Part shown: positions 1 to 64,000 of the stretch, piece by piece
Position numbering within the stretch: position 1 is the stretch's first letter
How the letters are laid out: every line of letters begins with the position of its first letter
NCBI GenBank assembly: GCA_963719425.1
Contig: OY970382.1
Span: 742,477 to 806,476 of the forward strand
From: an uncultured bacterium
GTDB lineage: Bacteria > Patescibacteriota > Minisyncoccia > UBA6257 > 2-01-FULL-56-20
Direction: 5' to 3'
DNA: 64,000 nucleotides
The notes under the pieces: model-generated
Databases searched by the model: none
What the model was told of the DNA's origin: nothing
The model's input: only the letters and a program-made list of their open reading frames with translations
Translations under genes and position numbers: made by a program

Positions 1-731
1 GCGACCACAAGGTAGTACGTCTCAAATCCACCGATACCGTCATCTTCTCCTCGTCGGTCGTGCCGGGAAACGAGCGGAGCGTGCAGGCGCTGCAGGACAA
101 CATTGCGCGGCAGGTGGACGAACTTTACAACGTAAAGATCCTGGACATCCACGCCTCGGGCCACGCGCATCAGGAGGACCTAAAGTTCGTGCTCCGGCTC
201 ATGAAACCGAAGTTTACTGTCCCGATTCACGGGTATTACTTTTTCCGTTCGGCGCTCAAAAAAATCGCGGTGGAAGTAGGCCTCCCCCGCGAAACGGTCA
301 AGATGATGGATAACGGGCAAGTGGCGGAAATTACAAAAGACACGTTTACGATAACCAAGCAGACCGTGCCCGCGTCGTATGTGATGGTGGACGGCTTGGG
401 CGTCGGCGACGTGGAAGAAGTGGTGCTCCGCGACCGGCGCGCGCTTTCTCAGGAAGGCATGGTTGTCATTATCCTCACTGTTGATCAAACCAAGGGGCGG
501 CTTCTCAAAAACCCTGACATCATCTCGCGCGGTTTTATCTATCTCAAGGAACATCAGGAGCTTCTGGAAGAAATTCGCAAACGCATCCGCGCGCTCATTA
601 CGCGCCTTCCCAGTTACCGCGAAGTGGAACCCGATTATCTAAAGACGCTCATCCGCGACCAAGTCGGACAGTTCCTCTATAACAAAACGCGGCGCCGGCC
701 GATGATCCTGCCCGTCATCATTGAGGTGTAG
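1..731 (+). CDS. rnj: Ribonuclease J, C-terminal part (5' end lies outside the window)
   Basis: The frame is open from nt 3. DTVIFSSSVVPGNE and SGHAHQEDLKFVLRLMKPKFTVPIHG match the RNase J beta-CASP/C-terminal region. Confidence 0.75.
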   Translation, partial: DHKVVRLKSTDTVIFSSSVVPGNERSVQALQDNIARQVDELYNVKILDIHASGHAHQEDLKFVLRLMKPKFTVPIHGYYFFRSALKKIAVEVGLPRETVKMMDNGQVAEITKDTFTITKQTVPASYVMVDGLGVGDVEEVVLRDRRALSQEGMVVIILTVDQTKGRLLKNPDIISRGFIYLKEHQELLEEIRKRIRALITRLPSYREVEPDYLKTLIRDQVGQFLYNKTRRRPMILPVIIEV

Positions 732-753
732 CTTTTTATGCTATTATCAGAAT

Positions 754-1740
754 ATGAAGCCAGTCCTCTTCTCTGGCGTGCAGCCAACCGGCCGATTGCA
801 TATCGGCAATTACCTGGGCGCGCTCAAAAATTTTGCTGACCTGCAGGACTCGGAGAAATACGAATGTTATTTCTGCATCGTAGATCTCCATTCCATCACC
901 GAAACGTTTGAACCAAAGGAAAAGCGCGAGCAGGTTATGAATCTGGCCGCCGATTTCATAGCGACAGGCATTGACCCAAAGAGATCGGTTCTCTTTCTCC
1001 AATCAAAAGTTTCCGCGCACGCCGAACTCGCATGGCTCCTCGATACTGTGACGTCCATGGGAGAGTTGGAACGCATGACCCAGTTCAAAGACAAATCACT
1101 CCGGCAATCGGCGAACATAAACGCGGGCCTCTTCAATTACCCCGTCCTCATGGCGGCCGATATCCTGCTTTACGACACGCAGGTGGTTCCCGTGGGCGAC
1201 GACCAACTGCAACACCTGGAACTCGCGCGCACGCTTGCGCGGAAGTTCAACGCCCGCTTCGGCAACACCTTCATAAAACCAAAAAGTTTGCTTACCAAAA
1301 CCTCGCGCGTGATGAGCTTGAAAGATCCGGAGAAAAAAATGTCCAAATCGGAGCCGGAGGGATGCTTGTTTTTGGATGATTCGCCCACGGAAATCGCAAA
1401 AAAGATCGCACATGCGGTCACGGATTCCGGCTCCGCGGTAACCTACGAACCGCACAAAAAACCCGGCCTTGCAAATCTTTTGGATATCTACGCGGCGCTT
1501 TCGCACGCGGAGCCACCGATAATCGCGAAGGAGTTCACAGGTGAAAATTATGCAACGCTCAAAAAGCGGCTTGCGGAACTCGTGGTGGACCATTTCGCGG
1601 AGTTCCGCGCTCAAAAAAAAGCGTTGCTCGCAAAGCCGTCGGCACTAAAAGACGTCCTTGAAGGAGGCTCGGCGCGCGCGGCGCGCGTTGCGGAAAAGAA
1701 AATAAAAGAAGTAAAAGAGAAGATGGGCCTTGCGCTCTAA
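754..1740 (+). CDS. trpS: Tryptophanyl-tRNA synthetase
   Basis: MKPVLFSGVQPTGRLHIGNYLGA carries the HIGH motif and KMSKS is present. The ORF-track start at 721 is TTG; the ATG at 754 gives the canonical TrpRS N-terminus. Confidence 0.9.
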   Translation: MKPVLFSGVQPTGRLHIGNYLGALKNFADLQDSEKYECYFCIVDLHSITETFEPKEKREQVMNLAADFIATGIDPKRSVLFLQSKVSAHAELAWLLDTVTSMGELERMTQFKDKSLRQSANINAGLFNYPVLMAADILLYDTQVVPVGDDQLQHLELARTLARKFNARFGNTFIKPKSLLTKTSRVMSLKDPEKKMSKSEPEGCLFLDDSPTEIAKKIAHAVTDSGSAVTYEPHKKPGLANLLDIYAALSHAEPPIIAKEFTGENYATLKKRLAELVVDHFAEFRAQKKALLAKPSALKDVLEGGSARAARVAEKKIKEVKEKMGLAL

Positions 1741-1812
1741 TAACGAAAAGCAACATTAAAAAATTATTAAAGAACCTTTGACAGAACGGTTGCCACGACT
1801 ACACTGGAAAGG

Positions 1813-2127
1813 ATGGAAAGGGAAATTACTATCCAAGACCTTGTCACGTCCATTAAAGATCTTACCCACGCTGTATGGGACGGATTCGGTCTGGTGGATA
1901 AACGCTTTAGCGACGTTGAGCAACAACTCGAACGGCGATTTAACGCCGTAGATAACCGATTTTACGCGCTTGAAGCACGCGTTGACCAGATCAGTTTTAG
2001 CATCTCCCAAATACAAGACGATATGAAGGCGCTCAATGAAGAAATGCGCGGCATTCATAAAGTGATTGACAACCTGAATACTCGCCTTGTTCGCGCAGAG
2101 GGCGCGCTTGGCCTCGAGCGTGCCTAA
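1813..2127 (+). CDS. Hypothetical small coiled-coil protein
   Basis: 104-aa ORF between trpS and ileS. No recognisable motif. Confidence 0.35.
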   Translation: MEREITIQDLVTSIKDLTHAVWDGFGLVDKRFSDVEQQLERRFNAVDNRFYALEARVDQISFSISQIQDDMKALNEEMRGIHKVIDNLNTRLVRAEGALGLERA

Positions 2128-5100
2128 ACCTTCCGGAGTGCGACCCAGATTTCTTGATTTTCCAATTTCGCCATTTCCTCCGCGCTGAATTTTTCCGATC
2201 TTCCGTATTCAACCGATTTCGCGTTGACGGCGGAGCGGAGCGCTACTTCTTGCTTCATAATTGCATCCCGAGCGGCCGGAGGGAGATCAAGCATCAGCGC
2301 AATCTTATCCTTCGGCGCGAGTCCTGCTTTTTGCCGCAGTTCCTGAACCATCCGCGCGACTTCGCGCAGGATTCCCTCTTCGCGGAGCTCCGGTGTGATC
2401 GCAGTGTCAAGTTCAACTTCGCTTTCAATCGTCGGATCAAATATCACTTCCTTCACGTTTACCTCATCAGCCAAAACGCCACGCAAATCTTCTGCCACCG
2501 ATATCTTCAGGGTCGCATCTTTTATTGTGAGTTTACTGAGTGGCTGGCGGACCTTGATGCCGGCCTCCGCACGTTTCGCAAGCGCCAAGCTCGCCAAGCG
2601 CCTCACTTCCGCCATAGCATCGGTCAATTTTTTCCTCTCCACTCCGTCGAAAGAAACCTCTGGAATCGGCCACCCGGCGAGATGCACCGACTCAGCAGTT
2701 TCCTTGCTGCCGCTATACAGCTTCAATGTTCGGTACAGTTCTTCGGCAAGAAACGGCATGAACGGCGCTATGACCTTACTTACCGCAAGGAGACTTTCGT
2801 AAAGGGACCGATAAAAAGCGGCATCCTTCCGCTTGCGGCTGCGGCGGAGATACCACGTGGAAAGGTCATCAATATATTCCTGGATCGTCCGCGTCGCACG
2901 CACGGTATCATATGCCGAAAGACATCCGGTCACTTTTTCCACAAGCTCCGCCGTCCGGGCGTCAATCCATTGGTCAAGAACGTTCACCCCGGGGAGCTCG
3001 CTGCGTTTTTCGGACGCAAGCATCTTCGGATCAACATACGTCGTGAAGAACTTGCATACGTTCCACAGAATGACAACCACTTTCCGATAAACGTTCTCCA
3101 CAGCCTTCTCGGAAAAATTGATGTCGTCGGCCTGCATCACGACGGAATTCATGAGATAGAATCGCAAACTGTCCGCCCCGTATTTCCCGATCACGAGCTT
3201 GGGGTCCGGGAAGTTCCCTTTTGATTTGCTCATCTTTGAACCATCTTCCGCAAGGATATTCCCGGTCGTGACCACGTTTTCAAAGGGCGCCTTCCCGAAG
3301 AGGACGATGGCAATCACGTGCATCACGTAGAACCATGCCCGCGTCTGTGCGGTGTATTCCGCCACGAACTGTGAAGGGAACCGGCTCTCAAAAACTTTTT
3401 TGTTTTCAAAGGGATAATGATATTCGGCGAAGGGCATAGAACCCGCTTCCATCCAGGAATCAAAAATTTCCGGCGTCCGTTTCATCACGCCGCCACATGC
3501 GGGGCACGCGAACGTTATGCCATCAATGTACGGCCGGTGGAGATCTGCTTCTCCCCCGTCATTCCGCGGCACGATCTTGAAATCGAGCTTCCGTATCTCC
3601 GCAAAGCCGATAAAGTCGCCCTCCCGTTTTTTCTTTTCTTCAATCGCGCGCTCTTCGCTCCACCCCTCGGCCGCATGCACGAGCATCCAGCTCGGATACT
3701 CATGCGTCACGAGGAGAATATTTTTCCCTTTGTAAGTCGCTTCGCACTCGGCAAGGAAATTCCACACGCGGGCGCGGAGATCGCGCAGCGATTCGCCTTC
3801 CTCCGGCCGCTTTTCAAACCGGGCCTCGTACGTCGGGAAAAGCCCGAAATATTTTTTATCCTGGTAACCGGTGAGCGTTGGCCCCAGATGGATCTCCTCC
3901 AACCGCCCGTCAAACCGCACTTTTTCTCCCGTGAGCGCCGACGCAATAATGGCTTCGGTTTCCGCGGTGCGCGTGACATCCGAGGAAATTACCACATCCA
4001 ATTTCTCGCCGCGCTTCGCAAGCTCGGATTTGAAACGTTTGATCGCGTCCTTAACCTGTTTTTGACCGCGCGGCGTAAGATGCAAATACTTCCTTTGCCC
4101 CGAATCAACGATGTGGAACATATTGCTCTCCGCCTCCCCATGGCGCATCACCCAATAATTATTTTTTGCACTACCGGCGAGCTTTGACAACTCTTCCAAG
4201 CTGCCGACCGCCTCCTCGCGACAGCATCCGTCGCACTTCCAGACGGGGATTGGATTTCCCCAATAACGGTTGCGGGAAATATTCCAGTCCGGCGCCGCCT
4301 CCACGCTTTTTTCGTAGCGCCCGTGCTTGAGATACGCCGGAAACCAATTGATTTCGCGCCTATTGGAATCCAAAAGTTGCGGCTTTAATTTCTCCACGTT
4401 GATGAACCACGCCGGGATCGCATTGTAGAAAAGTATGTTGCCGCAACGCCAGCAATACGGATACGAGTGTGTATGTGCCTCGCGTTTGAACAACAATCCG
4501 CGATTTTGCAAGTCGTCTTTAATGATTTTTTCAGAATCTTTGAAGTATGTGCCGCGCACGAGTGGCGGCGCTTTCTCGTTAAAGATCCCCTTTTCGTCAA
4601 GCAGCGGCACAACAGGCAACCCCACGCGCACGCCGAGTTCGTAGTCCTCCTCGCCGTAGACGACCGCCGTATGCACCACGCCCGTCCCCTCTTCGGTCGT
4701 CACAAAATCCGCCGGGTAGACCTTAAAAGCCTTGTCGTTCCACGCCGCAGGAACGTCAAAAAGCGGTTCGTACTCTATACCGATTGCTTCGCGCGCCGAG
4801 AATTCGTCGAATTCCCGTTCCGGCAAGGACTCTTTTTTAGGAAGAACATCTTCTCCAGACAAGCGCTTGTAACTTTCCTTCTCCAAAACCAACCAGTGGT
4901 CTTTTTGATCAGGATCGGGCAAGCACACCAACGTATGCTCCGGGTTGACCGCTAACGCGACGTTGCCAGGTAATGTCCATGGAGTCGTGGTCCAAGAAAG
5001 AAAAGAGGTGTTCTGCCACGCAGGATTATCACTCTTCGCCTTAAATTTCACCATTACCGATTCCTCCGTCACGTCGCGGTAACTGTTATCCATCGCCACT

Positions 5101-5687
5101 TCAAAATTTGAAATCGGTGTCTCGCAGCGCGGGCAATACAAAAGCACTTTCCGCCCCTCATAGACCAATCCTTTTTTATAAATTTCCTTGAACGCCCACC
5201 ACACCGATTCCATGTAACTCGCGTCCATCGTTTTATAGGAATCGTCAAATTCCACCCAGCGCGCGATGCGGCGGATCATTTTTCTCCATTCCGCGACGTA
5301 TTCCAGAACCATGCTCCGGCAGGTCTCGTTGAATTTTTTGATGCCGATCGCCTCTATCTGTTTCTTTCCCGAGATGCCGAGCTTGCGCTCCACGATCTCC
5401 TCAATGGGAAGCCCGTGGCAATCCCACCCCCAGCGGCGGCGGACAAACCGCCCGCGCATCGTCTGATAGCGCAGTACCACGTCTTTAATCGTGGACGCCA
5501 AAATGTGCCCGTAATGCGGGAGGCCCGTCGCAAACGGCGGCCCATCGTAGAATGTAAATGGTTTTCCGTCCTTGGTTTTTTCTAAACTTTTTTCAAAGAT
5601 ATGATGGGCGTCCCAAAACTCAAGCGTTTTCTCTTCGCGTTTCGGCAATGAGGAATTATCATTGGAGGAATTCCGTTTCTGCGCCAT
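2124..5687 (-). CDS. ileS: Isoleucyl-tRNA synthetase with an inserted histidine-phosphatase (PGM-like) domain
   Basis: 1187 aa. HYGHILASTIKD (HIGH) and KMSKSKGN are present. The CxxC ... CPAC zinc knuckle is split by a ~195-aa insert carrying RHGEAESN and SSDVTRTAETEA motifs. Confidence 0.9.
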   Translation of the reverse strand: MAQKRNSSNDNSSLPKREEKTLEFWDAHHIFEKSLEKTKDGKPFTFYDGPPFATGLPHYGHILASTIKDVVLRYQTMRGRFVRRRWGWDCHGLPIEEIVERKLGISGKKQIEAIGIKKFNETCRSMVLEYVAEWRKMIRRIARWVEFDDSYKTMDASYMESVWWAFKEIYKKGLVYEGRKVLLYCPRCETPISNFEVAMDNSYRDVTEESVMVKFKAKSDNPAWQNTSFLSWTTTPWTLPGNVALAVNPEHTLVCLPDPDQKDHWLVLEKESYKRLSGEDVLPKKESLPEREFDEFSAREAIGIEYEPLFDVPAAWNDKAFKVYPADFVTTEEGTGVVHTAVVYGEEDYELGVRVGLPVVPLLDEKGIFNEKAPPLVRGTYFKDSEKIIKDDLQNRGLLFKREAHTHSYPYCWRCGNILFYNAIPAWFINVEKLKPQLLDSNRREINWFPAYLKHGRYEKSVEAAPDWNISRNRYWGNPIPVWKCDGCCREEAVGSLEELSKLAGSAKNNYWVMRHGEAESNMFHIVDSGQRKYLHLTPRGQKQVKDAIKRFKSELAKRGEKLDVVISSDVTRTAETEAIIASALTGEKVRFDGRLEEIHLGPTLTGYQDKKYFGLFPTYEARFEKRPEEGESLRDLRARVWNFLAECEATYKGKNILLVTHEYPSWMLVHAAEGWSEERAIEEKKKREGDFIGFAEIRKLDFKIVPRNDGGEADLHRPYIDGITFACPACGGVMKRTPEIFDSWMEAGSMPFAEYHYPFENKKVFESRFPSQFVAEYTAQTRAWFYVMHVIAIVLFGKAPFENVVTTGNILAEDGSKMSKSKGNFPDPKLVIGKYGADSLRFYLMNSVVMQADDINFSEKAVENVYRKVVVILWNVCKFFTTYVDPKMLASEKRSELPGVNVLDQWIDARTAELVEKVTGCLSAYDTVRATRTIQEYIDDLSTWYLRRSRKRKDAAFYRSLYESLLAVSKVIAPFMPFLAEELYRTLKLYSGSKETAESVHLAGWPIPEVSFDGVERKKLTDAMAEVRRLASLALAKRAEAGIKVRQPLSKLTIKDATLKISVAEDLRGVLADEVNVKEVIFDPTIESEVELDTAITPELREEGILREVARMVQELRQKAGLAPKDKIALMLDLPPAARDAIMKQEVALRSAVNAKSVEYGRSEKFSAEEMAKLENQEIWVALRKV

Positions 5688-5750
5688 CGTTCTCTTAAAA
5701 TACCAGATTTTATGAGGATTTCAAAGGGGTCCGGCCGCATCGCCGCGGTG

Positions 5751-7463
5751 TTATATTTTTTCCGGCGCCCGAATGCCCAAAAGATCGAGGGATAATTTTA
5801 AAGCGTCGGCGGCAACTTTCACAAGAACGAGCCGCGCATCGCGTCGCTCCTTATTTTCATCCTTTAAGATCGGCGTTGTTTCGTAGAATTTGTTTGCCGC
5901 AACGGCAAGTTTATACACATAAGCAACAAGTCCGCTCGGGGCATTGAGTTCGCCCGCCCGAAGGACGGCGCCGGGAAACTCAATGAGCTTGCGGATAAGC
6001 GCGAGTTCCGCCTCGGTATCCAAAAATTCAGAGTGGAATTCCGCGCCGCGTATTTTCCCCGAAAGGTCAATTGACGATTTTCGCAAGATGCTTCGGAGGC
6101 GGGCGTGCGCATACTGTACGTACGGCCCCGAATCGCCCTCAAACGAAAGCGACTTGTCAAAATCAAACACAATGTCTTGCCCGGGGCTTTGTTTCAGAAT
6201 TGAATATTTGACCGCGCCCACGGCGATGTTCTCGGCCACCTCTTCGCGCTCTCTTTCGTCCAAATCGCTCTTCTCACTGATCCGTTCCCGCAGTTTTGCC
6301 TTGACCTGGTCAAGCATTGACTCGGCAGTGATCACGTCGCCGGTGCGCGACGACATCTTGCCGCTCGGAAGGCGCAGCATGCCGTGCGCCACGTGGCGGG
6401 TTTTTGCCGCGATGTCGGGAAAGATAAGCTCCATGGCCTTCAAAAGCACTTTAAAGTAATCAACAATCTCGTTGCCGGTCACGATGACGGAAATGTCCAG
6501 CGGGTACCGCTCAAATTTTTTCTTGTTCAGGCCGAGTTCTTTCGCTTCGTACGTCGGCAGCCCTTTTGAATTCACGAATACCCGCGTGTGCAGGCCATAT
6601 TTCTCTCCCGGGAATATGACGGCGCCCTCGCTCTCTATAAAGATGTCTCTGTGAGCCGCGACAACCGCCATCCCTTCCTTCGCCATCTCCCCTTCAAAAA
6701 AATAATCATTGAACTTCGTGCCAAGGCGGGCATAGACCGTTTCAAAATACGCCAAACTCCACTTCCGGCCTTCGTCGTAAAGCTTGTTTATTGCGGGATC
6801 CGTCCGCGAATATATCTTTTCGTTTATTCCGATAATGGCTTCCTTCGCGTCCGGCTCGCCCTCATACGCCTTCGCGCCACGCGCATACGCCTTGCCAAGA
6901 AATTCCATTTTATTCTCCGCGCTGCCCGTTTCGTCCTGCATTTTTTGCATGCCCCATATCGCCTTTGCAACATGGAGGCCGACGTCGCCCTGGTAATTCG
7001 CGCGGATCGCCTTCGCGCCGAGTGCCTCATACAGGCGTGCGAACGATTCCCCGATCGTGTTGCTCATAAGATGCCCGATATGGAAAAGCTTGAAGGGATT
7101 CGGGTCAGTGAATTCAACCATCACCGTTTTGCCCTTCATGCTACCGCTCATTCCGAACCGCTCGTCGCCCGCGATCTTTTTGATTTCTCCCTGCACCGTT
7201 TTTTTGCTCAACCAAAAATTGATGAAGCCCGGCGGCGCCGCTTCCACTTTTTCAAAAAATCCCACGGGCGCAGCCTTAGCCACCGCCGCCGCAAGCCGCT
7301 CCGCGCGCGCAAGCGGCTTTTCGCTCTGTTCCACCGCACCGCCGAGCCGCATTGCCACGTTCGTTGAATAATGCCCGAAAGTTTCCTGCTCCGGAACGAA
7401 AACCTCAATCGTCGCTGGTCCGCCGATCATACTTTTAACGATTTTAGCTATCTTATCTTTCAT
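5751..7463 (-). CDS. argS: Arginyl-tRNA synthetase
   Basis: 570 aa. HIGHLMSNTIGESFARL HIGH motif and ArgRS-like C-terminal anticodon-binding region. Confidence 0.9.
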   Translation of the reverse strand: MKDKIAKIVKSMIGGPATIEVFVPEQETFGHYSTNVAMRLGGAVEQSEKPLARAERLAAAVAKAAPVGFFEKVEAAPPGFINFWLSKKTVQGEIKKIAGDERFGMSGSMKGKTVMVEFTDPNPFKLFHIGHLMSNTIGESFARLYEALGAKAIRANYQGDVGLHVAKAIWGMQKMQDETGSAENKMEFLGKAYARGAKAYEGEPDAKEAIIGINEKIYSRTDPAINKLYDEGRKWSLAYFETVYARLGTKFNDYFFEGEMAKEGMAVVAAHRDIFIESEGAVIFPGEKYGLHTRVFVNSKGLPTYEAKELGLNKKKFERYPLDISVIVTGNEIVDYFKVLLKAMELIFPDIAAKTRHVAHGMLRLPSGKMSSRTGDVITAESMLDQVKAKLRERISEKSDLDEREREEVAENIAVGAVKYSILKQSPGQDIVFDFDKSLSFEGDSGPYVQYAHARLRSILRKSSIDLSGKIRGAEFHSEFLDTEAELALIRKLIEFPGAVLRAGELNAPSGLVAYVYKLAVAANKFYETTPILKDENKERRDARLVLVKVAADALKLSLDLLGIRAPEKI

Positions 7464-7647
7464 AGTTGACTACTTTGCGCAATGTCAGATAATGAGGGCG
7501 GACGACGAGCTGCCCTTTTTTCCTAGGGGCAAAGGTCCAAAGGGCAACGCCTTCCCTACCTACCAAGCTCGCCGTCCCTTTTCCATTATTTTGGGCCAAA
7601 AAGCACCGAAATACAATGCGTAGCCAAAGCGGGATTATAATAAAACT

Positions 7648-8085
7648 ATGGAAACTATCGCTGAAAACCGCAGGGCGCGGTTTGACTATGAAATTTCTGA
7701 CACCTATGAGGCGGGCGTTTCTTTGCTCGGCCACGAAGTGAAGAGTGCAAAAAGCGGCCGCTTCCAGATAGCGGGAGCGCGGGTTTTGATCCGCAACGGC
7801 GAGGCATGGCTTGTCAACTCCCACATCCCGCCCTATCAGCCGAAGAACACCCCTTCGGGCTACGAAGAGGACCGCTCGCGGAAACTTTTGCTGACAAAAG
7901 AGGAAATAAAACAACTGACTGGCGCACTTCAGGAAAAAGGGCAGATGCTCGTCCCACTCCGCGCCTTTCTGAAGCGCGGATTCATAAAATTGGAGCTCGG
8001 ACTCGGCCGCGCAAAGAAGAAATCCGACAAGCGCGAGGCGCTCAAAAAGCGCGCCCACGAGCGCGAGATGCGCGGCACCGAATAA
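7648..8085 (+). CDS. smpB: SsrA-binding protein SmpB
   Basis: 145 aa. RFDYEI...GHEVKS...LLL KEE is an SmpB signature, with a basic C-terminal tail. Confidence 0.9.
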   Translation: METIAENRRARFDYEISDTYEAGVSLLGHEVKSAKSGRFQIAGARVLIRNGEAWLVNSHIPPYQPKNTPSGYEEDRSRKLLLTKEEIKQLTGALQEKGQMLVPLRAFLKRGFIKLELGLGRAKKKSDKREALKKRAHEREMRGTE

Positions 8086-8145
8086 CTGAGCCGAATAGCC
8101 GAGCCGAATAGAAGCGCAGGCAGCCGCGGCGCCCCGCAACGCCCG

Positions 8146-8721
8146 CTAAAAAATCTTCACTCCAAACTTTGCGAGCTCATGCACGATCTCGTAGAGCGGC
8201 AATCCCATAATGCCGAAGAAGTCGCCTTCCACTTTCCGCACGAACGCCGCGCCGCGTCCCTGCACGGCGTATGCCCCTGCCTTATCCAAGGGCTCGCTTG
8301 TTCTTACGTATGCATTAATCTCGCGATCGCCAAGTTTCTTGAAGTAAACTTTGCTCGCACTCACGCGCGACACTCGCTTTCCCGTTTTAGTATCAATAAT
8401 AGTAAAGCCGGTAAGCACCGAATGCACCCCGCCGCTCAATAATTTCAGCATCGCTTTTGCCCTCCTCGGCGTGCCGGGTTTTCCCAAAACGCGGTTTTTA
8501 TAAACAATGAAGGTGTCCGCCCCGATAACGACGGCGTTCTTGTGCCGCTGCGCTACCGATTCCGCCTTTTTCAAAGACAGACTCTTCACAAGTTCCCTCG
8601 GCGCGAGTCCTAGGGTCATGTCTTCCTTATGATCGCCCGGGTCCACAATAAACTTCAAACCGATCCTATCCAGAATCTCCATCCTCCTCGAAGAGGACGA
8701 CGCAAGAACAATCTTCCGCAT
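8146..8721 (-). CDS. maf: Maf-like nucleoside triphosphate pyrophosphatase
   Basis: MRKIVLASSSSRRMEIL matches the Maf N-terminus. The ORF-track start at 8760 is GTG; the ATG at 8721 is preferred. Confidence 0.8.
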   Translation of the reverse strand: MRKIVLASSSSRRMEILDRIGLKFIVDPGDHKEDMTLGLAPRELVKSLSLKKAESVAQRHKNAVVIGADTFIVYKNRVLGKPGTPRRAKAMLKLLSGGVHSVLTGFTIIDTKTGKRVSRVSASKVYFKKLGDREINAYVRTSEPLDKAGAYAVQGRGAAFVRKVEGDFFGIMGLPLYEIVHELAKFGVKIF

Positions 8722-9060
8722 GGAGCTGATTATATCACGCAATCGCGCGGTTTTATCCACGTACCATCGTAGTCAAACGGGGGTTAAAATTCTGCCGAAT
8801 TGACAACGCCAAAGAACGAGTCCGGCGCAGCTATAAAACAGCAATTCCACATTTTTACTTCGGAGAGGTTCAATTACTCCTCCCGCTGTGTTTAAGCAGT
8901 CCACAACGTGCCGATTTAGCGCTTGTTGTCGAGAGGCACTCAACCTTTTATCGAGCAACGACGTGCCTGACCCTGGATATGGCGTATACGGATGCACGCC
9001 TGATCGCCAAACCTGATCGAGACTGGTTACAGCCCTAATTGAGGTCTTTGAATTCCGTAA

Positions 9061-9176
9061 GCGCCCTATCATGGAAATGAGTGGTCTTCGTTGGAACTCG
9101 GGGAATATTTGAGGGAATTGCCGAGGCTGATAAATAAGGTACCAGTCGTCATCCCATAGGACGTTCACGACGTGCA
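9061..9176. repeat. Direct repeat copy 1 (~105 bp)
   Basis: Shares a 34/35-nt core gagtggtcttcgttggaactcgg[g/t]gaatatttgag (9069..9103) with copy 2, and about 75% identity over ~105 bp. Confidence 0.7.
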
Positions 9177-9237
9177 TACGTTCATATGGTAGATGTAATG
9201 ATACGCTAGGACTTACTTGCATGGTAAAATTATAAAA

Positions 9238-10002
9238 ATGAAGCTGATTACGCTGAACATCTGGGGTGGCGCCCTCTACGAGCCGCTTGCTGCTTTCATC
9301 AAACACTGGTCTCCCGAGATAGACATATTTTGCTTCCAAGAGGTGCTGTTTGGCTCTACGCCGACATTCACGCCGGTCCACAAAGGCCGCAGTAATATTT
9401 TTTCGGAAATCTCCTCATGGCTCCCTGGCTTTGCTTCCTATCAGCACTTCGCACCCAGCACGCATTTTCAAACGGAGCCCATAGCATTTAGAGCCGGGCA
9501 AGCGATTTTCACAAAATCTTCGCTGGAGATAAGGAGTAACGGCGGATTTCTTTGCTATAAAGGAAAGCCCCCAATCGAAACCACGAAGGGAGGCAAACTG
9601 ACGGGAAACTGCCAATGGATTGATATTGCGGACGGCAACAGCGCCATCACCATCGCGAATTTGCACGGACTGTGGCAAGAGGGCAGCCACAAGGCAGATA
9701 CGCCAGAGCGACTCACTCAATCGCGCATAGTGAAACAATTTCTTGACGGAAGAACGGGAAAGAAAATTCTCTGTGGAGATTTCAATTTATTGCCTGACGG
9801 GCAGAGCATAAAAATCCTTGAGGACGGCATGAAAAACCTGATAAAGGACTATCAAATTCAATCTACGCGCAGTTCGCTTTATAAGAAAGAAATCAAATTT
9901 GCCAATTATATTTTGGTTTCTCCCGAGGTTAAGGTAAAAGATTTTAGGGTTTTGTCAGATGAAGTTTCCGATCATCTCCCGCTCTACTTGGAATTCAATT
10001 GA
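9238..10002 (+). CDS. Endonuclease/exonuclease/phosphatase (EEP) family protein
   Basis: MKLITLNIWGG ... FCFQEV ... SDHLPL motifs. The ORF-track start at 9217 is TTG; the ATG at 9238 is preferred. Confidence 0.75.
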   Translation: MKLITLNIWGGALYEPLAAFIKHWSPEIDIFCFQEVLFGSTPTFTPVHKGRSNIFSEISSWLPGFASYQHFAPSTHFQTEPIAFRAGQAIFTKSSLEIRSNGGFLCYKGKPPIETTKGGKLTGNCQWIDIADGNSAITIANLHGLWQEGSHKADTPERLTQSRIVKQFLDGRTGKKILCGDFNLLPDGQSIKILEDGMKNLIKDYQIQSTRSSLYKKEIKFANYILVSPEVKVKDFRVLSDEVSDHLPLYLEFN

Positions 10003-10033
10003 GGAATGAAATAAAACCATAGTAAGGCTCGGC

Positions 10034-10147
10034 GGTGGAGACGAGTGGTCTTCGTTGGAACTCGGTGAATATTTGAGAAAACTACCACAGCTGCTAAGTC
10101 GGGCACGGTCAGCATCCCGTAGGACGTGCACTACGTGCACAACGTTC
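10034..10147. repeat. Direct repeat copy 2 (~105 bp)
   Basis: Core at 10043..10077 is identical to copy 1 except for one base. The left end ggtggagacgagtgg matches the ssrA 3' terminus (ggtggagacgggcgg) at 13/15 positions. Confidence 0.7.
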
Positions 10148-10216
10148 ACGACATACACGAAGTTCACTCATCTTCCATCATTACTGTCATGCAATGTAAG
10201 ATGGTTTTCAAAGAAT

Positions 10217-11610
10217 TCACAAAACGAAGGCATCGGTTGAGCTTGCTGAGAAGAGTACGGTGGTGCTGGCCTGCGGATCATAAAGGTATAGGCTTCCGCC
10301 GCGCTGAAAAATCAATTTATCGTCCTGCGTCCATTGCAGAGGGGTGACAAGAGGAAAGGCCCGGTCTTCCCCATCGGCTTGATCCATTCCGAGGCTGAAA
10401 AATTTTTTATTTGCGGGATTAGATACCTCTACAACAAAATTTCCGCACTGCTGTTCCGAAGTGCAGCTGTCAAAGACGATGAATTTGTCATCAAGAGACC
10501 AAGTGGGAACACCTATTTCGTAAGGATTCTCGTACAAAGTCGTCGATGGATAAATAAGTAGCGTGAATGATTGATCGTGAGCCGGAACATTCCATAGGGC
10601 GAGTTGAGAGTCCGAAAAGACTTCGACGGCGGCGAGTTTGTCGCCCGCATGGTCAAGCTGTCCACTGTAAAGAGTGTTGTTATCAGGTATAGTCGCGAAT
10701 AATGTATCCTGACCCGTGATCGTATTCAAAACGTGGAATTCCCTTGAGTGTGGTTCCAGCACGTAGTAGGAAGGACTCCCCCAATCCTTATACGTGGGAT
10801 AAAGTATGGAGCGAACATACAAAATATGCGCACCGTCATTTTGGAGAAGACCGTAAATATGGGAGGTATCGCTTGCGATATTGAGCCATTGTCTGCCAAG
10901 CTGTAGTATGTTTCCGCGTCCATGATCGTCGTTGTTGGGGCTGTCGCAGCCGCCATTGATGAATCATATACGGCCCTCCAGGCTTCGTTCGCCCCTCCTA
11001 ATGTCACTGTCGGCGGTAATGGGTACGGCGGGGTAGATGTTGTCCGGAGATCTATAACATTTTGGAATTTGGGTATGTAAACAAGGTGATCCGAAAGCCA
11101 ATAATCGGCGTTAAGAAATTCACCCACAAAACTACCTGTGAGTGATCCCGTGTCTTTGAGGGTTTTCGTGATTCGACCGCCATTATTCAAATCCATAAAA
11201 CCTATATCGGTCTCTCCGTCGTGGCCCAACATATAATATTCCGAATAGGAAAAATTGGGAGAGATGGAATAGTAGAATACGGTTCCGCTGGTATGAGAAA
11301 GTTGCATGGGGTTGCTTCCGTCGTCGTTGGCGATCCACACTTCACCACCCTTTAAAAAGGCAACTTTGTTCTGAAATGTATTCGGTGCAACTGACGACTG
11401 GCTTATACCAATTGTAGTTGTAGACGTTGATGACGTAGATGCGGCAGCTGGTTGGGATAGCGATGCCGGCGGTGGCGGTGGTGAAGTGACCAGCGGAACC
11501 AATGGAGAGGTTGGCTTCTTTAGCGCGAAATATAAAATCCCGCCTCCCACTACCAACAGGACCGCAACGATGAGAATGATTATAATCGGCGCGAAGCCTC
11601 TTCGATTCAT
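10217..11610 (-). pseudogene. Membrane-anchored Pro-rich / beta-propeller (TolB-like) surface protein, interrupted by a frameshift near 10965
   Basis: Two overlapping minus-strand ORFs (10726..11610 and 10217..10822). Both frames read as plausible protein on either side of ~10965. N-terminal TM helix, PPPPP linker, and WIANDDGS / YLYDP beta-propeller-like repeats. Confidence 0.5.
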
Positions 11611-11890
11611 TGCTTTAATTATAACAAATCAGAAACGGTTCGATTCCACTCGTCTCTTAGATATTTTGGGTCAAAAAAAGAGAAAACGACGCTCTGCAAG
11701 CGCTGATTCTGCTGGAGTCCCGATATCAAATAACCGTGGACGCAACGGCACTGCCACCGAACTATTTGATGCTATAGCCGAGAACGCCGAAGCAATGCAG
11801 ACATGGAACGCATTCGCGCAAGCGTTCATGGCCCAGGAACGCAAAGAGGACGCTCTATCTGTAACGCTTTGAGGTTGGTATAATCAGGGC

Positions 11891-12193
11891 ATGATCAAGC
11901 GTAAAGACAACCTCACGGACATCGTTGAAGACCTCCAAAAGGATCGGGATAAAAAGCCGGAACCGAATCAGAAGCCCGAAAAGCCCGGCAAAAACGAATG
12001 GCAAGTCACGGATAACGAAGGAAACATCGTCACTTTGGGCCAAAAACCCGGGAGCCGCACAGCGTCATCTAATAAGGCAAATCCCGTTGAACTATCTCAA
12101 GACGTGATGGAGGCTATCAAGCAGGCGGTACAAACGGGCATCAAAGAAGCGTTTGAGAAGTGGGAGGAAAAACGGCGACGCGAAAAATCGTAA
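11891..12193 (+). CDS. Hypothetical protein (Lys/Glu-rich, 100 aa)
   Basis: ORF only. Lower-GC, phage-like context. Confidence 0.4.
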   Translation: MIKRKDNLTDIVEDLQKDRDKKPEPNQKPEKPGKNEWQVTDNEGNIVTLGQKPGSRTASSNKANPVELSQDVMEAIKQAVQTGIKEAFEKWEEKRRREKS

Positions 12194-12233
12194 TCAGCTG
12201 GAAGGTTGTCGCGAGCGAGGTGCTATGTCATAG

Positions 12234-12968
12234 TTGCAAAGAAACATGGCCATCACAAGAACGAGCCAGCTGCAAAAATGGATATTGGAAACATGCCTGG
12301 AAAAAGTGAGGTTCCAAAGAACGGATGCGCGGGCGTTCTTCGGCAAGCGATTTTCGCCAAGCTACCTCAAAGATAATCCCAAGCATCGCATTGGAGATTG
12401 GAAAATCAAAAAGTGGTATGACGGTGACATGAGCCTGTTCGAACGGCGGACTGAAACCGTCATGGAGTGGCGGCGAAAGCTACAGAAGCGCGTGCCGGTA
12501 ACCAAAATCTACTGCGTCCCCAAAAAAGAGCTCATCGCCACTCCGACCATCGAAGTCACGATCTCGCGCAGCCTGCACAACCTCGTGCGAAAGGACCTGC
12601 TTGAGCAGTCAAAGAAGTGGGGACCGTACACCCTGACCAAACGCGGATTCGAAACTGTTAAGAACAGTCCAGATAAGTGGACTGGTATTAGCTTTAAGGA
12701 ATATGAGGCAAAAGTAGAGGAAGCGCGAAAAGAGGAGGAAGGGTGGATGGCCGCAACGGTCGCCAAGCTGACGCCGCCATCCGCCCAGAAGCAGCGCAAG
12801 ACGCTTGAACTGCAAGCGAAGCTGCAGGACTTTAATAAGCGATTCAATCCGGCGACGATCCACGCGCGATTGTGTAGGAAATGCCAAAAGAAGATAGCCC
12901 GATTCGAAAAGGCGTCCGGAGCTACGGCGATTAAAAAGCTCCGGGATGAAATCAACCGCACAGAGTAA
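12234..12968 (+). CDS. Hypothetical protein, possible winged-helix DNA-binding
   Basis: 244-aa ORF. The segment RSLHNLVRKDLLEQSKKWGPYTLTKRG resembles a winged helix. Confidence 0.45.
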   Translation: MQRNMAITRTSQLQKWILETCLEKVRFQRTDARAFFGKRFSPSYLKDNPKHRIGDWKIKKWYDGDMSLFERRTETVMEWRRKLQKRVPVTKIYCVPKKELIATPTIEVTISRSLHNLVRKDLLEQSKKWGPYTLTKRGFETVKNSPDKWTGISFKEYEAKVEEARKEEEGWMAATVAKLTPPSAQKQRKTLELQAKLQDFNKRFNPATIHARLCRKCQKKIARFEKASGATAIKKLRDEINRTE

Positions 12969-13096
12969 ATGTTAATGAGTTTCTTCCGCGGATGAAACTC
13001 CTTAACAATAAGGATTGTGGCAAGCCATTGTATGGGTTACAATAAAAGTGTGAGACAGCCGAGCTGGCTCAAAAATAGGACGACGTAGGACGACGC

Positions 13097-13654
13097 ATGA
13101 AAATACTCCCCCAGCAGGAATATCATATCCGCCAAGTGATCCGCGACAATCTCGCGCTCAATCCCCTGATCTCAATCCGCAATCTCCAGAAGGTGGTTGA
13201 GTACAACACACATCGCCCGATCGGCGATAAGTATTTGATGCGGTTGCTTGGGAAGATCCGTGGCGAGGTTATTGCCCAAGCGGACCGGCAGGGAGTGGCC
13301 GAGCGGCTCACCGAAGTGAAGGAGCGCTTCCGGGTGTTGCGGAAAGAGTTGCTTCGCATCGTCTACTGGGAGATGAGATACTTCCCGGAGTATGGCATTG
13401 AACGGCCGAGTAGCCGCGACCGTATGAACGCCATAAAAACGATTGCCCAGATGGACCTCGCCCTCCTCAAAACCGAGCTTGATACCGGGATGTTCAGCAA
13501 AAAGCAGAACGACATTGAGGCATTGCTCAACGACCCCGCCTTGCCATCCGAACTGCACGAGCAAATCGTGGGCGTATTCAGGCAATGGAGGTTCTCGCGG
13601 CCTGAACGAACCGAGGCAAAAACAGCTCCGCAGATGGCTATTGTCAAAAACTGA
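13097..13654 (+). CDS. Hypothetical protein
   Basis: 185-aa ORF. No recognisable motif. Confidence 0.45.
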   Translation: MKILPQQEYHIRQVIRDNLALNPLISIRNLQKVVEYNTHRPIGDKYLMRLLGKIRGEVIAQADRQGVAERLTEVKERFRVLRKELLRIVYWEMRYFPEYGIERPSSRDRMNAIKTIAQMDLALLKTELDTGMFSKKQNDIEALLNDPALPSELHEQIVGVFRQWRFSRPERTEAKTAPQMAIVKN

Positions 13655-13703
13655 GAGGGCCGAGGGCGGCGAATAGGAGCCCATTGGGCACCGTTCGAGC
13701 CAC

Positions 13704-14066
13704 GTGGGGAGATTACGGGGATTGAGGGACCTTGTAGGGCGGGGAGAAAATCAAAGCAACCAGACAAAAACCATGAGATATTCAAAAGAACTTCGCGAGG
13801 AGTATAAGCGGACGGTCAAACTGGCCATGATGGCCGTGCCGTCCTTCATGGGGGAGGTCACGTTATACGAAATCAATGAGGCAATGCGGAAGGCTTACGG
13901 CGCCAGGTTCAATAAAAAATATCTGTCAAAGCTGAGGGATGAGCTGCAGGCAGAACAAGATCTGCTCGTGGAGAAGCTCTCGACTCCGGAAGGCAGGATG
14001 GAACTTATTGAGGAGCTGCAGGGAAGACTCGCCCTATTGGATGTGATGGCTCAAACGCTACAGTAG
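13704..14066 (+). CDS. Hypothetical protein
   Basis: 120-aa ORF. Confidence 0.4.
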   Translation: MGRLRGLRDLVGRGENQSNQTKTMRYSKELREEYKRTVKLAMMAVPSFMGEVTLYEINEAMRKAYGARFNKKYLSKLRDELQAEQDLLVEKLSTPEGRMELIEELQGRLALLDVMAQTLQ

Positions 14067-14181
14067 CAAATGAAAAAAAGCCCGGATTGCTTTCGCTTCA
14101 CGGGCTTGATGCCGTGGAGGGTTGCTTGGTCATGCTTATCCGACATGAAAAGAGGGCTGTTTCAGCAGCAAAAAATAGCCA

Positions 14182-14210
14182 TTGACACCAGAACTCTATT
14201 TTGGTAGAAT
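14182..14210 (+). promoter_or_regulatory. Near-consensus sigma70 promoter upstream of the DGR target gene
   Basis: TTGACA (14182..14187), 17-nt spacer, TGgTAGAAT extended -10 (14202..14210). Confidence 0.55.
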
Positions 14211-14340
14211 ATAGGGGTTCTTTAACAAGATAAAAATCAAGGTTTCAAACATACGCATGAGGCGAGTATTCAGCGGGCCGCGCAAGCCCTTTGAACACTC
14301 GTCTCATAACCTGAGCGGGTAGAAAAGGAGGATGATAACG

Positions 14341-15243
14341 ATGCCTACATCGATTACATCCAACATCACCGAAGGACAGAAGGAACTCTACGAGCGCGTC
14401 GTACGCGACGCTGCGAAACACGGCACCGCGCTTGCGCTCGAGAAGACCGGCGCAGACCAGGTTGGCTGGCAGCGCGTCATCGAAAACGGCGACGATCTCC
14501 GCGAAGCGATCGCGGCAACCATCGTGGCCAAAACCCTGGAGCTTTCAATCTCTAACCAGTTCGCCGACGAGGAAGTGGAGTCGAGCTACGGCTACCTGTC
14601 GGGCTATCGGAAGCCCAAGGGCGTCACCGAGCAGACGAACATCCTGCGTCAGCTTTTCCCCGGCGTCGGTTTCGCCGACGAGAAGATCGCGGAACAGCCG
14701 CTCCCGCCGAACACCGAAGGATGGTTCGCCATCCCGAAGTGGGAAACGATCGCCCCGACCTACGGCGAAGCGGTGCAGAAGGTGTTCGACATGATCAAGA
14801 AGACCCGAGGCGGCAAGTTCTACAACTGGCGCGAGGGCCAGCTTGGTCCGCAGTACCTTCGGCAATCCGCGAAGTCGGTCAAGGCGTTCCAGAAACTCGG
14901 CACCGAGCAGAAGGATCACGACATCCTCGTCGTTGCGGCGCAGTTCGGTCTACGTCACCGGGGCCGTTCGGTTCGCAGGGCGCGGGAAGTCATGAACGCA
15001 TCCGAGTTCGGTCTCGGTGCGTTCGCCATCGGGATCATGCTACTCACGCATCCCGAGCGTCTCAGGCACTATGACGATCTCTGGATCGACTGTGCCGGGG
15101 ACGAGTTCAGCTACGATGGCGATGGCCGGTTCGACAGCGCGCCGTTCTTCTACTTCGACGGCGTCGGGGTGAAGTTCGACGCGAGCGACGTTGCCTCTGC
15201 GCTCGCCCACTATGGCTCGGCGTCGGCTTCCGTTCCGCAGTAG
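14341..15243 (+). CDS. DGR target (variable) protein with a C-terminal variable repeat
   Basis: Strong SD AAGGAGG at 14325..14331. The last ~43 codons form the VR. No obvious signal peptide. Confidence 0.8.
   Translation: MPTSITSNITEGQKELYERVVRDAAKHGTALALEKTGADQVGWQRVIENGDDLREAIAATIVAKTLELSISNQFADEEVESSYGYLSGYRKPKGVTEQTNILRQLFPGVGFADEKIAEQPLPPNTEGWFAIPKWETIAPTYGEAVQKVFDMIKKTRGGKFYNWREGQLGPQYLRQSAKSVKAFQKLGTEQKDHDILVVAAQFGLRHRGRSVRRAREVMNASEFGLGAFAIGIMLLTHPERLRHYDDLWIDCAGDEFSYDGDGRFDSAPFFYFDGVGVKFDASDVASALAHYGSASASVPQ
15111..15240 (+). other. DGR variable repeat (VR)
   Basis: 130 bp, 111/130 identical to TR. All 19 mismatches correspond to A in TR. Confidence 0.85.
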
Positions 15244-15326
15244 ATTGAACCTTGATTGCTCGAGTGCTTGGGTCTTTTGATCCTCTTATCTTCTTGATCC
15301 CTTGCATTCGCGCGATTTTTTCCACA

Positions 15327-15357
15327 GGGGCTTCCGCACCATCATCGCGGCAGCCCC
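15327..15357 (+). promoter_or_regulatory. Hairpin downstream of VR (candidate DGR homing-associated stem-loop)
   Basis: ggggcttccgc / gcggcagcccc is an 11-bp stem with one mismatch and a 9-nt loop, ~85 bp 3' of VR. Confidence 0.45.
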
Positions 15358-15670
15358 TTTCTCTTTTCAGCTTCACAAAAAACATTTCCATTTATATACT
15401 TACAAGCGAGCATAGGCTAATGCACGGCCGTCCACGGATTGCCGTCGCCGAACTCTCTCTTCAAAAAAGAGATCCACAGCCAGAGTCCGGACGGTCACGG
15501 CTTTCCGGAGCGTGCTGCCTTGAGGAGATTACTGCTTGCCCCTGCCTTGTGCGGGTGTCCCGCGAGCGCGGGGCTGCTGCCGAATAAAATACAGGAATGA
15601 GAGGATATAGTTCCGCTGCCAGTGGGAAGTAACCCTCGAGATCCGGTGACGCGGACGGGCGGGAGCAATA

Positions 15671-15800
15671 CTACGATGGCGATGGCCGGTTCGACAACGC
15701 GCCGTACTTCAACTTCAACGACGACAAGGTGAAGTTCGACACGAACGACGTTGACAATGCGAACGACAACTATGGCTCGGCGTCGGCATCCGTTCCGAAG
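15671..15800 (+). repeat. DGR template repeat (TR)
   Basis: Non-coding copy of VR, same orientation. Adenine-rich, with AAC codons in the VR frame. Confidence 0.85.
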
Positions 15801-15814
15801 TTCCTCCTCAAGTG

Positions 15815-15840
15815 AAATGCCCCCTTCAGCGGGGGCATTT
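15815..15840 (+). promoter_or_regulatory. Perfect 10-bp hairpin immediately 3' of TR
   Basis: aaatgccccc-ttcagc-gggggcattt, placed between the TR end and the avd stop. Confidence 0.4.
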
Positions 15841-15842
15841 CT

Positions 15843-16190
15843 TTACTGTTTCACTGATCGTATCCACCCGCCGAGCATCCTGCCGATCTCGTCGATTGGA
15901 GCTTGGAGCGCGAGATACTTCTTTCCGTCGATGCCTCTTGTCTCGTGCATGAGACGGATGAAAACGCGAAGGAAGTTGAGTTTCACGCTCGCCCTCTCAA
16001 GCACCGGCAGCTTCTCGCTCTTGGACATCTGGCTGGCAGCCATGATGCCCTCAAGCACGTCGAGGATCATCGCGTCGCACCGTTGCCAGATGGTATAGCG
16101 GTCCTGCTTCGACATCGTGTTGCGATAGCTGTAAAACAGCTTGTAGAGATCGCAGGTCTTCTTGAAGATGGGAACATCAAAATCATCCAT
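15843..16190 (-). CDS. avd: Avd-like accessory variability determinant (four-helix-bundle / 23S rRNA IVS protein family)
   Basis: 115 aa. The C-terminal ...PIDEIGRMLGGWIRSVKQ resembles the Bordetella phage Avd C-terminus (EVGRILGSWIARVNRKGQ). Confidence 0.8.
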   Translation of the reverse strand: MDDFDVPIFKKTCDLYKLFYSYRNTMSKQDRYTIWQRCDAMILDVLEGIMAASQMSKSEKLPVLERASVKLNFLRVFIRLMHETRGIDGKKYLALQAPIDEIGRMLGGWIRSVKQ

Positions 16191-16198
16191 TAGCTTTT

Positions 16199-17239
16199 AT
16201 GAAGGTTTATAAAAACGCATTCGACCGTATTGCGTCTCTCGAAAATCTCTTTGCTGCGTGGAACGCCTTCAAGGGAAACAAGCGGAACAAGGATGACGTG
16301 CAGCAGTTTGAGCGGCACCTTGAGCAAAACATTTTCCAGCTGCATCGTGATCTCACGAGTGGGTCGTACCGGCACGGCCCGTATTACGGTTTCTACATTC
16401 ACGACCCCAAGCAGAGGCACATCCACAAAGCGTCCGTAAGAGACAGGGTTTTGCATCACGCGGTCGTATCGGTGATCAACCCAATGTTCGAGGAGGCCTT
16501 TATCCCATCCTCCTTCTCGTGCCGCGTTGGATTTGGCACGCACAAGGGCGTCGATGTCCTCGAAGAAATGGCACGGGCGGCGGCGGAGAACGGCACCGCA
16601 CCATGCTTCATTTTGAAATGCGATGTTCGGAAGTTCTTTGACAGCGTTGACCATGACGTCCTGCTCGGCATTTTGGGAAAGCGCATCAAGGACGATGCCA
16701 CGATAAATCTCATCACAGAAATCGTCGAGAGCTTCTCATCTTCCCGATCAAGCCTATTTGATCGCAAAGGGCTGCCGATCGGCAACCTCACGTCGCAGCT
16801 TTTCGCGAACACTTACATGAACGAGTTCGACCAGTTCATAAAACACGACCTCAAGGTGAAGCAGTACGCCCGTTACACGGACGACTTCGCCATCGTCGCA
16901 TCCGATCGCGCGTACTTGGAGAACCTGATCGAGCCGATCTCCCGCTTCCTGAATGACCGGCTTGCGCTTGAGCTGCATCCGAAAAAAATATCTATCGGGA
17001 AGCTGCATAATGGCATCGACTTCCTCGGATACGTCATGTTCCCGAGACATCGGCTTGTCCGGGCCAAAACGCGCCGCCGGATGTTCGCGAAGTTCGCGGC
17101 GAAGATAGCGGCGGTCCGCAGCGGAAGCATTTCCGAGGACTCTCTTATCGCTTCGCTCCGGTCATATCTCGGCGTCTTGTCGCACGCGGATGCGCATCGA
17201 TTGTCGGAGGACCTGAAGAACGGACTATGGTTCAACTAA
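16199..17239 (+). CDS. DGR reverse transcriptase
   Basis: 346 aa. LPIGNLTSQLFAN is the DGR-specific motif-4 signature, and YTDDF is the catalytic box. Confidence 0.9.
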   Translation: MKVYKNAFDRIASLENLFAAWNAFKGNKRNKDDVQQFERHLEQNIFQLHRDLTSGSYRHGPYYGFYIHDPKQRHIHKASVRDRVLHHAVVSVINPMFEEAFIPSSFSCRVGFGTHKGVDVLEEMARAAAENGTAPCFILKCDVRKFFDSVDHDVLLGILGKRIKDDATINLITEIVESFSSSRSSLFDRKGLPIGNLTSQLFANTYMNEFDQFIKHDLKVKQYARYTDDFAIVASDRAYLENLIEPISRFLNDRLALELHPKKISIGKLHNGIDFLGYVMFPRHRLVRAKTRRRMFAKFAAKIAAVRSGSISEDSLIASLRSYLGVLSHADAHRLSEDLKNGLWFN

Positions 17240-17248
17240 TGCCCGGCC

Positions 17249-17947
17249 TCAATACCACTTCGCCACGCCTCCGTGATGCGAACACGCGCCGCTGTGGGTT
17301 TTGCTGTAGCTGTATGATCCGTCGCGGCAGAGCGCGGTAGCACCGGTAGGCACGCCTGCATTGGTCTTGATCGTCGGAGTAACCGTCGTTGTCTTGGGTT
17401 TCGGAACCGCCTTCGCACCCGCCGCCATCATCGCGGAATAGTATTTGAGCCAGTTGCTTGAAATCTCCGCTTGGGCATCGCTCAAAGACATCTTTCCGCT
17501 GCATACCTGTGTGTGCAGATAGTTCTCGAACTTATCCTTGATCAAAGAACCGTTTGCAATCAACGAGGACTCCGGCCAGAGGTTTGCGATGGCGTTGCTG
17601 CCGCCAAGTTCCAAGCTGATAAGATGATCCACCTCGTAGTTGGCGTGGAGCTTGTATGCGATGCCGTATTCGGCGAACACCTGCTTACTCTCCGAAAGCG
17701 GGACGTTACGGACGGTCTTCGTGTAACCCACGGTGCACACCGTTGCAGTGTTGGTCGTGAGCACCGCCCCAGGCGTGCAGCCGGAGTCCGGCAACACTTG
17801 GTTCCCGACGCACTGCGACGTTTTCGTCTGCACGCCATAGGCGGCGAGTGAAGGCAACGCGCTCGCAGCGAGCATGAGTGCGGCGAGGGCGAAAACTGAC
17901 GTTTTCATGCTCATGAGGGTCATTGAATGTTGACCAACGTGTTGCAC
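17249..17947 (-). CDS. Secreted protein with HNH-like nuclease motif and C-terminal DUF3761-like Cys motif
   Basis: Signal peptide MKTSVFALAALMLAASALPSLAA. EVDHLISLELGGSN is HNH-like. C-terminal CRDGSYSYSKTHSGACSHHGGVAKW. The true start may be at 17908. Confidence 0.55.
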   Translation of the reverse strand: MQHVGQHSMTLMSMKTSVFALAALMLAASALPSLAAYGVQTKTSQCVGNQVLPDSGCTPGAVLTTNTATVCTVGYTKTVRNVPLSESKQVFAEYGIAYKLHANYEVDHLISLELGGSNAIANLWPESSLIANGSLIKDKFENYLHTQVCSGKMSLSDAQAEISSNWLKYYSAMMAAGAKAVPKPKTTTVTPTIKTNAGVPTGATALCRDGSYSYSKTHSGACSHHGGVAKWY

Positions 17948-19119
17948 GCGTCGTTGCCAGTCCCGCCCTCAATGATGCCCTGCTGCTTCAGGAAATCGCA
18001 GAGCGTGGACTGGTCAAATCCCGACCAGTTGATCTTCTGGTAGGTGTCCTTGTCCATTCCGTAGATCAGCACGGGAGTGTTGTTGTGCTGATTCCCGTAC
18101 GCGTCCGTTGTCTGGCCATCATATTCGACAAGAACATCGTAAGCATTATTGCCGGACGAGTATACGGTTTGGAATAGCTGAGCCGAGAGCTTGTTGGTCA
18201 CGTCGAGCAACGCGCTCTTGTCCAAGAAGTTCCCGACGTTCACGAAGACGGTGATCCCGGTCGTTCCCGCTGGCCGGTCCGGATCGGCAGCGTTTATTCG
18301 CAGATCCCCATAGTCCGCCTGAATGCCGCCGCCGAGCTTGGATATGTTGCCTTGAACGTTGTGCTTCAGCGCCTGTTGCGTTTGAAGAACCTGCTGCGCC
18401 CCCTGAAAGGTTTGGTCCGCAAGCGTTTGCTGTTCCTGCTTTATCGCAGCGGCTTGTGAGGTGGTGATCGCCGGAGATGCCTTGATCAAATCCAGCGCTT
18501 GGCTCTCGTCGCTGTTGCCCTGCTCAATGGAAGTGAATGCCGCGTTCGCCGCATCGGGATCAAGGAAGGAGAAACCGCCCTTCGGCACGGCGACATTGAT
18601 CGCCGCGACCAAGGCGTTGATGCCGCTTATCTGACTTGAAACTGCCTGATTGAGCAAGCTGTCTGCCTGCGACAAGTCGGAGGGGGCTTGGCCGTTCAGC
18701 GATTGGATGTTTTTCTGGGCCTGCGAGAAGTCGGCCTGCGCTTCGGTCTCGCTCGCGGTTACGAGGTCTTCAAGGTATTGTCCGCCGTAGATCGCCAGCG
18801 TGGGATCGCGCATGTCCTTCTGCGCTTTCTGGATGGCGGGTATCACGTTCGTCTGAACGGAGTTTATGTAATCCGCATCCGACAACTTGGGGCCGGAGTT
18901 GGTTGCGTTGGTAGTTTGCGCGGGGTTTGAAGCGACCGGGGTACCAGCTGGCGCGGTCGGACTGGTGATGCCGACGAGGACAAAGAACACGACTATCGCA
19001 CCGCCGAAGATCATGCCTACGCGTTTGCGCGAAGGCATTTTGATCCAAGATGGCTTTATGAGGCCAACGATAAGGCCAAGGAAAGAAACGAGGAGAAGAA
19101 CAATAAAGAAATCGTTCAT
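17920..19119 (-). CDS. Hypothetical membrane-anchored Gln/Ala/Ser-rich protein
   Basis: The likely start is MNDFFIVLLLVSFLGLIVGLI (ATG at 19119). The ORF-track extension to 19218 is probably readthrough. Confidence 0.5.
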   Translation of the reverse strand: MNDFFIVLLLVSFLGLIVGLIKPSWIKMPSRKRVGMIFGGAIVVFFVLVGITSPTAPAGTPVASNPAQTTNATNSGPKLSDADYINSVQTNVIPAIQKAQKDMRDPTLAIYGGQYLEDLVTASETEAQADFSQAQKNIQSLNGQAPSDLSQADSLLNQAVSSQISGINALVAAINVAVPKGGFSFLDPDAANAAFTSIEQGNSDESQALDLIKASPAITTSQAAAIKQEQQTLADQTFQGAQQVLQTQQALKHNVQGNISKLGGGIQADYGDLRINAADPDRPAGTTGITVFVNVGNFLDKSALLDVTNKLSAQLFQTVYSSGNNAYDVLVEYDGQTTDAYGNQHNNTPVLIYGMDKDTYQKINWSGFDQSTLCDFLKQQGIIEGGTGNDACNTLVNIQ

Positions 19120-19439
19120 GGTTGTGTGGTTGGTTGAAAAAACAAACGCCCCTCGCGCGGAGGAGCTTTCATCGACCAAAAAGCCCACCACGTGGGTGAG
19201 GGCTTTCGCCCTCCACACCGGTTTCCCGATGTGGCTGATCAGAGCAATCCCACATGATGGGGTTTTTAGCTCTGATCAGACTTCTTGTGCCATGCCGGGC
19301 ATTGCTGTCACGGTTTAGGCTACTGATTAAGTTGTGATTAGATATTACAATACTCCGGAGCATTTGCGAAGCATCGCCGATTTTGAAGCTACAGGAGCCC
19401 CCCTCAACTCTTCGAGGATAATCCGGTATAGTTCAGAAT

Positions 19440-21095
19440 ATGGCAACGCCAACAAATCCCGAGGAACTGCTTGAGGCACTTCGCCCATTGCAGATTAATG
19501 AAGACGAGGATGAGGAAAAGCGGCGAAAATGGCGTTACGTGATATACGCGAGAAAATCTACCGACGACAAGGACAAGCAAGTCCGTTCGCTCCCAGATCA
19601 GGTGCACGATTGTCAGGAGTTCGCGGCGGAACACAATCTCCATGTTGGTCTCAAGGACATCATCCAAGAAGCCGAATCGGCGAAAGAACCCGACATCCGG
19701 CCGAAGTTCCGTGCGATGATCGAAGATGTAAAGCGCGGGAAGTATGACGGCATCATCGCGTGGCATCCCGACCGGCTCGCGCGCAACATGAAAGACGCTG
19801 GTGAAATCATTGACCTCATCGACAAGCATATTATAAAAGACCTCCAGTTCAAGAGTTTCACGTTCACGAATGATCCAAGCGGCAAGATGCTACTCGGCAT
19901 CACCTTTGTTCTCGCAAAACAGTATTCCGAACAACTCGGCGTGAGCATCTCGCGCGGCAACCGACGGAGCATCGAGGAGGGGAAATATGTTGGCCGCACA
20001 AAGCACGGCTATTACAAAGACTCCGACCAATATCTCCGACCGGATGGTCAGAACTTCATCCTGATCAAAAACGCATTCCGGATGCGCATTGGGGGCTCGA
20101 CCTACGAACAAATCGCTGATTACCTCAACGCAAATGGGTATCAGCATGCACGGCGCGACGGCACTCACGTTCTGTTCAAAATGAATCTCAAGCGGGTTGA
20201 GAACTTCATGCGAGACACCGTCTATAGCGGAGTCATTGTGTACGGCAAGAAAGGCGGGGCCGTGAACCTCACAAAAATATACGACTTTCAACCAGCGATC
20301 AGCGTGCCGGATTTCATGAAAATCTATCACCTCGACAAAAAGGGATTCATGCGTCTTGCGAGAAAAAATCGACGCCAAGAAGATATAAAAGCAAGCCTCC
20401 TGCGAGGCATAGTGATTTGCGCGGCATGCGATGAGGTAATGTCGGCTGGCATCACACCAAAGCAAAACAAGGGAAGAGTCACACGATATTTTTACTACCG
20501 CTGCGACAATGAGGATTGTTCACGACACGACAAGTCGGTGCGGGCAAAGGTAATCTTGGATTACGCGAAGGAGTTCCTTGAAAAGAAACCATTCTCCTCG
20601 AGAAAGGCCTACAATCACTATGCCGAAGAAATGCCGCGGGTGGCGGCAGAGCGCGAGCGCGAAACGCGACTTCTTCTCGCAGGACAGAAAAATAGGAAGC
20701 TCCACCTCGAGAACAAGTTGGCCAAGCTGGAAGAGGGCCTCATGTACGAGGAAGACGAGGGTATAAAGGCTCTCTATCGCCGGGACAAGCCGACAGTGGA
20801 GGGCGATGTTAGAGGGGTTGATGCAGAAATCGACAGGCTTGAGGGCAAACTGAAGGCCGGAAAGACGGCCATACTCACATACACGGAGTTTCTCGAACTA
20901 ATGGAGAAAATGGGGGAAATGCTGACCTCCAAGACACCCATGAAGGATTTGGACGCGATCATCAGAAAAGTGTTCTCGAACTTTACCGTAAGCGCAAAAA
21001 AGGTAGAGAAATGGAGCCTTGCCGCGCCATTTGATGCGCTTTACGACCCCAAAATGACGAATGGTGGAGACGGGCGGAATCGAACCGCCGTGTAA
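19440..21095 (+). CDS. Large serine recombinase (phage-type serine integrase)
   Basis: 551 aa. YARKSTDDKDKQVRSLPDQ resolvase catalytic motif, recombinase domain, Cys zinc ribbon (CAACDEV...YYRCDNEDC), C-terminal coiled coil. Confidence 0.85.
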   Translation: MATPTNPEELLEALRPLQINEDEDEEKRRKWRYVIYARKSTDDKDKQVRSLPDQVHDCQEFAAEHNLHVGLKDIIQEAESAKEPDIRPKFRAMIEDVKRGKYDGIIAWHPDRLARNMKDAGEIIDLIDKHIIKDLQFKSFTFTNDPSGKMLLGITFVLAKQYSEQLGVSISRGNRRSIEEGKYVGRTKHGYYKDSDQYLRPDGQNFILIKNAFRMRIGGSTYEQIADYLNANGYQHARRDGTHVLFKMNLKRVENFMRDTVYSGVIVYGKKGGAVNLTKIYDFQPAISVPDFMKIYHLDKKGFMRLARKNRRQEDIKASLLRGIVICAACDEVMSAGITPKQNKGRVTRYFYYRCDNEDCSRHDKSVRAKVILDYAKEFLEKKPFSSRKAYNHYAEEMPRVAAERERETRLLLAGQKNRKLHLENKLAKLEEGLMYEEDEGIKALYRRDKPTVEGDVRGVDAEIDRLEGKLKAGKTAILTYTEFLELMEKMGEMLTSKTPMKDLDAIIRKVFSNFTVSAKKVEKWSLAAPFDALYDPKMTNGGDGRNRTAV

Positions 21096-21377
21096 AGGTA
21101 ATGCGCGTGGGCCGTCTACGGGCGTGTCTAGTGGAACACTAGCAACGCGATCCTAGTTTTCGCGCGCGGTATAGGATCATCCGCCGCGGCTAGTCCCCTT
21201 ATATAAGACCGGCTGTGAGCCCAAGGAACCCGGACTCGCCGATCCCGGCATTACGCGTAAGCGAACGCCGGAGCTGTAACTCTATTAGAGTTGGCAGTTA
21301 TGTTTTGTGCGGCAGTTACGTCGTCGCCCTCGGCCCGCAAACCCACTGCTTGCCCTTATCAAAGCCAGTGCGTCCCC
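21062..21377 (-). ncRNA. ssrA: Probable tmRNA (ssrA)
   Basis: 3' end GGCGG-UUCGAUU-CCGCC CGUCUCC A CCA (T-arm, acceptor, CCA). 5' GGGGACG pairs with it 316 nt upstream. CUGGCUUUGAUAAGGG resembles the conserved tmRNA 5' motif. Internal tag ORF GCC AAC ... = ANSNRVTAPAFAYA then UAA. Confidence 0.55.
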
Positions 21378-21479
21378 TATTCAATTGTCCCGCCATTGTA
21401 CCAAAACGGACACGATAAGTGCAACGCAAGGCCTTGAGCGACTCTGGCTTCAAAGGAGCGAGAAAGCTTCTCATTGCGC

Positions 21480-22055
21480 TTATTGCGCCTCCACCACCTT
21501 CTGCACGTTCGCACGCTTGAGCAACTCCGCCTGGAGCCACTCGGCGAGGTCTTTATCCATCGCCGGCAGGATCCCTTCCGATTCGTCCTCGCCGGATTTT
21601 TCTTCCTCCTCGCCCGCGGTCAAAATGACGAGCCGGCTCAAGCCAAGCATCTGGAACGAGAGGTCTCTTTCTATATCCGCATTCTGGATCTGGCGGTACG
21701 GGATCGCGGTTTCTTCTTTGTTCAAAACTCCTTTTTTGATCTTCAGCGCATCGTCGCCAAGATAAAATTTGTAGTTCCTATAAATGAGCCACGTAACCAA
21801 AAAAGTGACGGCGGCAACCAGCACGAAGACGAGAAACGCAATCCACGCGGAAAGACCGACGTAAGAACTGAGGTCAATGGAAAAAACATTTTTTAAGAAT
21901 GGCTGGCCCCGAAGGGCGAAGAGGACGATGGTGATGAGCAAAAACACCGCAGCAATGTGTATCCGGTCCAGAAGAAAGATCATGAAGGTCTTTTTCCCGA
22001 GCGTGTGATACACTTCCTGCGGAACGCCGGGGTGATCCACCGGTTTCTCGTCCAT
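21480..22055 (-). CDS. Bacterial PH-domain (YdbS/YdbT-like) membrane protein
   Basis: 191 aa, two TM helices followed by a bPH_2-like domain. Confidence 0.55.
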   Translation of the reverse strand: MDEKPVDHPGVPQEVYHTLGKKTFMIFLLDRIHIAAVFLLITIVLFALRGQPFLKNVFSIDLSSYVGLSAWIAFLVFVLVAAVTFLVTWLIYRNYKFYLGDDALKIKKGVLNKEETAIPYRQIQNADIERDLSFQMLGLSRLVILTAGEEEEKSGEDESEGILPAMDKDLAEWLQAELLKRANVQKVVEAQ

Positions 22056-22195
22056 GATGCTATTCTATCACACTCACGGGACGCACAGGCGAAGCGCACG
22101 CGCGGCAGGCGCAACGCTGGACAAAGACCGTTCGTCCACACTAGAATGATAAGGCAGCATCAAACGCACTCGGCAGCTTTTTCTCCAAAACTCCC

Positions 22196-22702
22196 ATACA
22201 AAAACCCCGCATCAACAGCCAAATAATTGCGCCCGAACTCCGCATCATAAGCGAGAAAGGGGAGAATCTCGGCGTGCTTCCGCGTGAAAAAGCGCTTGCC
22301 TTGGCGCGTCCCGCGGAAGGCATTGATCTTATTGAAATCTCGCCGAACGCGAAACCGCCCGTTGCGCGCCTTATGAGCTACGATAAGTTCCGCTACGAGA
22401 CGGCGAAGCGCGAGAGAAAGGAACGGCTCGCGCAGAAAGGCGGCGGCCTGAAGCACGTGCAAATCAGCGCCCGCGCGGCGCGGAACGACCTCATGATAAA
22501 ACTGAAGCAGCTTGAGGAATTCCTGGCCGAGGGGCACCAGGTGGAGATCAACATGCGCCTCCGCGGTCGCGAAAAAGGCATGAAGGACTGGGCACAGCAG
22601 AAGCTCGCGGATTTTATGAAGATGATCCCCGTGGAATATAAGCGCATCTCCGAACCCCGCTTCGCAAAATACGGCATGAGCGTCCAGATTGCGAAGAAAT
22701 AG
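22196..22702 (+). CDS. infC: Translation initiation factor IF-3
   Basis: ...PRINSQIIAPELRIISEKGENLGVL... and the C-domain match IF3. The reading frame is open upstream of the GTG at 22274. Probable non-AUG (AUA) start at 22196. Confidence 0.75.
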   Translation: MQKPRINSQIIAPELRIISEKGENLGVLPREKALALARPAEGIDLIEISPNAKPPVARLMSYDKFRYETAKRERKERLAQKGGGLKHVQISARAARNDLMIKLKQLEEFLAEGHQVEINMRLRGREKGMKDWAQQKLADFMKMIPVEYKRISEPRFAKYGMSVQIAKK

Positions 22703-22829
22703 AAACTTGCGCGCCCGAAAACTTTGTTGTACACTTCCTTCATTGAGCCCGTGCGGCTCGGTTTTAGTAAGCGTCCAGTTTTGGCGAATCCGGTGAGGTC
22801 CCGCGAAACTATTTTCGGAAACCAAAAAA

Positions 22830-23003
22830 ATGACCATGAGTAAATCCGTCACAGACCGAATAAGAATAACGAAGAACGGGAAGATCGTCCGCCGCCCGAT
22901 GGCGGTGGACCATTTCCGCACGCGGACGAACCAAAAAAACATCCGCAACAAACGGCAGTCCCGCTCGCTCGGCATATCCATAAAAACGTTAAAAAATTAT
23001 TAA
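22830..23003 (+). CDS. rpmI: Ribosomal protein L35
   Basis: 57-aa basic ORF MTMSKSVTDRIRITKNGKIVRR..., found by hand (below the ORF-track cutoff), sitting between infC and rplT. Confidence 0.7.
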   Translation: MTMSKSVTDRIRITKNGKIVRRPMAVDHFRTRTNQKNIRNKRQSRSLGISIKTLKNY

Positions 23004-23017
23004 TCATTACTTGACAA

Positions 23018-23362
23018 ATGCCGAGAGTTAAACGGGGAACCATGGCGAATAAGCGGCGCGCGAAGGTCCTTAAATATACCAAGGGATTCCGCTGGAGCCG
23101 CAAATCAAAGGAACGCGCCGCGAAGGAAGCGCTCCTCCATGCATGGACGCATGCATTCCGCGGCCGCAAAGAAAAGAAGCGGACCGCCCGCGCGCTTTGG
23201 AATGTGAAGATCAACGCCGCGGTCCGCGCAGAAGGGATGAATTACAGTAAATTTATCGCTGCCCTCAAGAAGAAGGGGGTGGTATTGGACCGAAAAATAC
23301 TCGCCGATCTCGCCGAGCACGAACCAGAGGTATTCAAGAAAGTAGCGGCGTTCGTGAAATAG
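23018..23362 (+). CDS. rplT: Ribosomal protein L20
   Basis: MPRVKRGTMANKRRAKVLKYTKGF... matches the L20 family. Confidence 0.9.
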   Translation: MPRVKRGTMANKRRAKVLKYTKGFRWSRKSKERAAKEALLHAWTHAFRGRKEKKRTARALWNVKINAAVRAEGMNYSKFIAALKKKGVVLDRKILADLAEHEPEVFKKVAAFVK

Positions 23363-23410
23363 ATTGCGATTGTAAAGAGGACCGGCGCGCGACGCCGGTT
23401 CTTCGCTGTT

Positions 23411-23920
23411 TCAATGTGATGGTCGCGCTGGGTGGTGGTATTGCCTGCTCCGCGCGCGAAGGAAATCGTTCGCCTGCTTTAAAACCTTCCGGGTGTCGCC
23501 ATATTTTTTGCCGATCACGCCCATCGCATCGCGATACAGGAACCATCCGTAGCCGCTGTGCTCACGGGGGATGATTTTTACTTCTGCCTTGTGTGTCTCG
23601 GCGAGAAAAAGAATGACGGTATCGTAAATGCCCTGATCCCCGATGCGGAAATAAAACCGCTCATAGGAGCGGAAATTCGGCACGATCCGCAATTCGGATT
23701 TTTTGATGCCTGTTTCCTCTTCAAGTTCGCGGAGCGCCGCGTCAATACTGCGCTCTCCCGGCTGGAAGTGCCCCTTTGGAAAATTCCAGTAGTTGCCGCG
23801 GCGGTAGAGTAAAAGGAATTTTACGCCGTCGCTTACCCTCCGATAGACCACAAACCCCGCCACTACCTGCTTTTTGGTGGGCGGCTTTTCAAATTGTTCC
23901 TGTGCGTGCAGGGGCATCAT
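23411..23920 (-). CDS. NUDIX hydrolase
   Basis: Nudix box GHFQPGERSIDAALRELEEETG. Confidence 0.75.
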   Translation of the reverse strand: MMPLHAQEQFEKPPTKKQVVAGFVVYRRVSDGVKFLLLYRRGNYWNFPKGHFQPGERSIDAALRELEEETGIKKSELRIVPNFRSYERFYFRIGDQGIYDTVILFLAETHKAEVKIIPREHSGYGWFLYRDAMGVIGKKYGDTRKVLKQANDFLRARSRQYHHPARPSH

Positions 23921-25668
23921 TTTAAGAATTTTTTCATCTTTTCTATTGGCCAGGCGTTTATTATATCATGCTTCGCGGCCCACCCGCGACGGGCCTCTGC
24001 AATGCCGTATTCCAAAAGAGAGAAGTGTGCGGCGGCGTGCGCATCGGAATCTATGGCCATAGGCACGTGGGCTCCCACGCACTTCCGCACGTATTCATCC
24101 TTAAGATCAAGGCGCTCGGGGAGCGCGTCAATTTCAAGGACGGTGCGGGCTTTCTTCGCGTGCGCAATAATCGCTTCCACATCTATGTCGTACGGCGGGC
24201 GGCGGTTGATGATGCGGCCAGTCGGGTGGAAAAAGATATCCACGTGCGGATTCGCCATTGCGCGCTTCACGCGCTCGGTCTGCTCCGCGCGCGGGAGATT
24301 GAAATGCGAATGCACCGAGACCCCGACCACGTCCAGTTTCGCAAGGACGGAATCGGAGAGATCCAGCGTGCCGTCCTTCAAAATGTCGCACTCGGTTCCC
24401 TTGAGAATAACGAACCTCCCCGCAAGCTTTTTGTTCAGCCGGTCAATTTCCGCCATCTGTTTCAAAATCCGCGTCTCGTCCAAGCCGTGCGTCATGGCGA
24501 GCCGCTTCGTATGGTCGGTGATCGCGATGTAGCGGAGCCCGCGCGCCATGGCGGCCTTCGCCATACCTTCTATGGAATCCGCCCCATCGGTCCAGTCGGT
24601 CTGCGTCTGGAGGTCTCCCAAGAGATCGTCGTAACCGATCAATTTCGGCAGCCGATGTGCCCGCGCGGCCTCCAACTCGCCCGTATTCTCGCGCAATTCC
24701 GGTTCAATATAGTCCATGCCGAACGCCTGATAAAGTTCCTCTTCGCTCGCGCCCGCGATCATTTTTTCCCTGCCACTTCCCCGGCGACCGCCCTCCAAGG
24801 AAAACAACCCATATTCGTTCAATTTCCATCCCTCCGTAACGGCAATCTTGCGCAGCGCGACGTTGTGATCCTTGGAGCCGGTGAAATAATTGAGCGCAGC
24901 GCCGTAGGATTCCTTCGGCACAACCCGAAGGTCAACGTTGATTCCGGATTTCAATTTCACCGATGATTTCGTCTCGCCGTGCGCAATGACTGACACCACG
25001 TCCGGCATGGAAACGAAATAATCCATGACCTCCTTCGGTTTTGTGGAAATAACAAGGATGTCCACGTCGCCGATTGTTTCTTTCCTGCGGCGCACGGAGC
25101 CCGCGGTGATTGCTTTCGCAACGCCCGCGACTCTTGCAAGGCCCATCTCAATGGCGCGGATTTGCGGCATCGTATAGCCCAAGAGGAATCGGCCGCCGGA
25201 GTTCTTGGCGAATCCGATGCCCTTCAGGATCTTTTCCTCGCTTTTCTCCCCAAACCCAGAGAGCTTCGCAATCCTGCCCGCCTTCGCTGCCTTTTCAAGG
25301 CCCGCGAGGTCGCTTATCCCCAATTTTTGATAAAGCTTTTTGATTGACTTCGGGCCAAGTCCCTCCACGCGCGATAAGCTTTCAAGATTCACCGGCGTTT
25401 TCTTCTTCAGACCCTCGTAATATTTCACTTTGCCGGTCCGCACGAATTCCTCTATCTTCTCCGCAATGGAAACGCCCACGCCGGGAATCTCCTGGAGCGC
25501 CTTCAGCCCGCCGCGCTCATAGATGTCGGCCACTTCTTCTTCCAATCCCTCTACGGCCATCGCCGCCTTTTGATACGCGCGCGGCTTGAAGGGGACGTTC
25601 TGCATCTCAAGATATTCCCCGATCTCGCGGAGAAGCTCGGCGACCGATTGGTTAGAAACTTTCTGCAT
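23917..25668 (-). CDS. polX: DNA polymerase X family protein with C-terminal PHP domain
   Basis: 583 aa. Pol-beta-like N-terminus with HhH, PHP histidine motifs at the C-terminus. 4-nt overlap with the downstream NUDIX gene. Confidence 0.85.
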   Translation of the reverse strand: MQKVSNQSVAELLREIGEYLEMQNVPFKPRAYQKAAMAVEGLEEEVADIYERGGLKALQEIPGVGVSIAEKIEEFVRTGKVKYYEGLKKKTPVNLESLSRVEGLGPKSIKKLYQKLGISDLAGLEKAAKAGRIAKLSGFGEKSEEKILKGIGFAKNSGGRFLLGYTMPQIRAIEMGLARVAGVAKAITAGSVRRRKETIGDVDILVISTKPKEVMDYFVSMPDVVSVIAHGETKSSVKLKSGINVDLRVVPKESYGAALNYFTGSKDHNVALRKIAVTEGWKLNEYGLFSLEGGRRGSGREKMIAGASEEELYQAFGMDYIEPELRENTGELEAARAHRLPKLIGYDDLLGDLQTQTDWTDGADSIEGMAKAAMARGLRYIAITDHTKRLAMTHGLDETRILKQMAEIDRLNKKLAGRFVILKGTECDILKDGTLDLSDSVLAKLDVVGVSVHSHFNLPRAEQTERVKRAMANPHVDIFFHPTGRIINRRPPYDIDVEAIIAHAKKARTVLEIDALPERLDLKDEYVRKCVGAHVPMAIDSDAHAAAHFSLLEYGIAEARRGWAAKHDIINAWPIEKMKKFLK

Positions 25669-25681
25669 ATCAAACGCAATA

Positions 25682-28231
25682 TCACACCACGCTTACGAAA
25701 TCAAAGGCGGCGCCCGCGGCGCCCGCCGCAGCGCCTGCTGTGTCACCCGTAAGCACAAGCTTCACACGGCTCCCCTTGCCGATCTTCTTTGAAAGAATGG
25801 CACGGGAAAGCGGCGCCTTGAGCTTTTCGTCAATGACACGGCGCAGGGGACGCGCGCCGAACGCCGGGTCGTAACCGAGCTTCACGAGCTGCGCTACCGC
25901 CGCCGGATCAAAATCAAGCGCGATACCCTGATCTTTCACCGTTTCCGCAAGCTCCTTCAAATTCAGCTCCACGATCTTCCCGAGTTCCTTCGGGCCAAGA
26001 TCCCTGAAAATGACGATCTTGAAAAAACGATTCAGGAGCTCCGGCTTGAAAACGTCCACGAGCCGTTTTTTGAGGTACTCTGCGATGTCCGCCATCGTCT
26101 CTCCTTTCGCGAGGGACTCATTGATGATGTCGGAGTGCGCGTTGGAGGTCGCAATGATGATCGTGTTCGTAAAGTCAATTGTGCGGCCAAGATTGTCCGT
26201 GAGGCGGCCATCGTCCAACACTTGGAGAAACAAATTTAGGATATCCGGGAATGCCTTTTCAAACTCATCAAGGAGGATCAAGCTATACGGCTTGTCGTGA
26301 ATCGCATCCGTCAATGCGCCGCGCGTGGCCCCATCCGGCGAGCCGATAAAATGGAAGAAGCTCGCCTTGTCCTGGTACTCCGTCATGTCAAACCGCACCA
26401 TCATTTTTTCCGAGCCGAACTGCACCGTTGCGAGCGTTTTCGCAAGCTCGGTCTTCCCGACACCGGTCGGACCCACAAAAAGGAAACTGGCGATCGGTCC
26501 GCCCTTGCGCGTAAGGCCGCTCCGATATTCGCGGAGCGACTCCGCGATCGCCGTGACCGCCTCCTCCTGGTCCACGAGCCGCTCATGGATAATTTCTTCA
26601 AGGTGCAATAATTTTTCCACTTCCTCGCCGCCCGCTTCGCGAATCGGCATGTGCGCCTTTGCTTCGGCCACCGTCATCACGCGATCCGCCGTCAATGTTT
26701 TTTCACCGCGTTCTTCCGCATCCACGAGCGCCGACTTCAAAAGTTCCTCGGCGCTTGATGGTAGGAATTTGTCCCTGAAATATTTCTTGGCGAGCGTGAC
26801 CGCGCATTTCACCGCGCCGAAACTGATGAGAACGCGGCTCTGCTCTTCAAGAAGCAGGCTTTCATACGTGAGGACCTTCCCCGCTTCCGCTTCGGTCACC
26901 TCGCTTATATGGATGACCTCAAAAGCGCCCACAAAATCGCTCCGCGGTTCTATAAATTGTTTGAATTCCCTCGGATACGTAGCGCCGACGACTGGAAATG
27001 CATTATTTTTGATGACGGGCATCAAAATATCCGCCGCCGAAAGATAGGCTGTGCCGGAAGTGTGCACAAGGTCGTGGATGTCCGGGATATAGACAATGAT
27101 GTTCCCCGCCATGTAAATTTCTTCCACGATTTTTTTGAGCCGTGCGGACAGTTCCTCCGGCGGCGCGCCGGCCACGAGATTTTGCAGCTCAATGGACACA
27201 AGCCGCTTGTCAAAAAGCGCCCTCGGCACCTTGTCCTTGGTGAGCGCAAAGGCAAGATGTTGCACCACGGTCTCCTTCCCGATCCCCGGCTCGCCGACGA
27301 GTAGCGCATTCGGATTCACGGGACGGCCGAGCGTCTCCACAAGCCGTTCGTACTCGGCATCGTGGCCGATCAAAAATCCCACCTGTTGCGCACGCGCAAG
27401 ATCGGTAAAGTCGGTGCCGTACCTGTCCAACGTCGGCGTCGGCCGGGCCGTCCACGCCCGGTTCATAATGCGGTGCCGCAGGTGGCGGTTTGATTCAAAA
27501 ACAAAACCGCTCACGGCGCGGGGAAAACGACGTATGAACGAGCGCTTGACCGAAAAGATGAGCGCAGTCTCCAAATCCCCCGCCTCTATTGAAAACATGT
27601 GGAAAAGCCGGTCCATAACGTCAGATTTTGCCTTTGCGAGAGCTGAAAAGAGATCGCTCGGCTCTATGAAATTATGGCCAGCGGTAAGCGCCTCGCTGAA
27701 GGCGGCCACCACAAGTGCTTCGGCACTTTTGAGATATTCCTCGTGCGATGCCATTTCCGCGGAAACCGGCTCCGCAAGTAATTCGGTGAGCTTCGCTTTG
27801 AATTCGTCCGGTTTCACATCAAGGCGGCGCAAGCCCTCCCCCATGCGCGGGAGATCCACAAGGCGCCCGGTGACGCAAAGGAAAAAGTTCTGCTTCGCAA
27901 CGAGGCCGTAATCAAACGCGCGCGCGAGCGCCGAGAAGGCGGCAGGCGTGAGGAGCCACGCGAGATTGATTTTTCCCTGCGACGGAAGCTCCGCGATGGG
28001 GAGGTCCGCTTCGCCCCAATGCACAAGCCGGTCCAAAAAGACGAGTCCCAGAAAAATCCCGGCGTACCGGAGCGGCCGCATCCCCGAAATGAGAAGTGTC
28101 GCGGCAGCGAAAAGCAAAACCAAGTATGTGATGTAGCTCACGACGCGGACCGTGAATCTTCCCGCGATCGTCATCTTGAGCCGCGGATCATCAAGCCGCA
28201 CCTCGTAGTGATTAGAGCCCTCTTGCGGCAT
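25682..28231 (-). CDS. Clp/Hsp100 AAA+ ATPase (ClpC-like) with predicted N-terminal transmembrane segments
   Basis: Two Walker A motifs (GEPGIGKE, GPTGVGKT) and Clp_N-like repeats. The first ~75 aa are hydrophobic. Confidence 0.85.
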   Translation of the reverse strand: MPQEGSNHYEVRLDDPRLKMTIAGRFTVRVVSYITYLVLLFAAATLLISGMRPLRYAGIFLGLVFLDRLVHWGEADLPIAELPSQGKINLAWLLTPAAFSALARAFDYGLVAKQNFFLCVTGRLVDLPRMGEGLRRLDVKPDEFKAKLTELLAEPVSAEMASHEEYLKSAEALVVAAFSEALTAGHNFIEPSDLFSALAKAKSDVMDRLFHMFSIEAGDLETALIFSVKRSFIRRFPRAVSGFVFESNRHLRHRIMNRAWTARPTPTLDRYGTDFTDLARAQQVGFLIGHDAEYERLVETLGRPVNPNALLVGEPGIGKETVVQHLAFALTKDKVPRALFDKRLVSIELQNLVAGAPPEELSARLKKIVEEIYMAGNIIVYIPDIHDLVHTSGTAYLSAADILMPVIKNNAFPVVGATYPREFKQFIEPRSDFVGAFEVIHISEVTEAEAGKVLTYESLLLEEQSRVLISFGAVKCAVTLAKKYFRDKFLPSSAEELLKSALVDAEERGEKTLTADRVMTVAEAKAHMPIREAGGEEVEKLLHLEEIIHERLVDQEEAVTAIAESLREYRSGLTRKGGPIASFLFVGPTGVGKTELAKTLATVQFGSEKMMVRFDMTEYQDKASFFHFIGSPDGATRGALTDAIHDKPYSLILLDEFEKAFPDILNLFLQVLDDGRLTDNLGRTIDFTNTIIIATSNAHSDIINESLAKGETMADIAEYLKKRLVDVFKPELLNRFFKIVIFRDLGPKELGKIVELNLKELAETVKDQGIALDFDPAAVAQLVKLGYDPAFGARPLRRVIDEKLKAPLSRAILSKKIGKGSRVKLVLTGDTAGAAAGAAGAAFDFVSVV

Positions 28232-28559
28232 TGAAAATAATAACGGCCGGCGTCGCGAGCCAGATCACGTAGAAGAGGAGAAAAAGTAGTGCAATCACCG
28301 CGTATACCACGCCGCCGATCAAAATCCTGCAGGTCCGGAAGATAATGCCGAGGATGCGCCCGATGATCGTGTAGTCGCCGTAGAGCGGCCGGAAAAAGTA
28401 CCGCAGGGTGACCTTGACCGCAAACGAGCGATCAGCCCCTTCCAATGTCGTGATAAACCGATGTCCGATCCTGCGCGAACCGTCCACGTACCAATGATGA
28501 AAGAAATCCGTGAGGCGATAAAAGAACCGCTGCACAAGATACGCCGGCGCGAAATCCAT
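28212..28559 (-). CDS. Hypothetical small membrane protein
   Basis: 115-aa ORF overlapping the clpC-like start. Hydrophobic C-terminus. Confidence 0.4.
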   Translation of the reverse strand: MDFAPAYLVQRFFYRLTDFFHHWYVDGSRRIGHRFITTLEGADRSFAVKVTLRYFFRPLYGDYTIIGRILGIIFRTCRILIGGVVYAVIALLFLLFYVIWLATPAVIIFNAARGL

Positions 28560-28573
28560 GCCTTAATGATACC

Positions 28574-29215
28574 TCAAAAAAGGCCAGGTTGCTTTGGCTT
28601 CGCTGCGTTCTTCGTAGCCCTTGCCGGCTTCGCCGCCGCGACGGGCGCAACCACTTCTATGGTAAGTTCACCCTTCAGAATCTTGGGCAGCTTTCTAAAA
28701 TCCTCGCGAAGCGCGCCCATCACCTGCTCCGGCGAACGGAGCGCGGCGGCGGTGTGATAGATCGGGAACACGATTCTCTCCTCCACCTTAAACACCCGCC
28801 CATGGTCACGTGTGATCTTCGCATCGGGCAGGAAGTAATTCATCGCGAAGCGGCCCACCGCGACGATTACTTTCGGATTGATAATCTCTATTTGTCGCGT
28901 GAGATACGGCTCATACGCCTCAATTTCAGAAGGCAGCGGATCACGATTCTCCGGCGGGCGGCGCTTAATGATGTTCGTAATATAAACGTCCTCACGCTTC
29001 CAGCCGATATCCTTGATGAGATCGTCCAAAAGTTGCCCGGCCCTCCCCACGAACGGCCGCTTCAGCCGGTCCTCGTTATAGCCCGGTCCTTCGCCAATGA
29101 ACATCACCTCGCAATCAATATCCCCCTCGCCGAAGACCAGGTTTGATTCCCGGAACGGTAGGGGCGCGGCGGCGGCCTCCGCCGCGAGCTTCGCAAGTTC
29201 CGCACGCTTGTCCAT
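28574..29215 (-). CDS. Uracil-DNA glycosylase, family 4
   Basis: FIGEGPGYNEDRLKRPFVGRAGQLLD is the family-4 UDG motif. Confidence 0.8.
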   Translation of the reverse strand: MDKRAELAKLAAEAAAAPLPFRESNLVFGEGDIDCEVMFIGEGPGYNEDRLKRPFVGRAGQLLDDLIKDIGWKREDVYITNIIKRRPPENRDPLPSEIEAYEPYLTRQIEIINPKVIVAVGRFAMNYFLPDAKITRDHGRVFKVEERIVFPIYHTAAALRSPEQVMGALREDFRKLPKILKGELTIEVVAPVAAAKPARATKNAAKPKQPGLF

Positions 29216-29265
29216 ATAGGACAGTATAACTCAACGCGCGGTGAACGCGTATGGGAAGTAGCGCC

Positions 29266-29871
29266 CTAACTCTTTGGAATTCTCAGGTGATCTAGATCGC
29301 CAAGCGAAAATCCCAAGTCCGAGAAAATAATATCCCGTAAATAAATCCCGCCGACAAGAAGCACTTCATCAATACTTGCCCCAACCCTGAATGCTCCGTC
29401 CTTCAGGCCGTTTACTATATCCGGGTAATGCATGGGCAACTCTTTTACCACTTCCAATGTCGCATTTTCCGCATCGTAGGCGTTTGAGACATTCTTCGTT
29501 CGCACCAACTGGAGGAGTTGAGCTTTTTTAGCGTCAATAACTGCTTTAATGCCGCTGCCATTCAGTATGGCATTGCCTTTCGCATTGAGCCGACGCGGGG
29601 AGCGCGAAGGAGTGATGCGATCTCTCCAAAGAATGTCAACCTTCGGAAACATGTCGTCCACCTTGGACTTGATCCCATCTATCTCCCCTTTCATCCCTGT
29701 AATTTCCTCTTTCACCCCCGTAAGGTCCCTCTGCATAAAGATCGTTCTTTCATCAATCCTCGCAATCAGCTCGCGGGTGTTGCCGAGGAGCATCGCCGAA
29801 AGCCAGTTGCCCACCGTTTTCACTTTTCCCACCGCTTCATTTTTGCTCATGGTTCGTCTTGCGACCATCAT
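29266..29871 (-). CDS. Hypothetical protein
   Basis: 201-aa ORF. Confidence 0.4.
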   Translation of the reverse strand: MMVARRTMSKNEAVGKVKTVGNWLSAMLLGNTRELIARIDERTIFMQRDLTGVKEEITGMKGEIDGIKSKVDDMFPKVDILWRDRITPSRSPRRLNAKGNAILNGSGIKAVIDAKKAQLLQLVRTKNVSNAYDAENATLEVVKELPMHYPDIVNGLKDGAFRVGASIDEVLLVGGIYLRDIIFSDLGFSLGDLDHLRIPKS

Positions 29872-29943
29872 AGCGAGCGCGAGCAGAAAGTCAAAGATTA
29901 TTTAATGATTTTTTAATCAAAGGAAGTGCGATATGCTTAATGA

Positions 29944-30498
29944 ATGGACCTCCGTCTGGGAACTCTGAAGGTTGTTCCCGCGAGCGAACACCTGGAACTG
30001 GTCGCAAAAGGGGTTGCAAGCATGCTTTCATCCTTGCCCGATGCAAATGAGATAGGAGTGGCCGAGATAGACCCAAACCTTTCCGACACAGCAGCGTTCT
30101 GCAAACACTATCAGGTTGAGATGAACCAAGCGGCTAACTGCGTGGTTCTTGAAGCAAAGCGTGCCGAGCGAACATGGTTCGCGGCCTGCGTTATCCTCGG
30201 GAATACCCGTGCCGATGTGAATGGTCTGGCTCGCCGTACCCTTGATGCCCGCAGGGCGTCATTTGCATCTATGGACCAAGTGGTGGCCCAGACCGGAATG
30301 GAATACGGAGCTATTACTCCTATCGGCCTTCCCAGCGACTGGCCCATTCTTGTTGATAAGGCCGTGGTTGATGCAGAATATGTCATTATCGGGAGCGGCA
30401 TCCGCAAATCCAAATTAGTTTTACCAGGAAAACTTCTCGCTAGCTTGCCCAATGTTCAGGTCTTGGAAGAGCTCGGACGCCGGGCCAGCGCTGGATAA
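29944..30498 (+). CDS. YbaK/ProX-like aminoacyl-tRNA deacylase domain protein
   Basis: 184 aa with YbaK/prolyl-tRNA editing domain-like sequence. Start uncertain. Confidence 0.6.
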   Translation: MDLRLGTLKVVPASEHLELVAKGVASMLSSLPDANEIGVAEIDPNLSDTAAFCKHYQVEMNQAANCVVLEAKRAERTWFAACVILGNTRADVNGLARRTLDARRASFASMDQVVAQTGMEYGAITPIGLPSDWPILVDKAVVDAEYVIIGSGIRKSKLVLPGKLLASLPNVQVLEELGRRASAG

Positions 30499-30591
30499 TT
30501 CGCCTACCCGTTAATTCTGTTTCGTCCTACGAGACTCACCAGGCGAGAGAAAAACATCTCGCGACAGAGAGGGGTTTTGTCTTGAGTTCCC

Positions 30592-31173
30592 TCAAACTCG
30601 CTTGCGCAGTGATAATGCCGTGATGGCCGTGTGGTGCGCAAGACAGATCATAGGGCTCACATAGTCCATCAACTGCGTTTTGGGCTGTAGTGTGAGCGCG
30701 ATGATGTTCAGGACAAAGGCCAGGGTCCAGAGCAGCCATGGCCTGGTCGGCTCGTTGCGCGGATCGCGCAGGACGTTCCGATATGTCGGGATGAATGCCA
30801 AGCAGTACGCAATCTGATTGATCAGATTCCCTCCTGCCGCAGTCCGGTAGAGCACCCACAGCAGTACGGCGATGAGACTCACAAGTGTGATCCATTTATC
30901 TTTCTCGTCCACATGGACGTGTCCCTTGAGGCGGATCAGAACGACCAGTGTGGTTCCCACGCAGACCACGAAGTCCGTCAGGAGCACTGCGACATTGACA
31001 AAATTCGCAGTCCAACTGAGATATGTCAGGGAGTTGATGAGAGTGATCAAGCTGAAGAGCCCCCAGGCAGCAAATGCCGGAAGATTCTTCCCAAGGATCA
31101 CGCCCTCGTTATATATCCAGAATGCGACCAGGAAGGTCGCACTCGCCGATAGAAACAATGCGGTAGCAACCAC
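30592..31173 (-). CDS. Hypothetical polytopic membrane protein
   Basis: 193 aa with multiple hydrophobic helices. Confidence 0.45.
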   Translation of the reverse strand: MVATALFLSASATFLVAFWIYNEGVILGKNLPAFAAWGLFSLITLINSLTYLSWTANFVNVAVLLTDFVVCVGTTLVVLIRLKGHVHVDEKDKWITLVSLIAVLLWVLYRTAAGGNLINQIAYCLAFIPTYRNVLRDPRNEPTRPWLLWTLAFVLNIIALTLQPKTQLMDYVSPMICLAHHTAITALSLRKRV

Positions 31174-31319
31174 GGCAATCCTCCAGTCTTTGCATGCAGC
31201 GGAATTTGAAAACCAAATCTGAACAAATTATAGCATTTATACGCCTATTTTGTCAAGCATATTTCTTTCGGACAGGTAAGGACGAGAACATTGTCCAAAC
31301 CAAGGTATAATAAGCACAA

Positions 31320-31961
31320 ATGAGATTGATTCTTTTTGGTGGAGCGGAAGTAGCCCTAGGCCAAGTGAAGCCCGAACTGAAACTTATTGAAAAAGTTATC
31401 AAGCGACTGAAGCCAAAACAAGTCCTACACATTCCCTTCGCAAGAACGAGGGCTAAAGAAAAAGAATGGAGAGAGGGTTGGTTTGCTAAGAATGTTTATA
31501 TAGGAAACATCAAATACTTGAACGCCAAAAGAAAGCAAGATATCCGGAAGACATCCGATCCTCTGATCTTTATAAGTGGCGGGGGTGAAAAAATTAACTT
31601 GATGAGAAAGATAAGATCCAATCCCAATCTTCTGCATCTAATAAAAAATGCTTCTCGCATCGTCGGCGAGTCGGCAGGAAGCGAGATCCTTGGGGCATAT
31701 TTCAGGTCAAAAGGAGCTGATCCTCGCAGTCCCATGATGAAAGGTTTGGATATCATTAAAAACGCGGTGATAGAGCCGCACTATACGGAAAGAAAGCGGC
31801 AAAAACTACTTCTCAAAGATATGCAGCAAGCTCGCGTTCAATATGGAATAGGCATCGATTGCATGACGGCGATAGAGTTTGAAGTGAATGCGTTCCCAAA
31901 GAAATATAAGAAGATAGGGACCGGCGCTGTGGTGGTGAGGAAGTCGCCTGCTCTGTGTTGA
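31320..31961 (+). CDS. Peptidase S51 (peptidase E / cyanophycinase-like) family protein
   Basis: LFGGAE... GESAGS nucleophile-serine motif. AT-rich gene. Confidence 0.6.
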   Translation: MRLILFGGAEVALGQVKPELKLIEKVIKRLKPKQVLHIPFARTRAKEKEWREGWFAKNVYIGNIKYLNAKRKQDIRKTSDPLIFISGGGEKINLMRKIRSNPNLLHLIKNASRIVGESAGSEILGAYFRSKGADPRSPMMKGLDIIKNAVIEPHYTERKRQKLLLKDMQQARVQYGIGIDCMTAIEFEVNAFPKKYKKIGTGAVVVRKSPALC

Positions 31962-32022
31962 GCGGGATTATCGCTTGAGCATCGTCCGCGACGGCCAGTC
32001 AAAATAAGCTATAATTTCAGTA

Positions 32023-32514
32023 ATGAATCCAAAGCACGAAACCTTCGTTAGAGACCTCATCAAGGGGAAAATTGCCGAGATTATATTCGAACAAATGTTT
32101 CGTGAATCTGGGAAGTATACCATCCTCCATTCGGGCTATGAGTATACCCTTCCCGAGCTTGCCCAATATCAACACCTAGCAGAGATTAAAACTGTCATGG
32201 AAAATATCCGCAACGCCCCCGATTTCGTACTAGTATCTCAAGATAAAAAAGAGGTCTACCTTGTTGAGGTTAAATACCGTGCGCGCAGAGATCCGGAATA
32301 TCTCAAGCAAATCGTCCAAGAAACACTAAAAGTTTGGAATCCCTCCTGGCTATTCGTCGCTTCGCCTGACGGTTTCTTTTTTGAACCCTGCAATACAATT
32401 CTTACGAACGAAGGGCATATCGGCGCGCTCGTGAACGAAAAGTTTGTCGATCATAAAATCCGCGATGAATATTTGAAATTGCTGAACCAGTTTGAAATGA
32501 ACATCCCAAACTAG
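32023..32514 (+). CDS. Hypothetical protein, possible PD-(D/E)xK nuclease fold
   Basis: PDFVLV...EVYLVEVKY resembles a D...E.K core. AT-rich. Confidence 0.4.
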   Translation: MNPKHETFVRDLIKGKIAEIIFEQMFRESGKYTILHSGYEYTLPELAQYQHLAEIKTVMENIRNAPDFVLVSQDKKEVYLVEVKYRARRDPEYLKQIVQETLKVWNPSWLFVASPDGFFFEPCNTILTNEGHIGALVNEKFVDHKIRDEYLKLLNQFEMNIPN

Positions 32515-32899
32515 CTCGTTTTTGGTGCTAAACTAGAAGACTATTGTTAAGATGTATATAAAACTTTGTTTCCAGCTTGAATAATCGATTTTATCTATTA
32601 CTACTTATTAAAAATTGATAAAAAAGTTTTTGACATTGTAACAATAATTATGGTATTCAGAAAGAGTCACAAATGGTACAATAAAACCATGAGAAATATC
32701 AACCCAAGGGACTCATATACCTTCAGATTATTCTCTGAATTACCCTCTTTTATTGGCGGTTTCACAAGCTTGTTTGGCTTTGGGTCCATCATAGATAAAT
32801 ACAATACCGATAAGACCGAGGAGCTTGCCGATGAAAATTCAATTCACTCTGATTGGAAGGCGGTTGGTTCTGATATGTATATAGCCCTAACCAAAGCCC

Positions 32900-33343
32900 A
32901 TGAAGAGCGGAGAAGAGAGGAGCTTGCGAGTATCTAAAAGCGTAGACCCCAAGGCGGGTGAAAAACCTCGTGGAGAAGTTGGTTTTACGCATAAAAGTTT
33001 ATATAGCGGCCCCATTCCAACCCCACAGATGTTCGCTGACTTTGAAAAGGTGCTTCCCGGCTCCGCAAATAGAATTTTGACTATGGCAGAAGATCAGTCA
33101 AAACATCGTCAAAGAATAGAGACAAGAGTAATCTGGTTTGATGGTGGTCAATCTATTTTAGGATTACTACTCGCATTCTTAGTAGTCATTGCTGGTCTAG
33201 GTTTCGGGGCATATTTAATCATGAACGATAAGGCTGTTTCTGGACTTGCAACTATCTTATTGGCATTGGGATCGGTAATAGGTTCGATGGTTGTCAGACA
33301 GAGTGCAAAAAAGCCCGACGAAAAGAAAGACGAAAAGAAGTGA
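32900..33343 (+). CDS. DUF2335-like membrane protein
   Basis: SGPIPTPQMFADFEKVLPGSANRILTMAE motif plus a C-terminal TM helix. Confidence 0.5.
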   Translation: MKSGEERSLRVSKSVDPKAGEKPRGEVGFTHKSLYSGPIPTPQMFADFEKVLPGSANRILTMAEDQSKHRQRIETRVIWFDGGQSILGLLLAFLVVIAGLGFGAYLIMNDKAVSGLATILLALGSVIGSMVVRQSAKKPDEKKDEKK

Positions 33344-33385
33344 CTGGCCTCTATCCCGAAGCAGTCAATAATATACCCTATTTTG

Positions 33386-33460
33386 TGGTGCCCTCGTGAG
33401 GAATTGAACCTCAATCTTCTCCTTCGGAGGGAGATGTCCTATCCGTTGAACTACGAGGGC
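33386..33460 (-). tRNA. tRNA-Arg (anticodon CCG)
   Basis: Cloverleaf folded by hand: acceptor GCCCTCG/CGAGGGC, anticodon loop CTCCGAA, T-arm TGAGG-TTCAATT-CCTCA, CCA encoded. Confidence 0.85.
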
Positions 33461-33485
33461 CGCGTGGCGCCGTGGCCGTACGGGG

Positions 33486-34601
33486 TCAGTGTACTACAAA
33501 AGTCCAGACCTCGTAAACGGCGCCGATCACGAAAACGGCGGCGATGATATCAAGAAGAAATCTCTTCGTGACGGAGAGCGCAAGCGCCCGCCGGCCGACG
33601 GAGATAATAAGAAGATATTGCAAACTAAAGAAAAGTCCGCCAACAAGGCCGACGACCGTGAGAAAATTATTCAGGCCGAGGCCGATGAGCGCGGGTGGCA
33701 GAAGCAGAATGAGCGAGCGCGAAGCGAGCCAGCTCCATCCAAGATCCTTCTCAAGCGCATTTTTTATCTCACGGGAAATCGGCACGTAGACGGTCGCAAT
33801 CGCAAGCAAACCGAAGACGGCAGTTATTTCCTTTTTCCAAAGAGGCCAGCCCACGAGGCCGGAGACTGTGTCGGGCGTGACCGCGGGCGCAGAACCAAGG
33901 ATGCCGGCGACAAACATTATATAGAGCAGCGCCACTACGAATGACCCGAATGCAAGCGCCCGCCACGGATCCGCCGCGGCGCCCGATCCCCTGCGCGATT
34001 CATAGGCGGGTTCCACACTTGTCCATCCCGCGAGCGCAAAGAGAACGACGCCGAACGGCAGGAAAAGATTTTTAGCACTGATTGCAGGAACACCGGCGAA
34101 AGTCACCATGGGCCAGGCGCTCACGAAGATGAGAATGATGATAATGGAGGTGCAAACAATACCTGTAAGTTCAAGTTCCACCACGCGTCGGTCGCTTACA
34201 AAAATGGGGATGGCGGTAAAAAGCCAGAATATAAAAAGTGCAATGTGGGGTGCGACGGCCGGGAAGGCGAGGTGTACGAACTGCGCACCAAGAATAAGAT
34301 ATACGACGAGTGTGAGTAGGAGACCAAGCACGATCGCGGCGAACCCGACCCAGAAGCCGCTTGTCCCAAAATATTTTCTCGCGAGCCCCAGGAGCCGTTC
34401 CTTTTCGCCCAACTTCTCAAGCGTTTTCAAATAGACCACGTGCGCCGCACTCACAAACACCGCGAGGACGATCAAATAAAAAAGGCTGACGAGCCAGCCC
34501 GATTGGTAAAAAAGATAAGGGAGCGCGAACACGCCGTCTCCCACCGTCGCTGCGGCAACGATCGCGGCGACCTTCAAAAATCCGCCCCGCAGTGATCTCA
34601 T
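33486..34601 (-). CDS. Amino acid permease-like membrane transporter
   Basis: 371 aa, ~11 predicted TM helices. Confidence 0.55.
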   Translation of the reverse strand: MRSLRGGFLKVAAIVAAATVGDGVFALPYLFYQSGWLVSLFYLIVLAVFVSAAHVVYLKTLEKLGEKERLLGLARKYFGTSGFWVGFAAIVLGLLLTLVVYLILGAQFVHLAFPAVAPHIALFIFWLFTAIPIFVSDRRVVELELTGIVCTSIIIILIFVSAWPMVTFAGVPAISAKNLFLPFGVVLFALAGWTSVEPAYESRRGSGAAADPWRALAFGSFVVALLYIMFVAGILGSAPAVTPDTVSGLVGWPLWKKEITAVFGLLAIATVYVPISREIKNALEKDLGWSWLASRSLILLLPPALIGLGLNNFLTVVGLVGGLFFSLQYLLIISVGRRALALSVTKRFLLDIIAAVFVIGAVYEVWTFVVH

Positions 34602-34870
34602 TCTACGGGATACACCAAATCTCCTTCGTGGACCTTTTCGCTTACCTTGATGCCCACCTGCTCGCCCTTCGGCGCCTTGTCAATCGGCTTGTGGTCGTAC
34701 TGCATGGAATCCACCGTCTCCTTAAAATCGGTCGTCGCCCCTTTGAATGCAATTTTCGTCCCTACGGGCACCGCCTCGTTGAATTCCACGATCGCAACCC
34801 CAATCTTATTGTAGAAATGGGTGACTTTGCCGATGGGTTTGGGTGCTTTCGGAGCTTTCTTGGTAGCCAT
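34598..34870 (-). CDS. Small EF-Tu domain-2-like beta-barrel protein
   Basis: 90 aa, GKVTHFYNKIGVAIVEF...GTKIAFKG. Confidence 0.45.
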   Translation of the reverse strand: MATKKAPKAPKPIGKVTHFYNKIGVAIVEFNEAVPVGTKIAFKGATTDFKETVDSMQYDHKPIDKAPKGEQVGIKVSEKVHEGDLVYPVE

Positions 34871-34881
34871 GGGTTTTACGG

Positions 34882-35484
34882 TTATTTTTTGGCGCGACCT
34901 TTGCTGGGATCTGTTTCTTTCTCTTCCGCTTCAACCATCGCAACCACTTTGTCCAAGAGCGATTTCGGATCGGAATCAAAAACCACCTTCCCCATGCCGC
35001 GCTGCGCCACCTGGAGAATATGCTCAATCTCATCACTCTCTCCGCCGGTGCCCGTCAAAACCCCTTGCGGCTTTTTGTCTTCAAACGCGATCGTAAATTC
35101 GTTGAGCGTCCCCACGCGACCGCAAATCGTGATCACGGCGTCGGCCGTGCGCGTGAGGAGCAGGTTGCGTCCGGAATAATCAAAGCCGGTATAGACGATG
35201 AGATCGTGGTAGTCAAGCGGCAGGTGGTAGCTTTTCACGTGTGCGAGCTTTGACGCGGCCGGCGAAAGCCCGATCACGATGCCCCCGGCTTCCTTCGCTC
35301 CTTTTGCGGCCCAGTACGGAATGCCGGTTGTGGCGCCCGTCACGAGCACCATCCCGCGCTCCGCGATCATGCGGCCCATCGCTTCGGCTTTCTCAAGCGT
35401 CCCCGGCGCCGCAACATCCGTCACGGCGGAGCCGGAAACGCAGATTTTATACTTGAGGTAGGTCTTTGAAAGCTCCGGCGTCAT
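34882..35484 (-). CDS. LOG/TIGR00725-family Rossmann-fold protein
   Basis: Start taken at MTPELSKTYLKYKICVSGSA (ATG at 35484). The upstream ORF-track extension is readthrough across the neighbouring gene's end. Confidence 0.6.
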   Translation of the reverse strand: MTPELSKTYLKYKICVSGSAVTDVAAPGTLEKAEAMGRMIAERGMVLVTGATTGIPYWAAKGAKEAGGIVIGLSPAASKLAHVKSYHLPLDYHDLIVYTGFDYSGRNLLLTRTADAVITICGRVGTLNEFTIAFEDKKPQGVLTGTGGESDEIEHILQVAQRGMGKVVFDSDPKSLLDKVVAMVEAEEKETDPSKGRAKK

Positions 35485-35486
35485 AT

Positions 35487-36833
35487 TCAAATAATAACCG
35501 ATTCCTTTTCTTTCGGCACCTCGGCGACCACCGCAAGCTCGTCTTTGATTTTTTGCGCAAGCGCTTCGCTCGCCGCTTCTTCGCCCTGCACGACGAACAC
35601 TTTTTTGAGCGTATGGCGCATGGGAAAGAGCCATGCCATGAGGAGCGGCTGGTCGGCGTGCGCGGAGTAACCGGGGATGTTCACTTTTTTGCAACGCACG
35701 GGAACTGTCTCGCCGAAAATCTTGACCTCCGTGGCACCGTCAAGGATCTCGCGCCCAAGCGTCCCCTTTCCCTGATAGCCAATGAAAAGGATCGTGCTCT
35801 TCGGGTCGGGAAGATAACGCATTTCGTGATGCAGGATGCGTCCGCCGTTTGACATGCCCGATCCCGCGACTACCACCTTCGGCGGCGGGATGCTGTTTAT
35901 TTCTTTTGATTGTTCCGTCGTAAGCGTAAGATGCAAGCCGGGGAAATTCAGGATGTCGTCGCCGGACTTTGCGATGTGGGCAGTTTCCGGATTGAAATAG
36001 TTTTCGTACTTTTTGTAGACCGCCGTGAGCTTGATCGCGAGCGGACTATCAATGAACACCGGCACGCGCGGGATGCGCCCTTCTTCAAACAGCTCATGAA
36101 GATGATAGAGCAGCTCCTGCGTACGCTCCATTGCGAACGTTGGGATCATGAGCGTGCCGCCGGCCCTTACCGTGTCCTCTACTACGTCCTCAAGCTGTTC
36201 CTCGCGCTTATCCACGTTCTCGTGCACGCGGTCGCCGTAGGTTGATTCAATCACGCAGTAATCCGCCTCGTTTAATTTTTCCGTCGGTTGAATGATCGGC
36301 GACGGTGAATTGCCGAGGTCTCCCGAAAAGACGATCGTCTTTCCTTCGGCTTTTATCCGTATGCTCGCGGATCCCAAAATGTGCCCCGCATCAAAAAGTT
36401 CGGCGGTGAAGGCTCCCACGGTGACGGGCTCGTGATAGCGAAGGCCCTGCCAATGCGTGCGTAGCTGCATAATGTCTTCCGTCGTGTAGAGTGGCGGTTT
36501 CTTCTCGCGTTCCGCTTCTTTGCCGAGAATGTGCTCGGAGTCAAGGAGCATGAGCTCCGCGAAGTCCTTCGTCGCCGCCGTGGAATAAACTGTCCCGCGG
36601 AACCCGCTCCGGATGAGCGAAGGGAGGCGCCCCGTGTGATCAAGATGAGCATGCGTCACGAAAACGGCGGCGACGTCCTTTGGGTCGTACGGGAACGGGT
36701 CAAAATTCCGCCGCTCGGCATAGTGGCTCCCTTGGTGCAGGCCGCAGTCCACCATGATCTTCATCACGCCGGATTCCAAAAGATAGTTTGCGCCCGTCAC
36801 TTCGCCCACGCCGCCGTAAAAGGTAAGTTTCAT
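35487..36833 (-). CDS. MBL-fold beta-CASP ribonuclease (RNase J / CPSF-like)
   Basis: HAHLDHTG metallo-beta-lactamase motif and beta-CASP region. 448 aa. Confidence 0.8.
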   Translation of the reverse strand: MKLTFYGGVGEVTGANYLLESGVMKIMVDCGLHQGSHYAERRNFDPFPYDPKDVAAVFVTHAHLDHTGRLPSLIRSGFRGTVYSTAATKDFAELMLLDSEHILGKEAEREKKPPLYTTEDIMQLRTHWQGLRYHEPVTVGAFTAELFDAGHILGSASIRIKAEGKTIVFSGDLGNSPSPIIQPTEKLNEADYCVIESTYGDRVHENVDKREEQLEDVVEDTVRAGGTLMIPTFAMERTQELLYHLHELFEEGRIPRVPVFIDSPLAIKLTAVYKKYENYFNPETAHIAKSGDDILNFPGLHLTLTTEQSKEINSIPPPKVVVAGSGMSNGGRILHHEMRYLPDPKSTILFIGYQGKGTLGREILDGATEVKIFGETVPVRCKKVNIPGYSAHADQPLLMAWLFPMRHTLKKVFVVQGEEAASEALAQKIKDELAVVAEVPKEKESVII

Positions 36834-36839
36834 ACGCTA

Positions 36840-38144
36840 TTAATTGTAATCTTTTTCCTCAAGCGCCTCCTCAAACGCCTGCCGCTCGCTCCAGGGAATT
36901 TTCTCTCCCTTCGCCACGTGAATCCAATCCTCGCTTCCCTTGCCCGTGCCGATCACAACGTCACCCGCCCGCATGAGCGCGAATGCTTTCCGAACGGCCT
37001 CGCGCCGATCCAATATTTCGTACACGTTCACGTATTCCAGGTCCTCGCTTGAAATCCCCGCGTGTATCGCCCAGACAATTTCCGCAGGGTCTTCGTCGTA
37101 CGGGTCTTCATTGGTAAGAATGATCTCGTTGCAATATGCCGCGGCGATTTTCCCGAATTCCGGCCGTTTCCACTTGTCGCGGCCACCACCCGCGGCGCCC
37201 AGGATGCAGATAAGGCGCGCGTCTGGATAATTCGCATTCGGCTTCGGTTTCGCCGCCGCATAGGCCGCTTTGAGCGAATCTGGTGTATGTGCGTAGTCAA
37301 CGATCGCGGTATAGGAACCTTTCGTCAAAAACTCCATTCGCCCAGGAACGCCGCCGAAAGATTCAATCGCGCGTGTAATGGCCGTTTCGTCAACCTCAAG
37401 GTCCATCGCGATCGCGACCGCCGCCGCCGCATTCTGCGCATTGAAATAAGTGAGAACGAACCGCGGCGCCGACGCCCGCCTCGCAAAGCTTGGCTCCCCA
37501 ACCTTCGCAAGGACTTTTTTGATCGGTTCGTCTTCGGTGGAATACGATCGCGTTTCCCGCCCCGCAAGCGCGTTGCTGAAAAATTCAAAATGCTGGTCGT
37601 CGCGATTCAAAAGTATCCTGCCACCCTTCGCAAGCACGTAGTTCAAGAAATCCAGCTTCGCCTGCCGGTAGTTTTCAAAGGAGCCATGCGATTCAATGTG
37701 TTCCGGCGCGAGGTTAATCATTGCAGCGATTTTCCAATTGATAAAACGATGGCGGTGCTGCGTGACGCCTTGCGACGTGACCTCTATGATTGCGTAACGG
37801 CATCCTGCCCGTACCGCCTCCGCGAGAAAGCGCTGGATGCGCGCGCGTCCGGGCATTGAATTGCTGCCCGGATTCTTTTTGCTCGTTTCCCCGATCTTGA
37901 TGCGCAGAGATGAGAGTACTGCGGTCTTTTTTCCTGCTGCCTCAAGCATCGCGTTCAAAAGCTCCACCGTCGTCGTTTTCCCTTTCGTACCCGTGACGCC
38001 AATCACAAAGATTTTCCTGCCTGGCCTGCCGTACCAAAGCGCCCCAAGCCACGCCCAGAGGAAATGATACGCCGAAACAAGCCGCGGGGAATCGTAGAAG
38101 AACCGCGCGATGCGCGACCGCTTGAACTTTTCCATCGCCGCCAT
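36840..38144 (-). CDS. murE: Mur ligase family protein (MurE-like)
   Basis: VIGVTGTKGKTTT P-loop. Start chosen at MAAMEKF (ATG at 38144); the longer ORF overlaps the ruvA 3' end. Confidence 0.75.
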   Translation of the reverse strand: MAAMEKFKRSRIARFFYDSPRLVSAYHFLWAWLGALWYGRPGRKIFVIGVTGTKGKTTTVELLNAMLEAAGKKTAVLSSLRIKIGETSKKNPGSNSMPGRARIQRFLAEAVRAGCRYAIIEVTSQGVTQHRHRFINWKIAAMINLAPEHIESHGSFENYRQAKLDFLNYVLAKGGRILLNRDDQHFEFFSNALAGRETRSYSTEDEPIKKVLAKVGEPSFARRASAPRFVLTYFNAQNAAAAVAIAMDLEVDETAITRAIESFGGVPGRMEFLTKGSYTAIVDYAHTPDSLKAAYAAAKPKPNANYPDARLICILGAAGGGRDKWKRPEFGKIAAAYCNEIILTNEDPYDEDPAEIVWAIHAGISSEDLEYVNVYEILDRREAVRKAFALMRAGDVVIGTGKGSEDWIHVAKGEKIPWSERQAFEEALEEKDYN

Positions 38145-38145
38145 T

Positions 38146-38724
38146 TTATTTTTTCCCGAGCGCGCCGAGCGCTGCCCGGAGCCGCTCTTCCATGCCGCGC
38201 ACTTTCGAATCAACTTTCGCAAGCGCCGTGCGTGCCTCCTCGCGCCGATACCCAAGGCTCGCAAGCGCTTCCACAATGTCCGCATCGCCCTCCATCTTTT
38301 CCACGACCAAGCCCGATTTCGCCGATTCCACCTTTCCCCGCAGCTCAACGATCACACGCTCGGCGGTCTTCCTGCCGACGCCCGACGCGCGCGTGAGCAG
38401 GTCCGGCCGGCCTTCTTTTATCGCCGCCGAAAGCTCGCCCAATGGTGCGATGCCCAGGATAGAGAGCGCCGACTTCGGGCCAATACCCGAAACCGAGATC
38501 AGCATTTCAAAAAAGTTCATCTCCTCGGCCGACAAGAACCCATAAAGGTCCAGCGTATCCTCGCGCACGTAAAGGTGGGTGAAGAATTTCACGTCCGCCC
38601 CGACCGCCGGGAGCGCCTTGAGCGTTTGTTTGCTTGCAAACAGCTTGATCCCCAATCCCGCAGCCGTAACAACCGCAAAGTGGTCCGACTTCAGCGTTAA
38701 CTTCCCCGCGACGCTGTACAACAT
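38146..38724 (-). CDS. ruvA: Holliday junction branch migration protein RuvA
   Basis: HhH motifs ISVSGIGPKSALSIL and ASGVGRKTAERV. Confidence 0.85.
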   Translation of the reverse strand: MLYSVAGKLTLKSDHFAVVTAAGLGIKLFASKQTLKALPAVGADVKFFTHLYVREDTLDLYGFLSAEEMNFFEMLISVSGIGPKSALSILGIAPLGELSAAIKEGRPDLLTRASGVGRKTAERVIVELRGKVESAKSGLVVEKMEGDADIVEALASLGYRREEARTALAKVDSKVRGMEERLRAALGALGKK

Positions 38725-38801
38725 ATCTCAATTATATGCTTGCGGTGCGAAAACTTCACGCTGCTTGTGAAATTCCGGATTTCCCGCTATACTAACCATC
38801 A

Positions 38802-39059
38802 ATGCCTATCACATCATCCGCAAAAAAGGCACTGCGGCAGAATCGGACGCGGCGCGCGAGGAATGTCATCAAAAAGGAAAATTACAAGAAAGCGGTGACC
38901 GGCTACCGGAAGTTGGTTCTCGGAAAGAAAATTGAAGAGGCGCAAAAAATGCTGCCCGCGGTCTTTAAGGCGCTTGATAAAGCGGCGAAGACAAAGGTGA
39001 TCGAGAAAAATAAGGCGGACCGTTTGAAATCGCGCCTCACAAAGCTTGTTGCGCGCTAG
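38802..39059 (+). CDS. rpsT: Ribosomal protein S20
   Basis: 85-aa basic protein, MPITSSAKKALRQNRTRRARN. Confidence 0.85.
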   Translation: MPITSSAKKALRQNRTRRARNVIKKENYKKAVTGYRKLVLGKKIEEAQKMLPAVFKALDKAAKTKVIEKNKADRLKSRLTKLVAR

Positions 39060-39132
39060 GCTAAAAATCGACCGTTTGTGAGGTGGTAACATTTTGTGAC
39101 CACCTTTGACATTCCGAGTTGGAATCTCAGAG

Positions 39133-39675
39133 CTAACCGCCCGGCAAAAACCCCATCTGCTTTTCGCTTTTTTCCTCTTCGGGCAGCGCGAGAAGATTCT
39201 TTATCGCCCTGAAAATATCTTGGATTGTTTCGTCATGCTCACCGTATTTCCGTTCCAGTTCTTCCACTCTGCGCGCGAGTTCCTGATGCGATGCCATCAT
39301 TTCGCGGAGTTTTACGAACACGCGCATGATGAGGATGTTCACCTGCACGGCGCGCCTGCTCTTTAATACCGAAGAAAGCATGGCAATGCCCTGCTCGGTG
39401 AATACATAAGGTTGATATTTAATGTTCCCACCGCGCTTCAAGGTCGCAAATTGCGACCTTGAAAGAAGTACAGCTTTCCCCTCTTCCAGGGTCAGCCGGA
39501 ACATAAAATCATCGGGAAATCGCTCCCGATTGCGTTTTACCTGTTCGTTAAGGCGTTTGGGTTTGATCCCATAGAGTTGCGCTAAATCACGGTCAAGCAT
39601 CACCTTACGCCCGCGGATGAGCAAAATCCGGCACTCAACAATTTCAGCCGGGACTTCGGCGGGAGGAAGAGACAT
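39133..39675 (-). CDS. ORF6N-domain (KilA-N-related) DNA-binding protein
   Basis: ILLIRGRKVMLDRDLAQLYGIKPKRLNEQVKRNRERFPDDFMFRLT is an ORF6N signature. Confidence 0.65.
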   Translation of the reverse strand: MSLPPAEVPAEIVECRILLIRGRKVMLDRDLAQLYGIKPKRLNEQVKRNRERFPDDFMFRLTLEEGKAVLLSRSQFATLKRGGNIKYQPYVFTEQGIAMLSSVLKSRRAVQVNILIMRVFVKLREMMASHQELARRVEELERKYGEHDETIQDIFRAIKNLLALPEEEKSEKQMGFLPGG

Positions 39676-39698
39676 CCCCCAATCCTAGCAAACGATTA

Positions 39699-40526
39699 TT
39701 AAATGAGGATTAAATCCAGAAGGGCCTCTTCGTAATCCAGCTTCCCGGACTTTACCGCAAGGTCGTACGCTGCCATGCGCGGAATCTTTTCACCCGCCTG
39801 CGCGGCGAGGATATTGAATATCTTCGGCGACGGATCATTTATGGCAAACAATTTTTCAAGCGCGGAAAGGCGGATCCGCGCGTCGTAGCTTTTAAGACCG
39901 TTAATAAGCGTCCAGTAATTCGGCGCGGCCTCAAGGTCAAGGGCATCCAGGTCCTTTTTGTCAATGGTCGTACCGCCCGCGCGAACCGCAGCGCGATCGG
40001 AAGAGACCTTGAATGAACTCAATTTTTGCAGCTCGGTGACAAGCGCCCAAGAATTCCCTTCGTATATCGTCCCGAGAAACTCCGCAGCGGCATCACTTAT
40101 ATTCAAGCCCGCTTTTGTCGCTTCCGCCTTTATGAAAGCGCGCAGCTCAACCCCTGCAAGATTTTCAAATTTCTGCGCGAGTGACGGCTTTGCAAGGAGG
40201 AATGCAAGCGCTTTCACTGGTTTGTCTTTTTCCGAAATGAGGATGGTAACGTTTTTTTGTGTGATGAGCGGCTTCAACAATTTCGCAGCTTTGCTCTCGT
40301 CAAGTTCAAACGTATTTTCCAAGACGGCAAGCTTTGCGTTCTCAAAGATGGATTGGCTCCGCACGAACTCAAAAAAATCATCAAGGGCTTCCTCCGCTGC
40401 AAGGTCAAAAAAACCGAGCCCGAGCGCGGAATGCTTTTTTCTGAACTCCGCGACGATCTCTTTTTTCTTTTGGAGCCGGCGGTAGTCGTCGGGCCCGTAG
40501 AGAAATGTGATCATGGTCGGCGCCAA
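39699..40526 (-). CDS. holA: DNA polymerase III delta subunit-like protein
   Basis: 275 aa with an N-terminal LYGPDDY-type start. Weak family match. Confidence 0.5.
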   Translation of the reverse strand: MAPTMITFLYGPDDYRRLQKKKEIVAEFRKKHSALGLGFFDLAAEEALDDFFEFVRSQSIFENAKLAVLENTFELDESKAAKLLKPLITQKNVTILISEKDKPVKALAFLLAKPSLAQKFENLAGVELRAFIKAEATKAGLNISDAAAEFLGTIYEGNSWALVTELQKLSSFKVSSDRAAVRAGGTTIDKKDLDALDLEAAPNYWTLINGLKSYDARIRLSALEKLFAINDPSPKIFNILAAQAGEKIPRMAAYDLAVKSGKLDYEEALLDLILI

Positions 40527-40527
40527 A

Positions 40528-42195
40528 TCAAGATTTTCCTTCTTTGATCTTTCGTTTCGAGGCGGCCTTCATGAACTCGCGGAATAAGGGGTGCGGGTCA
40601 AGCGGCCGTGATTTGAGTTCGGGATGGAATTGCGAGCCCATGAAGAACGGGTGTTTCTCGCGAGGCAGCTCCATCACCTCCATCAAGCGCCGGTCGGGCG
40701 ACTGGCCCGAGAATACCATCCCTCCGTGCTCCAACCGTTTGATAAAGACGGGGCTTACTTCATAGCGGTGGCGGTGGCGCTCGGATATCTTTGCCCTGCC
40801 GTAGGCCCCTTCCGCGATCGTACCCTTCGTGAGCACTGCCGGATACGCGCCGAGCCGCATCGTACCACCATATTTCTTCTCTTCCATAAGCTTTTTTTGT
40901 TCCGACATAATATCAATCACGGGATATTTCGTGCGCGGATCAATCTCCGTCGTATTCGCGCCGCGGAGTTTCAAAACGTCCCGGGCGAACTCCACGACTG
41001 CAAGCTGCATGCCGTAGCAGAGCCCAAGATACGGGATCTTGTTCTCGCGGCAATAACGGATGGCGGCGAGCTTTCCTTCTATACCGCGGCTTCCGAAACC
41101 ACCCGGGACGATGATGCCGCCATATCCATCAAGCTTCTGGAGCGCCCGCTTCCCTTTTTCAAATTGCTCCGACTCTAGCCATTCAATGACCGGCTTTACC
41201 TTCCAATGCGCCGCGGAATGCTTGATCGCTTCAATGACGGAAATATATGAATCAGCAAGGACGAACTTCCCGCTTGAAAAATATTTTCCCACAATGCCAA
41301 TCTTCACAACCTGTTTTGCACCGTGGATGCGCGCTACAAGCCGCCGCCATTCATGAAGGTCCCTTTTGTGCATCCGCAACCCAAGTTTCTCAAGGACGAG
41401 GTTGCCAAGATGATCCTTTTCAAAATTTACCGGCACGTCGTACAAGCTCACGGCATCCGGCGCCGAAATAACATCCTGCTTGCGGACGCTGCAATTGAAT
41501 GCGATTTTTTCCTTTCTTTTTTCGTCAAGCGGATACTTCGCGCGCGCAAGGATGATGTCCGGCTGTAACCCTACGGAGTTCAAAGCACGCACAGCATGCT
41601 GAGTAGGCTTCGTTTTGAGTTCGTTCTCGTCGTTCATGATGGGCAGATAGCTCACAAGGACGAGGAGCACGTCCTTTGGCTGTTTTATCCGAAACATCCG
41701 GACAGCCTCAAGGAAAAGGATGTTCTCGTACTCGCCGGCGCTGCCACCCACTTCAACGATCACCAGGTCCGCCCTCGCGCGATGCCCGGCGCGTTCAATC
41801 CGATCGATCACCTCAAGCGGGATGTGGGGCACCACGCTCACGCATTTCCCTCCATACCCCATGCTCCGTTCGCGGTTAATTACCGCCTGGTACACGCTCC
41901 CCGTCGTCATGTAGCTCGCACCTGTCAAGTCGCGGTTAAGAAATCTTTCATAATTCCCCATATCCTGGTCGCACTCCGTGCCGTCGTCCAAAACAAAAAC
42001 CTCACCGTGCTCAGTGGGGTTCATGGTGCCCGCATCAACGTTCACATAAGGGTCAATTTTTACAGAGGTCACCTCAAGGCCACGCGATTGCAAAATTTTT
42101 CCGATGGATGCCGAAGCGACGCCCTTGCCAACCCCCGACATCACGCCCCCTACCACAAAAATATATTTTGCGTCCCTCATGCCTTGATTGTGCAC
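40528..42195 (-). CDS. pyrG: CTP synthase
   Basis: KYIFVVGGVMSGVGKGVASASIGKIL at the N-terminus and a GATase C-domain. Confidence 0.9.
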   Translation of the reverse strand: MHNQGMRDAKYIFVVGGVMSGVGKGVASASIGKILQSRGLEVTSVKIDPYVNVDAGTMNPTEHGEVFVLDDGTECDQDMGNYERFLNRDLTGASYMTTGSVYQAVINRERSMGYGGKCVSVVPHIPLEVIDRIERAGHRARADLVIVEVGGSAGEYENILFLEAVRMFRIKQPKDVLLVLVSYLPIMNDENELKTKPTQHAVRALNSVGLQPDIILARAKYPLDEKRKEKIAFNCSVRKQDVISAPDAVSLYDVPVNFEKDHLGNLVLEKLGLRMHKRDLHEWRRLVARIHGAKQVVKIGIVGKYFSSGKFVLADSYISVIEAIKHSAAHWKVKPVIEWLESEQFEKGKRALQKLDGYGGIIVPGGFGSRGIEGKLAAIRYCRENKIPYLGLCYGMQLAVVEFARDVLKLRGANTTEIDPRTKYPVIDIMSEQKKLMEEKKYGGTMRLGAYPAVLTKGTIAEGAYGRAKISERHRHRYEVSPVFIKRLEHGGMVFSGQSPDRRLMEVMELPREKHPFFMGSQFHPELKSRPLDPHPLFREFMKAASKRKIKEGKS

Positions 42196-42229
42196 ACTTT
42201 CCCTCCGCCACGCAAGTGTGTGAACGGCG

Positions 42230-43588
42230 TCAGGAGAGTTCCTCCGGGCTCACCTCGCGCTGGGGTACCAAATCTGGATCGGTGGGCAACGTAAAATGCA
42301 CCGTCGTGCCACGATTGAGCTCCGATTCAACCCAAATTTCGCCTCCGTGCGCCGTCACGATGCTTTTTGCGATACAAAGGCCGAGGCCGGACCCCTCCGT
42401 TTGCAATTTTACGGCATTGTCCGCCCGATAGAACTTGGTGAACAGCTTCCCCACCGCCTCGGGAGGAACACCGATGCCGGTATCCTTCACGCTAACCTCA
42501 AGGAACGGCCTGCCAGGCATGGCGTCCACCTTCATAATCACCTCGCCGTTTTCCACATTGTACCTGATGGCATTTTCCAAAATATTCACGATAGCGAGCG
42601 AAAGGCGTTCCTCATCTATCATGACGCGAGGCAAATTCCCCGACGGACGATCAAAATACAGCTTCACGCCTGCCGTCCGGGCAGCAGGCAAGACATCCGC
42701 CAAAATTTTCCCGAGGAACTCCGTAACATTCGCCTCGCGAAACGCGTAGCCGAGCCGCCCCTCTTCCATCTTTGCGATGTTGAGCAGGTTTTCTATTCTA
42801 CGCAAGAGCCCTTGGCTCGCAGCAAGAGCGTTGTCCACGATAAGCCTATTAGTCTCGGTAAGCTCCGCCGCATGGATAAGGGATTGGAGCGCCCAATTAA
42901 TGTCGGTAACGGGGCCGCGGAGCTGATGGGACGCAACCGTCACAAACTCGCCCTGCGAGCGTATAGCCGCAGTTTGCGCGGTGCGGTCGCGGACAATTTT
43001 CATAAACCCGAACGGCAGCCCCTTTCCGTCGTTGATCGGCGCGGTCGTCACGCGGAACTCAAGCTGCGGATTCGCAAACGACACATCAACCACCTGCGGA
43101 TATTCCCCCTCGGCTGAACGCACGATGACGCGCGGGGCGAGTGAAGGAAAGATGATCTGAACAAACGTGCGCCACGCGGGTCGTTCAACGTCCTGCGGCG
43201 TAAGCACGTGCCCTAAGATGGCGCCTGCGGGAATTTCAAAAAGGCGCTCGGCGGCCGGATTGAAAAAATTCACCCTGAAGCCCTTGTCATAAACTATGAG
43301 GGCATCGTCTACACTTGCGAGCATGCTTTTAAGCTCGCCCCGCTCAACTTCCGCGTCCCGGCTGACCGATGCCGCTTGGTACGCCGTGGCGACCGCGAGC
43401 GTAAGGACCACAAGCAACAATCCTCCTTTGACGTACACAAAAAAGCCGCTCGGCATGGTAACGACGTCGAGCACAAACGCCGCGGCGATGACCGCGAATA
43501 AAATCCAAACTACTTGGAACTCCTGCCGCACTATGACGTTTTTAAGTTTTGAAAGCCCTTTGTCCAAGTCCCTTTTATTGTACATCAA
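42230..43588 (-). CDS. Sensor histidine kinase (orphan; no adjacent response regulator)
   Basis: N-terminal TM helices, PAS-like region, H-box VASHQLRGP, HATPase_c with GGEIWVESELNRGT. Confidence 0.8.
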   Translation of the reverse strand: MMYNKRDLDKGLSKLKNVIVRQEFQVVWILFAVIAAAFVLDVVTMPSGFFVYVKGGLLLVVLTLAVATAYQAASVSRDAEVERGELKSMLASVDDALIVYDKGFRVNFFNPAAERLFEIPAGAILGHVLTPQDVERPAWRTFVQIIFPSLAPRVIVRSAEGEYPQVVDVSFANPQLEFRVTTAPINDGKGLPFGFMKIVRDRTAQTAAIRSQGEFVTVASHQLRGPVTDINWALQSLIHAAELTETNRLIVDNALAASQGLLRRIENLLNIAKMEEGRLGYAFREANVTEFLGKILADVLPAARTAGVKLYFDRPSGNLPRVMIDEERLSLAIVNILENAIRYNVENGEVIMKVDAMPGRPFLEVSVKDTGIGVPPEAVGKLFTKFYRADNAVKLQTEGSGLGLCIAKSIVTAHGGEIWVESELNRGTTVHFTLPTDPDLVPQREVSPEELS

Positions 43589-44516
43589 AAATAGTTCCTT
43601 GCCTGTCCCTCGTCCGTTTCGCAGTTCTTGCCACCTTCACAACGGTCGGCGCGTCCACGCCGCCGAGCCGCGCGAGAAGCGTCGCAAACTTCATTGCCTC
43701 AAAGTACGCTCTTACCTCGGACAGTTCCTTTTTCGTGGCGAGCGATTCCAAGGCAGGCACCGCGATCGGCACATGGCGTTCAAGCGTGACGAGCTTTTCC
43801 GAAAGCTCCGTGTCTTTTTTGTGCGCGCTTAACTTGTTCCCCAACGCTGAGTCACCCGCAAGGTTCACGTATATGCTCTTCACGCTCCCGAACTTTTGAA
43901 GGAGCTCTGCAGCCGTCTTCGGCCCCACGCCCGGCACGCCCTTCACGTTGTCCGACGGGTCGCCCACAAGCGCTTTGTAATCAATGAGTTGCGCCGGCGA
44001 GAGGCCGTACTTCTCATGCACCGCACTTTCGTCATAAATCGTCGTATCACTTATGCCCTTATTAAAGGTCCTCACCACTATTTTTTCTTCCTCCACAAGC
44101 TGGAGTGTATCGCGATCGCCGGTCAATATCACTATCTGCAACCCGCTCTCTTGTCTAAAACGTTCAGCAAAGGTGGCGATAAGATCGTCCGCCTCAAATC
44201 CCGGCGCCTCAAACGTCGGTATGCCGAACGCGGCGAAAAGCTTGTGGGCTTCAATAATTTGAGAAACAAGGGTATCGGGCGCGGGCGGACGCTGCGCTTT
44301 ATATTCCGCGTATATTTTGTCGCGAAAGGTCGGCTCCGGCCGATCAAACAGCGCCGCTGCGCAATCCGGCCTCTCTTCACGCCATAACTTCAATAAGATG
44401 CTCGCAACGCCGTAGATCGCGCCGGTCGGCTCACCCTTCGGCCCCGTGAACGGCGGCAACGCATGGAACGAACGGTGGATGAGAGAATTCGCGTCAATAA
44501 GAAGAAGCTTTCTCAT
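43575..44516 (-). CDS. Stand-alone 5'-3' exonuclease (FEN / Pol I N-terminal domain family)
   Basis: MRKLLLIDANSLIHRSFHALP... Confidence 0.85.
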   Translation of the reverse strand: MRKLLLIDANSLIHRSFHALPPFTGPKGEPTGAIYGVASILLKLWREERPDCAAALFDRPEPTFRDKIYAEYKAQRPPAPDTLVSQIIEAHKLFAAFGIPTFEAPGFEADDLIATFAERFRQESGLQIVILTGDRDTLQLVEEEKIVVRTFNKGISDTTIYDESAVHEKYGLSPAQLIDYKALVGDPSDNVKGVPGVGPKTAAELLQKFGSVKSIYVNLAGDSALGNKLSAHKKDTELSEKLVTLERHVPIAVPALESLATKKELSEVRAYFEAMKFATLLARLGGVDAPTVVKVARTAKRTRDRQGTIFDVQ

Positions 44517-45016
44517 ATTTTTGTTTTCCTACCTGATTGCTTCATCACAATATGTCTTTCGCTTTCGTTCTTCCCGTGCCGGAATGTGAGCCACATGACC
44601 CTTTGGGGCAAAACTCCTTTTGTGCGGTCGGCCCATTCAACCAAAACGACATTTTGGGGATCGGACAAAACTTTTCCCAAGCCCAATGCCGTGAGATGCC
44701 TTTTTGCCCTGTCTAAGCGATACGCATCCACATGAAACGCGTTCTTGAATGTTCCGCGCTTTTCCGCGTGCGCCCCCATACGCGGCAACGCATAGCGCCG
44801 CATAAGGACGAAGGTCGGACTCGGCGCACGTTTTCTCACACCCAATCCCTTCAAAAATCCCTGCACGAACGTGGTCTTTCCCGCGCCGAGTTCGCCCTGA
44901 AGTGCGAAGACCAACGCGTGCTTTCCGCGCGCTATCTTCCTCGCGAGCTTCTCACCGAATTCCTTCGTCCCCCGAGAAGAAAAGCTTCGATAAACTGTCG
45001 TTTGCTTTAATGACAT
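44513..45016 (-). CDS. tsaE: tRNA threonylcarbamoyladenosine biosynthesis protein TsaE
   Basis: LQGELGAGKTTFVQGF P-loop. Confidence 0.75.
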   Translation of the reverse strand: MSLKQTTVYRSFSSRGTKEFGEKLARKIARGKHALVFALQGELGAGKTTFVQGFLKGLGVRKRAPSPTFVLMRRYALPRMGAHAEKRGTFKNAFHVDAYRLDRAKRHLTALGLGKVLSDPQNVVLVEWADRTKGVLPQRVMWLTFRHGKNESERHIVMKQSGRKTKI

Positions 45017-45524
45017 AGATGATGAGTCCTGTAAGTAATACCGCAGTTCCCATCATTATCGCGGAAAATGCGGAGTTTGTGAACCCGCGGTTCAGCGGGG
45101 CGCCGGCGGGATAACTGCGGACCGCAACCACGTCACGCACAACTGCATTCGCCGCGCTCGGCGTTGGATTTGCAAACGCGAAATGCTGCGCAGGTCCTCC
45201 TGTGTGATCAATGCGCGAAAAACTTTTCCCCTCGGGCGCGCTGCCGTCAAAATTCCCATGGTCCACCAATGCGCCGCGCGCATCATAGAGCGTAAGACCT
45301 CCGTCCGTGTTCCGCAGGGATAGCTTCGTTGTGGTCCTTTTTAACACCAGATAGCCGCGGGCGGAGACGTGCTGTCCCGTGAGCGAAACTTTTTTGCCGT
45401 TTTCGGTCTTCAAAACCCACCCATCTAAATCCACCGCCGTGCCGCCGCCGTTCCAAAGTTCAATCCACTCTCCTGCCGCGTCCGCGCCCACCGGATTCGG
45501 CAGCCATTCATTGATAAAAACCAT
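44952..45524 (-). CDS. Lamin-tail-domain (LTD) protein with C-terminal TM anchor
   Basis: INEWLPNPVGADAAGEWIELWN LTD signature. 65-nt overlap with the tsaE start. Confidence 0.55.
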   Translation of the reverse strand: MVFINEWLPNPVGADAAGEWIELWNGGGTAVDLDGWVLKTENGKKVSLTGQHVSARGYLVLKRTTTKLSLRNTDGGLTLYDARGALVDHGNFDGSAPEGKSFSRIDHTGGPAQHFAFANPTPSAANAVVRDVVAVRSYPAGAPLNRGFTNSAFSAIMMGTAVLLTGLIIYVIKANDSLSKLFFSGDEGIR

Positions 45525-45584
45525 CGCCGCATTATATCTAAGAAAGATTAAATTTTTATGGTATTATCCATAGAAACCCGAGCC

Positions 45585-46307
45585 ATGATTTCCATAATCA
45601 TCCCGACGTTGAATGAGGAAAGTATTCTGGGGAAGATGCTCGCATCGCTCAAAGCATTCACCGCGATGGATCACGAGGTTATTGTTTCAGACGGGCACAG
45701 CACCGACCGCACGGTCACAATCGCCAAAACGTACGCCGACAAAGTAGTGGAATATCGCGGCAAGACCCGCCAACACATTGCGGAGGGGAAAAACGCGGGC
45801 GCGGCGGCGGCGAAAGGAGACATATTGCTTTTCCTTGACGCTGACGTATTCATCCCAAACGCCAATAGCTTTTTCAAGAAAACCGTCGGCCTCTTTGGGG
45901 ACGACAGTGAACTCATGGGGTTGACCGTCCCGCTTAAAGTGTTGCCTGAATACGTGCGTTGGTCCGACAAAGTTATTTTCGGCATATCAAACCTCATCAT
46001 CTACTTGCTCAACAACGTGTTCCATTCCGGTGCATCGCCGGGAGAATTCCAAATGATCCGCGCCGCCGCTTTCAAACGTTTGGGCGGCTACAATCCGGCA
46101 TATATCATCGGCGAAGACCAGGATATGTTTGCACGCCTCGCCCGGCTGGGACACACCCGAATGGAAACAAGTCTATACGTCCTTCACACTTCCCGCCGCG
46201 CACACGCCGTCGGCTGGCCCAAACTTATTTGGCTATGGATTGCCGAATTCTTCTACGCCAAAATCAAAAGGAGATCGTATACCAAAGAGTGGTCGGTCAT
46301 TCGTTGA
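45585..46307 (+). CDS. Glycosyltransferase family 2
   Basis: MISIIIPTLNEE...DGHSTD...LDADV GT2 motifs. Confidence 0.75.
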   Translation: MISIIIPTLNEESILGKMLASLKAFTAMDHEVIVSDGHSTDRTVTIAKTYADKVVEYRGKTRQHIAEGKNAGAAAAKGDILLFLDADVFIPNANSFFKKTVGLFGDDSELMGLTVPLKVLPEYVRWSDKVIFGISNLIIYLLNNVFHSGASPGEFQMIRAAAFKRLGGYNPAYIIGEDQDMFARLARLGHTRMETSLYVLHTSRRAHAVGWPKLIWLWIAEFFYAKIKRRSYTKEWSVIR

Positions 46308-46323
46308 GTAGGCGGCGGCGCCC

Positions 46324-47820
46324 TCAGCACCACCAACACCACCACGGCCTTTTGGGCCGTTTGGCAAGGTGGGCATGGAACTGTGCTTTGGCGGTTTCGT
46401 AACATAGCTGCAGTTCGCGGAGGTGACGGGGGGTCGGCTGCGTCACCGCCCGTACGGCAGCCTGCCAGGCCTCCCAGCTTTTTATGGTTCCCGCGCCCAA
46501 GGGAGTAGGAACCAAGGGCACGGCGAGTTCGTTCTCACCAAACAAACCGAACTTCTGATCCATCCCTAAATTCCATTCAAAGTTATTGACCAACGTCCAG
46601 AGGAGCATCCCTTTCATGGGAATTTCATGCTCAAGCGCTGCGATTACGTGGCGCACTGTTTCCAAGATCCAATATGGCCTGCGCTTTCCTCCCCGATCAG
46701 AAAAACCGAATTCGGTGATAAAAATGTTTTTATGGGGGTACTCCGCGTGCATTTCTTTAAGAACCTTCTCTATGCCCGGCGGATGGATATCGCCGAAGTA
46801 AGGATTATCGCTGTAGAAGCGACCGCCTTTCCCGAATAAAGCCAGCTTCATCCGGAAATAATAATGGAGGCCTACAAAATCGGTTTCCCGTGCTTCCCGT
46901 TCAAATTTCCTGGCGAGCTTTGTGTTTACAATCGCGTGCGCAACTTTCCCAAAGAGACCGTCGAAAAAGGTCCAATTGTGGGCAGCGCCCACTTGAATCT
47001 TGCCCCGCACGCTCGCGAGCTTGCTTTCTTTGATTTCGCTTACCGCGGCGTCATGCGCCTCAATCAACTTTGAAAGCACGCCCCGCACGAGATCAATCCT
47101 CCCTTTCTTAAAGGGCGGGAAAATTCCAAGGAGGTAAGTTGGCAACAGAAGGTTGATGGGCTCGTTGATGGAAATGAAATATCGCACAAGCCCATCACCG
47201 AGAAATTTTTCTCGCTTCTCTTTATTGAAGCCGGCCGACGTAAGCGCGGCGTTCACTTTGTGATTGTCGGAAAGAAACCCAATAATGCTTTTGATATAAA
47301 AACGGAAGTGGTGAAGGACGTCGTGGTGCTCCCACGCTCCCGCGAGGATGCGATCTTCCTTGTCGGTCACAAGCAGATGGGCTGGCGTGGGCCAGTGATA
47401 CAGTGTAATCATCGGTTCCTCGCCGCGGTCGCGGATGAGCGCGAGTATCTGCACGTACTCCTCCATCAGCCGCTTGTTGAAAACGCCCGGCGCCGGGCAA
47501 AGCTTACCGAAATCAAAAGAGAGCCGGAACATGTTTTCACCAAGATCTGCCGAACGCCGGATGTACAATTCCTTTTTGTCAAAAAATCTCGGGAATTCGT
47601 CCGGCGATTGCGGACCGAGTATCTTTGAGGTTTTCCCTCCGACCGCCCTCGCCACCTCGCGTTCCCAGTCGGATACGGCGCGCGTTTCCCTGCGATTGCG
47701 ATGAAGGCGCGGATGGGATTGGAAGTCCGATGTCGCGCTTCCCATAAACTCGGTGCCTCGGCGGCGCGCGGCGAGAAGGGTTTCAAGAACTTTTGGATCG
47801 GTGAAGGAAAATTCCGCCAT
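46324..47820 (-). CDS. Glycoside hydrolase family 1-like protein
   Basis: GSATSDFQ, TLYHWPTP and ITEFG resemble GH1 signatures. Confidence 0.6.
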   Translation of the reverse strand: MAEFSFTDPKVLETLLAARRRGTEFMGSATSDFQSHPRLHRNRRETRAVSDWEREVARAVGGKTSKILGPQSPDEFPRFFDKKELYIRRSADLGENMFRLSFDFGKLCPAPGVFNKRLMEEYVQILALIRDRGEEPMITLYHWPTPAHLLVTDKEDRILAGAWEHHDVLHHFRFYIKSIIGFLSDNHKVNAALTSAGFNKEKREKFLGDGLVRYFISINEPINLLLPTYLLGIFPPFKKGRIDLVRGVLSKLIEAHDAAVSEIKESKLASVRGKIQVGAAHNWTFFDGLFGKVAHAIVNTKLARKFEREARETDFVGLHYYFRMKLALFGKGGRFYSDNPYFGDIHPPGIEKVLKEMHAEYPHKNIFITEFGFSDRGGKRRPYWILETVRHVIAALEHEIPMKGMLLWTLVNNFEWNLGMDQKFGLFGENELAVPLVPTPLGAGTIKSWEAWQAAVRAVTQPTPRHLRELQLCYETAKAQFHAHLAKRPKRPWWCWWC

Positions 47821-47829
47821 TGAAGCGCG

Positions 47830-48831
47830 CTACAAGAGTTCCTCCTTGCCTCGAACTTTCAAGTGTTTATAGGCGGCGGGAAGCACAATGCGGCCTGCGG
47901 AAGAGCGCTGGAGGAAACCGAGCGTCATCAAAAACGGCTCGTAAATATCTTCAATCACGCCTTTTTCCTCCGAAAGCGCGGCGGAGAGCGTATTGATCCC
48001 CACCGGTCCACCGTTGAATTTTTCAATGATCGTCATTAAAAGGCGGCGGTCATTGGGCTCAAGCCCCGCCTCGTCAATTTCCAGCATTTCAAGCGTTTTC
48101 CTGGCCGCCGCGTCATCAATGATCTTTTTGCCGTGCACTTCGGCAAAGTCGCGGGCGCGCCGGAGGAGCCGATTCGCCACTCGCGGCGTGCCACGAGAGG
48201 CGTTCGCGAGAATCTCAATCGCTTCCGGCGTCGCCACGATATTCAAAATTTTCGCCGAACGGTTTAGTATCTTTTTGATATCATCCACGTTGTAATACCC
48301 AAGGCGCAGGGTCGCGCCGAACCGCGACCGGAGCGGTTGGGAAAGAAGGTTCTCGCGCGTCGTTGCGGCAATCAGCGTGAACGGCGGCAGATCAAGCGAA
48401 AGCGTCCGCGCGGAAGGACCCTTCCCCACCACAAGATGCAGTTTCCGCGATTCCATCGCAGGATACAGTACTTCTTCTATCATCGGATTCACCCGATGCG
48501 CTTCGTCAATAAAAAGCACTTCGCCGGGGTTGAGGTTGGTGAGAATCGCGGCAAGGTCGCCCGTCTTCTCAAGCGCCGGGCCGGAAGTGGTTTTCACTGT
48601 ACCGCCAAGCTCGCGTGCGACGAGATATGCGAGCGTGGTCTTCCCAAGCCCCGCAGGACCGGAGAACAAAAGATGGTCGGCGGCCTCCTTGCGTTTCTTC
48701 GCAGCCTCAAGGATCACGCGCAGGTTCCCCTTGATCTTTTCCTGCCCAACATATTCGTCCCAACTCTTGGGGCGAAGCGTAAGGTCAATAGTGAGATCGT
48801 CTTTACTGGAATTGCTGCTTGTTTTCTTCAT
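47830..48831 (-). CDS. ruvB: Holliday junction DNA helicase RuvB
   Basis: LLFSGPAGLGKTTLA Walker A. 333 aa. Confidence 0.9.
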   Translation of the reverse strand: MKKTSSNSSKDDLTIDLTLRPKSWDEYVGQEKIKGNLRVILEAAKKRKEAADHLLFSGPAGLGKTTLAYLVARELGGTVKTTSGPALEKTGDLAAILTNLNPGEVLFIDEAHRVNPMIEEVLYPAMESRKLHLVVGKGPSARTLSLDLPPFTLIAATTRENLLSQPLRSRFGATLRLGYYNVDDIKKILNRSAKILNIVATPEAIEILANASRGTPRVANRLLRRARDFAEVHGKKIIDDAAARKTLEMLEIDEAGLEPNDRRLLMTIIEKFNGGPVGINTLSAALSEEKGVIEDIYEPFLMTLGFLQRSSAGRIVLPAAYKHLKVRGKEELL

Positions 48832-49056
48832 GAAAATTTAGGAAAAACGCCGACTTGACAAGGAAATCATTATATGCTAACATATCAACCAGAAACCTGT
48901 AACTGATTCGAATCTGGGGGCAGGAATTACCTCTAAAATTTCAGGATGAACCGGTTCCGGCTGGTTCTCTCCTTTGAGTAATTCTAGTCCCTTTTATCTC
49001 CGGATAGAAGGGTTTCAAATCCTTTCACGAGGAATTTGCCCCCAGGTTTGAGTCAG

Positions 49057-49102
49057 CTACCTCCACCCAGCCCGTAATTTTCGCCCCGAAAATTACGGCT
49101 GG
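49057..49102. promoter_or_regulatory. 16-bp perfect palindrome overlapping the pilB-type gene stop codon
   Basis: cccagcccgtaatttt-cgcccc-gaaaattacggctggg. Confidence 0.5.
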
Positions 49103-50799
49103 GCGGGCCACTCTATTTGTCCGGTCACGCTTGTGACCTCGCTCCACGTCGTCTTCCCCTCAAGCACCTTCAGGACACCATCTTGCTGCATTGTGACCAT
49201 TTCTTGGCGCTCGGCCACTCCGCGGAGCGCGACCTCTGACGCTTCCTTGAGAATCGTCGTTTCAAGATCCGGCCCGCCTTCCAAAAATTCAAAGATTCCT
49301 ACCCGACCTTTATACCCGATACCGTTGCACTTTGTACAGCCCGCGGTTTCATATACAGAATAATTTTGATATTTTGACTTATCCACCTTGGCCGGCAATC
49401 CGTCGAGGAACTTTTTAATTTTCGTCTTGAGCGCGCCGTCCGGTTCCGCGCGTTTTTTACAATTGGGGCAGAGCACGCGCACGAGGCGCTGGGCAATTGT
49501 GAGCGTAAGCGCCGGCCCGATGCTCACCGCCTTTACGCCGAGGTTGATGAGGCGCGGCACGGCACCCACCGCATCGTTCGTGTGAAGCGTGGAAAATACA
49601 AGGTGGCCCGTCAAAGCCGCCTGCATCGCAATATCGGCCGTCTCAAGGTCGCGCACCTCGCCCACGAGAATCACGTCAGGATCCTGCCGAACGATAGCAC
49701 GAAGGCCGCTCGCGAACGTATACCCCGCCTCGTCGTTCACCTGCGTCTGCTCAATCCCTTCAATGCGATATTCAATGGGGTCTTCCAATGTGATGATCTT
49801 GATGTCGGGACTGTTCAGCGTGCGGAGGAACGCATAGAGCGTCGTCGTTTTCCCGGAGCCTGTGGGTCCGGTGTTCAAGATGAGTCCGTTCGGTCGGGCG
49901 AGTTCGCGCTCCACAAGCGCCAGATTGTCCTCGCGAAGCCCGAGGTCAGGAAGTCCAACCTTCGTCGCGGAAGGGTCAAGTATCCTCATCACGATGGCTT
50001 CACCAAACTCGGCGGGCATGATCGCCACGCGCATCTCCACCTCTTTTCCCGCGATGACGATCGTGAACCTTCCATCCTGCGCTTCGTCGCGGACGTTAAG
50101 CTTCATCTCTGAAAGAAGTTTAATGCGCGAAACGAGCGCGTGGTAGGCAGGGAACGGCATACCGTCAAAGACATCGTGGAGGATGCCATCTATGCGAAAG
50201 CGGACCTTTGCCGCTTTTTCCCCCGCTTCCGTGTGAATGTCCGATGCGCGCATCGCAAGCGCCCCGCCGAGTATAATCTCAATCATCACGACCGGCGACA
50301 CGTTTTTAAAATCCAGCCCGGCGAATTCCTTGTGAATAGCATCCAGATTCGCAAGGCGCTCCGTGAGCTCCTTGATTCTCTTTTCGGTAATGACCACCTT
50401 TCCCACGATCCCCGCGGACACTGGTTTTACGAATTTATACAACTGCCACGCCACTTCCAAGCCAGAAAGGGATGCCACGAACGTTTTCACGTCGTATTGC
50501 TCCGCTTTCAGTTCCGCAATGAGCACCTTCGCCGCGGAAAATTCGGGGTCCATTACCGCCACGGCTAGCTTTTTTGATTTCAACTCAATGCTCGCCACCC
50601 GGGCCTTTCGCGCTTTGTCCTCCGGAATAGCCTTCACGGCATCAAGCGAAACCGGCATTTTGGAAACATCCACATAAGGAAGACCCAGCTTCTTCGCAAG
50701 CCGTTCCGCGGCGCGTTCTTCGCCCTCGCGCCGGAGTTTTGTCAGTCTTGATTGGAGGTTGTCTTGCGGCAGGTCAGCCATTTCCATTGATTTTAACAA
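49093..50799 (-). CDS. pilB: Type II/IV secretion / type IV pilus assembly ATPase (GspE/PilB family)
   Basis: ILNTGPTGSGKTTTL Walker A and a tetracysteine motif near the C-terminus. Confidence 0.85.
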   Translation of the reverse strand: MLKSMEMADLPQDNLQSRLTKLRREGEERAAERLAKKLGLPYVDVSKMPVSLDAVKAIPEDKARKARVASIELKSKKLAVAVMDPEFSAAKVLIAELKAEQYDVKTFVASLSGLEVAWQLYKFVKPVSAGIVGKVVITEKRIKELTERLANLDAIHKEFAGLDFKNVSPVVMIEIILGGALAMRASDIHTEAGEKAAKVRFRIDGILHDVFDGMPFPAYHALVSRIKLLSEMKLNVRDEAQDGRFTIVIAGKEVEMRVAIMPAEFGEAIVMRILDPSATKVGLPDLGLREDNLALVERELARPNGLILNTGPTGSGKTTTLYAFLRTLNSPDIKIITLEDPIEYRIEGIEQTQVNDEAGYTFASGLRAIVRQDPDVILVGEVRDLETADIAMQAALTGHLVFSTLHTNDAVGAVPRLINLGVKAVSIGPALTLTIAQRLVRVLCPNCKKRAEPDGALKTKIKKFLDGLPAKVDKSKYQNYSVYETAGCTKCNGIGYKGRVGIFEFLEGGPDLETTILKEASEVALRGVAERQEMVTMQQDGVLKVLEGKTTWSEVTSVTGQIEWPAQP

Positions 50800-50818
50800 G
50801 CGTTATGATGATAATGCA

Positions 50819-51355
50819 ATGTCGGGGCATTCTCACTGGGCGGGCATAAGGCACAAAAAAGAAATCACCGATGAGAGGCGGGGAAAGGTCTTCGGGAAGC
50901 TCCTCGCGGCGATTTCGGCAGCGGCCAAATCAGAGCCGAACCCGGATTTCAACCCGCGGCTCCGGACCGCGATCACAAAGGCAAAGGAAGCGGCCGTGCC
51001 ACAGGAAAATATTGAACGCGCGGTGAAGCGGGCCTCCGAAGCAGACACTGATCTTGAAGAGCTTACGTTTGAGGCATACGGGCCAGGCGGCGCCGCGATC
51101 GTGATTGAGGCAATCAGCGATAACAAAAATCGCACCGTGCAAGAAATCAAAATGATATTAAAAGAACATGGCGGGAAGTGGGGGGAGGCGGGAAGCGTCC
51201 GTTGGGCATTTGGGCTGCCGGCGGGGGGTGAGCGGGAATGGAAAGCAAAGTTTCCGCAGGAACTCTCCGAAGAAGATGCCAAGAAATTGCTTGCGCTCGT
51301 AGAAGCGCTTGAAGACAACGGCGACGTGCAAAATGTTTTCACGAGCGCCGCATGA
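50819..51355 (+). CDS. yebC: YebC/PmpR family DNA-binding regulator
   Basis: MSGHSHWAGIRHKK N-terminus. The ORF-track upstream extension is ignored. Confidence 0.85.
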   Translation: MSGHSHWAGIRHKKEITDERRGKVFGKLLAAISAAAKSEPNPDFNPRLRTAITKAKEAAVPQENIERAVKRASEADTDLEELTFEAYGPGGAAIVIEAISDNKNRTVQEIKMILKEHGGKWGEAGSVRWAFGLPAGGEREWKAKFPQELSEEDAKKLLALVEALEDNGDVQNVFTSAA

Positions 51356-51828
51356 CCGCGCGTCCTCTCGTCACGCTTGGCATTGACCCTGGCACGCGAA
51401 GAATCGGCTATGGCGTCGTCCGGCGCGAAGGCAACGACCTCGCTTTTGTCGCCGCGGGTATTCTCAAAATAGAAAGCAAAGGCGATGTTCCCGCTCTCCA
51501 AGAAACAAAGAAGGGGGTGAGCGCGCTCATCGAAAATTACCGGCCAGATGCGTTTGGCATTGAAAAGCTCTTTTTTGCGAAGAACCGAAAAACGGCGATC
51601 GCGGTGGCGCAAGCGCGCGGCGCAATCCTCCTCGCCGCCCAAGAGGCTGGCCTCCCCATAAAGGAATATGCGCCGAACGAAGTAAAGTTGGGGATTGCGG
51701 GCTATGGCTTTGCCGACAAAAAGGCCATGCTCAAAATGGTCCGCCTTATCCTTAAAAAACCGGGCCTCGCGATCATTGACGACGCGAGTGACGCCCTTGC
51801 ACTCGCCATCATGGCGTGCGGCCGCTAG
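51352..51828 (+). CDS. ruvC: Crossover junction endodeoxyribonuclease RuvC
   Basis: LGIDPGTRRIGYGVV. Confidence 0.85.
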   Translation: MTARPLVTLGIDPGTRRIGYGVVRREGNDLAFVAAGILKIESKGDVPALQETKKGVSALIENYRPDAFGIEKLFFAKNRKTAIAVAQARGAILLAAQEAGLPIKEYAPNEVKLGIAGYGFADKKAMLKMVRLILKKPGLAIIDDASDALALAIMACGR

Positions 51829-51988
51829 CAGCCGCACCACCCCCCGACACCCCACGCTGGCTTTTAATAAGGTTTTAATGGAATTTTTGCTACCATACCT
51901 GGGGATTACTGTGGGATTGACACAACGAAGAGCTCCCCTATACTGATTGGAAATAAAAAAAAGAAAGGTCGTTGAATTATGGGCCGCA

Positions 51989-52168
51989 ATGGCAACTGAA
52001 CTAAAAATTGCAAGCTGTGCATTCCGCCCTTTAAGCGACGAGGACGATGCGGGATCGGACGCGGACAACAACGGCGACGAGTTAGAAGATGGTGGGAAAG
52101 AACTGGAGGAACCGGAGGAAGAACTCGGGAAAGAAGAGGAAGACAGCTACGGCGGACTCGATGGGTAA
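51989..52168 (+). CDS. Small highly acidic protein (59 aa), hypothetical
   Basis: Asp/Glu-rich ORF with its own promoter-like and terminator elements. Confidence 0.35.
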   Translation: MATELKIASCAFRPLSDEDDAGSDADNNGDELEDGGKELEEPEEELGKEEEDSYGGLDG

Positions 52169-52172
52169 AAAA

Positions 52173-52216
52173 GGCCCCCTTCCGCGCGGACATTGCGGAA
52201 GGGGCCTTTTTTGTTT
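52173..52216 (+). terminator. Rho-independent terminator
   Basis: 12-13-bp GC stem ggcccccttccgc/gcggaaggggcc followed by TTTTTTGTTT. Confidence 0.7.
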
Positions 52217-52230
52217 GATAATGGGGGAGC

Positions 52231-54717
52231 ATGCACAAACGCAATAAACGAGACGCGCGACGCTGGCTCACGATTGCCGGCATCGCCGTATCTGCGGGGG
52301 TCGTTATCCTTTCCACAGTGGTCATCTATTTCGCGAAAACACTCCCGTCCATAGAGGAAATTTCAAGCCGGCAAATCAGCCAGTCCACAAAAATTTATGA
52401 CCGCACCGGCACTGTGCTACTCTACGAAATCAACTCCGGTGAGCGGAGAACGGTGGTCCCCTTCGATCAAATCCCGCAAACACTCAAGGACGCAACGGTT
52501 GCGATTGAAGATGAAAATTTCTACAACGAGCCCGCGTTTGACTGGAAGGGCATCGCGCGCGCATTTCTTGTGGACATCACTTCGGGCTCCTTCGCCCAGG
52601 GCGGCTCAACCATCACCCAGCAGCTCGCGCGGACCGCGTTCCTCACCCTAGACCAGACTATCGCGCGGAAAATAAAAGAACTTATTCTCGCGATAAAACT
52701 CAATGAATATTACTCAAAGGACGAAATCCTTGGTCTTTACCTGAATGAGGTCCCGTACGGTGCCACAATTTCCGGCGTGGAGGAGGCGAGCGAGGCATAT
52801 TTCGGAGAACCAGTGCAAAACATCAACCTTGCGCAGAGCGCCCTTCTCGCCGCAATCCCCCAGGCGCCGACGTACTACTCGCCCTGGGGAAGCCACGCGA
52901 GCGATCTTGTAAAACGTGAGCAGCTCGTCCTCCAGAAAATGTACGAACTGGGGAAGATCACGAAGCCAGAGCTCACCGCGGCGCTTGCTTACAAAATAAC
53001 CTTTGAACCGCAATCCATGGGCACCATCAAAGCACCGCACTTCGTAATGGCGGTGGAGGATTATCTCGCTCAAAAATATGGGGAGAATCTTGTAAGCCAA
53101 GGCGGGCTTAGGGTAATAACCACGCTTGACTGGAACCTTCAACAGGAGGCGGAGGCGGCCGTAGAGCAGGGCGCAGCACAAAATCAGGCGTTATACCAGG
53201 GCTACAACGCCGCGCTCGCCGCACAGGACCCGAAAACGGGGCAGGTGCTTGCGATGGTGGGGTCGCGCGATTACTTTGCAACCTCCTCGCTCCCTTTGGG
53301 CTGCACGCCAGGAATAAATTGCAAGTTTGAGCCGAACTTCAACGTTGCCACCCAGGGGCTCCGCCAACCCGGTTCGTCACTCAAACCATTTGTTTATCTT
53401 ACGGCGTTCCAAAAAGGATACACGCCGTCAACGACGCTTTTTGACGTTCCTACAGAATTCAGCACCGACCCTGCGTGCCCCGCAACTCCCAACTTCGCGG
53501 ATAATGACCCACACTGCTTCCACCCGCAAGACTTTGAGGGGACGTTCCAAGGCCCAATTTCTATGCGCGACGCGCTCGCGCAGTCCGTAAATGTGCCCGC
53601 AGTGGAAACTCTCTACCTTGTTGGTATAAAAAATGCGGTCCAGAACGCATACAACTTCGGGCTCACCACGCTCACAAGCCCCGACTCCTACGGCCTCTCC
53701 TTTGTGCTGGGGGGCGGCGCGGTGCGCCTCGCCGATCTTGTGGAGGCGTACTCTGCGCTTGCAGAGGACGGGGTCAAACACAACCAAACCATGATCCGTG
53801 AAGTGCAAGATCCCAATGGAAACGTGCTTGAATCATATGCTGATCAATCTGCCCGAGTCGCCGACTCACAGTCCGTCCGCCTTATTAACGATATTCTTTC
53901 AGATGCCGAGGCGCGGAGCGGCCTTTTCCAAAACAGCTTGAATCTCACAGTGTTCCCAGGGCACGATGTGGCACTCAAGACCGGCACCTCCAACGACTAC
54001 CACGACGCATGGGCGATGGGGTACACGCCGTCCCTCGCCGTCGGCGTCTGGGCAGGAAACAATGACAACACTCCCATGCAACGGAATGGGTCAAGCATCC
54101 TCGCTGCGGTCCCTATGTGGCATGCGTTCATGGCGCAGGCGCTCCAAAGCCAACCGATTGAAACTTTCACAAAACCCGACCCCGTAAACGCGACGAAGCC
54201 AATCCTCGCAGGAAACTATCTCTACAACGATCAACTCCACACTATTCTGTATTACGTTGACAGGGACGACCCGACGGGGCCGCCTCCCGCGAATCCTGCC
54301 GCGGATCCCCAGTTCCACAACTGGGAAACCGCCCTTCTTACGTGGGCCGCAGAAAACCTTCCCAACTTCGGGAATTACAACCATCCAGTGTCAACCGCAC
54401 CGTCTGGCACCGCACCCGCGATTTCCTCGATCATGAGCGACCCTCCCCGCGTTTCCATTATCACGCCACTGGTGGGCAGTTTTGTGGCGAACGAAGTCAC
54501 AGTCTCTGCGAAAATAACGGCCGACAAGGCAATCACAAAAATCACCGTACTTTGGAATGGGCTCCTGGTTCGTGATTTCTCCGGTTCCTTTGGGATCAAC
54601 TACATATTCAACTGGGCGTTCGCCCCGCAAGTCATCGGCGGGCAAAACCTGCTTGAGGTGCAAGCCGCGGATCCTTCGGGCGGCTTGGGGAAGGCCGACA
54701 CAATTGTTTACCACTAA
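52231..54717 (+). CDS. mrcA: Class A penicillin-binding protein (transglycosylase + transpeptidase)
   Basis: N-terminal TM helix, GT51 motifs (SITQQLAR), transpeptidase KTGT and SxN-like motifs, extra C-terminal domain. Confidence 0.85.
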   Translation: MHKRNKRDARRWLTIAGIAVSAGVVILSTVVIYFAKTLPSIEEISSRQISQSTKIYDRTGTVLLYEINSGERRTVVPFDQIPQTLKDATVAIEDENFYNEPAFDWKGIARAFLVDITSGSFAQGGSTITQQLARTAFLTLDQTIARKIKELILAIKLNEYYSKDEILGLYLNEVPYGATISGVEEASEAYFGEPVQNINLAQSALLAAIPQAPTYYSPWGSHASDLVKREQLVLQKMYELGKITKPELTAALAYKITFEPQSMGTIKAPHFVMAVEDYLAQKYGENLVSQGGLRVITTLDWNLQQEAEAAVEQGAAQNQALYQGYNAALAAQDPKTGQVLAMVGSRDYFATSSLPLGCTPGINCKFEPNFNVATQGLRQPGSSLKPFVYLTAFQKGYTPSTTLFDVPTEFSTDPACPATPNFADNDPHCFHPQDFEGTFQGPISMRDALAQSVNVPAVETLYLVGIKNAVQNAYNFGLTTLTSPDSYGLSFVLGGGAVRLADLVEAYSALAEDGVKHNQTMIREVQDPNGNVLESYADQSARVADSQSVRLINDILSDAEARSGLFQNSLNLTVFPGHDVALKTGTSNDYHDAWAMGYTPSLAVGVWAGNNDNTPMQRNGSSILAAVPMWHAFMAQALQSQPIETFTKPDPVNATKPILAGNYLYNDQLHTILYYVDRDDPTGPPPANPAADPQFHNWETALLTWAAENLPNFGNYNHPVSTAPSGTAPAISSIMSDPPRVSIITPLVGSFVANEVTVSAKITADKAITKITVLWNGLLVRDFSGSFGINYIFNWAFAPQVIGGQNLLEVQAADPSGGLGKADTIVYH

Positions 54718-55826
54718 GACTTCAGGATAGGCTTTAAAATATAGAAATAAGAACTGTCGCTCACCGGCCGAAGAAGGGCCGGGTTAGTTTCTTCTTGCAG
54801 CCCTATAAAAACTTCTTCCGTTTTCATCGCTCTGACGGGGTCCGCGAGATAGCGCCAGTTGAAGCACGCCTCGGCTGGTTCCCCTTTTATTTTCGCCGGG
54901 AGAAGATAGGTGTTTTCGCCGAGCAATTGATCCGCCGAACTTATCTCCACCGCTTTCTTTCCCGGATGGGCCGCCAGTTTCACTTCGCTGTTTTTTTGCC
55001 CGAATATCGCGGCGAGTTTGACCGCGTTCGCAAGTTCCTCGCGCGACACAACCACTTCGGTAGCGAATTTTTGGGGCACAAGCTGCGAATAATCCGGGAA
55101 GTTCCCTTCGCCGAGCCGTGAGATAAGTTCAGCGCGCTCAGTTTTGAAAAGAATCTGGTTCTCGTCACGAAACACCCGCACAGTCTCGCTGTCCCCCACC
55201 ATTCGGAGCGCCTCTTGGCTCGTTCTAAGAGGAACGAGCATTTTAAATGCTTCCTTAAATTTGGCAGTAAAAAGGTTCTGCGGGATTGTCTTTTCGGCAA
55301 GCCGGAAACCGTCGGTTGCGGTAAGTTTGAGGCTGTCTAGGGAGAAGTCAAAAAGTGCGGCGTTAAGCTCTGGTCGGAAATCGGACGGCTGCGCCGCTAC
55401 TGCTACCTGCTGAACGGCTTCCTTAAAAAGCGCGCCTCTTATCTCCAGGTACTCATCGGAGACTTCTATCCGGGGGGTTATGGGAAAATCTTCGCTGGGC
55501 AATCCCTGCAGCACAGCACTATAGTTGTCTGTTTTTACCTCAAGCGCGTTGCCTTTCTTGCTGAAATTCAAGCGGTCGCTTTGGATGTTGGTGATAAGGC
55601 TGGAGAGGGGCGCGAGTGGCACGGAAACGCTTCCGCCTTCAATCACCTTCCCAGACACGCGGCAGGTGATCGCAATCTCAAGGTTTGTCGTAGTAAAAAC
55701 AATTCCGTCGCTCCCGGCCACAATAAGGGCGTTTTTTAAAATAGGAAGGTTCGCGTTCTCGCCGGCGGCGCGCTCGATCGTGGACACGGCCTCCTTAATA
55801 TTTGATCGTATTGCAATAAACCTCAT
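54714..55826 (-). CDS. dnaN: DNA polymerase III beta sliding clamp
   Basis: 370-aa three-domain clamp, MRFIAIRSNIKEAVSTIERA. Confidence 0.85.
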   Translation of the reverse strand: MRFIAIRSNIKEAVSTIERAAGENANLPILKNALIVAGSDGIVFTTTNLEIAITCRVSGKVIEGGSVSVPLAPLSSLITNIQSDRLNFSKKGNALEVKTDNYSAVLQGLPSEDFPITPRIEVSDEYLEIRGALFKEAVQQVAVAAQPSDFRPELNAALFDFSLDSLKLTATDGFRLAEKTIPQNLFTAKFKEAFKMLVPLRTSQEALRMVGDSETVRVFRDENQILFKTERAELISRLGEGNFPDYSQLVPQKFATEVVVSREELANAVKLAAIFGQKNSEVKLAAHPGKKAVEISSADQLLGENTYLLPAKIKGEPAEACFNWRYLADPVRAMKTEEVFIGLQEETNPALLRPVSDSSYFYILKPILKS

Positions 55827-55914
55827 GGGTTAATTATATTAAAGTTTTATTATATTAAGACCTTGTTATTAATGTGTTTTTAATTCTTGTGGATAAACCA
55901 GATTTTACTTAGGC
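55827..55914. promoter_or_regulatory. dnaA-dnaN intergenic region with a DnaA box (candidate oriC part)
   Basis: TGTGGATAA (55888..55896) is the reverse complement of TTATCCACA. AT-rich. Confidence 0.5.
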
Positions 55915-57285
55915 CTAGCTTTTATAAATCATATCCTTGATTGTTAATATCTTTTGGTTAAGTGTGGAGCTTCTGTTGATTTCTTGGTTAATCTTTTCAT
56001 AAGAGTGGATGGCGGTAGTGTGGTCTCTCCCCATTTTCTCCCCAATGTACGGGTAGGAAAGTTCTGAGATCTCCCGAAGCAAGTACATGGCAATCTGACG
56101 CGGCTCCACCACCTCCTTCCTGCGGTTGTGGCTTATGATGTCCTCAAGGGAAACACCGAAGAATTCGGCAACCGCCTTCAATATCTGGGCGTCGCTCACC
56201 CGCTTGGAGACGTTCTTGGTTGATTTTTCTATAATTTCCTCTGCAAGCGCTTTTGTGATTTCGACCCCCTTTTGCTCTTGGAGAAAAAGCAATTTTTTCA
56301 ATATTCCCTCAAGCTCGCGGATGTTTTTCCTAAGGCGGCGCGCAAGGAGATCTATGATATCCTCGCCCAGGCTGCGGTTCGCTTCCAAAAGCTTGCTCCG
56401 GACGATGGCGACGCGCATCTCGTATTCTGGGTAGCCGATGTCCGCGACGAAGCCGCCCTCAAAGCGGGACCGCAGGCGCTCCTCAAGTGTAGGGAGAGAC
56501 TGTGGGGGTCGATCGGAAGAGATGATAATTTGCTTACCCCCCTCGTACAGCGCATTGAAGGTGTGGAAAAACTCCTCTTCAGTTTTTTCCTTCCCGCCGA
56601 TAAACTGAATGTCGTCTATGATGAGCACATCAACGTCGCGGTATTTTTTCTTCACGCTTTCGATTCGGTCGTTGCGCAACCCCCAGACCACCTCGCGGGT
56701 ATACTGCTCGGAGGGAACATATTTTGGCTTCACCCTCTTCCCGTTCCGCGCGACAATCTCGTTGCCAATCGCTTGGATGAGGTGCGTTTTCCCGAGCCCC
56801 ACGCCGCCATACACGAAAAACGGATTATATTTTCCGATATGCTCCGCGATGGACTTCCCCGCGGTGAACGCGAGCTCGTTGGAGGGTCCCACCACAAACA
56901 TAGAGAAGGTGTAGCGGGGATTTAAATTGGTTTCAGGATCCGCCTTGTTGAAATCCAATTCTGCTGGAACAAGCGTAGTGAGGTCGTTTGTGTCCGTCAT
57001 GCTCTTTTGGGGTACGGGCGCCCGCTGCCCTATGACGAACTCCACCTTTTTGATTGAGCTGTCCATATTGCGCAGTATCCCAAGGATGTTTTTTTGGTAC
57101 TTGTCCTCGACCCAGGACTTGGCGAAATTATTCGGCAGAGCAACGTACAAAGTACCCTCTTCGCGTTCTATAGGCTTGCTGCTCCTGAGCCACATTGAGA
57201 AGCTCGCCTTCGTGAGTTGGATCTCCATTTCTCCCAATGTTGATTGCCAAAGCTTCTCGAGATCCATGTTGTTGTTTATTATCAA
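55915..57285 (-). CDS. dnaA: Chromosomal replication initiator DnaA
   Basis: FVYGGVGLGKTHLIQAIG Walker A. C-terminal DNA-binding domain. Confidence 0.9.
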   Translation of the reverse strand: MIINNNMDLEKLWQSTLGEMEIQLTKASFSMWLRSSKPIEREEGTLYVALPNNFAKSWVEDKYQKNILGILRNMDSSIKKVEFVIGQRAPVPQKSMTDTNDLTTLVPAELDFNKADPETNLNPRYTFSMFVVGPSNELAFTAGKSIAEHIGKYNPFFVYGGVGLGKTHLIQAIGNEIVARNGKRVKPKYVPSEQYTREVVWGLRNDRIESVKKKYRDVDVLIIDDIQFIGGKEKTEEEFFHTFNALYEGGKQIIISSDRPPQSLPTLEERLRSRFEGGFVADIGYPEYEMRVAIVRSKLLEANRSLGEDIIDLLARRLRKNIRELEGILKKLLFLQEQKGVEITKALAEEIIEKSTKNVSKRVSDAQILKAVAEFFGVSLEDIISHNRRKEVVEPRQIAMYLLREISELSYPYIGEKMGRDHTTAIHSYEKINQEINRSSTLNQKILTIKDMIYKS

Positions 57286-57405
57286 CCCTTACGCCCGCCT
57301 CGTCAAAAAGTCAAACCCCGCCGTTTGTGGATGGGATGTGCATAGCCTGTTGCAATGCCCACGACTCGCTGGCATATTTTTAAATCCCATGATAAACTCT
57401 TCAAG

Positions 57406-57540
57406 ATGTCATTTACTTACAGTCCCAAAAAGAAAAAAAGGAAAAGGACACACGGGTTTTTGCGGCGGCAACGGGCAGCGGGTGGCCGGCGCATTCTCGC
57501 GCGGCGTAGGGCGAAAGGGAGGCGGCGAGTCAGTGTCTAA
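57406..57540 (+). CDS. rpmH: Ribosomal protein L34
   Basis: [44 protein letters not shown]. Confidence 0.85.
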
Positions 57541-57545
57541 CGGCG

Positions 57546-57878
57546 ATGCTCTCTAAGTCATCACGGTTGCCGAGCCGGGATTTTAGGGCGGGGAGGTGGG
57601 GAATGGTATCAACGCCATACTTTGTATTGAAAAAAAAACCAAACACGCAAGAGAAAATCAGGGTTGGGGTCGTCGCAAATGCCTTCGTGCACAAGAGTGC
57701 TGCGAAAAGGAACTTTTGGAAGCGGCAGGCGAAAGCAGCACTCCTCGCGGCTGACGGTACGGGCACCGATTTCCTTGTCATCCTCACTCCGAGAATCAAC
57801 ACCATTACCAAGAAGCAATTTAGGGAGCTTTTATACCGGACCTTCCTTCCCGACACAAAAGACGATCGGCGACAATGA
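57546..57878 (+). CDS. rnpA: RNase P protein component
   Basis: 110-aa basic protein immediately downstream of rpmH. Confidence 0.8.
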   Translation: MLSKSSRLPSRDFRAGRWGMVSTPYFVLKKKPNTQEKIRVGVVANAFVHKSAAKRNFWKRQAKAALLAADGTGTDFLVILTPRINTITKKQFRELLYRTFLPDTKDDRRQ

Positions 57879-58594
57879 GCTATCTCTATCAAACCATCCT
57901 TTACCGACCCATTCTTAATCTTCTCGTTTATTTTTACGAGACGATCTCATTCCGCGACCTCGGGATCGCCATAGTATTCGTCACTATCCTCATCCGCCTG
58001 GTGCTTTATCCATTATTCCACAAGGGTGCCAAACAGCAGATGCTGATGCAGCGCATCCAGCCGAAAATTAAAAAAATCCAGGAGTTGCACAAAAACGACA
58101 GGGAAAAGCAAGCGCAGGCGCTGATGGAACTTTACAAGGAGCACGGGGTAAGTCCCTTCTCAAGCATCATTCTTCTCATCATTCAACTACCAATCATGAT
58201 TGCCCTTTACTGGGTGGTGCGTTCTGCGCTCGCGCCTGGGCAGCTCGCAGGGCTATATTACTTTGTGGCGGTGCCGCAGGCCATCAACCCCTTCTTCCTC
58301 GGTGCCATCAATCTCGCGGCCCCGAGCATTGTCCTTATCCTCCTCGCTGCACTCGCCCAGTACTTACAGGCGCGCCTTGCCATCTATCGGGTTCCCGGGA
58401 GCAACGCGCCGCTTTCTCCCGCGGAAAAGATGGCGCGGCAGATGGTCTTTATCGGGCCTCTCGTCACCATTTTTATCTTCTACAGCTTACCCGCTGCCGT
58501 CGGCCTCTACTGGCTTGTCACATCACTCTTCTCCGTAGGACAACAACTGATCATCAACAAGCATTTCAAAAAAGGAGAGACCGCGGCGGTGTAG
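57875..58594 (+). CDS. yidC: Membrane protein insertase YidC (short form)
   Basis: 239-aa YidC/Oxa1 core with 5 TM helices. Confidence 0.85.
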   Translation: MSYLYQTILYRPILNLLVYFYETISFRDLGIAIVFVTILIRLVLYPLFHKGAKQQMLMQRIQPKIKKIQELHKNDREKQAQALMELYKEHGVSPFSSIILLIIQLPIMIALYWVVRSALAPGQLAGLYYFVAVPQAINPFFLGAINLAAPSIVLILLAALAQYLQARLAIYRVPGSNAPLSPAEKMARQMVFIGPLVTIFIFYSLPAAVGLYWLVTSLFSVGQQLIINKHFKKGETAAV

Positions 58595-58667
58595 CGGAGC
58601 GCCCGCAGATGCCGAGTCCTCCTCCGCGGCTTGATTTCAGCGCGGGAGTATGGAATAGTACCTTGAA

Positions 58668-59102
58668 ATGGAGAGTTGGGAAGCGATTACCAAAAACATC
58701 GTGGAGGCAATGGGATTCCGCGATTATCGGCTGGAAATAAAGCCGGAGGAAAAGCACGGCTCGCTTTTCATTTACGACGGCGGGAATCTTCTTAAAGAAA
58801 ACCTCGCCGCCATTGTAGAGAGCGTGAACCATCTTTTTCAAATGATTGCGAAGAAGAATCAGATTGACCTCTTCTTTCTTGACGTGAATAATTACCGGCA
58901 GGAGCGCGAGAACTTGATTGCCGAACTTGCGCGCGCGGCGGCGAAGAAAGCAGTCGCGACGAAAAGCGCGGTGCCGCTCCCTGCGATGAACTCGTACGAA
59001 CGGAGAATTGTGCACGCGGAACTCGCGTTGCATCCCGAGGTGACGACTGAGAGTTCGGGAGAGGGAAAGGAGCGCTATGTGGTTATAAAGCCACTTTCGT
59101 AG
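58668..59102 (+). CDS. Jag/KhpB-like R3H RNA-binding protein
   Basis: YERRIVHAELALHPEVTTESSGEGKERYVVIKP R3H motif. Confidence 0.75.
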   Translation: MESWEAITKNIVEAMGFRDYRLEIKPEEKHGSLFIYDGGNLLKENLAAIVESVNHLFQMIAKKNQIDLFFLDVNNYRQERENLIAELARAAAKKAVATKSAVPLPAMNSYERRIVHAELALHPEVTTESSGEGKERYVVIKPLS

Positions 59103-59107
59103 CAGTC

Positions 59108-60388
59108 CTACTGCGCGGCGGTGGAAGTGCCGAGCGAGAGCCCGTAGAGCTTTTGATCGTAGCGGTTGACAAAGAAGAGCGTCTTATTGAAAACACGGAG
59201 ATCGGTTGCATCTATGGATTGCACAGGAGAGAAGATATTATCTACCGCGCCCGTGTCGGTGTGGATACGATAGAAATCGTCCGTTGTGAAAAATGACAAC
59301 TGCTCATAATCATCCGGCAAATGGGCGCTCGCGAATTTATTCTGGTTCTGCGGCACCGCACAGTACAGCGCGAGGTAGGGCATTGCTGCGTAAGAAGAGG
59401 TCGCCGTGGAGGAAGCCACTATAGAGGAAGTCGCGACGGTTTCATAGTTGAACACACATTTTGAAGGGAGGGTTAAAAAATTCAGATCCTGCAAGCCAGC
59501 GGCGCCGGGACTCCAAAGGGAAAGTATGCCGCCACTGTTTCCCAGGCTCGGGCTTGAGAAAATGAGCCCCATTGAACTCGTGGTATTGCTCCAAGCCGTT
59601 TCAAGGCCGTAGTTTCCTGACGGGATCGCGGCGAGCGTTTTTGCTTGGAGATCAAACAGCCACGCTGACTCCTGCGCGTAGGCGCTTGGTTTGTCGCAAA
59701 GTACCAATCGGGTTTTGTTCGGCCACAGAAGTGAGAAGTCGCTCATGCCAATAGTGAGGAGGAAGGAAGGATTGGCGGCGGTCTTGGAAACGTCAAGAGT
59801 CGCAAGCGTCTGGGTACCGTCAGGATTGTTTTTGAAATAAGCGATGCGATAGTCGCTCGGCGACCAGACGGGCGAAACAATACCCTCGGGGAGAGGAGTC
59901 CATGCTTTAGTAGCCAGATCAAAGATACTCGTCTGGGGGCTTCTTTGGTCGCCGAAATTCACCAGCACCTTCGCGCCGTCAAAGGAAAAGCTCGCGCCCA
60001 GCAGGCCTTGTATTTCCGCTGAGCTTAAAAAAGCTACCTGGCCAGCGGTGATGCCGGCAATCTTCCCGTCCGGTTCTATAACCGTCACGTCATTTTTCGC
60101 ACCAACGAAATAATCAAGAACCGGTTCGTCTGACACTATGCCGAATTGTACCGCACTGGCCCCGTTGCTCGGTGCGTTGCCCGTGATTGGGCTGCCAGCC
60201 GCGCCGCTGTTCGATCCCCCCGTCGTGTTGGCACCGGACGGTGCCAACACGGAGGGAAGATTGCCGGGAGCAGTCCCAGTTTGTGCCGGCACGGACGTGC
60301 TGCGCGACGAAAGCAGCAAAAGAAAGAGTGCCACGGCAGCCACGACAACAAGTAGGATTATTATGTAAATGATGATTCTTCGCGACAT
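59108..60388 (-). CDS. Hypothetical membrane-anchored surface protein
   Basis: 426 aa with N-terminal TM and Ser/Thr/Gly-rich linker. Last gene of the operon running from 64000 down to 59108. Confidence 0.45.
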   Translation of the reverse strand: MSRRIIIYIIILLVVVAAVALFLLLLSSRSTSVPAQTGTAPGNLPSVLAPSGANTTGGSNSGAAGSPITGNAPSNGASAVQFGIVSDEPVLDYFVGAKNDVTVIEPDGKIAGITAGQVAFLSSAEIQGLLGASFSFDGAKVLVNFGDQRSPQTSIFDLATKAWTPLPEGIVSPVWSPSDYRIAYFKNNPDGTQTLATLDVSKTAANPSFLLTIGMSDFSLLWPNKTRLVLCDKPSAYAQESAWLFDLQAKTLAAIPSGNYGLETAWSNTTSSMGLIFSSPSLGNSGGILSLWSPGAAGLQDLNFLTLPSKCVFNYETVATSSIVASSTATSSYAAMPYLALYCAVPQNQNKFASAHLPDDYEQLSFFTTDDFYRIHTDTGAVDNIFSPVQSIDATDLRVFNKTLFFVNRYDQKLYGLSLGTSTAAQ

Positions 60389-60391
60389 GGC

Positions 60392-60745
60392 TTAATGGGT
60401 AGATGACGCGGTAAGCGTAGGGAGTACGGGGTTATTCAAAGTGACAATCTGGGGATTAATTGTTTGCAGAACGATGTAGGCGCCAGCAAGGAGAAGAAGG
60501 CCGAGGAGGGCATTGGTAATCCAGCTTTTCCCCTCTGATTCCGCGGTGGGGTTGCCTCGCCCCGTTGCGTACTTTATACCTCCAAAAACAATAGCTCCGA
60601 ACGCCAGAATGCCCGAGAACAAGAGGGCGAAAGTGTAGAAACCCGCGACGACTCCCGGGAAGGTGCTGCTGGAATTTATTCCAGGCAGATTGGAGTTGAT
60701 AGTGATTGTGGCGGCGAGCGCTTTAAGCGGCAGGTAGTGGTTCAT
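60392..60745 (-). CDS. Small two-helix membrane protein, possible VirB2/TrbC-like pilin
   Basis: 117 aa with two hydrophobic helices separated by a short polar loop. Sits in the VirB4 operon. Confidence 0.4.
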   Translation of the reverse strand: MNHYLPLKALAATITINSNLPGINSSSTFPGVVAGFYTFALLFSGILAFGAIVFGGIKYATGRGNPTAESEGKSWITNALLGLLLLAGAYIVLQTINPQIVTLNNPVLPTLTASSTH

Positions 60746-61473
60746 TGGGTTGTCTTTGTAAGCACGACGCTCGCACTGGCGCCAACCGATGGGTTGTCGC
60801 CCTGTCGGATTGAGAGGTTTATTGAGAGAGAATAGCCGCTCGGTGCGTCACTGCCCAGATTAACGGTAAGGTCTTGGGGGTTCTCCTGCGTCGCCACGAC
60901 TTGGCCGTTTACCATCCATTGGAAGGAAAGCTTGTCAAGCCCCGCCACATTGAAGAAATAGGGGAGAGCTTGCACTGACACGGACGGTTGGGAAAAAGTA
61001 TTGCCTTCGTAAGGGGCGGCAATGACTACGCGCGGACTCGCCAACTGGAAGTGGACGGTATTAACGAGGAAGCCGCCGGGGAAGTCGGGAATTTGCGCTC
61101 TCAAGGATACGATTTCGGCGTACCCCGGGGCGCTGAAAGTTATACTTTGCTTGCCAATGCCGCCGCCCAAGAAATTATCATCCATATACCAATAAACAGT
61201 GTAGGAGGAGAGATCAATGGGCTTCCCGTTGGAAATCGCCGTGACGGAAGCGGAAACCTGGGAATTGATCCCGGGCAGCGCTTTTCCGTGGTAGCCGGGC
61301 GGCACTTCGCTGCTCAGTGCGCTCCAGGTGATGAGGAGCTGAGGTCTGGAGTTTAAGGTTTGCGCGCTGGTTCTCACGACAAACGCCAAGGCAATCAAAA
61401 CTGCGGCCGCGAGCACAGGAGTCATGATGTTGGAGCGGAGCTTTGAGGCAAAACCCCTGCGGAGAACTTCCAT
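60742..61473 (-). CDS. Hypothetical secreted/membrane-anchored protein
   Basis: 243 aa with N-terminal TM/signal. 4-nt overlaps with both flanking genes. Confidence 0.45.
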   Translation of the reverse strand: MEVLRRGFASKLRSNIMTPVLAAAVLIALAFVVRTSAQTLNSRPQLLITWSALSSEVPPGYHGKALPGINSQVSASVTAISNGKPIDLSSYTVYWYMDDNFLGGGIGKQSITFSAPGYAEIVSLRAQIPDFPGGFLVNTVHFQLASPRVVIAAPYEGNTFSQPSVSVQALPYFFNVAGLDKLSFQWMVNGQVVATQENPQDLTVNLGSDAPSGYSLSINLSIRQGDNPSVGASASVVLTKTTQ

Positions 61474-61513
61474 AATATTATTGTATCACACCGCGCCCCG
61501 CTATTCCCTCTGC

Positions 61514-62401
61514 TTATTCCTCTAGCGGTGGCGGCGGCGGCGGTGGCGGTGGTGGCGCCTTTTCTATGTCTTTGACGGTTCTCGCCTGCCCTGGTCTCGC
61601 TTGCCGCGCCCCAATGTGTGGGACAGTATCTTCTTCTTGGGCTGCCCGTGCCTCCCTCGCTTTTTCAGCAAGGGCTTGGATCCCTTCCGCTGACGACGGG
61701 AATTCTTCCTCCATGGCCGCCGCAGGGAGTGCCGCCTCCTCAATTTCTTCAAACTTTTTCTCCGCCTCCGCCTCCGCTCTCTCGCGCACCCCTTCTTCCG
61801 TCTCTCCTGCCTCTTCCGCTCCTATTCCTCCGGTGGGCGCTTCTTCGCCAGATGGCGGAGTCCCTTCCGCTTCTGGTCCTGCGAGCCCTTCCGCGCTTGG
61901 GGTCTCTCCTGCGCGGCCCCGGGGGACGCTGACTTCTGTTGTGGGCGGTACGCCCACACCTCCGCCCGGCACTCCTCCCTCCGTCGGGGTAACTCTCGCT
62001 GTGCTTGCGCCCCCCACGGCCCCTTCTTCCAATTCCCCTTTTCCTTCCGCTGCCTGCACCGCCCCCCCAATTTTTTCTATGGCCGCCGTGGCCTTAGAGG
62101 GATTGTTATGGAGCCGCACGAGGAAAAAAAACGTAATGACGTCTATAAAAGGATCAGCCAGATCCGCGATCGGTATCGCACTGTCAGCTTCCGAGCCTGC
62201 GTTTGCGCCGAACATAACAAGCTGGGCGGTGCCGCTCATTCCTCTGAGGTTGAGGTAGATCTGGGTGAAAGCAAAGTCAAAAAGCGGTCCAATAAACGGG
62301 AGAGGAATGTCGAGCAGCCCGAAAACAAAAATCAGTATTTCAACAAATATTTCTTCGGTGAGCGATATTTTTGATTGTTGTGGTTGGGCCTCTTCATCCA
62401 T
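61514..62401 (-). CDS. Hypothetical membrane protein with Gly/Pro/Glu-rich tail ending in an 11-residue proline run
   Basis: 295 aa. The poly-Pro is encoded by ggtggcggcggcggcggtggcggtggtggcg at ~61527..61557. Confidence 0.45.
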   Translation of the reverse strand: MDEEAQPQQSKISLTEEIFVEILIFVFGLLDIPLPFIGPLFDFAFTQIYLNLRGMSGTAQLVMFGANAGSEADSAIPIADLADPFIDVITFFFLVRLHNNPSKATAAIEKIGGAVQAAEGKGELEEGAVGGASTARVTPTEGGVPGGGVGVPPTTEVSVPRGRAGETPSAEGLAGPEAEGTPPSGEEAPTGGIGAEEAGETEEGVRERAEAEAEKKFEEIEEAALPAAAMEEEFPSSAEGIQALAEKAREARAAQEEDTVPHIGARQARPGQARTVKDIEKAPPPPPPPPPPLEE

Positions 62402-62427
62402 ATGAATGGTAGTCGCGCCGAGGCGCT

Positions 62428-64000
62428 CTACAGTTCTTTTTTCTCCTCAAGCAGCTGCTCCGGATTCGTGGTGATAATCTGGTCCTCAAAATACGACGGC
62501 ACGATTTGGATCGCGACATGGCGTTTGCCGGCAAAGAAAATTCCCGTGCCCACCTCTGCGCTCAAAAGGAAGTTTTTTTCCGCGTCCGTAAGATCAAATG
62601 CCTTTGCCACGATGTCAATCGTCGCCGGCGCCTGCTTCAAAAGCATTTGGAGAGATGAGTTCGTGATAATGGGGCGCCCGTAAGGGGAGCGCAAAAAGTC
62701 TTCCACGTCTTGCGTGATCGTGGAAACGCCGAGGAAATATTTCCGTGCGCGCTTCACAAGGCCGAAAAGGAACGTGGCCGAGTCGTCATTCTTCATCATG
62801 ATCCACGCCTCATCAATGAAGAGCAGCCGCTTCGCGAGCTTTGCGCGGATCAGGCTCCAGATGAAGTTCAGAACGACGAACATCCCAATGGGACGCAGCT
62901 CCTCCTCAAGATCGCGGATGGAGAACACGATGAGGCGGTTATTGACGTCAATGTTGGTCGGCTGGTTCAGGAGCCCCGCGAAGCTTCCTTCGGTGTATTT
63001 ATAGAGCTTCTCCGACATGCCCCTGCCTCCCTCAAGGTTGCGAAGAATGGTAGCAAGATCGCCCAGGAGCGGCGGTTCTTTTCCCGCGAAATTCATTCCG
63101 ACGACGATTTCGCGCGAGGCGTAGGTTTCCGTAATCGCGCGGTCAAGGATGGCGTCCTCTTCGGGGGTGAGCTTCCCCAACATAAGCTTAATCAGGCTCG
63201 CGAGCGTCACGATATGCGAGCGGAGGACATCGGACGGCGTCTCGTCCTCGGGGACGAGTGGGAGATCAAACGGGTTGACATGCTCGTGCCCCGAGAGCGA
63301 AATATTGAACATGCTGCCGCCGAAGGTCTCGGCGAGCCGTTGGTATTCGTTTTCCGGGTCAATCACAATCACCATATCCACGCCTGCCATGAGCGAGCGG
63401 ATGATCTCCAGTTTCGTCGTGTACGACTTGCCGGAGCCGGACTTTGCAAAAACCACTTGATTTGCGTTCTCCAGAGAAAATCGGTCAAAGATCACAAGGT
63501 TGCTGTTGTGCAGGTTGATGCCGTACATAATTCCCTGATTTGAGGAAAGGTCCTCCGAAACAAACGGGAAGAATGAGGAAATCGGGCTCGTGTTCATTGG
63601 CGTGTAAACTTGAAGCTTGTCCTCGTTGAGAGGAAGGACTGAGAAAAGCCCTTCCAGCTGTTCAAAAAGCGCCGGCTTCAGATAAATGAGCTTCGCCTCC
63701 ATCATACTTATGAGCTTGCTCTCCAGCCGCGCGAGATCGTCGGTCGTGTCCGCGTAGATCGTGATGTAGACGCCGGTGTCAAAAAGTTTTTCCTGCGATT
63801 CTTGGAGGGAATCGCGCAGCCCTTCCACGTCTTTGATGGCGGTCTCCAGCATCGGATTCCGCACAAGGCCCTTTTCTTCCTCGTCGTTCAGCTGCGACTC
63901 CAGCTGGCCGGCCTTCTTGCGGAGATTTTTGAGCGCCGTGCCCGTATCAATCGGATTTACAAAAATGGAAACGTCAAAAAGATTGGGGAGGTTGATAAGC
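62428..64000 (-). CDS. VirB4/TrbE-family type IV secretion ATPase (5' end outside the window)
   Basis: FAKSGSGKSY Walker A, LFIDEAWIMM Walker B. The frame stays open to the window edge. Confidence 0.8.
   Translation of the reverse strand, partial: LINLPNLFDVSIFVNPIDTGTALKNLRKKAGQLESQLNDEEEKGLVRNPMLETAIKDVEGLRDSLQESQEKLFDTGVYITIYADTTDDLARLESKLISMMEAKLIYLKPALFEQLEGLFSVLPLNEDKLQVYTPMNTSPISSFFPFVSEDLSSNQGIMYGINLHNSNLVIFDRFSLENANQVVFAKSGSGKSYTTKLEIIRSLMAGVDMVIVIDPENEYQRLAETFGGSMFNISLSGHEHVNPFDLPLVPEDETPSDVLRSHIVTLASLIKLMLGKLTPEEDAILDRAITETYASREIVVGMNFAGKEPPLLGDLATILRNLEGGRGMSEKLYKYTEGSFAGLLNQPTNIDVNNRLIVFSIRDLEEELRPIGMFVVLNFIWSLIRAKLAKRLLFIDEAWIMMKNDDSATFLFGLVKRARKYFLGVSTITQDVEDFLRSPYGRPIITNSSLQMLLKQAPATIDIVAKAFDLTDAEKNFLLSAEVGTGIFFAGKRHVAIQIVPSYFEDQIITTNPEQLLEEKKEL

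What the first reader, a model, noticed from the sequence alone, without database searches (positions are those of the whole stretch)
3588..4175. Histidine-phosphatase (phosphoglycerate-mutase-like) domain inserted into the zinc knuckle of isoleucyl-tRNA synthetase
IleRS (minus strand, 1187 aa) has its Cys4 knuckle split: ...PIPVWKCDGCCREE [~195-aa insert] DGITFACPACGG.... The insert (aa ~505-700) carries the catalytic signatures of histidine phosphatase branch 1: WVMRHGEAESN (the RHGE motif), ISSDVTRTAETEA (the S-x-L-x-RA-x-x-TA motif), and a distal LLVTHEYP histidine motif. It lies between the editing domain and KMSKS. I am not aware of an aaRS with an embedded PGM-family phosphatase. It could be a tRNA 3'-end phosphatase/repair activity, a nucleotide phosphatase, or a regulatory module, but that is speculation.
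Basis: partly seen in the sequence, partly recalled or inferred. Interest (0 to 1): 0.75.

Follow-up and report, generated by a model that had tools for sequence, protein, structure and literature searches.

The report
Phosphatase nested inside isoleucyl-tRNA synthetase
The enzyme that loads isoleucine onto tRNA in this tiny-genome (CPR/Patescibacteria) bacterium has a complete, apparently active histidine phosphatase inside its catalytic core, and in sister lineages the same phosphatase is a separate gene directly upstream of the synthetase gene, so the two enzymes are conserved partners whose joint function has not been described.

Summary

It is not a chimera. At least 91 distinct 50%-identity clusters, all named ones Patescibacteria, share the architecture. 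The catalytic pentad R-H-R-E/D-H is kept in 123/123 full-length fusions. dN/dS is about 0.03-0.10.

New findings:
- Free-standing homologues match the insert end to end. In 9/9 loci they lie just upstream of an insert-less ileS, in the same smpB-argS-ileS synteny. Fused and split forms are mutually exclusive.
- The insert has its own history. Identity discordance with the IleRS body starts and stops at the insert edges.
- The same phosphatase clade is also fused to TsaC-like proteins (4 clusters) and once to ArgRS.

So it is a dedicated accessory phosphatase of the tRNA-charging machinery. Its substrate is unknown. My leading guess is a terminal phosphate on tRNA or a nucleotide. PPi removal or an unrelated metabolite are rivals. 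Ten full-text literature searches found no description of it. Interest 0.72.

The parts
2124..5687 (-). ileS: type-2 (eukaryote-like) isoleucyl-tRNA synthetase, 1187 aa, with a nested phosphatase
5505..5516 (-). HIGH signature (HYGH, aa 58-61)
   Evidence: Verified by translation. Invariant in 58 homologues.
4428..5087 (-). CP1 editing domain (aa ~201-420), including TTTPWT (4974-4991) and GTGVVH (4671-4688). It is flanked by CP-core Cys pairs CPRC (5124-5135) and CWRC (4443-4454).
4257..4295 (-). CP2-CP3 linker APDWNISRNRYWG (aa 465-477), equivalent to yeast 453-ARDWNVSRNRYWG-465, which lines the tRNA CCA-end / reveromycin pocket
   Evidence: Sequence. Role of the equivalent yeast segment from PMC7955072. 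Invariant across homologues.
4173..4235 (-). N-terminal half of the CP3 zinc subdomain: first Cys pair C485/C488 (CDGCC, 4221-4235) and helix VGSLEELSKLAG (aa 494-505)
   Evidence: Aligns to Tth '[19 protein letters not shown]'. C485 is invariant and C488 is 92% conserved. The segment is kept in insert-less IleRSs.
3582..4172 (-). Nested branch-1 histidine phosphatase module (aa 506-702). Catalytic residues: R515-H516-G517 (4137-4145), N522 (4122-4124), R573 (3969-3971), E598 (3894-3896), H662 (3702-3704).
3546..3581 (-). Fusion-specific return linker FKIVPRNDGGEA (aa 703-714) with a conserved PRND motif
   Evidence: Absent from free-standing phosphatases and from insert-less IleRSs. At least 70% conserved among fusions. 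pLDDT ~92 in the full-length model.
3495..3545 (-). C-terminal half of the CP3 zinc subdomain: DLHRPYID and the second Cys pair C728/C731 (CPAC, 3495-3506)
   Evidence: Aligns to Tth 'DPHRPYVDQVELACACGG'. H717, R718, P719, D722, C728 and C731 are invariant.
3222..3236 (-). KMSKS signature (aa 818-822)
2130..2975 (-). Anticodon-binding domain (aa 905-1052) and type-2 C-terminal domain DUF5915 (aa 1090-1186)
   Evidence: Pfam PF08264 and PF19302.
5751..7463 (-). argS (ArgRS), 63 nt upstream of ileS on the same strand. In split-gene relatives the free-standing phosphatase gene sits between argS and ileS.
   Evidence: Pfam. Gap measured. Synteny in L013-L022.
7648..8085 (+). smpB, a divergently oriented synteny anchor shared with the split-gene loci
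   Evidence: Pfam SmpB. Present in the same position in L013, L014, L016, L020-L023.

Best explanation
SHOWN:
- The gene encodes a complete type-2 IleRS. HIGH, KMSKS and the CP1 editing motifs are intact.
- The zinc-binding CP3 subdomain of this IleRS carries a whole branch-1 histidine phosphatase of about 197 aa, joined through short ordered linkers.
- The module has all five catalytic residues and is under purifying selection at least as strong as the rest of the enzyme.
- It resembles compact phosphomonoesterases, not phosphoglycerate mutases.
- It is the fused form of a phosphatase gene that in sister Patescibacteria lies directly upstream of an insert-less ileS in the same argS-ileS operon.
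- Fused and split forms are mutually exclusive.
- The module has been exchanged between IleRS lineages at exactly this site.
- The same phosphatase clade is also fused to TsaC-like threonylcarbamoyl-AMP synthase homologues and, once, to ArgRS.

INFERRED:
- The phosphatase is a dedicated, catalytically active accessory of the tRNA-charging and tRNA-modification machinery. Its nucleophile is His516, with a phospho-histidine intermediate and Glu598 as the acid.
- My committed best guess for the substrate is a terminal phosphomonoester on tRNA or on a nucleotide. A 2'/3'-phosphate left on the CCA end would block aminoacylation, so dephosphorylation (healing) and charging would be coupled in one polypeptide or operon.
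- The existence of the partnership is well supported (~0.85-0.9). The substrate class is a weakly supported guess (~0.3).
For: - Identity and fold.
- Catalytic pentad R-H-R-E/D-H in 123/123 full-length embedded and 35/36 free forms. dN/dS of the insert is 0.03-0.10, against 0.06-0.13 for the body and 0.17-0.20 for CP1 (dS is saturated, so this is qualitative).
- Breadth: all 120 best homologues carry PF00300. 91 of 149 representative 50%-identity clusters have IleRS flanks.
- Split/fused equivalence. Six of six free-standing homologues lie -10 to +17 nt upstream of ileS. Three of three insert-less IleRSs chosen independently have the phosphatase gene between argS and ileS. The downstream IleRSs align to residues ...504 and 714..., so they lack exactly the insert. 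The free proteins are colinear with the insert end to end. Fused loci have no separate copy within about 6 kb.
- Cassette behaviour. Insert versus body identity is discordant, and the breakpoints fall at the insert edges.
- Independent associations with other tRNA-pathway, adenylate-forming enzymes. TsaC-like + His_Phos_1 occurs in 4 diverged clusters. ArgRS + His_Phos_1 occurs once.
- In CPR, the other fusion partners of TsaC are nucleic-acid or tRNA maintenance enzymes: MGMT-C, TruB, 2H cyclic phosphodiesterase, AAG, NUDIX. That places the phosphatase in an RNA-maintenance slot.
- The insert begins 28 residues after the CP2-CP3 linker, which lines the tRNA CCA-end pocket in yeast IleRS (PMC7955072).
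- The linkers are predicted to be ordered (pLDDT ~90).
- The substrate cap (aa 603-630) is not conserved across the clade. This fits a substrate recognised mainly through its terminal phosphate or through the partner enzyme.
Against: - No biochemical data exist.
- I could not read coordinates from the models, so the distance and orientation between His516 and the aminoacylation pocket are unknown.
- CP3 is not described as a tRNA-contacting element in the IleRS-tRNA papers I read. Its topology varies among IleRSs, so it may simply be a permissive insertion site.
- The nearest structural relatives all act on small metabolites.
- A tRNA-end healing role gives no obvious reason for preferring IleRS over the other synthetases.
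- TsaC does not itself bind the tRNA 3' end (own knowledge).
- The ArgRS fusion is a simple read-through of neighbouring genes and a singleton. It shows that neighbour-driven fusion happens without any need for mechanistic coupling.
- Only 64 kb of the genome was visible. I could not test for a second IleRS or for the presence or absence of PPase, RtcB, LigT or a CCA-enzyme HD domain.
Confidence: 0.5

Rival explanations
1. Product-removal enzyme. The phosphatase hydrolyses a by-product shared by adenylate-forming enzymes, most plausibly inorganic pyrophosphate, or else AMP or another nucleotide. This would pull amino-acid activation forward in cells with minimal metabolism.
For: - All three fusion partners (IleRS, ArgRS, TsaC-like) catalyse ATP -> acyl-AMP + PPi (partners shown; the reaction chemistry is own knowledge).
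- The substrate cap is unconserved, which is compatible with a very small substrate bound only by the catalytic core.
- Histidine-phosphatase-superfamily enzymes can cleave phosphoanhydride bonds, as the branch-2 Vip1/PPIP5K domains do (PMC13573052).
Against: - No branch-1 member is known to me as a PPase.
- The nearest structures are monoesterases.
- If PPi removal were the point, fusions to many other synthetases would be expected, but 91 of 94 long representative hits are IleRS.
- The other CPR TsaC partners are nucleic-acid maintenance enzymes, not PPi-related.
- Whether these genomes lack a canonical PPase could not be checked.
Confidence: 0.15
2. Housekeeping small-molecule phosphatase with no mechanistic link to aminoacylation. 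It ended up in or next to ileS through operon history, and the fusion only guarantees co-expression. CP3 is simply a tolerant loop.
For: - The closest structures are metabolite phosphatases: glucosyl-3-phosphoglycerate phosphatase, phosphoserine phosphatase, PhoE and a riboflavin-pathway HFP.
- CP3 topology is variable among IleRSs (PMC7191050).
- The ArgRS fusion arose by read-through of adjacent genes.
- The whole smpB-argS-ileS-recO block is syntenic in these streamlined genomes, so adjacency may be inherited rather than selected.
Against: - A nested insertion cannot arise by simple read-through.
- The same site has been reused or exchanged across distant IleRS lineages, with sharp breakpoints.
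- The body tree implies about two fused<->split transitions, yet the linkage is never lost in the 9/9 loci sampled.
- The clade fused independently to TsaC-like proteins in an unrelated genomic context.
- No equivalog model of any known metabolic phosphatase or mutase is reached.
Confidence: 0.2
3. Protein phosphatase or regulator. The module removes phosphate (pHis, pSer, pThr or pTyr) from IleRS itself or from a partner. One possibility is reversing inactivation by a toxin kinase of the HipA type, which targets synthetases (own knowledge).
For: - There is a weak SixA profile hit.
- An unconserved cap would suit macromolecular substrates.
Against: - No kinase gene is conserved in the neighbourhood.
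- There is no evidence of phosphorylation.
Confidence: 0.08
4. Catalytically dead structural or RNA-binding module, or an assembly or annotation artefact.
For: None beyond the general possibility. One free-standing homologue (P0198) has H->S at the second histidine.
Against: - The pentad is invariant in 123/123 fusions.
- dN/dS is low.
- Hundreds of independent assemblies from NCBI, ENA, JGI and Logan share identical junction architecture.
- Composition is homogeneous.
- The reading frame is uninterrupted.
Confidence: 0.03

Closest known systems
Type-2 (eukaryote-like, mupirocin-resistant) IleRS, e.g. Thermus thermophilus 1ILE, Priestia megaterium IleRS2 8C8U, yeast 8WND/7D5C
   Different: In the known enzymes CP3 is a ~60-residue subdomain. 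Here a ~9-residue CP3 loop is replaced by a ~209-residue phosphatase plus linker. NCBI's pipeline names the fused proteins only 'class I tRNA ligase family protein', while insert-less relatives are named 'isoleucine--tRNA ligase'.
Compact branch-1 histidine phosphatases: H. thermophilus metal-independent phosphoserine phosphatase (4IJ5), M. tuberculosis Rv2419c glucosyl-3-phosphoglycerate phosphatase (4QIH) and 'hydrolase 1' (6S2Q), B. stearothermophilus PhoE (1H2E)
   Different: Only 20-26% identical. No NCBIfam equivalog threshold is reached. The domain is nested in, or operon-linked to, a synthetase. It carries clade-specific motifs: N-x-Y before strand 1 and H-E-x-P-x-W after the second His. 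The substrate is unknown.
Cofactor-dependent phosphoglycerate mutase (dPGM / GpmA, GpmB, archaeal dPGM)
   Same: Same superfamily and the same phospho-histidine chemistry. NCBIfam dPGM_arch is the best-scoring named model for the insert (58.5 bits).
   Different: The score is far below the equivalog cutoff (225). The domain lacks the extra length and C-terminal tail of mutases. Structural neighbours of ~200 aa (phosphatases) fit better than the 230-250-aa mutases: target-normalised TM-score 0.73-0.77 against 0.55-0.62. I do not file it as a mutase.
Other enzymes built from a histidine-phosphatase domain plus a nucleic-acid or tRNA-related partner: M. tuberculosis Rv2228c RNase H/acid phosphatase (NCBIfam PRK07238), and the TFIIIC tau55 histidine phosphatase domain (2YN0)
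   Different: Those are terminal fusions to different partners. None is nested inside a catalytic domain, and none involves a synthetase.
Synthetases carrying extra enzymatic domains, e.g. NCBIfam NF040702 'isoleucine--tRNA ligase, N-acetyltransferase domain-containing', and Mycoplasma penetrans MetRS fused to an ancillary domain (9OS7)
   Same: An essential class I synthetase has acquired a second catalytic module. Both examples surfaced.
   Different: The added enzyme class is different. I did not examine where the GNAT domain sits. No phosphatase is involved.
tRNA 3'-end healing activities: the HD-domain phosphatase/2',3'-cyclic phosphodiesterase of the E. coli CCA-adding enzyme, and T4/Clostridial Pnkp phosphatase (own knowledge, not tested here)
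   Same: This is a possible functional analogy. In these systems a phosphatase is physically coupled to an enzyme that acts on the tRNA 3' end.
   Different: The folds are unrelated (HD, HAD, calcineurin-like). The analogy is a hypothesis only.

Membership tests
Histidine phosphatase superfamily, branch 1 (Pfam PF00300 His_Phos_1) | Profile score above the curated gathering threshold | tested here: met
   94.5 bits for the insert alone and 89.3 bits in the whole protein, against a cutoff of 21.7.
Histidine phosphatase superfamily, branch 1 (Pfam PF00300 His_Phos_1) | N-terminal RHG motif with the nucleophilic histidine | tested here: met
   R515-H516-G517. R and H are invariant in 218/218 domain sequences (123 full-length embedded, 36 free-standing, 59 fragments). 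G is 94-97% conserved.
Histidine phosphatase superfamily, branch 1 (Pfam PF00300 His_Phos_1) | Second arginine, acidic proton donor and second histidine of the phosphate pocket | tested here: met
   R573 is invariant. Position 598 is always E or D. H662 is present in 123/123 embedded and 35/36 free forms.
Histidine phosphatase superfamily, branch 1 (Pfam PF00300 His_Phos_1) | Alpha/beta fold superimposable on solved members | tested here: met
Histidine phosphatase superfamily, branch 1 (Pfam PF00300 His_Phos_1) | Phosphoryl-transfer activity through a phospho-histidine intermediate | not testable with these tools
   Requires an enzyme assay with wild type and an H516A mutant.
Cofactor-dependent phosphoglycerate mutase (dPGM/GpmA/GpmB equivalogs) | Score at or above the NCBIfam equivalog cutoff | tested here: not met
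   dPGM_arch 58.5 against 225. GpmB 44.4 against 261. PRK01295 33.2 against 316.
Cofactor-dependent phosphoglycerate mutase (dPGM/GpmA/GpmB equivalogs) | Mutase-length domain (~230-250 aa) with a C-terminal tail | tested here: not met
   The module is ~197 aa and ends where the free-standing 187-195-aa homologues end. The best structural matches are ~200-215-aa phosphatases.
Known specific phosphatases (CobC alpha-ribazole phosphatase, PspA phosphoserine phosphatase, SixA) | Score at or above the NCBIfam equivalog cutoff | tested here: not met
   cobC 50.3 against 162.9. PspA 35.2 against 350. SixA 22.7 against 74.5.
Isoleucyl-tRNA synthetase (TIGR00392), type 2 | Equivalog profile score | tested here: met
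   809.5 bits against 621.4.
Isoleucyl-tRNA synthetase (TIGR00392), type 2 | Class I signatures HIGH and KMSKS | tested here: met
   HYGH at 58-61 and KMSKS at 818-822.
Isoleucyl-tRNA synthetase (TIGR00392), type 2 | CP1 editing domain with conserved Thr-rich and GTG.VH motifs | tested here: met
   TTTPWT 233-238 and GTGVVH 334-339. Matches editing-domain structures.
Isoleucyl-tRNA synthetase (TIGR00392), type 2 | Type-2 C-terminal domain instead of the bacterial type-1 zinc-binding domain; closest to type-2/eukaryotic structures | tested here: met
   DUF5915 at 1090-1186. Type-2, eukaryotic and Tth chains give E 1e-199 to 1e-213. Type-1 S. aureus and P. megaterium IleRS1 give 1e-84 to 1e-91.
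Isoleucyl-tRNA synthetase (TIGR00392), type 2 | Isoleucine-specific aminoacylation of tRNA(Ile) | not testable with these tools
   Requires a biochemical assay. Whether the genome has a second ileS could not be checked, because only 64 kb was visible.
Intein or other self-excising insertion (considered because the domain interrupts a host protein and has its own phylogeny) | Hint/intein domains and nucleophilic junction residues (Cys/Ser/Thr at the N-junction, His-Asn + Cys/Ser/Thr at the C-junction) | tested here: not met
   No intein or Hint Pfam hit. The junctions are ...KLAG|SAKNNY... and ...GGEA|DLHRPY....

The most novel reading that the evidence does not exclude
In a large part of the Patescibacteria, tRNA charging is physically coupled to a repair step. 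The nested (or operon-encoded) histidine phosphatase removes a blocking 2'/3'-terminal phosphate or pyrophosphate from tRNA. Such ends arise from RNase or toxin damage, from 2H-phosphodiesterase opening of cyclic ends, or from toxSAS-type 3'-pyrophosphorylation. The tRNA would be dephosphorylated immediately before aminoacylation, giving a 'heal-and-charge' synthetase. The module would be a swappable cassette that also serves TsaC and ArgRS. That would be a new class of synthetase accessory activity and a new substrate class for branch-1 histidine phosphatases.
Probability: 0.25. Interest if true: 0.88.

Novelty: new variant of a known kind. Interest (0 to 1): 0.72.

Why it matters
- Aminoacyl-tRNA synthetases are among the best-studied enzymes. 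Their added domains have repeatedly revealed new biology, including editing, signalling and complex assembly.
- Here an apparently active enzyme of a different class sits inside the catalytic domain of an essential synthetase.
- It is conserved across a major bacterial radiation and has an unambiguous split-gene equivalent. It is exchanged as a cassette, and its clade independently joined two other tRNA-pathway enzymes.
- This is strong comparative evidence for a functional partnership that, as far as ten full-text searches show, nobody has described.
- The question is directly testable. The protein can be expressed, His516 mutated, the insert replaced by the 9-residue Thermus loop, and candidate substrates assayed.
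- The answer would say something about how ultra-small, host-dependent bacteria keep translation running.
- There is also a practical point. NCBI's pipeline fails to name the fused proteins as IleRS, so metabolic reconstructions of these genomes may miss ileS. Separately, they may count the phosphatase as a 'phosphoglycerate mutase'.

Tried and rejected
1. Editing-domain-less IleRS carrying the phosphatase. About 915-980-aa hits with the domain at ~260-460 looked like this. They begin inside CP1 ('LAWTTTPWTLPGN...') and lack HIGH, so they are N-terminally truncated gene calls.
2. Nucleic-acid binding inferred from charge. Free-standing forms are basic (median pI 9.4) and embedded forms are neutral (6.6). 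The control showed that basicity tracks genome GC: ArgRS and IleRS in the same AT-rich loci are also basic, and the 45%-GC locus has an acidic phosphatase. Rejected.
3. Glycolytic mutase. All mutase equivalog thresholds are missed by a wide margin, and the structural neighbours are phosphatases.
4. Intein or mobile self-splicing element. No supporting features.
5. Assembly chimera or recent horizontal insertion. Composition is homogeneous and hundreds of independent assemblies share the architecture.
6. Paralogue of the phosphatase elsewhere in the window. None found.
7. Domain-only NJ tree to polarise fusion against fission. It is star-like with long branches and not interpretable beyond two coherent free-standing clusters. 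The body tree gives about two transitions, but it is NJ with a midpoint root and no support values.
8. Substrate inference from conserved cap residues. The cap (603-630) is not conserved between free and embedded forms, so there is no signal.
9. Recurrence of the ArgRS-phosphatase fusion. A metagenome scan found only the same contig again, so it is a singleton.
10. AlphaFold-DB fold search. The library was unavailable.
11. Literature. Ten full-text searches found nothing on IleRS or any synthetase plus a histidine phosphatase or PGM domain, or on CPR synthetase inserts.
12. Model geometry. The tools return no coordinates, so the orientation of the phosphatase active site relative to the aminoacylation site could not be measured.


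Full report
**1. What is in the sequence**

The window carries a 1187-codon ORF on the minus strand at 2124-5687. The whole protein scores 809.5 bits against the NCBIfam ileS equivalog, whose cutoff is 621.4. Pfam finds tRNA-synt_1, Anticodon_1 and the type-2 C-terminal domain DUF5915.

On their own these residues hit Pfam His_Phos_1 at E=8.7e-27, 94.5 bits against a cutoff of 21.7. All quoted motifs are present and were verified by coordinate:
- HYGH 58-61
- TTTPWT 233-238 and GTGVVH 334-339 (editing domain)
- CDGCC 485-489
- RHG 515-517, R573, E598, H662
- CPAC 728-731
- KMSKS 818-822

GC content across the insert equals that of the flanks.

**2. Exact position of the insert**

phmmer against PDB sequences aligns residues 13-503 to T. 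thermophilus IleRS 9-479, and residues 715-1044 to 489-821. Thermus has the same CxxC...CxC motif ('[21 protein letters not shown] ... DPHRPYVDQVELACACGG'). The phosphatase therefore replaces a ~9-residue loop inside an existing zinc subdomain.

Published IleRS structure papers call this subdomain CP3. They note that only the Thermus CP3 binds zinc and that CP3 topology differs among IleRSs (PMC7191050). In yeast IleRS, the segment just before CP3 (453-ARDWNVSRNRYWG-465) lines the pocket for the tRNA CCA end and for reveromycin A (PMC7955072). Our equivalent is 465-APDWNISRNRYWG-477, 28 residues before the insert. That is proximity in sequence, not demonstrated proximity in space.

**3. Fold and catalytic competence**

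- An AlphaFold2 model of the full protein, built from 58 homologues, has mean pLDDT 84.6 and pTM 0.76. The insert and both linkers score about 85-95.
- A model of residues 484-738 has pLDDT 92.5 and pTM 0.89.
- Foldseek against the PDB returns only branch-1 histidine phosphatases. The top hits are the compact ~200-215-aa enzymes: mycobacterial hydrolase 1 (6S2Q), Rv2419c glucosyl-3-phosphoglycerate phosphatase, Hydrogenobacter phosphoserine phosphatase, PhoE and a riboflavin-pathway HFP. Their target-normalised TM-scores are 0.73-0.77, ahead of 230-250-aa mutases at 0.55-0.62.
- No NCBIfam equivalog of any mutase or named phosphatase is approached.
- Across 218 domain sequences, R515, H516 and R573 are invariant and position 598 is always E or D. 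H662 is present in 123/123 full-length fusions and 35/36 free-standing forms.
- Against the three closest relatives, dN/dS of the insert is 0.03-0.10. The rest of the gene gives 0.06-0.13 and CP1 gives 0.17-0.20. dS is saturated, so this is qualitative only.

The module looks like an active phosphomonoesterase, not a mutase and not a relic.

**4. Distribution**

- All 120 best database homologues, down to 52% identity, carry PF00300 together with the IleRS domains. Source names are Minisyncoccia, Paceibacterota, Liptonbacteria, Jorgensenbacteria, Doudnabacteria, 'Saccharibacteria' and Patescibacteria group.
- An identical protein lies on an 887,956-nt contig.
- An exhaustive HMMER search of 1.84 billion 50%-identity representatives with the insert gave 245 hits at E<=1e-10. 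Of the best 149, 91 are long proteins with IleRS flanks.
- Eleven species-representative genomes hold close relatives, all Patescibacteria.

A chimera is excluded.

**5. The split-gene equivalent (the main new result)**

The same search returned 187-212-aa free-standing proteins at 33-40% identity.
- I looked up six of them on their contigs. All six are encoded immediately upstream of ileS, with stop-to-start distances of -10 to +17 nt.
- Usually the gene lies between argS and ileS, with smpB divergent further upstream. This is exactly the synteny of our window: smpB 7648-8085 (+), argS 5751-7463 (-), ileS 2124-5687 (-).
- The downstream IleRSs (938-984 aa) have no PF00300. They align to our protein as ...504/506 and 714/717..., so they lack precisely the insert while keeping the CP3 cysteines.
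- The free proteins are colinear with the insert from its first motif (K-x-N-N-x-Y...RHG) to its last strand (GE-x-R-x-L).
- As a reciprocal test I searched with an insert-less IleRS. Its 120 best relatives are an interleaved mix of insert-less (~940-970 aa) and fused (~1130-1190 aa) proteins at about 65% identity, both present even within Candidatus Nealsonbacteria.
- Three insert-less IleRSs on long contigs all have a 187-193-aa His_Phos_1 gene between argS and ileS. The total is 9 of 9.
- A profile scan of every ORF in all fetched loci shows that fused loci have no separate copy nearby and split loci have exactly one.
- An NJ tree of 137 IleRS bodies with insert columns removed needs only about two fused<->split changes. 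It has no support values, so this is indicative only.

**6. The insert has its own history**

I compared 201 fused proteins with ours.
- Proteins whose IleRS body is 35-45% identical to ours have inserts of median 33% identity. L005, L006 and L007 are exceptions, with inserts of 64-69%, and P0122 has 55%.
- Proteins whose body is 65-75% identical fall into two classes, with inserts of about 70% or about 30% identity.
- Sliding-window identity places the switches at the insert edges. For L006 the values run 48% -> 78...68% -> 40%. For P0090 they run 68% -> 36...29% -> 88% (first seen).

The module has therefore been exchanged between IleRS lineages, or re-acquired, at the same CP3 site.

Two variants show the plasticity of the site. 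One protein has two tandem phosphatase copies (P0225). One single-cell genome has lost all four knuckle cysteines but keeps the phosphatase (L010).

**7. Other partners of the same phosphatase clade**

Three long representative hits lacked IleRS flanks.
- P0194 is ArgRS with the phosphatase fused to its C-terminus by read-through (...APEHM|FNNSYFFLRHGE...). In that locus ileS is missing from its usual slot: smpB | argS-phosphatase - recO. A metagenome scan found no second example.
- P0190 is a Sua5/YciO/YrdC (TsaC-like) domain followed by the phosphatase, in an unrelated neighbourhood. This architecture recurs in four clusters at 52-65% identity from Patescibacteria. The only non-TsaC proteins its search retrieves are IleRS-embedded phosphatases, so it belongs to the same clade.
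- In the same list, CPR TsaC-like proteins are fused to an MGMT C-terminal domain (the majority), TruB, 2H cyclic phosphodiesterases, an AAG glycosylase, NUDIX or GNAT. These are mostly tRNA or nucleic-acid maintenance enzymes.

**8. How it most likely works**

Shown: a complete IleRS with a complete, catalytically equipped branch-1 histidine phosphatase rigidly nested in CP3; a conserved, mutually exclusive fused/split relationship with ileS; cassette exchange; and independent fusions to TsaC-like proteins and to ArgRS.

Inferred: the phosphatase is a dedicated accessory of the tRNA-charging and tRNA-modification machinery. Its chemistry would follow established superfamily knowledge: a phospho-His516 intermediate with Glu598 as the general acid.

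The substrate is not established. The candidates are:
- **(a) Leading guess, about 0.3.** A terminal phosphomonoester on tRNA or a nucleotide, such as a 2'/3'-phosphate on the CCA end. This is favoured by the tRNA-centred set of partners, by the RNA-maintenance character of TsaC's other partners including 2H phosphodiesterases, by the unconserved substrate cap, and by the insertion next to the CCA-pocket linker.
- **(b) Removal of a shared by-product such as PPi.** All three partners make an acyl-adenylate plus PPi. Branch-2 members of the superfamily cleave phosphoanhydrides (PMC13573052). No branch-1 PPase is known to me, and the bias toward IleRS is unexplained.
- **(c) An unrelated metabolite phosphatase kept with ileS by operon history.** The nearest structures act on metabolites and CP3 is a variable, permissive loop. 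Against this, a nested insertion, its reuse across lineages and the independent TsaC fusion argue for more than accident.
- **(d) A protein phosphatase or regulator.**
- **(e) A dead module.** This is contradicted.

**9. Comparison with what is known, and novelty**

The host is an ordinary type-2 IleRS, and the guest is an ordinary-looking compact histidine phosphatase. What is new is the combination, its position inside the catalytic domain, its split-gene twin and its cassette behaviour.

Precedents exist for HP domains fused to nucleic-acid proteins (Rv2228c RNase H/acid phosphatase; TFIIIC tau55) and for synthetases with extra enzymatic domains (NCBIfam 'ileS_w_GNAT'; M. penetrans MetRS). 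None is a phosphatase nested in a synthetase.

Ten full-text searches found no description. The library lacks most subscription-journal papers, so I cannot exclude a report elsewhere. The proteins have been in public databases for some time with Pfam domains precomputed, so the architecture is 'known' to databases but apparently unremarked.

I rate it a new variant of a known kind, with interest 0.72.

**10. Limits**

- No coordinates were available from the models, so domain orientation is untested.
- Only 64 kb of the genome could be read.
- The trees are NJ without support values.
- dS is saturated.
- Context sampling was 9 split loci, limited by look-up caps.
- The ArgRS fusion is a singleton from what may be one sample assembled twice.

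Noticed in passing
L010 (SAG AM-311-L09, JBHPGB010000009.1), IleRS ORF 4492-8157, region aligned to window aa 483-731: This IleRS has lost all four CP3 knuckle cysteines ('WEAES-GER...' and '...LE--KD-GMDY') but keeps the phosphatase insert with its catalytic motifs. The zinc site is therefore dispensable for hosting the module.
   Followed up: partly
P0225 (1087 aa, JGI/ENA, 5.3-kb contig): An IleRS with two tandem His_Phos_1 copies in the CP3 insert. RHG occurs at 544 and 755, and Pfam finds two stretches at 541-697 and 749-897.
   Followed up: partly
L005, L006, L007, P0122 versus the window; also P0086-P0120: Insert and IleRS body have discordant similarity, with breakpoints at the insert edges. 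Inserts are 55-69% identical on ~42% bodies, or ~30% on ~65% bodies. This implies exchange of the phosphatase cassette between IleRS lineages.
   Followed up: yes
L023/L024 5001-7070 (contig Ga0180433_10000452, 70 kb): ArgRS carries a C-terminal His_Phos_1 fused by read-through. ileS is absent from its usual place between the phosphatase and recO. No second example turned up in a metagenome scan.
   Followed up: partly
P0190/L025 977-2140; P0395-P0397; P0398-P0511: Patescibacteria TsaC-like (Sua5/YciO/YrdC) proteins are promiscuous fusion partners. Most carry an MGMT C-terminal DNA-binding domain (PF01035). Others carry TruB, 2H cyclic phosphodiesterase, AAG glycosylase, NUDIX, GNAT or this histidine phosphatase.
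   Followed up: partly
Database names: NCBI's pipeline names the fused proteins only 'class I tRNA ligase family protein', while insert-less relatives are named 'isoleucine--tRNA ligase'. Automated reconstructions may therefore score ileS as missing in these genomes.
   Followed up: no
window 19440-21377, and roughly 9200-21100: A large serine recombinase gene (19440-21095, +; Resolvase + Recombinase + Zn_ribbon_recom) overlaps the end of the tmRNA gene (21062-21377, -). Upstream lie many ORFs without Pfam hits, a reverse transcriptase (16199-17239, RVT_1) and a LOOT RNA (RF03000, 19198-19321, -). This looks like an integrated mobile element at tmRNA, which is a classic integration site by own knowledge.
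   Followed up: no
window 60-7463: This is a cluster of RNA and translation genes. It holds the RNase J C-terminal part (60-731), TrpRS (721-1740), a 104-aa coiled-coil ORF (1813-2127, overlapping the ileS stop by 4 nt on the opposite strand), IleRS and ArgRS. TrpRS and ArgRS are of ordinary length with no extra domains.
   Followed up: partly
window 54714-57285: dnaN (54714-55826, -) and dnaA (55915-57285, -) are present, so the window lies next to the probable replication origin. A class A penicillin-binding protein (52231-54717), a type II/IV secretion ATPase (49093-50799) and RuvB (47830-48831) are nearby.
   Followed up: no
window 23411-25668: A PolX-family polymerase (HHH_8, thumb, PHP) is followed by a NUDIX hydrolase. 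The same PolX-NUDIX pair occurs upstream of the smpB-argS-phosphatase-ileS block in L014/L015, so synteny extends further in relatives.
   Followed up: no
L013 7387-8004, L020 1921-2811, L022 2531-3514: Some split-gene operons contain ORFs of 205-327 aa with no Pfam hits, either between argS and the phosphatase or between the phosphatase and ileS. They could be further partners.
   Followed up: partly

Follow-up and report, generated by a model that had tools for sequence, protein, structure and literature searches.

The window, ie the whole 64-kb stretch of DNA that was analysed, carries housekeeping genes recognised with Pfam (IleRS, ArgRS and Maf, the last at 8146-8760) to the left of a pair of direct repeats. 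Between the two copies lies an EEP-family gene on the + strand at 9238-10002 (Pfam PF03372, Exo_endo_phos, E 9e-10). Beyond copy 2, an apparently intact integrative element of about 11 kb (10034-21072) runs up to ssrA, which is on the - strand at 21062-21377. The element has copy 2 as its left-end module and contains ORFs without assignment, a DGR (variable repeat VR at 15111-15241, template repeat TR at 15671-15801, reverse transcriptase at 16199-17239), a LOOT RNA (19198-19321, Rfam) and the gene of a large serine recombinase (LSR; 19440-21095, + strand). The DGR is intact, with all 19 mismatches between VR and TR at template adenines. GC content drops from about 0.53 to 0.46-0.48 between 9 and 12 kb.

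The LSR has the domains of a phage-type serine integrase, in the order Resolvase (PF00239), Recombinase (PF07508) and Zn_ribbon_recom (PF13408), and its nearest solved relatives in the PDB are SPbeta SprA (YokA) and the TP901-1 integrase. Its gene overlaps ssrA by 34 nt at the end, which are antisense to the ssrA 3' end, so that the final 11 codons read NGGDGRNRTAV, NGGDGR being the antisense of TGGTGGAGACGGGCGG. The ssrA gene that the island adjoins is complete (ARAGORN; Rfam tmRNA, 102 bits), and its 3' end carries the ssrA-proximal, attR-type junction. Pfam detected neither a second Resolvase-domain protein of the DsiA type nor a six-gene integration module between 10150 and 21100. No tyrosine recombinase domain was present in the scanned proteins, and the IntI and attC of an integron cassette array were absent. 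There was no direct-orientation match to the last 24 nt of ssrA with six or fewer mismatches, and hence no long displaced ssrA fragment.

The original prediction described direct repeats of about 105 bp around the EEP gene, each beginning with a degenerate ssrA-3'-like core. Comparison of the window with itself (blastn) aligned 9072-9184 with 10036-10148 at 78.9% identity over 114 columns (E 4e-21), and a repeat search gave an ungapped block of 71 nt at 79% identity between the copies. The pair is therefore real, the predicted coordinates and percentages were right to within a few bases, and the EEP gene is bracketed as described. The 35-nt core GAGTGGTCTTCGTTGGAACTCGGKGAATATTTGAG, in which the copies agree at 34/35 positions as had been reported, has exactly two occurrences in the 64 kb (9079-9113 and 10043-10077), compared with 0 expected from 100 shuffles. 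No third copy of the repeat was found in the 64-kb window by blastn self-comparison, core scan or scan for the 9-bp units described below, and in particular no module copy lies between 10150 and 21062 (blastn self-comparison, unit scan). The repeat search revealed no inverted repeats, terminal or otherwise, within the modules. The TR/VR pair of the DGR was considered as the source of the direct repeats and discarded, since the copies do not differ specifically at adenines and the true pair lies elsewhere, at the positions given above.

Copy 2 opens with GGTGGAGACGAGTGG (10034-10048, + strand), which matches the + strand of the ssrA 3' end, GGTGGAGACGGGCGG (21063-21077), at 13 of 15 positions. 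It is the only match in the window to that 15-mer with two or fewer mismatches, which upholds the prediction on this point. Within it, GTGGAGACG at 10035-10043 recurs without change at 21064-21072. When copy 2 is compared with the ssrA ends of both the window and a syntenic genome, L002, this core is assigned as the putative distal, attL-type junction of the LSR/DGR island. The counterpart in copy 1, CATGGAAATGAGTGG at 9070-9084 (+ strand), is in register with 10034-10048 in the module alignments and, as had been noted, is more diverged, with 9/15 matches to the ssrA end when read from the sequence.

A feature that the original prediction missed is the 3' part of each copy, which is a periodic 9-bp (once 8-bp) run of ACGTKCAY. 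Copy 1 has three units, spaced by 9 and then 8 bp, at 9160-9185 (+ strand), and copy 2 has five units of this type at 9-bp spacing at 10123-10167 (+ strand). Further downstream of copy 1, TGGTAAAAT (9222-9230, + strand) resembles an extended -10 element 7 nt upstream of the EEP ATG; it was picked out by eye only and is missing from the output of a strict two-hexamer promoter scan.

Occurrence of the module in other genomes

A 21-mer of the core was scanned against 185,579 species genomes, one genome per species, and gave a single locus, in the Minisyncoccia MAG SPRUCE 501 (L002). A scan of a metagenome collection with the exact core returned only copies of the same L002 contig, and the 21-mer was absent from viral contigs. 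HMMER, run on 1.84 billion proteins with a profile built from the peptide that the module encodes, matched two small ORFs, P0122 on a 1.1-kb contig (L011) and P0123 in a more distant genome (L014), bringing the other genomes known to carry the module to three. Wherever the context is visible (the window, L002 and L014), the module is found downstream of ssrA, past its 3' end, and on the opposite strand; the L011 contig, at 1.1 kb, does not extend to its surroundings. In L014 approximately 1 kb separates the module from the end of ssrA, and no recombinase is found nearby. The module is rare; it occurs in a single lineage and there keeps to the region downstream of ssrA. It is not a genome-wide repeat, the outcome that would have contradicted the original prediction, as searches of the window and of related genomes and metagenomes gave the ssrA-adjacent locus only.

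L002 is syntenic with the window; identity is 89% next to ssrA, where the similarity ends at 21064, and 84% next to Maf. The 5.2 kb that separate these two genes in L002 hold other genes, among them neither a recombinase nor a DGR; the stretch corresponding to 10034-21072 is entirely missing, as is the EEP gene. A truly empty site was not found, the SPRUCE 501 interval being occupied by this other content. It contains three full modules (B, A and F) and three partial ones (C, D and E), in one orientation relative to ssrA, as in the window, and unrelated genes lie between the copies. The partial copies are the 9-bp repeats alone, followed by a promoter-like site. Copies 1 and 2 of the window (c1 and c2) are 76% identical to each other, whereas c1 is 80% identical to A and c2 is 85% identical to B, ie both window copies have their closer match in L002, not in each other. 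The subtypes also run in opposite order in the two genomes, the c1-like copy lying far from ssrA in the window but close to it in L002. Both observations disfavour local duplication. In L011 a 42-nt insertion separates the two halves of the module.

The reading frame in the repeat and the 9-bp units

Preceding the 9-bp units, each full copy has a frame in phase with the GGT GGA GAC of the LSR gene, and the conserved core encodes GNEWSSLELGEYLR.LP.L in that frame. In copy 1 (9070-9159, + strand) the predicted tail is HGNEWSSLELGEYLRELPRLINKVPVVIP, ending at a TAG directly before the first ACGTKCAY unit; it has no start codon, and a TAA lies three codons upstream. The identification rests on translation, the coding signature and the HMMER matches to P0122 and P0123. 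The tail of copy 2 (10034-10122, + strand), GGDEWSSLELGEYLRKLPQLLSRA, reads as that of copy B with a 1-nt deletion near 10103, and ends at the conserved TAG at 10120-10122. In L002, copies A and B give CGNEWSTLELGEYLRELPRLMDRAPVSIP and GGDEWSSLELGEYLRKLPQLLNRVPISIP, each followed by a stop, and the tails in L011 and L014 begin GGNEWTTLELGDYLKEFPRLVNK... and CGNQWSTLDFGEYLRQLPGLMNK..., respectively.

Coding character was examined in these six tails (c1, c2, A, B, L011 and L014) from four genomes. Variable columns numbered 14, 4 and 13 at codon positions 1, 2 and 3, the fewest thus being at second positions, and the tail frame was free of stops, of which the other two had 13 and 6. Of the codon differences, a fraction of 0.40 was synonymous, against 0.24 and 0.04 in the other frames, a value reached in 15 of 2000 column shuffles. 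The TAG is conserved at the same position in five copies. P0122 joins LNHPF, a C-terminal motif that hardly varies in the LSR family, directly to the tail GGNEWTTLELGDYLKEFPRLVNK.

Most simply, the module can be read as containing the C-terminal end that integration severed from a recombinase gene. On this reading, the first 75 nt or so of what had been described as the arm of the repeat would be the severed 3' coding end of that gene. The 34/35 core would be conserved for two reasons, as an LSR half-site and as the coding sequence of the tail peptide GNEWSSLELGEYLR.LP.L, and the differences between copies would record divergence of element lineages while the tails belonged to working genes. 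Local alignment of module left flanks with LSR 3' ends gave no significant DNA similarity except for a weak match between L011 and another contig, L010, and tblastn searches for recombinase pseudogene remnants in L002, L005 and the window between 8700 and 10400 gave only chance-level matches. No full-length LSR with the exact repeat tail was found among the 1.84 billion proteins (HMMER). A made-up chimera of LSR C-terminus and tail, used as a query, gave one candidate in a word index and no match, an outcome that carries no weight.

Conceivably the conserved frame is a free-standing small protein gene that has been duplicated. That would account for the coding signature and for the ORFs of 58 and 33 amino acids that gene callers place over the module in L011 and L014. 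It fits poorly with c1, c2 and B, none of which has an in-frame start codon after the upstream stop, with the abrupt beginning of conservation at the ssrA-like core, and with the continuity of the frame with the LSR motif in P0122; we regard it as highly improbable.

The units after the stop codon number three to five, at 9-bp spacing, with one spacing of 8 bp in the c1/C/D subtype. Paired ACGTKCAY units occur in the 64 kb only inside the two modules, compared with 0.27 expected. The L014 module has no such units and in L011 they lie 47 nt further from the stop codon, which indicates that they form a separate sub-module. Good -35 and -10 hexamers and a same-strand gene are found 3' of the units in L002 copies B, C and D and in L011. 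With low confidence, the repeats are put forward as putative protein-binding sites for an outward promoter. A reading of the units as coding (D/N/Y)(V/I)H tripeptides reached by read-through of the TAG was rejected on account of the 8-bp spacing in one subfamily, the distance of 47 nt from the stop and the other frame in L011, and the position of the partial copies between a terminator and a promoter.

Probable successive insertion at ssrA

Homologues of the LSR number more than 1,500 at E < 1e-20, mostly in genomes of the Parcubacteria/Paceibacteria type; its profile found no relatives in viral contigs. Those in L005, L007 and L008 likewise extend into the 3' end of ssrA; among the 120 best homologues, the majority appear to end in peptides that can be read as the antisense of tRNA or tmRNA 3' ends. 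L006 has two LSR islands in tandem at ssrA. In L005, whose LSR is 60% identical to that of the window, GGTAGAGATGGGCGT lies 10.3 kb away from ssrA, on the strand corresponding to that in the window, and is followed by TCTGGCGGGAACTCTTTGATG..GAGAAA, the counterpart of TCTTCGTTGGAACTCGGTGAA..GAGAAA in copy 2; a second ssrA-like core at 3452 is followed by an open tail of 45 codons. An independent genome thus has the repeat core as the far junction of its LSR islands. The motif in L005 is offset by single-base indels relative to the window, and therefore DNA-level and protein-level constraint are inseparable there. No clear distal junction was found for the islands of L007 and L008.

A possible free form is provided by L010, a contig of 4,929 nt encoding an LSR 52% identical to that of the window. 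Its ends share a 30-nt direct repeat, the usual sign of a circular assembly, and the contig is therefore probably circular. The LSR frame crosses AAC GGT GGG and stays open for a further 40 codons (NGGRKHTTLELFE...). GGTGG and a GAACT motif are 24 nt apart, exactly the spacing in copy 2, and there is no tRNA or tmRNA gene on the contig. The read-through frame places the attP inside the recombinase gene of what would be an unintegrated element. Long-tailed recombinases are encoded on contigs L012 and L013 too, but these are not circular and so do not bear on the free form.

We consider it likely that the two repeats in the window are the left-end junctions of two elements of the same family, inserted successively by LSR at the ssrA 3' end. 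The free element would be a circle with its attP inside the 3' end of the LSR gene, the frame of which would cross a short mimic of the ssrA end, GTGGAGACG, and continue for roughly 25-45 more codons. Crossover with the ssrA 3' end would leave the LSR gene adjoining ssrA and ending anew in codons antisense to ssrA (NGGDGR...). The remaining half of attP would pass to the far end, carrying the severed tail codons, the stop, the ACGTKCAY run and the stretch that precedes the first cargo gene. With every further insertion at ssrA, older elements would be displaced outward, where they would decay. Copy 2 and its units (10034-10167) would accordingly be the far end of the intact 11-kb LSR/DGR island, and copy 1 (9070-9185) with the EEP gene the remnant of an older element, here interpreted as extending over 9070-10033, that has lost its recombinase.

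Tandem accretion at one attachment site, as originally proposed, is supported by the L002 modules with different genes between them and by the geometry in L014. It is further backed by the overlap of the LSR gene with the ssrA end, by the far end of the L005 island, with its ssrA-like 15-mer and core, and by the greater similarity of the window copies to L002 copies than to each other. The proposal is refined in that the enzyme is a large serine recombinase, not a tyrosine integrase. The elements by which islands are recognised in the Islander/Williams scheme are present: an intact ssrA, a displaced copy of its end at 13/15, a recombinase inside the island at one boundary, and a related genome, SPRUCE 501, without LSR and DGR in that interval. 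Two features of Dehalococcoides-type ssrA islands are present as well, namely the recombinase 3' end lying over ssrA (by 34 nt in the window, and likewise in L005, L007 and L008) and the tandem arrangement, with some islands lacking an integrase and the repeat with its conserved adjacent motif recurring in the window (c1, c2), L002 (A, B, F) and L005 (sites 1342 and 3452).

The crossover would lie within GTGGAGACG, as it is the sole block common to the ssrA end, copy 2 and the L002 ssrA. The attP reconstructed on that basis would be 21030-21072 joined to 10044-10090, with the circle junction ...CAAAATGACGAATGGTGGAGACGAGTGGTCTTCGTTGGAACTCGG..., and the empty attB would read ...AGGCTCGGCGGTGGAGACGGGCGGAATCGAACCGCC... 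In the free form the LSR tail would be ..GGDEWSSLELGEYLRKLPQLL.., compared with the integrated ending ..GGDGRNRTAV. We infer that copy 2 is the attL of the window LSR itself and that the elements still move. If copy 1 serves as a left junction, the older remnant might leave together with its neighbour, as a composite circle that would read ...GAATGGTGGAGAC / GAGTGGTCTTCGTTGGAACTCGGGGAATATTTGAGGG... Neither an excised form, an empty site nor a junction read of the window element was seen. No recombinase remnant was detected between the EEP gene and copy 2, and the left flank of copy 2 is not recognisably LSR-like.

The module could instead be a vertically inherited fixture of the locus, a promoter/operator unit with protein-binding repeats that was duplicated locally while the genes between the copies were swapped by homologous recombination, leaving no integration scar. 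Several facts agree with this: copy 2 is about as similar to copy B (85%) as the flanking core genes of the two genomes are to each other (84-89%), sigma-70-like hexamers lie 3' of several copies, and partial copies C, D and E comprise only 9-bp repeats and a promoter-like site. Such a unit leaves unexplained, however, why each full copy opens with an ssrA-like core, why a coding signature is in phase with the LSR, why the LSR C-terminal motif is contiguous with the tail in P0122 and why the same core recurs at the far end of the L005 island, and the reversed subtype order also counts against it. We judge it improbable.

The alternative offered with the original prediction was a duplicated cis-regulatory RNA; a structured RNA was considered here both as such a leader and as a small RNA. 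The position of copy 1 just upstream of the EEP gene and the very good conservation of the core would suit it, but there was no Rfam match at the gathering threshold or at E up to 10. Single-sequence folds on the two strands were no better than shuffled (z-scores +0.19, +0.79, -0.70 and +0.11), and consensus folds of five copies were weak, at -9.3 and -8.4 kcal/mol; their covariation terms were +2.1 and -0.4. The variation tracks codon positions instead, the 42-nt insertion in L011 splits the module, and no convincing gene lies downstream of copy 2 on the same strand. With no conserved fold, stability or covariation on either strand or in the five-copy consensus, the RNA reading was abandoned as very unlikely; a conserved fold was the second outcome that would have spoken against the original prediction. 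A generic dispersed repeat or miniature transposable element lying beside ssrA by chance deserves almost no credence. It would be compatible with several copies per genome and with L011, where the context cannot be seen on the contig, but not with the lack of further copies in the window, with exact-core collection scans that gave only the ssrA-adjacent locus, with the absence of terminal inverted repeats, or with the single orientation of all copies relative to ssrA in three genomes.

Under the preferred reading, successive LSR insertion, GNEWSSLELGEYLR.LP.L appears to be the conserved tail of this LSR subfamily, and the wider CPR family of LSRs appears to target tRNA and tmRNA genes. A more tentative suggestion, about which we are rather doubtful, is that the tail swap is a working switch, in which only the circular form encodes a full-length LSR with the conserved tail, and that the orphan tails and the LOOT RNA belong to one element design. 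The tRNA- or tmRNA-antisense codons that replace the tail could then set the direction or level of recombination. Successive insertion would make a puzzling repeat the predictable mark of serine-recombinase islands at the tmRNA gene, and would extend an element design so far described for Dehalococcoides to widespread occurrence in CPR/Patescibacteria. It would also give exact boundaries to a DGR island of 11 kb that is presumably mobile, and supplies a rule for finding such boundaries, namely an ssrA-like core followed by an orphan recombinase tail. Exchange of C-terminal tails as a control of integration and excision, and the role of the LOOT RNA, which lies beside every LSR examined, are leads to pursue.

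Related integrative elements

Large serine recombinases act on an attP of about 50 bp and an attB of about 40 bp with a 2-bp crossover; in the window the att site is delimited only as the identity block GTGGAGACG, from the comparison of the ssrA end, copy 2 and L002. An attP inside the integrase gene is known from Mx8, where intP becomes intX in Myxococcus, and from archaeal integrases of the SSV1 type. There, as proposed here, integration alters or splits the 3' frame of the integrase gene and the C-termini of the integrated and free forms differ. Those enzymes are tyrosine recombinases, whereas the window LSR would exchange only a short C-terminal tail of about 25-45 residues. SCCmec, with CcrAB, is likewise an island that LSRs insert into the 3' end of a single-copy essential gene; it too has short direct repeats, and its elements can be composite or in tandem. 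Its target, however, is the protein-coding orfX/rlmH, two recombinases are needed, and the recombinase gene does not extend across the att site.

Tyrosine-integrase islands at tRNA and tmRNA genes (Williams 2003, 'Traffic at the tmRNA gene'; Islander database, PMC4383910) resemble the window elements in targeting the ssrA 3' end, restoring the gene, leaving a displaced 3' fragment at the far end and commonly forming tandem arrays. They differ in that the window enzyme is a serine recombinase, for which reason the identity block is short, and in that there is no long displaced ssrA fragment.

The closest precedent, to judge from the likeness in arrangement, appears to be the ssrA islands of Dehalococcoides (2011, BMC Genomics 12:287, PMC3146451). 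These lie in tandem downstream of ssrA, bounded by ssrA or by a direct repeat of about 20 bp of its 3' end, with extra conserved sequence beside the repeat (PMC3146451). The 3' end of their serine recombinase gene lies over the att site or ssrA, and its frame meets a stop only beyond the island; the authors raised the possibility that full function of the integrase is limited to the circular form; islands without an integrase were read by them as accreted or mobilisable in cis (PMC3146451). The window elements share the tandem layout, the ssrA repeat with its conserved flank, the recombinase overlap and the integrase-less members. Unlike the Dehalococcoides islands, they are in a CPR/Patescibacteria lineage (Minisyncoccia) and have neither the small serine recombinase DsiA nor the six-gene integration module. 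The identical repeat is shorter, with 9-10 nt exact and 13/15 overall, and the conserved flank is longer, at about 100 nt, and appears to encode the severed recombinase tail.

LOOT RNAs beside the recombinase genes

A LOOT RNA (Rfam RF03000) is located approximately 0.1-3 kb upstream of every large serine recombinase (LSR) gene examined. In the window it lies at 19198-19321 (-). In the other genomes with LSR homologues at ssrA, the tmRNA gene, it is found at 9765-9887 in L005, at 8935-9061 and 15709-15825 in L006, at 8933-9057 in L007 and at 9771-9887 in L008, and it is also present at 2440-2554 in L010, a contig carrying a 52%-identical LSR. The matches score between 70 and 86 bits across these six sequences, and the RNA and the LSR gene are mostly divergent and about 115 nt apart. 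L002 and L014, the two related loci without a recombinase, have no LOOT RNA. Because it accompanies every LSR examined and is absent from these two loci, LOOT seems to be a constant part of the integrative elements in this family. Its function is not discussed in the main text of its discovery paper.

The L010 element (1-4929, 4.9 kb) has a 30-nt terminal repeat and is probably circular. Its complete gene content is an AAA_15/AAA_21 ATPase of 567 aa, two small ORFs, the LOOT RNA and the LSR. Possibly this is a family member reduced to the minimum, with a defence-like cargo.

Contents of the window island and its surroundings

The island contains an intact diversity-generating retroelement (14332-17239). 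Its variable repeat (15111-15241) is situated at the 3' end of a 303-aa target gene and is 85% identical to the template repeat (15671-15801), with all 19 of the 19 mismatches falling at template adenines; the reverse transcriptase is encoded at 16199-17239. Module copy 2, a repeat with an ssrA-like core at the island's left end, is adjoined by two overlapping (-) ORFs of 201 and 294 aa (10217-11610), neither of which has a match in Pfam. The public gene call retains the 294-aa ORF alone, leaving about 700 bp without a called gene.

Also within the island, at 11636-11660 (+), is a fragment resembling the ssrA/tRNA T-loop, CGGTTCGATTCCACTCGTCTC, in the orientation opposite to that of ssrA. Compared with the 3' region of ssrA, the fragment agrees at 12 of 12 and then 6 of 6 positions on either side of a 3-nt difference. 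It also has CCACTCGTCTC in common with the module core read as its reverse complement. A different recombination event may have left it behind.

At about 4228-4155 (-) in L002, a 64-aa gene downstream of partial module copy C has a long leader in which a tRNA-like sequence, GGGGCGTAGCTCAAGG...CGCTCCA, was spotted by eye; it was called neither by ARAGORN nor by Rfam at the gathering threshold. The isoleucyl-tRNA synthetase of the window (2124-5687, (-)) has a histidine-phosphatase domain (His_Phos_1) inserted in the middle of its catalytic domain, at residues 512-680, and the insertion is kept in three related genomes (the window, L007 608-4207 and L014 14028-17573).

C-terminal ends of the recombinases

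Two different LSR genes adjoin a single ssrA in tandem in L006 (10001-20457). In the outer protein (P0003, 614 aa), GGGD is followed by a C-terminal extension that is long and unrelated. Insertion of a second element between the outer LSR gene and ssrA would be expected to give this arrangement.

Nearly all of the 120 best LSR homologues (P0001-P0120) have a conserved PF..L motif followed by a short terminal peptide, for example GGDGG, GARERT or GGRGETRTPNPFGIRF. Judged by sequence, these peptides look like the antisense of tRNA/tmRNA acceptor and T arms, and this resemblance suggests that the whole family targets the 3' ends of tRNA/tmRNA genes, with the recombinase's own reading frame entering the target.

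Follow-up and report, generated by a model that had tools for sequence, protein, structure and literature searches.

We identified a segment of about 11 kb (~10043-21071 of the window, the 64,000-nt stretch of DNA analysed here) that is very probably an integrative element, placed at the 3' end of ssrA by its own large serine integrase. The initial annotation had proposed an element integrated at ssrA, bounded at one end by a recombinase gene and at the other by a partial direct copy of the tmRNA end. Our analysis supports this proposal, and none of its three refutation tests (conserved synteny, a non-significant distal repeat, a coincidental overlap) went against it. The right-hand end of the element is defined by the following features:

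21062-21377, minus strand: ssrA (tmRNA), the putative integration target (ARAGORN, tag ANSNRVTAPAFAYA*; Rfam RF00023, 102 bits, full length)
21062-21064, 21065, 21066-21072, 21073-21077 and 21078-21084: CCA, discriminator, acceptor 3' strand, T-stem and T-loop of ssrA
19440-21095, plus strand: large serine recombinase (LSR, integrase) gene, 551 aa, C-terminus NGGDGRNRTAV*
21040-21090, plus strand: proximal, attL-type junction (homology to relatives from 21063/21064; logo of 53 junctions; symmetry centre)

The integrase ORF is intact and encodes Resolvase (7e-23), Recombinase (2e-7) and Zn_ribbon_recom (3e-6) Pfam domains. The protein matches the PHROG 95 integrase (5e-62), SPbeta SprA and TP901-1 Int are the closest among solved structures, and its catalytic Ser40 and four zinc-ribbon cysteines are invariant in an alignment of 40 sequences. 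The stop codon (TAA) lies at 21093-21095. As had been noted earlier along with the C-terminus, and as the sequence confirms, the final 34 nt of the ORF (21062-21095) correspond, in reverse complement, to the tmRNA 3' end: the CCA, discriminator, acceptor strand and T-arm, plus a few more bases.

Such an overlap is typical of the family: at 60 of 71 informative loci, the LSR ORF runs into the 3' end of a tRNA or tmRNA gene convergent with it. The loci were sampled through a pattern-based pre-filter and are phylogenetically non-independent, several Saccharibacteria loci being closely related. The overlap loci represent 14 tRNA types plus tmRNA, mostly in Patescibacteria. The tRNA end is preceded, at a distance of 35-38 or 47 nt, by a conserved PF motif, and the C-terminal tails of 120 LSR homologues resemble translated tRNA T-arms. 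CCA is encoded in 50 of 56 LSR-adjacent tRNAs, compared with 52 of 83 other tRNAs at the same loci; it is also encoded in the window tmRNA, whereas the tmRNA of LSR-less relatives has no encoded CCA. The LSR belongs to a large family, apparently undescribed, whose targets are tRNA and tmRNA genes.

The distal end of the element is marked by two overlapping features:

10024-10061, plus strand: distal, attR-type junction: outside flank, then the shared block GGTGGAGACG (10034-10043) and, at 10044-10061, the P arm
10033-10149, plus strand: repeat R2, ~115 nt, the left island terminus (blastn and MAFFT against copies in the window, L083, L088 and L111)

The distal sequence cggtggagacgagtgg (10033-10048) does match tggtggagacgggcgg, but at 13 of 16 positions instead of the 13 of 15 first reported. 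The match includes 10 contiguous nt of the acceptor/CCA segment (10034-10043, equal to 21063-21072). By itself this 10-mer is not significant, because similar-length matches occur by chance at most LSR loci: exact 9-11-nt tRNA-end matches in the 10 kb upstream are common to most of them, and the window even has a 12-nt inverted match. The site is nevertheless significant under an attR model derived from the family. Distal island ends share a layout of (T)GG, a copy of the discriminator and acceptor, and then a T-loop-like YGAAC exactly 5 bp farther out than its tRNA position. Of the 129 acceptor-like hits found upstream of LSR genes, 10 have AAC at +16..18, compared with ~2 at other offsets and 3 in an inverted control. 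Nine of these 10 sites are preceded by (T)GG, although the search did not require it, and six (L013, L017, L022, L028, L041 and L045) are independent of the forming of the hypothesis. Sites with the attR layout were predicted, and then found, in L108, L088, L111 and L083, and unrelated genomes show the layout at other tRNA genes too. The pattern TGGAGACG-N15-AAC has a single match in the window (10036-10061), on the expected strand and side, where shuffles predict 0.02.

The candidate distal att site of the initial annotation, weak as a 10-mer, fits the attR layout of independent islands and heads the ~115-nt repeat R2. R2 consists of the P arm and ~90 nt with 9-nt tandem NACGTNCAC units, and no convincing RNA structure was found in it. 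The repeat family is confined to this variable region, in four lineages. Genomes of Patescibacteria are gene-dense and 10-nt matches arise at chance level, so that the recombinase/ssrA overlap and the distal 10-mer could be coincidental products of a compact genome. Such a coincidence is extremely improbable given the recurrence of the overlap across the family at 15 different RNA genes, the expectation of the site model and the restriction of the repeat to this locus.

The two junctions show the half-site geometry known for attP versus attB of serine integrases. At the attL-type junction, the P' arm lies within the integrase 3' coding end (up to 21061) and is followed by the shared block (21063-21072) and a B arm formed by the tmRNA T-arm, in which 21082-21085 read GAAC. 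The P arm of the attR-type site has GGAAC at 10057-10061, 5 bp farther from the acceptor than the tmRNA GAAC. This outward shift fits the published rule that serine-integrase attP and attB half-sites share an outer motif offset by 5 bp (PMC3783163). Across the family, a conserved AWTTC in the P' arm mirrors the outer motif, and the centre falls on the last two acceptor base pairs; the window P' arm agrees only partly with this consensus. The symmetry centre lies on CG, and a palindromic central dinucleotide is unusual for a serine integrase. We infer a crossover at ~21070-21072, a position uncertain by about 1 bp.

We propose that the element would circularize with an attP of two halves. The P' half would lie within the ~35 nt that end the integrase coding sequence, where the CCA, discriminator and acceptor strand of the tmRNA are copied; the P half would be formed by the initial ~20 nt of repeat R. 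The integrase would pair attP with attB, the tmRNA 3' end. In the attB half-site, the T-loop TCGAAC may serve as the outer motif, the one read by the zinc-ribbon domain; the same motif lies 5 bp farther out in the P arm. Strand exchange would take place among the innermost acceptor base pairs. The tmRNA would then be completed by the copy that the element brings in, so that ssrA would still be functional, and the original tmRNA end would be displaced to the far side (10034-10043). After integration, the integrase reading frame would end within the tmRNA T-arm. The element may still be able to move, to be excised and to pass from cell to cell.

Related genomes show that the window carries inserted DNA at this position. 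The gene order IleRS-ArgRS-SmpB-(Maf)-variable region-tmRNA-bPH-IF3-L20 is kept in five related lineages, and the DNA between the tmRNA 3' end and Maf/SmpB differs in each of them. The first conserved chromosomal gene leftward is:

8146-8760, minus strand: maf (Pfam Maf, 3e-56; blastn)

Nucleotide homology between the window and its relatives stops at 8741-8746 and restarts at 21063/21064 (blastn). The right-hand break is base-exact at the tmRNA terminus in all lineages; from 21063 on, the tmRNAs of the window and L088 are 94% identical. The intervening DNA is unrelated and measures 5.2 kb in L083-L087 (93% identity to the window in flanking proteins), 3.6 kb in L088 (90%), 7.7 kb in L111 (77%) and 2.8 kb in L109 (76%). 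The enclosed genes are therefore not conserved neighbours of ssrA. Relatives with ssrA directly adjoining maf/smpB had been anticipated, but none of those compared has an unoccupied site, which always holds other DNA. We saw neither an excised circle nor an empty attB, and no polymorphism at 10034; a Logan contig (L082, run ERR10755942, probably from the source genome's own project) spans 10034 unbroken and is collinear with the window.

An interval that is never empty and differs in every relative could also be a 'replacement' flexible region, swapped by homologous recombination in its flanks, with the recombinase as a passenger or relic. R repeats persist even in LSR-less relatives and one cargo gene is broken, as this explanation would have it. 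Homologous exchange would leave the family-wide overlap of ORF and tRNA unexplained, however, and the base-exact right-hand break, the intact integrase ORF with every conserved residue and the attR layout at other tRNA genes in unrelated genomes also speak against it. We consider replacement quite unlikely and favour integrase-mediated insertion.

At other loci, islands of similar size lie between longer direct repeats of the tRNA or tmRNA end (18 nt and 8.5 kb in L058; 14 nt and 9.1 kb in L056). L015 has both a 9.7-kb island bounded by a longer direct repeat of the RNA end and a tandem junction, and L107 has tandem LSR islands at tmRNA. In the window, the left boundary placed near 10033 holds as the island end, but the variable block reaches ~8747 and includes a separate cassette (9072-10032) bounded by R1 and R2:

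9072-9188, plus strand: repeat R1, a second, more decayed copy, 79% identical to R2 in alignment
9238-10002, plus strand: endonuclease/exonuclease/phosphatase-family (EEP) gene (Pfam PF03372, 1e-9), the sole gene of the cassette

R1 contains an acceptor-like GGAAATG (9073-9079) and GGAAC (9093-9097), and marks the left end of an older cassette. No homology to the EEP gene was found at the same locus in relatives; a homologue with 32% identity lies inside another LSR island (L013). In our reading, earlier insertions at this site left behind both the R1-EEP cassette and the segments that R repeats bound in relatives. To our knowledge, canonical serine integrases do not recombine attP with attL, and tandem insertion beside an occupied site for this reason counts against the model.

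The island contains the following cargo genes and other features:

10217-11610, minus strand: surface/secreted protein gene in two overlapping ORFs (10726-11610 and 10217-10822)
11636-11672, plus strand: inverted, degenerate copy of the integrase-3'-end/tmRNA-3'-end junction (reverse complement GACCCAAAATATCTAA-GAGACGAGTGGAATCGAACCG)
11891-12193, 12234-12968, 13097-13654 and 13704-14066, plus strand: four hypothetical genes
14332-17239, plus strand: complete DGR (Pfam RVT_1, 1e-23; bAvd, 2e-15)
14332-15243: DGR target gene, with VR at 15111-15241
15671-15801: DGR TR
15843-16190, minus strand: bAvd
16199-17239: DGR reverse transcriptase
17249-17947, minus strand: secreted DUF3761 protein gene (Pfam PF12587, 1e-14)
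17920-19218, minus strand: membrane-anchored protein gene, probable start 19119 (ORF list; gene call on L001)
19198-19321, minus strand: LOOT RNA motif (RF03000; Rfam, 86 bits), leader of the membrane-protein gene

With the recombinase, this content agrees with the original description of a split surface gene, a DGR, a membrane protein and no obvious housekeeping genes; we found no housekeeping gene within the island. Two labels changed: the four hypothetical genes called 'phage-like' have no match in PHROGs, Pfam or NCBIfam, and the gene called HNH/DUF3761 keeps its DUF3761 assignment, while Pfam detects no HNH domain at E<0.01. Among the hypothetical proteins, one of 185 aa has a 31%-identical homologue in a related island (L020) and one of 100 aa has a homologue in L002; the four genes are candidates for regulation or excision functions. 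In the DGR, 19 of 19 TR/VR differences fall at TR adenines. The membrane-protein gene is divergent from the integrase gene, and a homologue occupies the same position in L020. The LOOT motif lies 118 nt upstream of the integrase start. Of 8 related LSR islands, 4 have the motif too, and in each case the gene that follows ~60 nt downstream encodes a protein whose N-terminus contains a transmembrane helix. No excision factor and no replication, packaging or transfer genes were recognised in the island.

The island could instead be a defective prophage or phage satellite that uses its DGR to switch phage tropism, as Bordetella phage BPP-1 does. The PHROG 95 match would fit such an origin, as would two related LSRs (35% identity) that adjoin tRNA-Gly in IMG/VR 'viral' contigs and the weak match of the membrane protein N-terminus to two PHROGs of unknown function. 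We regard it as unlikely, as Pfam, PHROGs and NCBIfam reveal no capsid, portal, terminase, tail or lysis genes, the element is just 11 kb, related LSR islands span 4-11 kb with unrelated cargo, and the other 80 islands sampled contain no DGR.

The split surface gene has no family match in Pfam, PHROGs or NCBIfam, and its sequence is also present in L082. The division of this cargo gene into two ORFs and an identity block of just 10 nt were both counted against the integration model. The inverted junction-like remnant reveals a more complicated history for the island's left part. Together with the attR-type site (10034-10061), it brackets exactly the split gene, an arrangement in which the recombinase might, besides or instead of integrating the element, act as an invertase that flips the 10.04-11.66 kb segment. 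This is very improbable: the right-hand site is without 5 core nt (TGGTG) and diverges in both arms, and no alternative orientation was seen, L082 having that of the window.

Targeting of tRNA and tmRNA genes by serine integrases is almost unreported. Mageeney et al. (2020) described t(m)RNA gene use by a serine integrase as not previously reported, with 14 of 297 cases in their study, and SopEphi as usually residing in the Salmonella tmRNA gene (PMC7192596). The integrative element resembles tRNA/tmRNA islands of the Islander/TIGER class in that the integrase gene adjoins the 3' end of an RNA gene, the element restores that end, a partial direct copy marks the far boundary, and tandem arrays and accessory cargo occur. 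Those islands use tyrosine recombinases, however, whereas the window enzyme is a serine recombinase with an identity block of ~10 nt, two-fold half-sites of the serine type and no need for arm-type sites.

In staphylococci, the Ccr large serine recombinases of SCC (SCCmec) elements insert cassettes into the 3' end of a housekeeping gene (rlmH) that is not inactivated. SCC elements have short direct repeats at their bounds and accumulate in tandem, and some are without their own recombinase. The island shares with them LSR insertion at the 3' end of a conserved gene without inactivation, the short repeats and the tandems. It differs in its RNA-gene target, its Patescibacteria hosts and a recombinase gene that spans the junction; the LSR is not a Ccr orthologue and matches CcrB (NCBIfam) distantly (1.5e-20; 73 bits, where the cut-off is 900).

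Phage serine integrases (A118/LI, Bxb1, phiC31, TP901-1 and SPbeta SprA) have the same domain set, with SprA and TP901-1 Int as distant sequence matches, and the same 5-bp offset of the attB/attP outer motif (PMC3783163). They target protein-coding genes or intergenic sites, whereas the attB outer motif in the window is the universally conserved tRNA T-loop and the coding end of the integrase itself contains the P' half-site. Finally, by their element features, Prochlorococcus tycheposons are likewise small cargo elements that pile up beside tRNA/tmRNA genes to form variable islands. Their host belongs to a different phylum, many have replication genes, of which the window island has none that we found, and nearly all use tyrosine recombinases, with a large serine recombinase in 27 of 937 (Hackl et al., bioRxiv 10.1101/2020.12.28.424599).

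We identified a full-length tmRNA gene (ssrA), on which ARAGORN and Rfam agree, and a large serine recombinase (LSR) gene that runs into it from the opposite strand. The encoded 551-aa protein has the three LSR domains recognized by Pfam (Resolvase, Recombinase and recombinase zinc ribbon) and ends in NGGDGRNRTAV followed by the stop codon. The last 34 nt of the gene are the reverse complement of the tmRNA 3' end. ARAGORN, Rfam and the ORF sequence thus confirm both the C-terminus and the overlap reported in the initial annotation. As in Islander-type genomic islands, the integrase gene adjoins an intact tmRNA gene.

Recombinase gene, tmRNA gene and tmRNA elements inside the overlap
19440-21095, forward strand: LSR gene
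21062-21377, reverse strand: tmRNA gene
21062-21064, reverse strand: CCA
21065, reverse strand: discriminator
21066-21072, reverse strand: acceptor strand
21073-21077, reverse strand: T-stem
21078-21084, reverse strand: T-loop

The Resolvase catalytic domain (residues 34-183) matches Pfam at 7e-23, and Y36, R38 and the nucleophilic serine S40 are invariant across 40 homologues. The C-terminal Recombinase (PF07508, 2e-7) and zinc ribbon (PF13408, 3e-6) domains both exceed their gathering scores, and zinc-ribbon cysteines C327, C330, C355 and C360 are invariant in the 40-homologue alignment. Residues ~400-480, a candidate region for the coiled-coil motif that is inserted in the zinc-ribbon domain of serine integrases and controls directionality, abound in charged heptad-like sequence. 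The serine family is the only recombinase type at the locus: no further integrase ORF is present within 8.7-21.1 kb, and tblastn found no second recombinase copy within the window (best E 0.15).

Using the bacterial-PH-domain (bPH) membrane protein encoded beside ssrA as a query, we identified homologues at 93, 90, 77 and 76% identity, on contigs L083-L087, L088, L111 and L109, respectively. All of these relatives have a common frame, IleRS-ArgRS-SmpB-(Maf)-X-tmRNA-bPH-IF3-L35-L20-NUDIX/PolX-Clp, in which segment X differs per lineage.

Segment X between the SmpB/Maf side and the tmRNA gene
Window: 12.3 kb, LSR island and EEP (endonuclease/exonuclease/phosphatase-family) cassette
L083: 5.2 kb, small ORFs
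L088: 3.6 kb, including an IS481-type transposase
L111: 7.7 kb, other genes
L109: 2.8 kb, one large gene

At the nucleotide level, homology with the window breaks off at 8741-8746, at the start of maf, and restarts at 21063/21064, within the last tmRNA bases. On its right, the variable DNA stops at exactly the base where the tmRNA gene ends. The variable segments have no protein-level similarity between lineages. Together with the homology break, this shows that the enclosed genes are not conserved neighbours of ssrA, and a synteny comparison across four lineages with 76-93% flank-protein identity therefore upholds the proposal that they were inserted. The island is absent at the same site in these relatives, as expected of Islander-type islands, and the site is filled by other DNA; no empty site was found among L083-L087, L088, L109 and L111. 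The window tmRNA encodes its CCA, and the tmRNAs of L083 and L088, relatives that have no LSR, do not. Exact-protein look-ups of SmpB, L20, the bPH protein and Maf returned no match, probably owing to differing start-codon calls. The isoleucyl-tRNA synthetase of the left flank (2124-5687, reverse strand, 1187 aa) contains an inserted histidine-phosphatase (His_Phos_1) domain, a fusion that is also present in the relatives.

With the recombinase and the EEP protein as queries, look-ups recovered only two Logan contigs, both from run ERR10755942 and both identical to the window: L001 (window 16781-21092) and L082 (window 8236-14951), which crosses 10034 without a break. The ends of these contigs fall 30 nt into the tmRNA gene, within the reverse transcriptase gene of the DGR, where the variable-repeat region begins, and within maf; at such points, k-mers are shared with other genomes or repeats in the sample. 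We considered the end of L001 in the tmRNA gene as evidence of excision and rejected it, as it is expected if another genome in the sample shares the tmRNA end.

The recombinase belongs to a large family. We identified 1596 homologues below E 1e-10 among the candidates scored. Those listed are 46-64% identical and, where named, come from Parcubacteria, Paceibacterota or other Patescibacteria. Their C-terminal tails resemble translated tRNA T-arms (for example GETRTP or RTRTCD...LYQLS), and the tails of the closest homologues carry GDG, corresponding to the tmRNA acceptor GGAGACG. In species-representative genomes, at least 599 stretches encode a relative (tblastn E<=1e-3); the best 80 loci and the window make up a set of 81, of which 71 were informative. 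In 60 of these 71, a convergent tRNA or tmRNA gene shares its 3'-terminal 7-124 nt with the LSR ORF, and the targets comprise 14 tRNA types and tmRNA. The ORFs encode a conserved PF motif at a distance of 35-38 or 47 nt from the tRNA end, on its near side, so the last conserved residues of the enzyme are encoded by junction-adjacent DNA. CCA is encoded in 50 of 56 LSR-adjacent tRNAs, compared with 52 of 83 other tRNAs of the same loci.

A few of the LSR-tRNA loci (L016, L031, L061, L067 and others) derive from bins assigned to Gammaproteobacteria, Muribaculaceae or Elusimicrobiota; the family may extend beyond Patescibacteria, or else these contigs are mis-binned. A scan of viral contigs found related integrases only in integrated form beside tRNA-Gly, and no genome in attP form.

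The initial annotation proposed a partial copy of the tmRNA end, cggtggagacgagtgg at 10033-10048, as the distal att site. Of its 16 positions, 13 match the tmRNA end, including a contiguous run of 10. The direct copy (10034-10043, equal to 21063-21072) lies 11.0 kb away and resembles the far fragment of Islander-type islands, though short. Exact matches of 9-11 nt are usual between an adjacent tRNA 3' end and the 10 kb upstream of related recombinase genes, and the window also holds a 12-nt inverted match to the tmRNA end. On its own, then, the distal match is not beyond chance; it is significant only with a family site model, and its significance stems from the comparison of relatives, the repeat that the site heads (R, below), the overlap seen across the recombinase family and the layout of the att sites.

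That layout was approached through far-side repeats. Direct repeats of at least 13 nt of the tRNA end occur in 5 of 45 loci and in 0 of 45 inverted controls, a modest signal, and the long exact-repeat search was replaced by an anchored acceptor-plus-motif test. A T-loop-like AAC 16-18 nt past the acceptor copy was first noticed in the window and in three other islands, and then tested on all loci.

Islands with far-side repeats of the RNA-gene end
L058: tmRNA, 18-nt direct repeat, island of 8.5 kb
L056: tRNA-His, 14-nt direct repeat, island of 9.1 kb
L015: tRNA-Gly, ~50 nt comprising a second integrase 3' end and tRNA end (tandem junction), island of 9.7 kb

The anchored test took all matches to a discriminator-plus-acceptor 8-mer in the DNA upstream of LSR genes, allowing up to one mismatch. 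AAC occurs at +16..18 in 10 of 129 direct matches, compared with ~2 at other offsets and 3 in the inverted control. (T)GG, which was not a search requirement, precedes 9 of the 10 AAC sites. The motif at +14..18 in those sites is TGAAC, CGAAC, TAAAC, CAAAC or GGAAC. The same motif, the reverse complement of the T-loop, is found at +9..13 in the tRNA itself, and in the far-side arm the motif thus lies exactly 5 bp further out. The window, eight other islands and later-predicted sites all have this arrangement, in which YGAAC spans +9..13 from the acceptor end in the tRNA arm and +14..18 in the distal arm. In the Listeria A118-type integrase, the motif bound by the zinc-ribbon domain is 5 bp nearer the centre in attB than in attP (Rutherford et al. 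2013, PMC3783163). By this rule, the tRNA arm behaves as a B-type half-site and the left end of the island as a P-type half-site.

In a logo of 53 proximal junctions, A-W-T-T-C is conserved on the integrase side, at positions -10..-6 relative to the CCA triplet. This motif and the P-arm GAA are mirror images whose centre falls within the two innermost base pairs of the acceptor segment, which places the crossover at ~21070-21072 and 10041-10043, with an uncertainty of 1 bp. The symmetry of the window site alone (ACGAA/TTCGT around AC) is centred 1 bp away from that of the family. The window has a single occurrence of TGGAGACG-N15-AAC, at 10036-10061, where 0.02 would be expected. The site model also predicted sites that were then found in L088, L111 and L083, and in L108, 8.2 kb from the tmRNA of a locus whose LSR is 60% identical to that of the window. 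The distal copy thus fits the family model as an att site, although its 10-nt match taken alone is at chance level. Islands implied by the att sites measure 4-11 kb. If the element excises, its attP junction would read ...GACCCCAAAATGACGAATGGTGGAGACG joined to AGTGGTCTTCGTTGGAACTCGGTG..., and the restored chromosomal site would read ...AAGGCTCGGCGGTGGAGACG joined to GGCGGAATCGAACCGCC....

Gene content between the two sites and on their flanks
Left flank: housekeeping genes for IleRS, ArgRS, SmpB and Maf
10217-11610, reverse strand: surface-protein gene split into two overlapping ORFs
Between the sites: four hypothetical genes
14332-17239, forward strand: diversity-generating retroelement (DGR; target gene, template repeat and reverse transcriptase), complete
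15843-16190, reverse strand: bAvd gene of the DGR
Between the sites: DUF3761 protein gene
Between the sites: membrane-protein gene with a LOOT RNA motif ahead of its start
19440-21095, forward strand: recombinase gene
Right flank: bPH membrane protein, IF3, L20, NUDIX protein, PolX and Clp ATPase

The DGR has a reverse transcriptase, an accessory Avd and a template/variable repeat pair in which 19 of 19 differences fall at template adenines; from this pattern it appears to be active. Avd is usually encoded on the same strand as the rest of a DGR, and the window bAvd differs in strand. Searches of Pfam, PHROGs and NCBIfam detected no virion structural, packaging, lysis, replication or conjugation gene in the island, which distinguishes it from a prophage, and no match for its hypothetical proteins. 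Only three of these proteins (100-aa, 185-aa and membrane) have homologues in other LSR islands, as does the EEP protein of the neighbouring cassette. The 100-, 120- and 185-aa proteins are the foremost candidates for an excision factor. The closest island is L020, from an Adlerbacteria genome, which has in common the membrane protein, the 185-aa protein and the LOOT motif; its truncated LSR is 69% identical to that of the window. Cargo of the other islands is otherwise unrelated bar a few common small genes, and a DGR is present in no other sampled island.

LOOT RNA motifs (RF03000) in LSR islands
Window: 19198-19321, reverse strand
L003: 5405-5525
L020: 9670-9796
L004: 7986-8105
L002: 8880-8998

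LOOT was detected in five of the nine closest LSR islands examined. It always precedes, by ~60 nt, a gene whose product has a single N-terminal transmembrane helix, and in three islands the integrase gene, on the opposite strand, has it immediately upstream. It looks like a leader element of an island-borne membrane-protein gene.

The two ORFs of the surface-protein gene are in different frames. Logan contig L082 has the same sequence, and its run is probably of the same project as the source genome, so it does not confirm the split independently. Repeat R2 and an inverted, degenerate junction of integrase 3' end and tmRNA 3' end (11636-11672, forward strand) bracket this gene. The junction retains 12 exact bases of the T-loop region and 7 more matching bases, with a 5-nt deletion in the CCA region, and may have been left by an old inversion or by a second element that has since decayed. 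Elsewhere in the window, a low-GC block (0.39-0.45) with small forward-strand ORFs at 31200-33460 adjoins the 3' end of a tRNA-Arg(ccg) gene at 33386. It contains no recombinase and no attR-type site, and may be another old insertion.

The distal site forms the opening part of a ~115-nt repeat, R, which has two copies in the window (R1, 9072-9188; R2, 10033-10149). Further copies occur in L083 (two full and two partial), L088 (one) and L111 (two), every one inside the variable segment and in one common orientation. The copies open with an acceptor-like heptamer, GGAGACG in R2 and the decayed GGAAACG or GGAAATG elsewhere, after which comes the conserved AGTGGTCTTCGTTGGAACTCGG. The 3' part of R contains three to five tandem 9-nt units, NACGTNCAC, which may be protein-binding sites. 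We rejected R as a structured RNA, as its consensus fold is weak (-14 kcal/mol) and without covariation, and no Rfam match was obtained at E<=1. A single metagenome scan with the R core matched two contigs only, both of the L083-type relative, so R is lineage-restricted.

R1 and R2 bracket one gene, encoding the EEP protein (9238-10002), a homologue of which lies inside another LSR island, L013. In our reading, R1-EEP is an older cassette that has no recombinase. In L083, L088 and L111, recombinase-free segments of 0.8-1.8 kb bounded by R form small arrays beside the tmRNA gene. Locus L107 contains two different LSR genes in series ahead of tmRNA-bPH-IF3.

LSR and tmRNA genes of L107
10001-11845: outer LSR gene, 614 aa, 64% identical to that of the window
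18611-20131: inner LSR gene, stops 9 nt before the tmRNA
20140-20457: tmRNA gene

The outer protein reaches 614 aa because its ORF reads through the GGTGGAGA core into the next element. L107, the tandem junction of L015 and the R-bounded cassettes together show that a single RNA gene can gather several elements. With canonical serine integrases, attP does not recombine with a site that is already occupied.

The variable block of the window is thus composite, made up of 8747-9071, the R1-EEP cassette (9072-10032) and the island (~10043-21071). We consider it very probable that the island is an LSR-integrated element. The initial proposal of an ssrA-integrated mobile island bounded by the recombinase gene stands in its observation and its reading; it needs amending in that the block is composite, and neither an excised form nor an empty site was seen.

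The wider result is a serine-integrase family that targets tRNA and tmRNA 3' ends with a recognisable site grammar. A more specific reading, which we favour slightly, is a Patescibacteria-wide LSR clade specialised on tRNA and tmRNA genes, in which half of attP lies in the integrase's own 3' coding end, the invariant T-loop serves as the outer motif of attB and specificity comes from the variable acceptor stem. If so, retargeting between tRNAs would be easy, and small cargo cassettes, some recombinase-less, could stack at one RNA gene, like SCC at rlmH. With an attB made of a universal motif plus a short variable segment, nearly every genome could be expected to offer natural landing sites. 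Serine integrases are preferred tools for large-DNA insertion and Patescibacteria are very hard to manipulate; integrases of this kind could give a route to genetic tools for them. The island also indicates that small integrative elements can transport a DGR, a hypermutation device common in Patescibacteria.

Genomic islands located at tRNA and tmRNA genes are textbook knowledge and are ascribed to tyrosine integrases, the recombinase type of nearly all described Islander-type islands, in place of which the window has only a serine recombinase. A previous analysis assigned t(m)RNA targets to 44.5% of tyrosine-integrase elements and to 14 of 297 serine-integrase elements, and noted that such use by serine integrases 'has not been reported previously' and needed proof (Mageeney et al. 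2020, PMC7192596). Among tycheposons, 27 of 937 elements have an LSR at tRNA/tmRNA islands (bioRxiv 10.1101/2020.12.28.424599), and the word tRNA is absent from a 2022 survey of thousands of serine integrases. We found no account of Patescibacteria/CPR serine integrases at tRNA genes in the open-access literature; an earlier description is possible. Our data point to a large clade in which tRNA/tmRNA targeting is the rule, and because an unrelated enzyme family has reached the same target, they reopen the question of why tRNA genes attract integrases. The window recombinase is not of the Ccr family of SCC elements (NCBIfam CcrB, 73 bits against a cut-off of 900; CcrA, 42 against 700), but insertion at the 3' end of a conserved gene and tandem cassettes with short repeats (R1-EEP; L083, L088 and L111; L107) are features that this locus and its relatives share with SCC.
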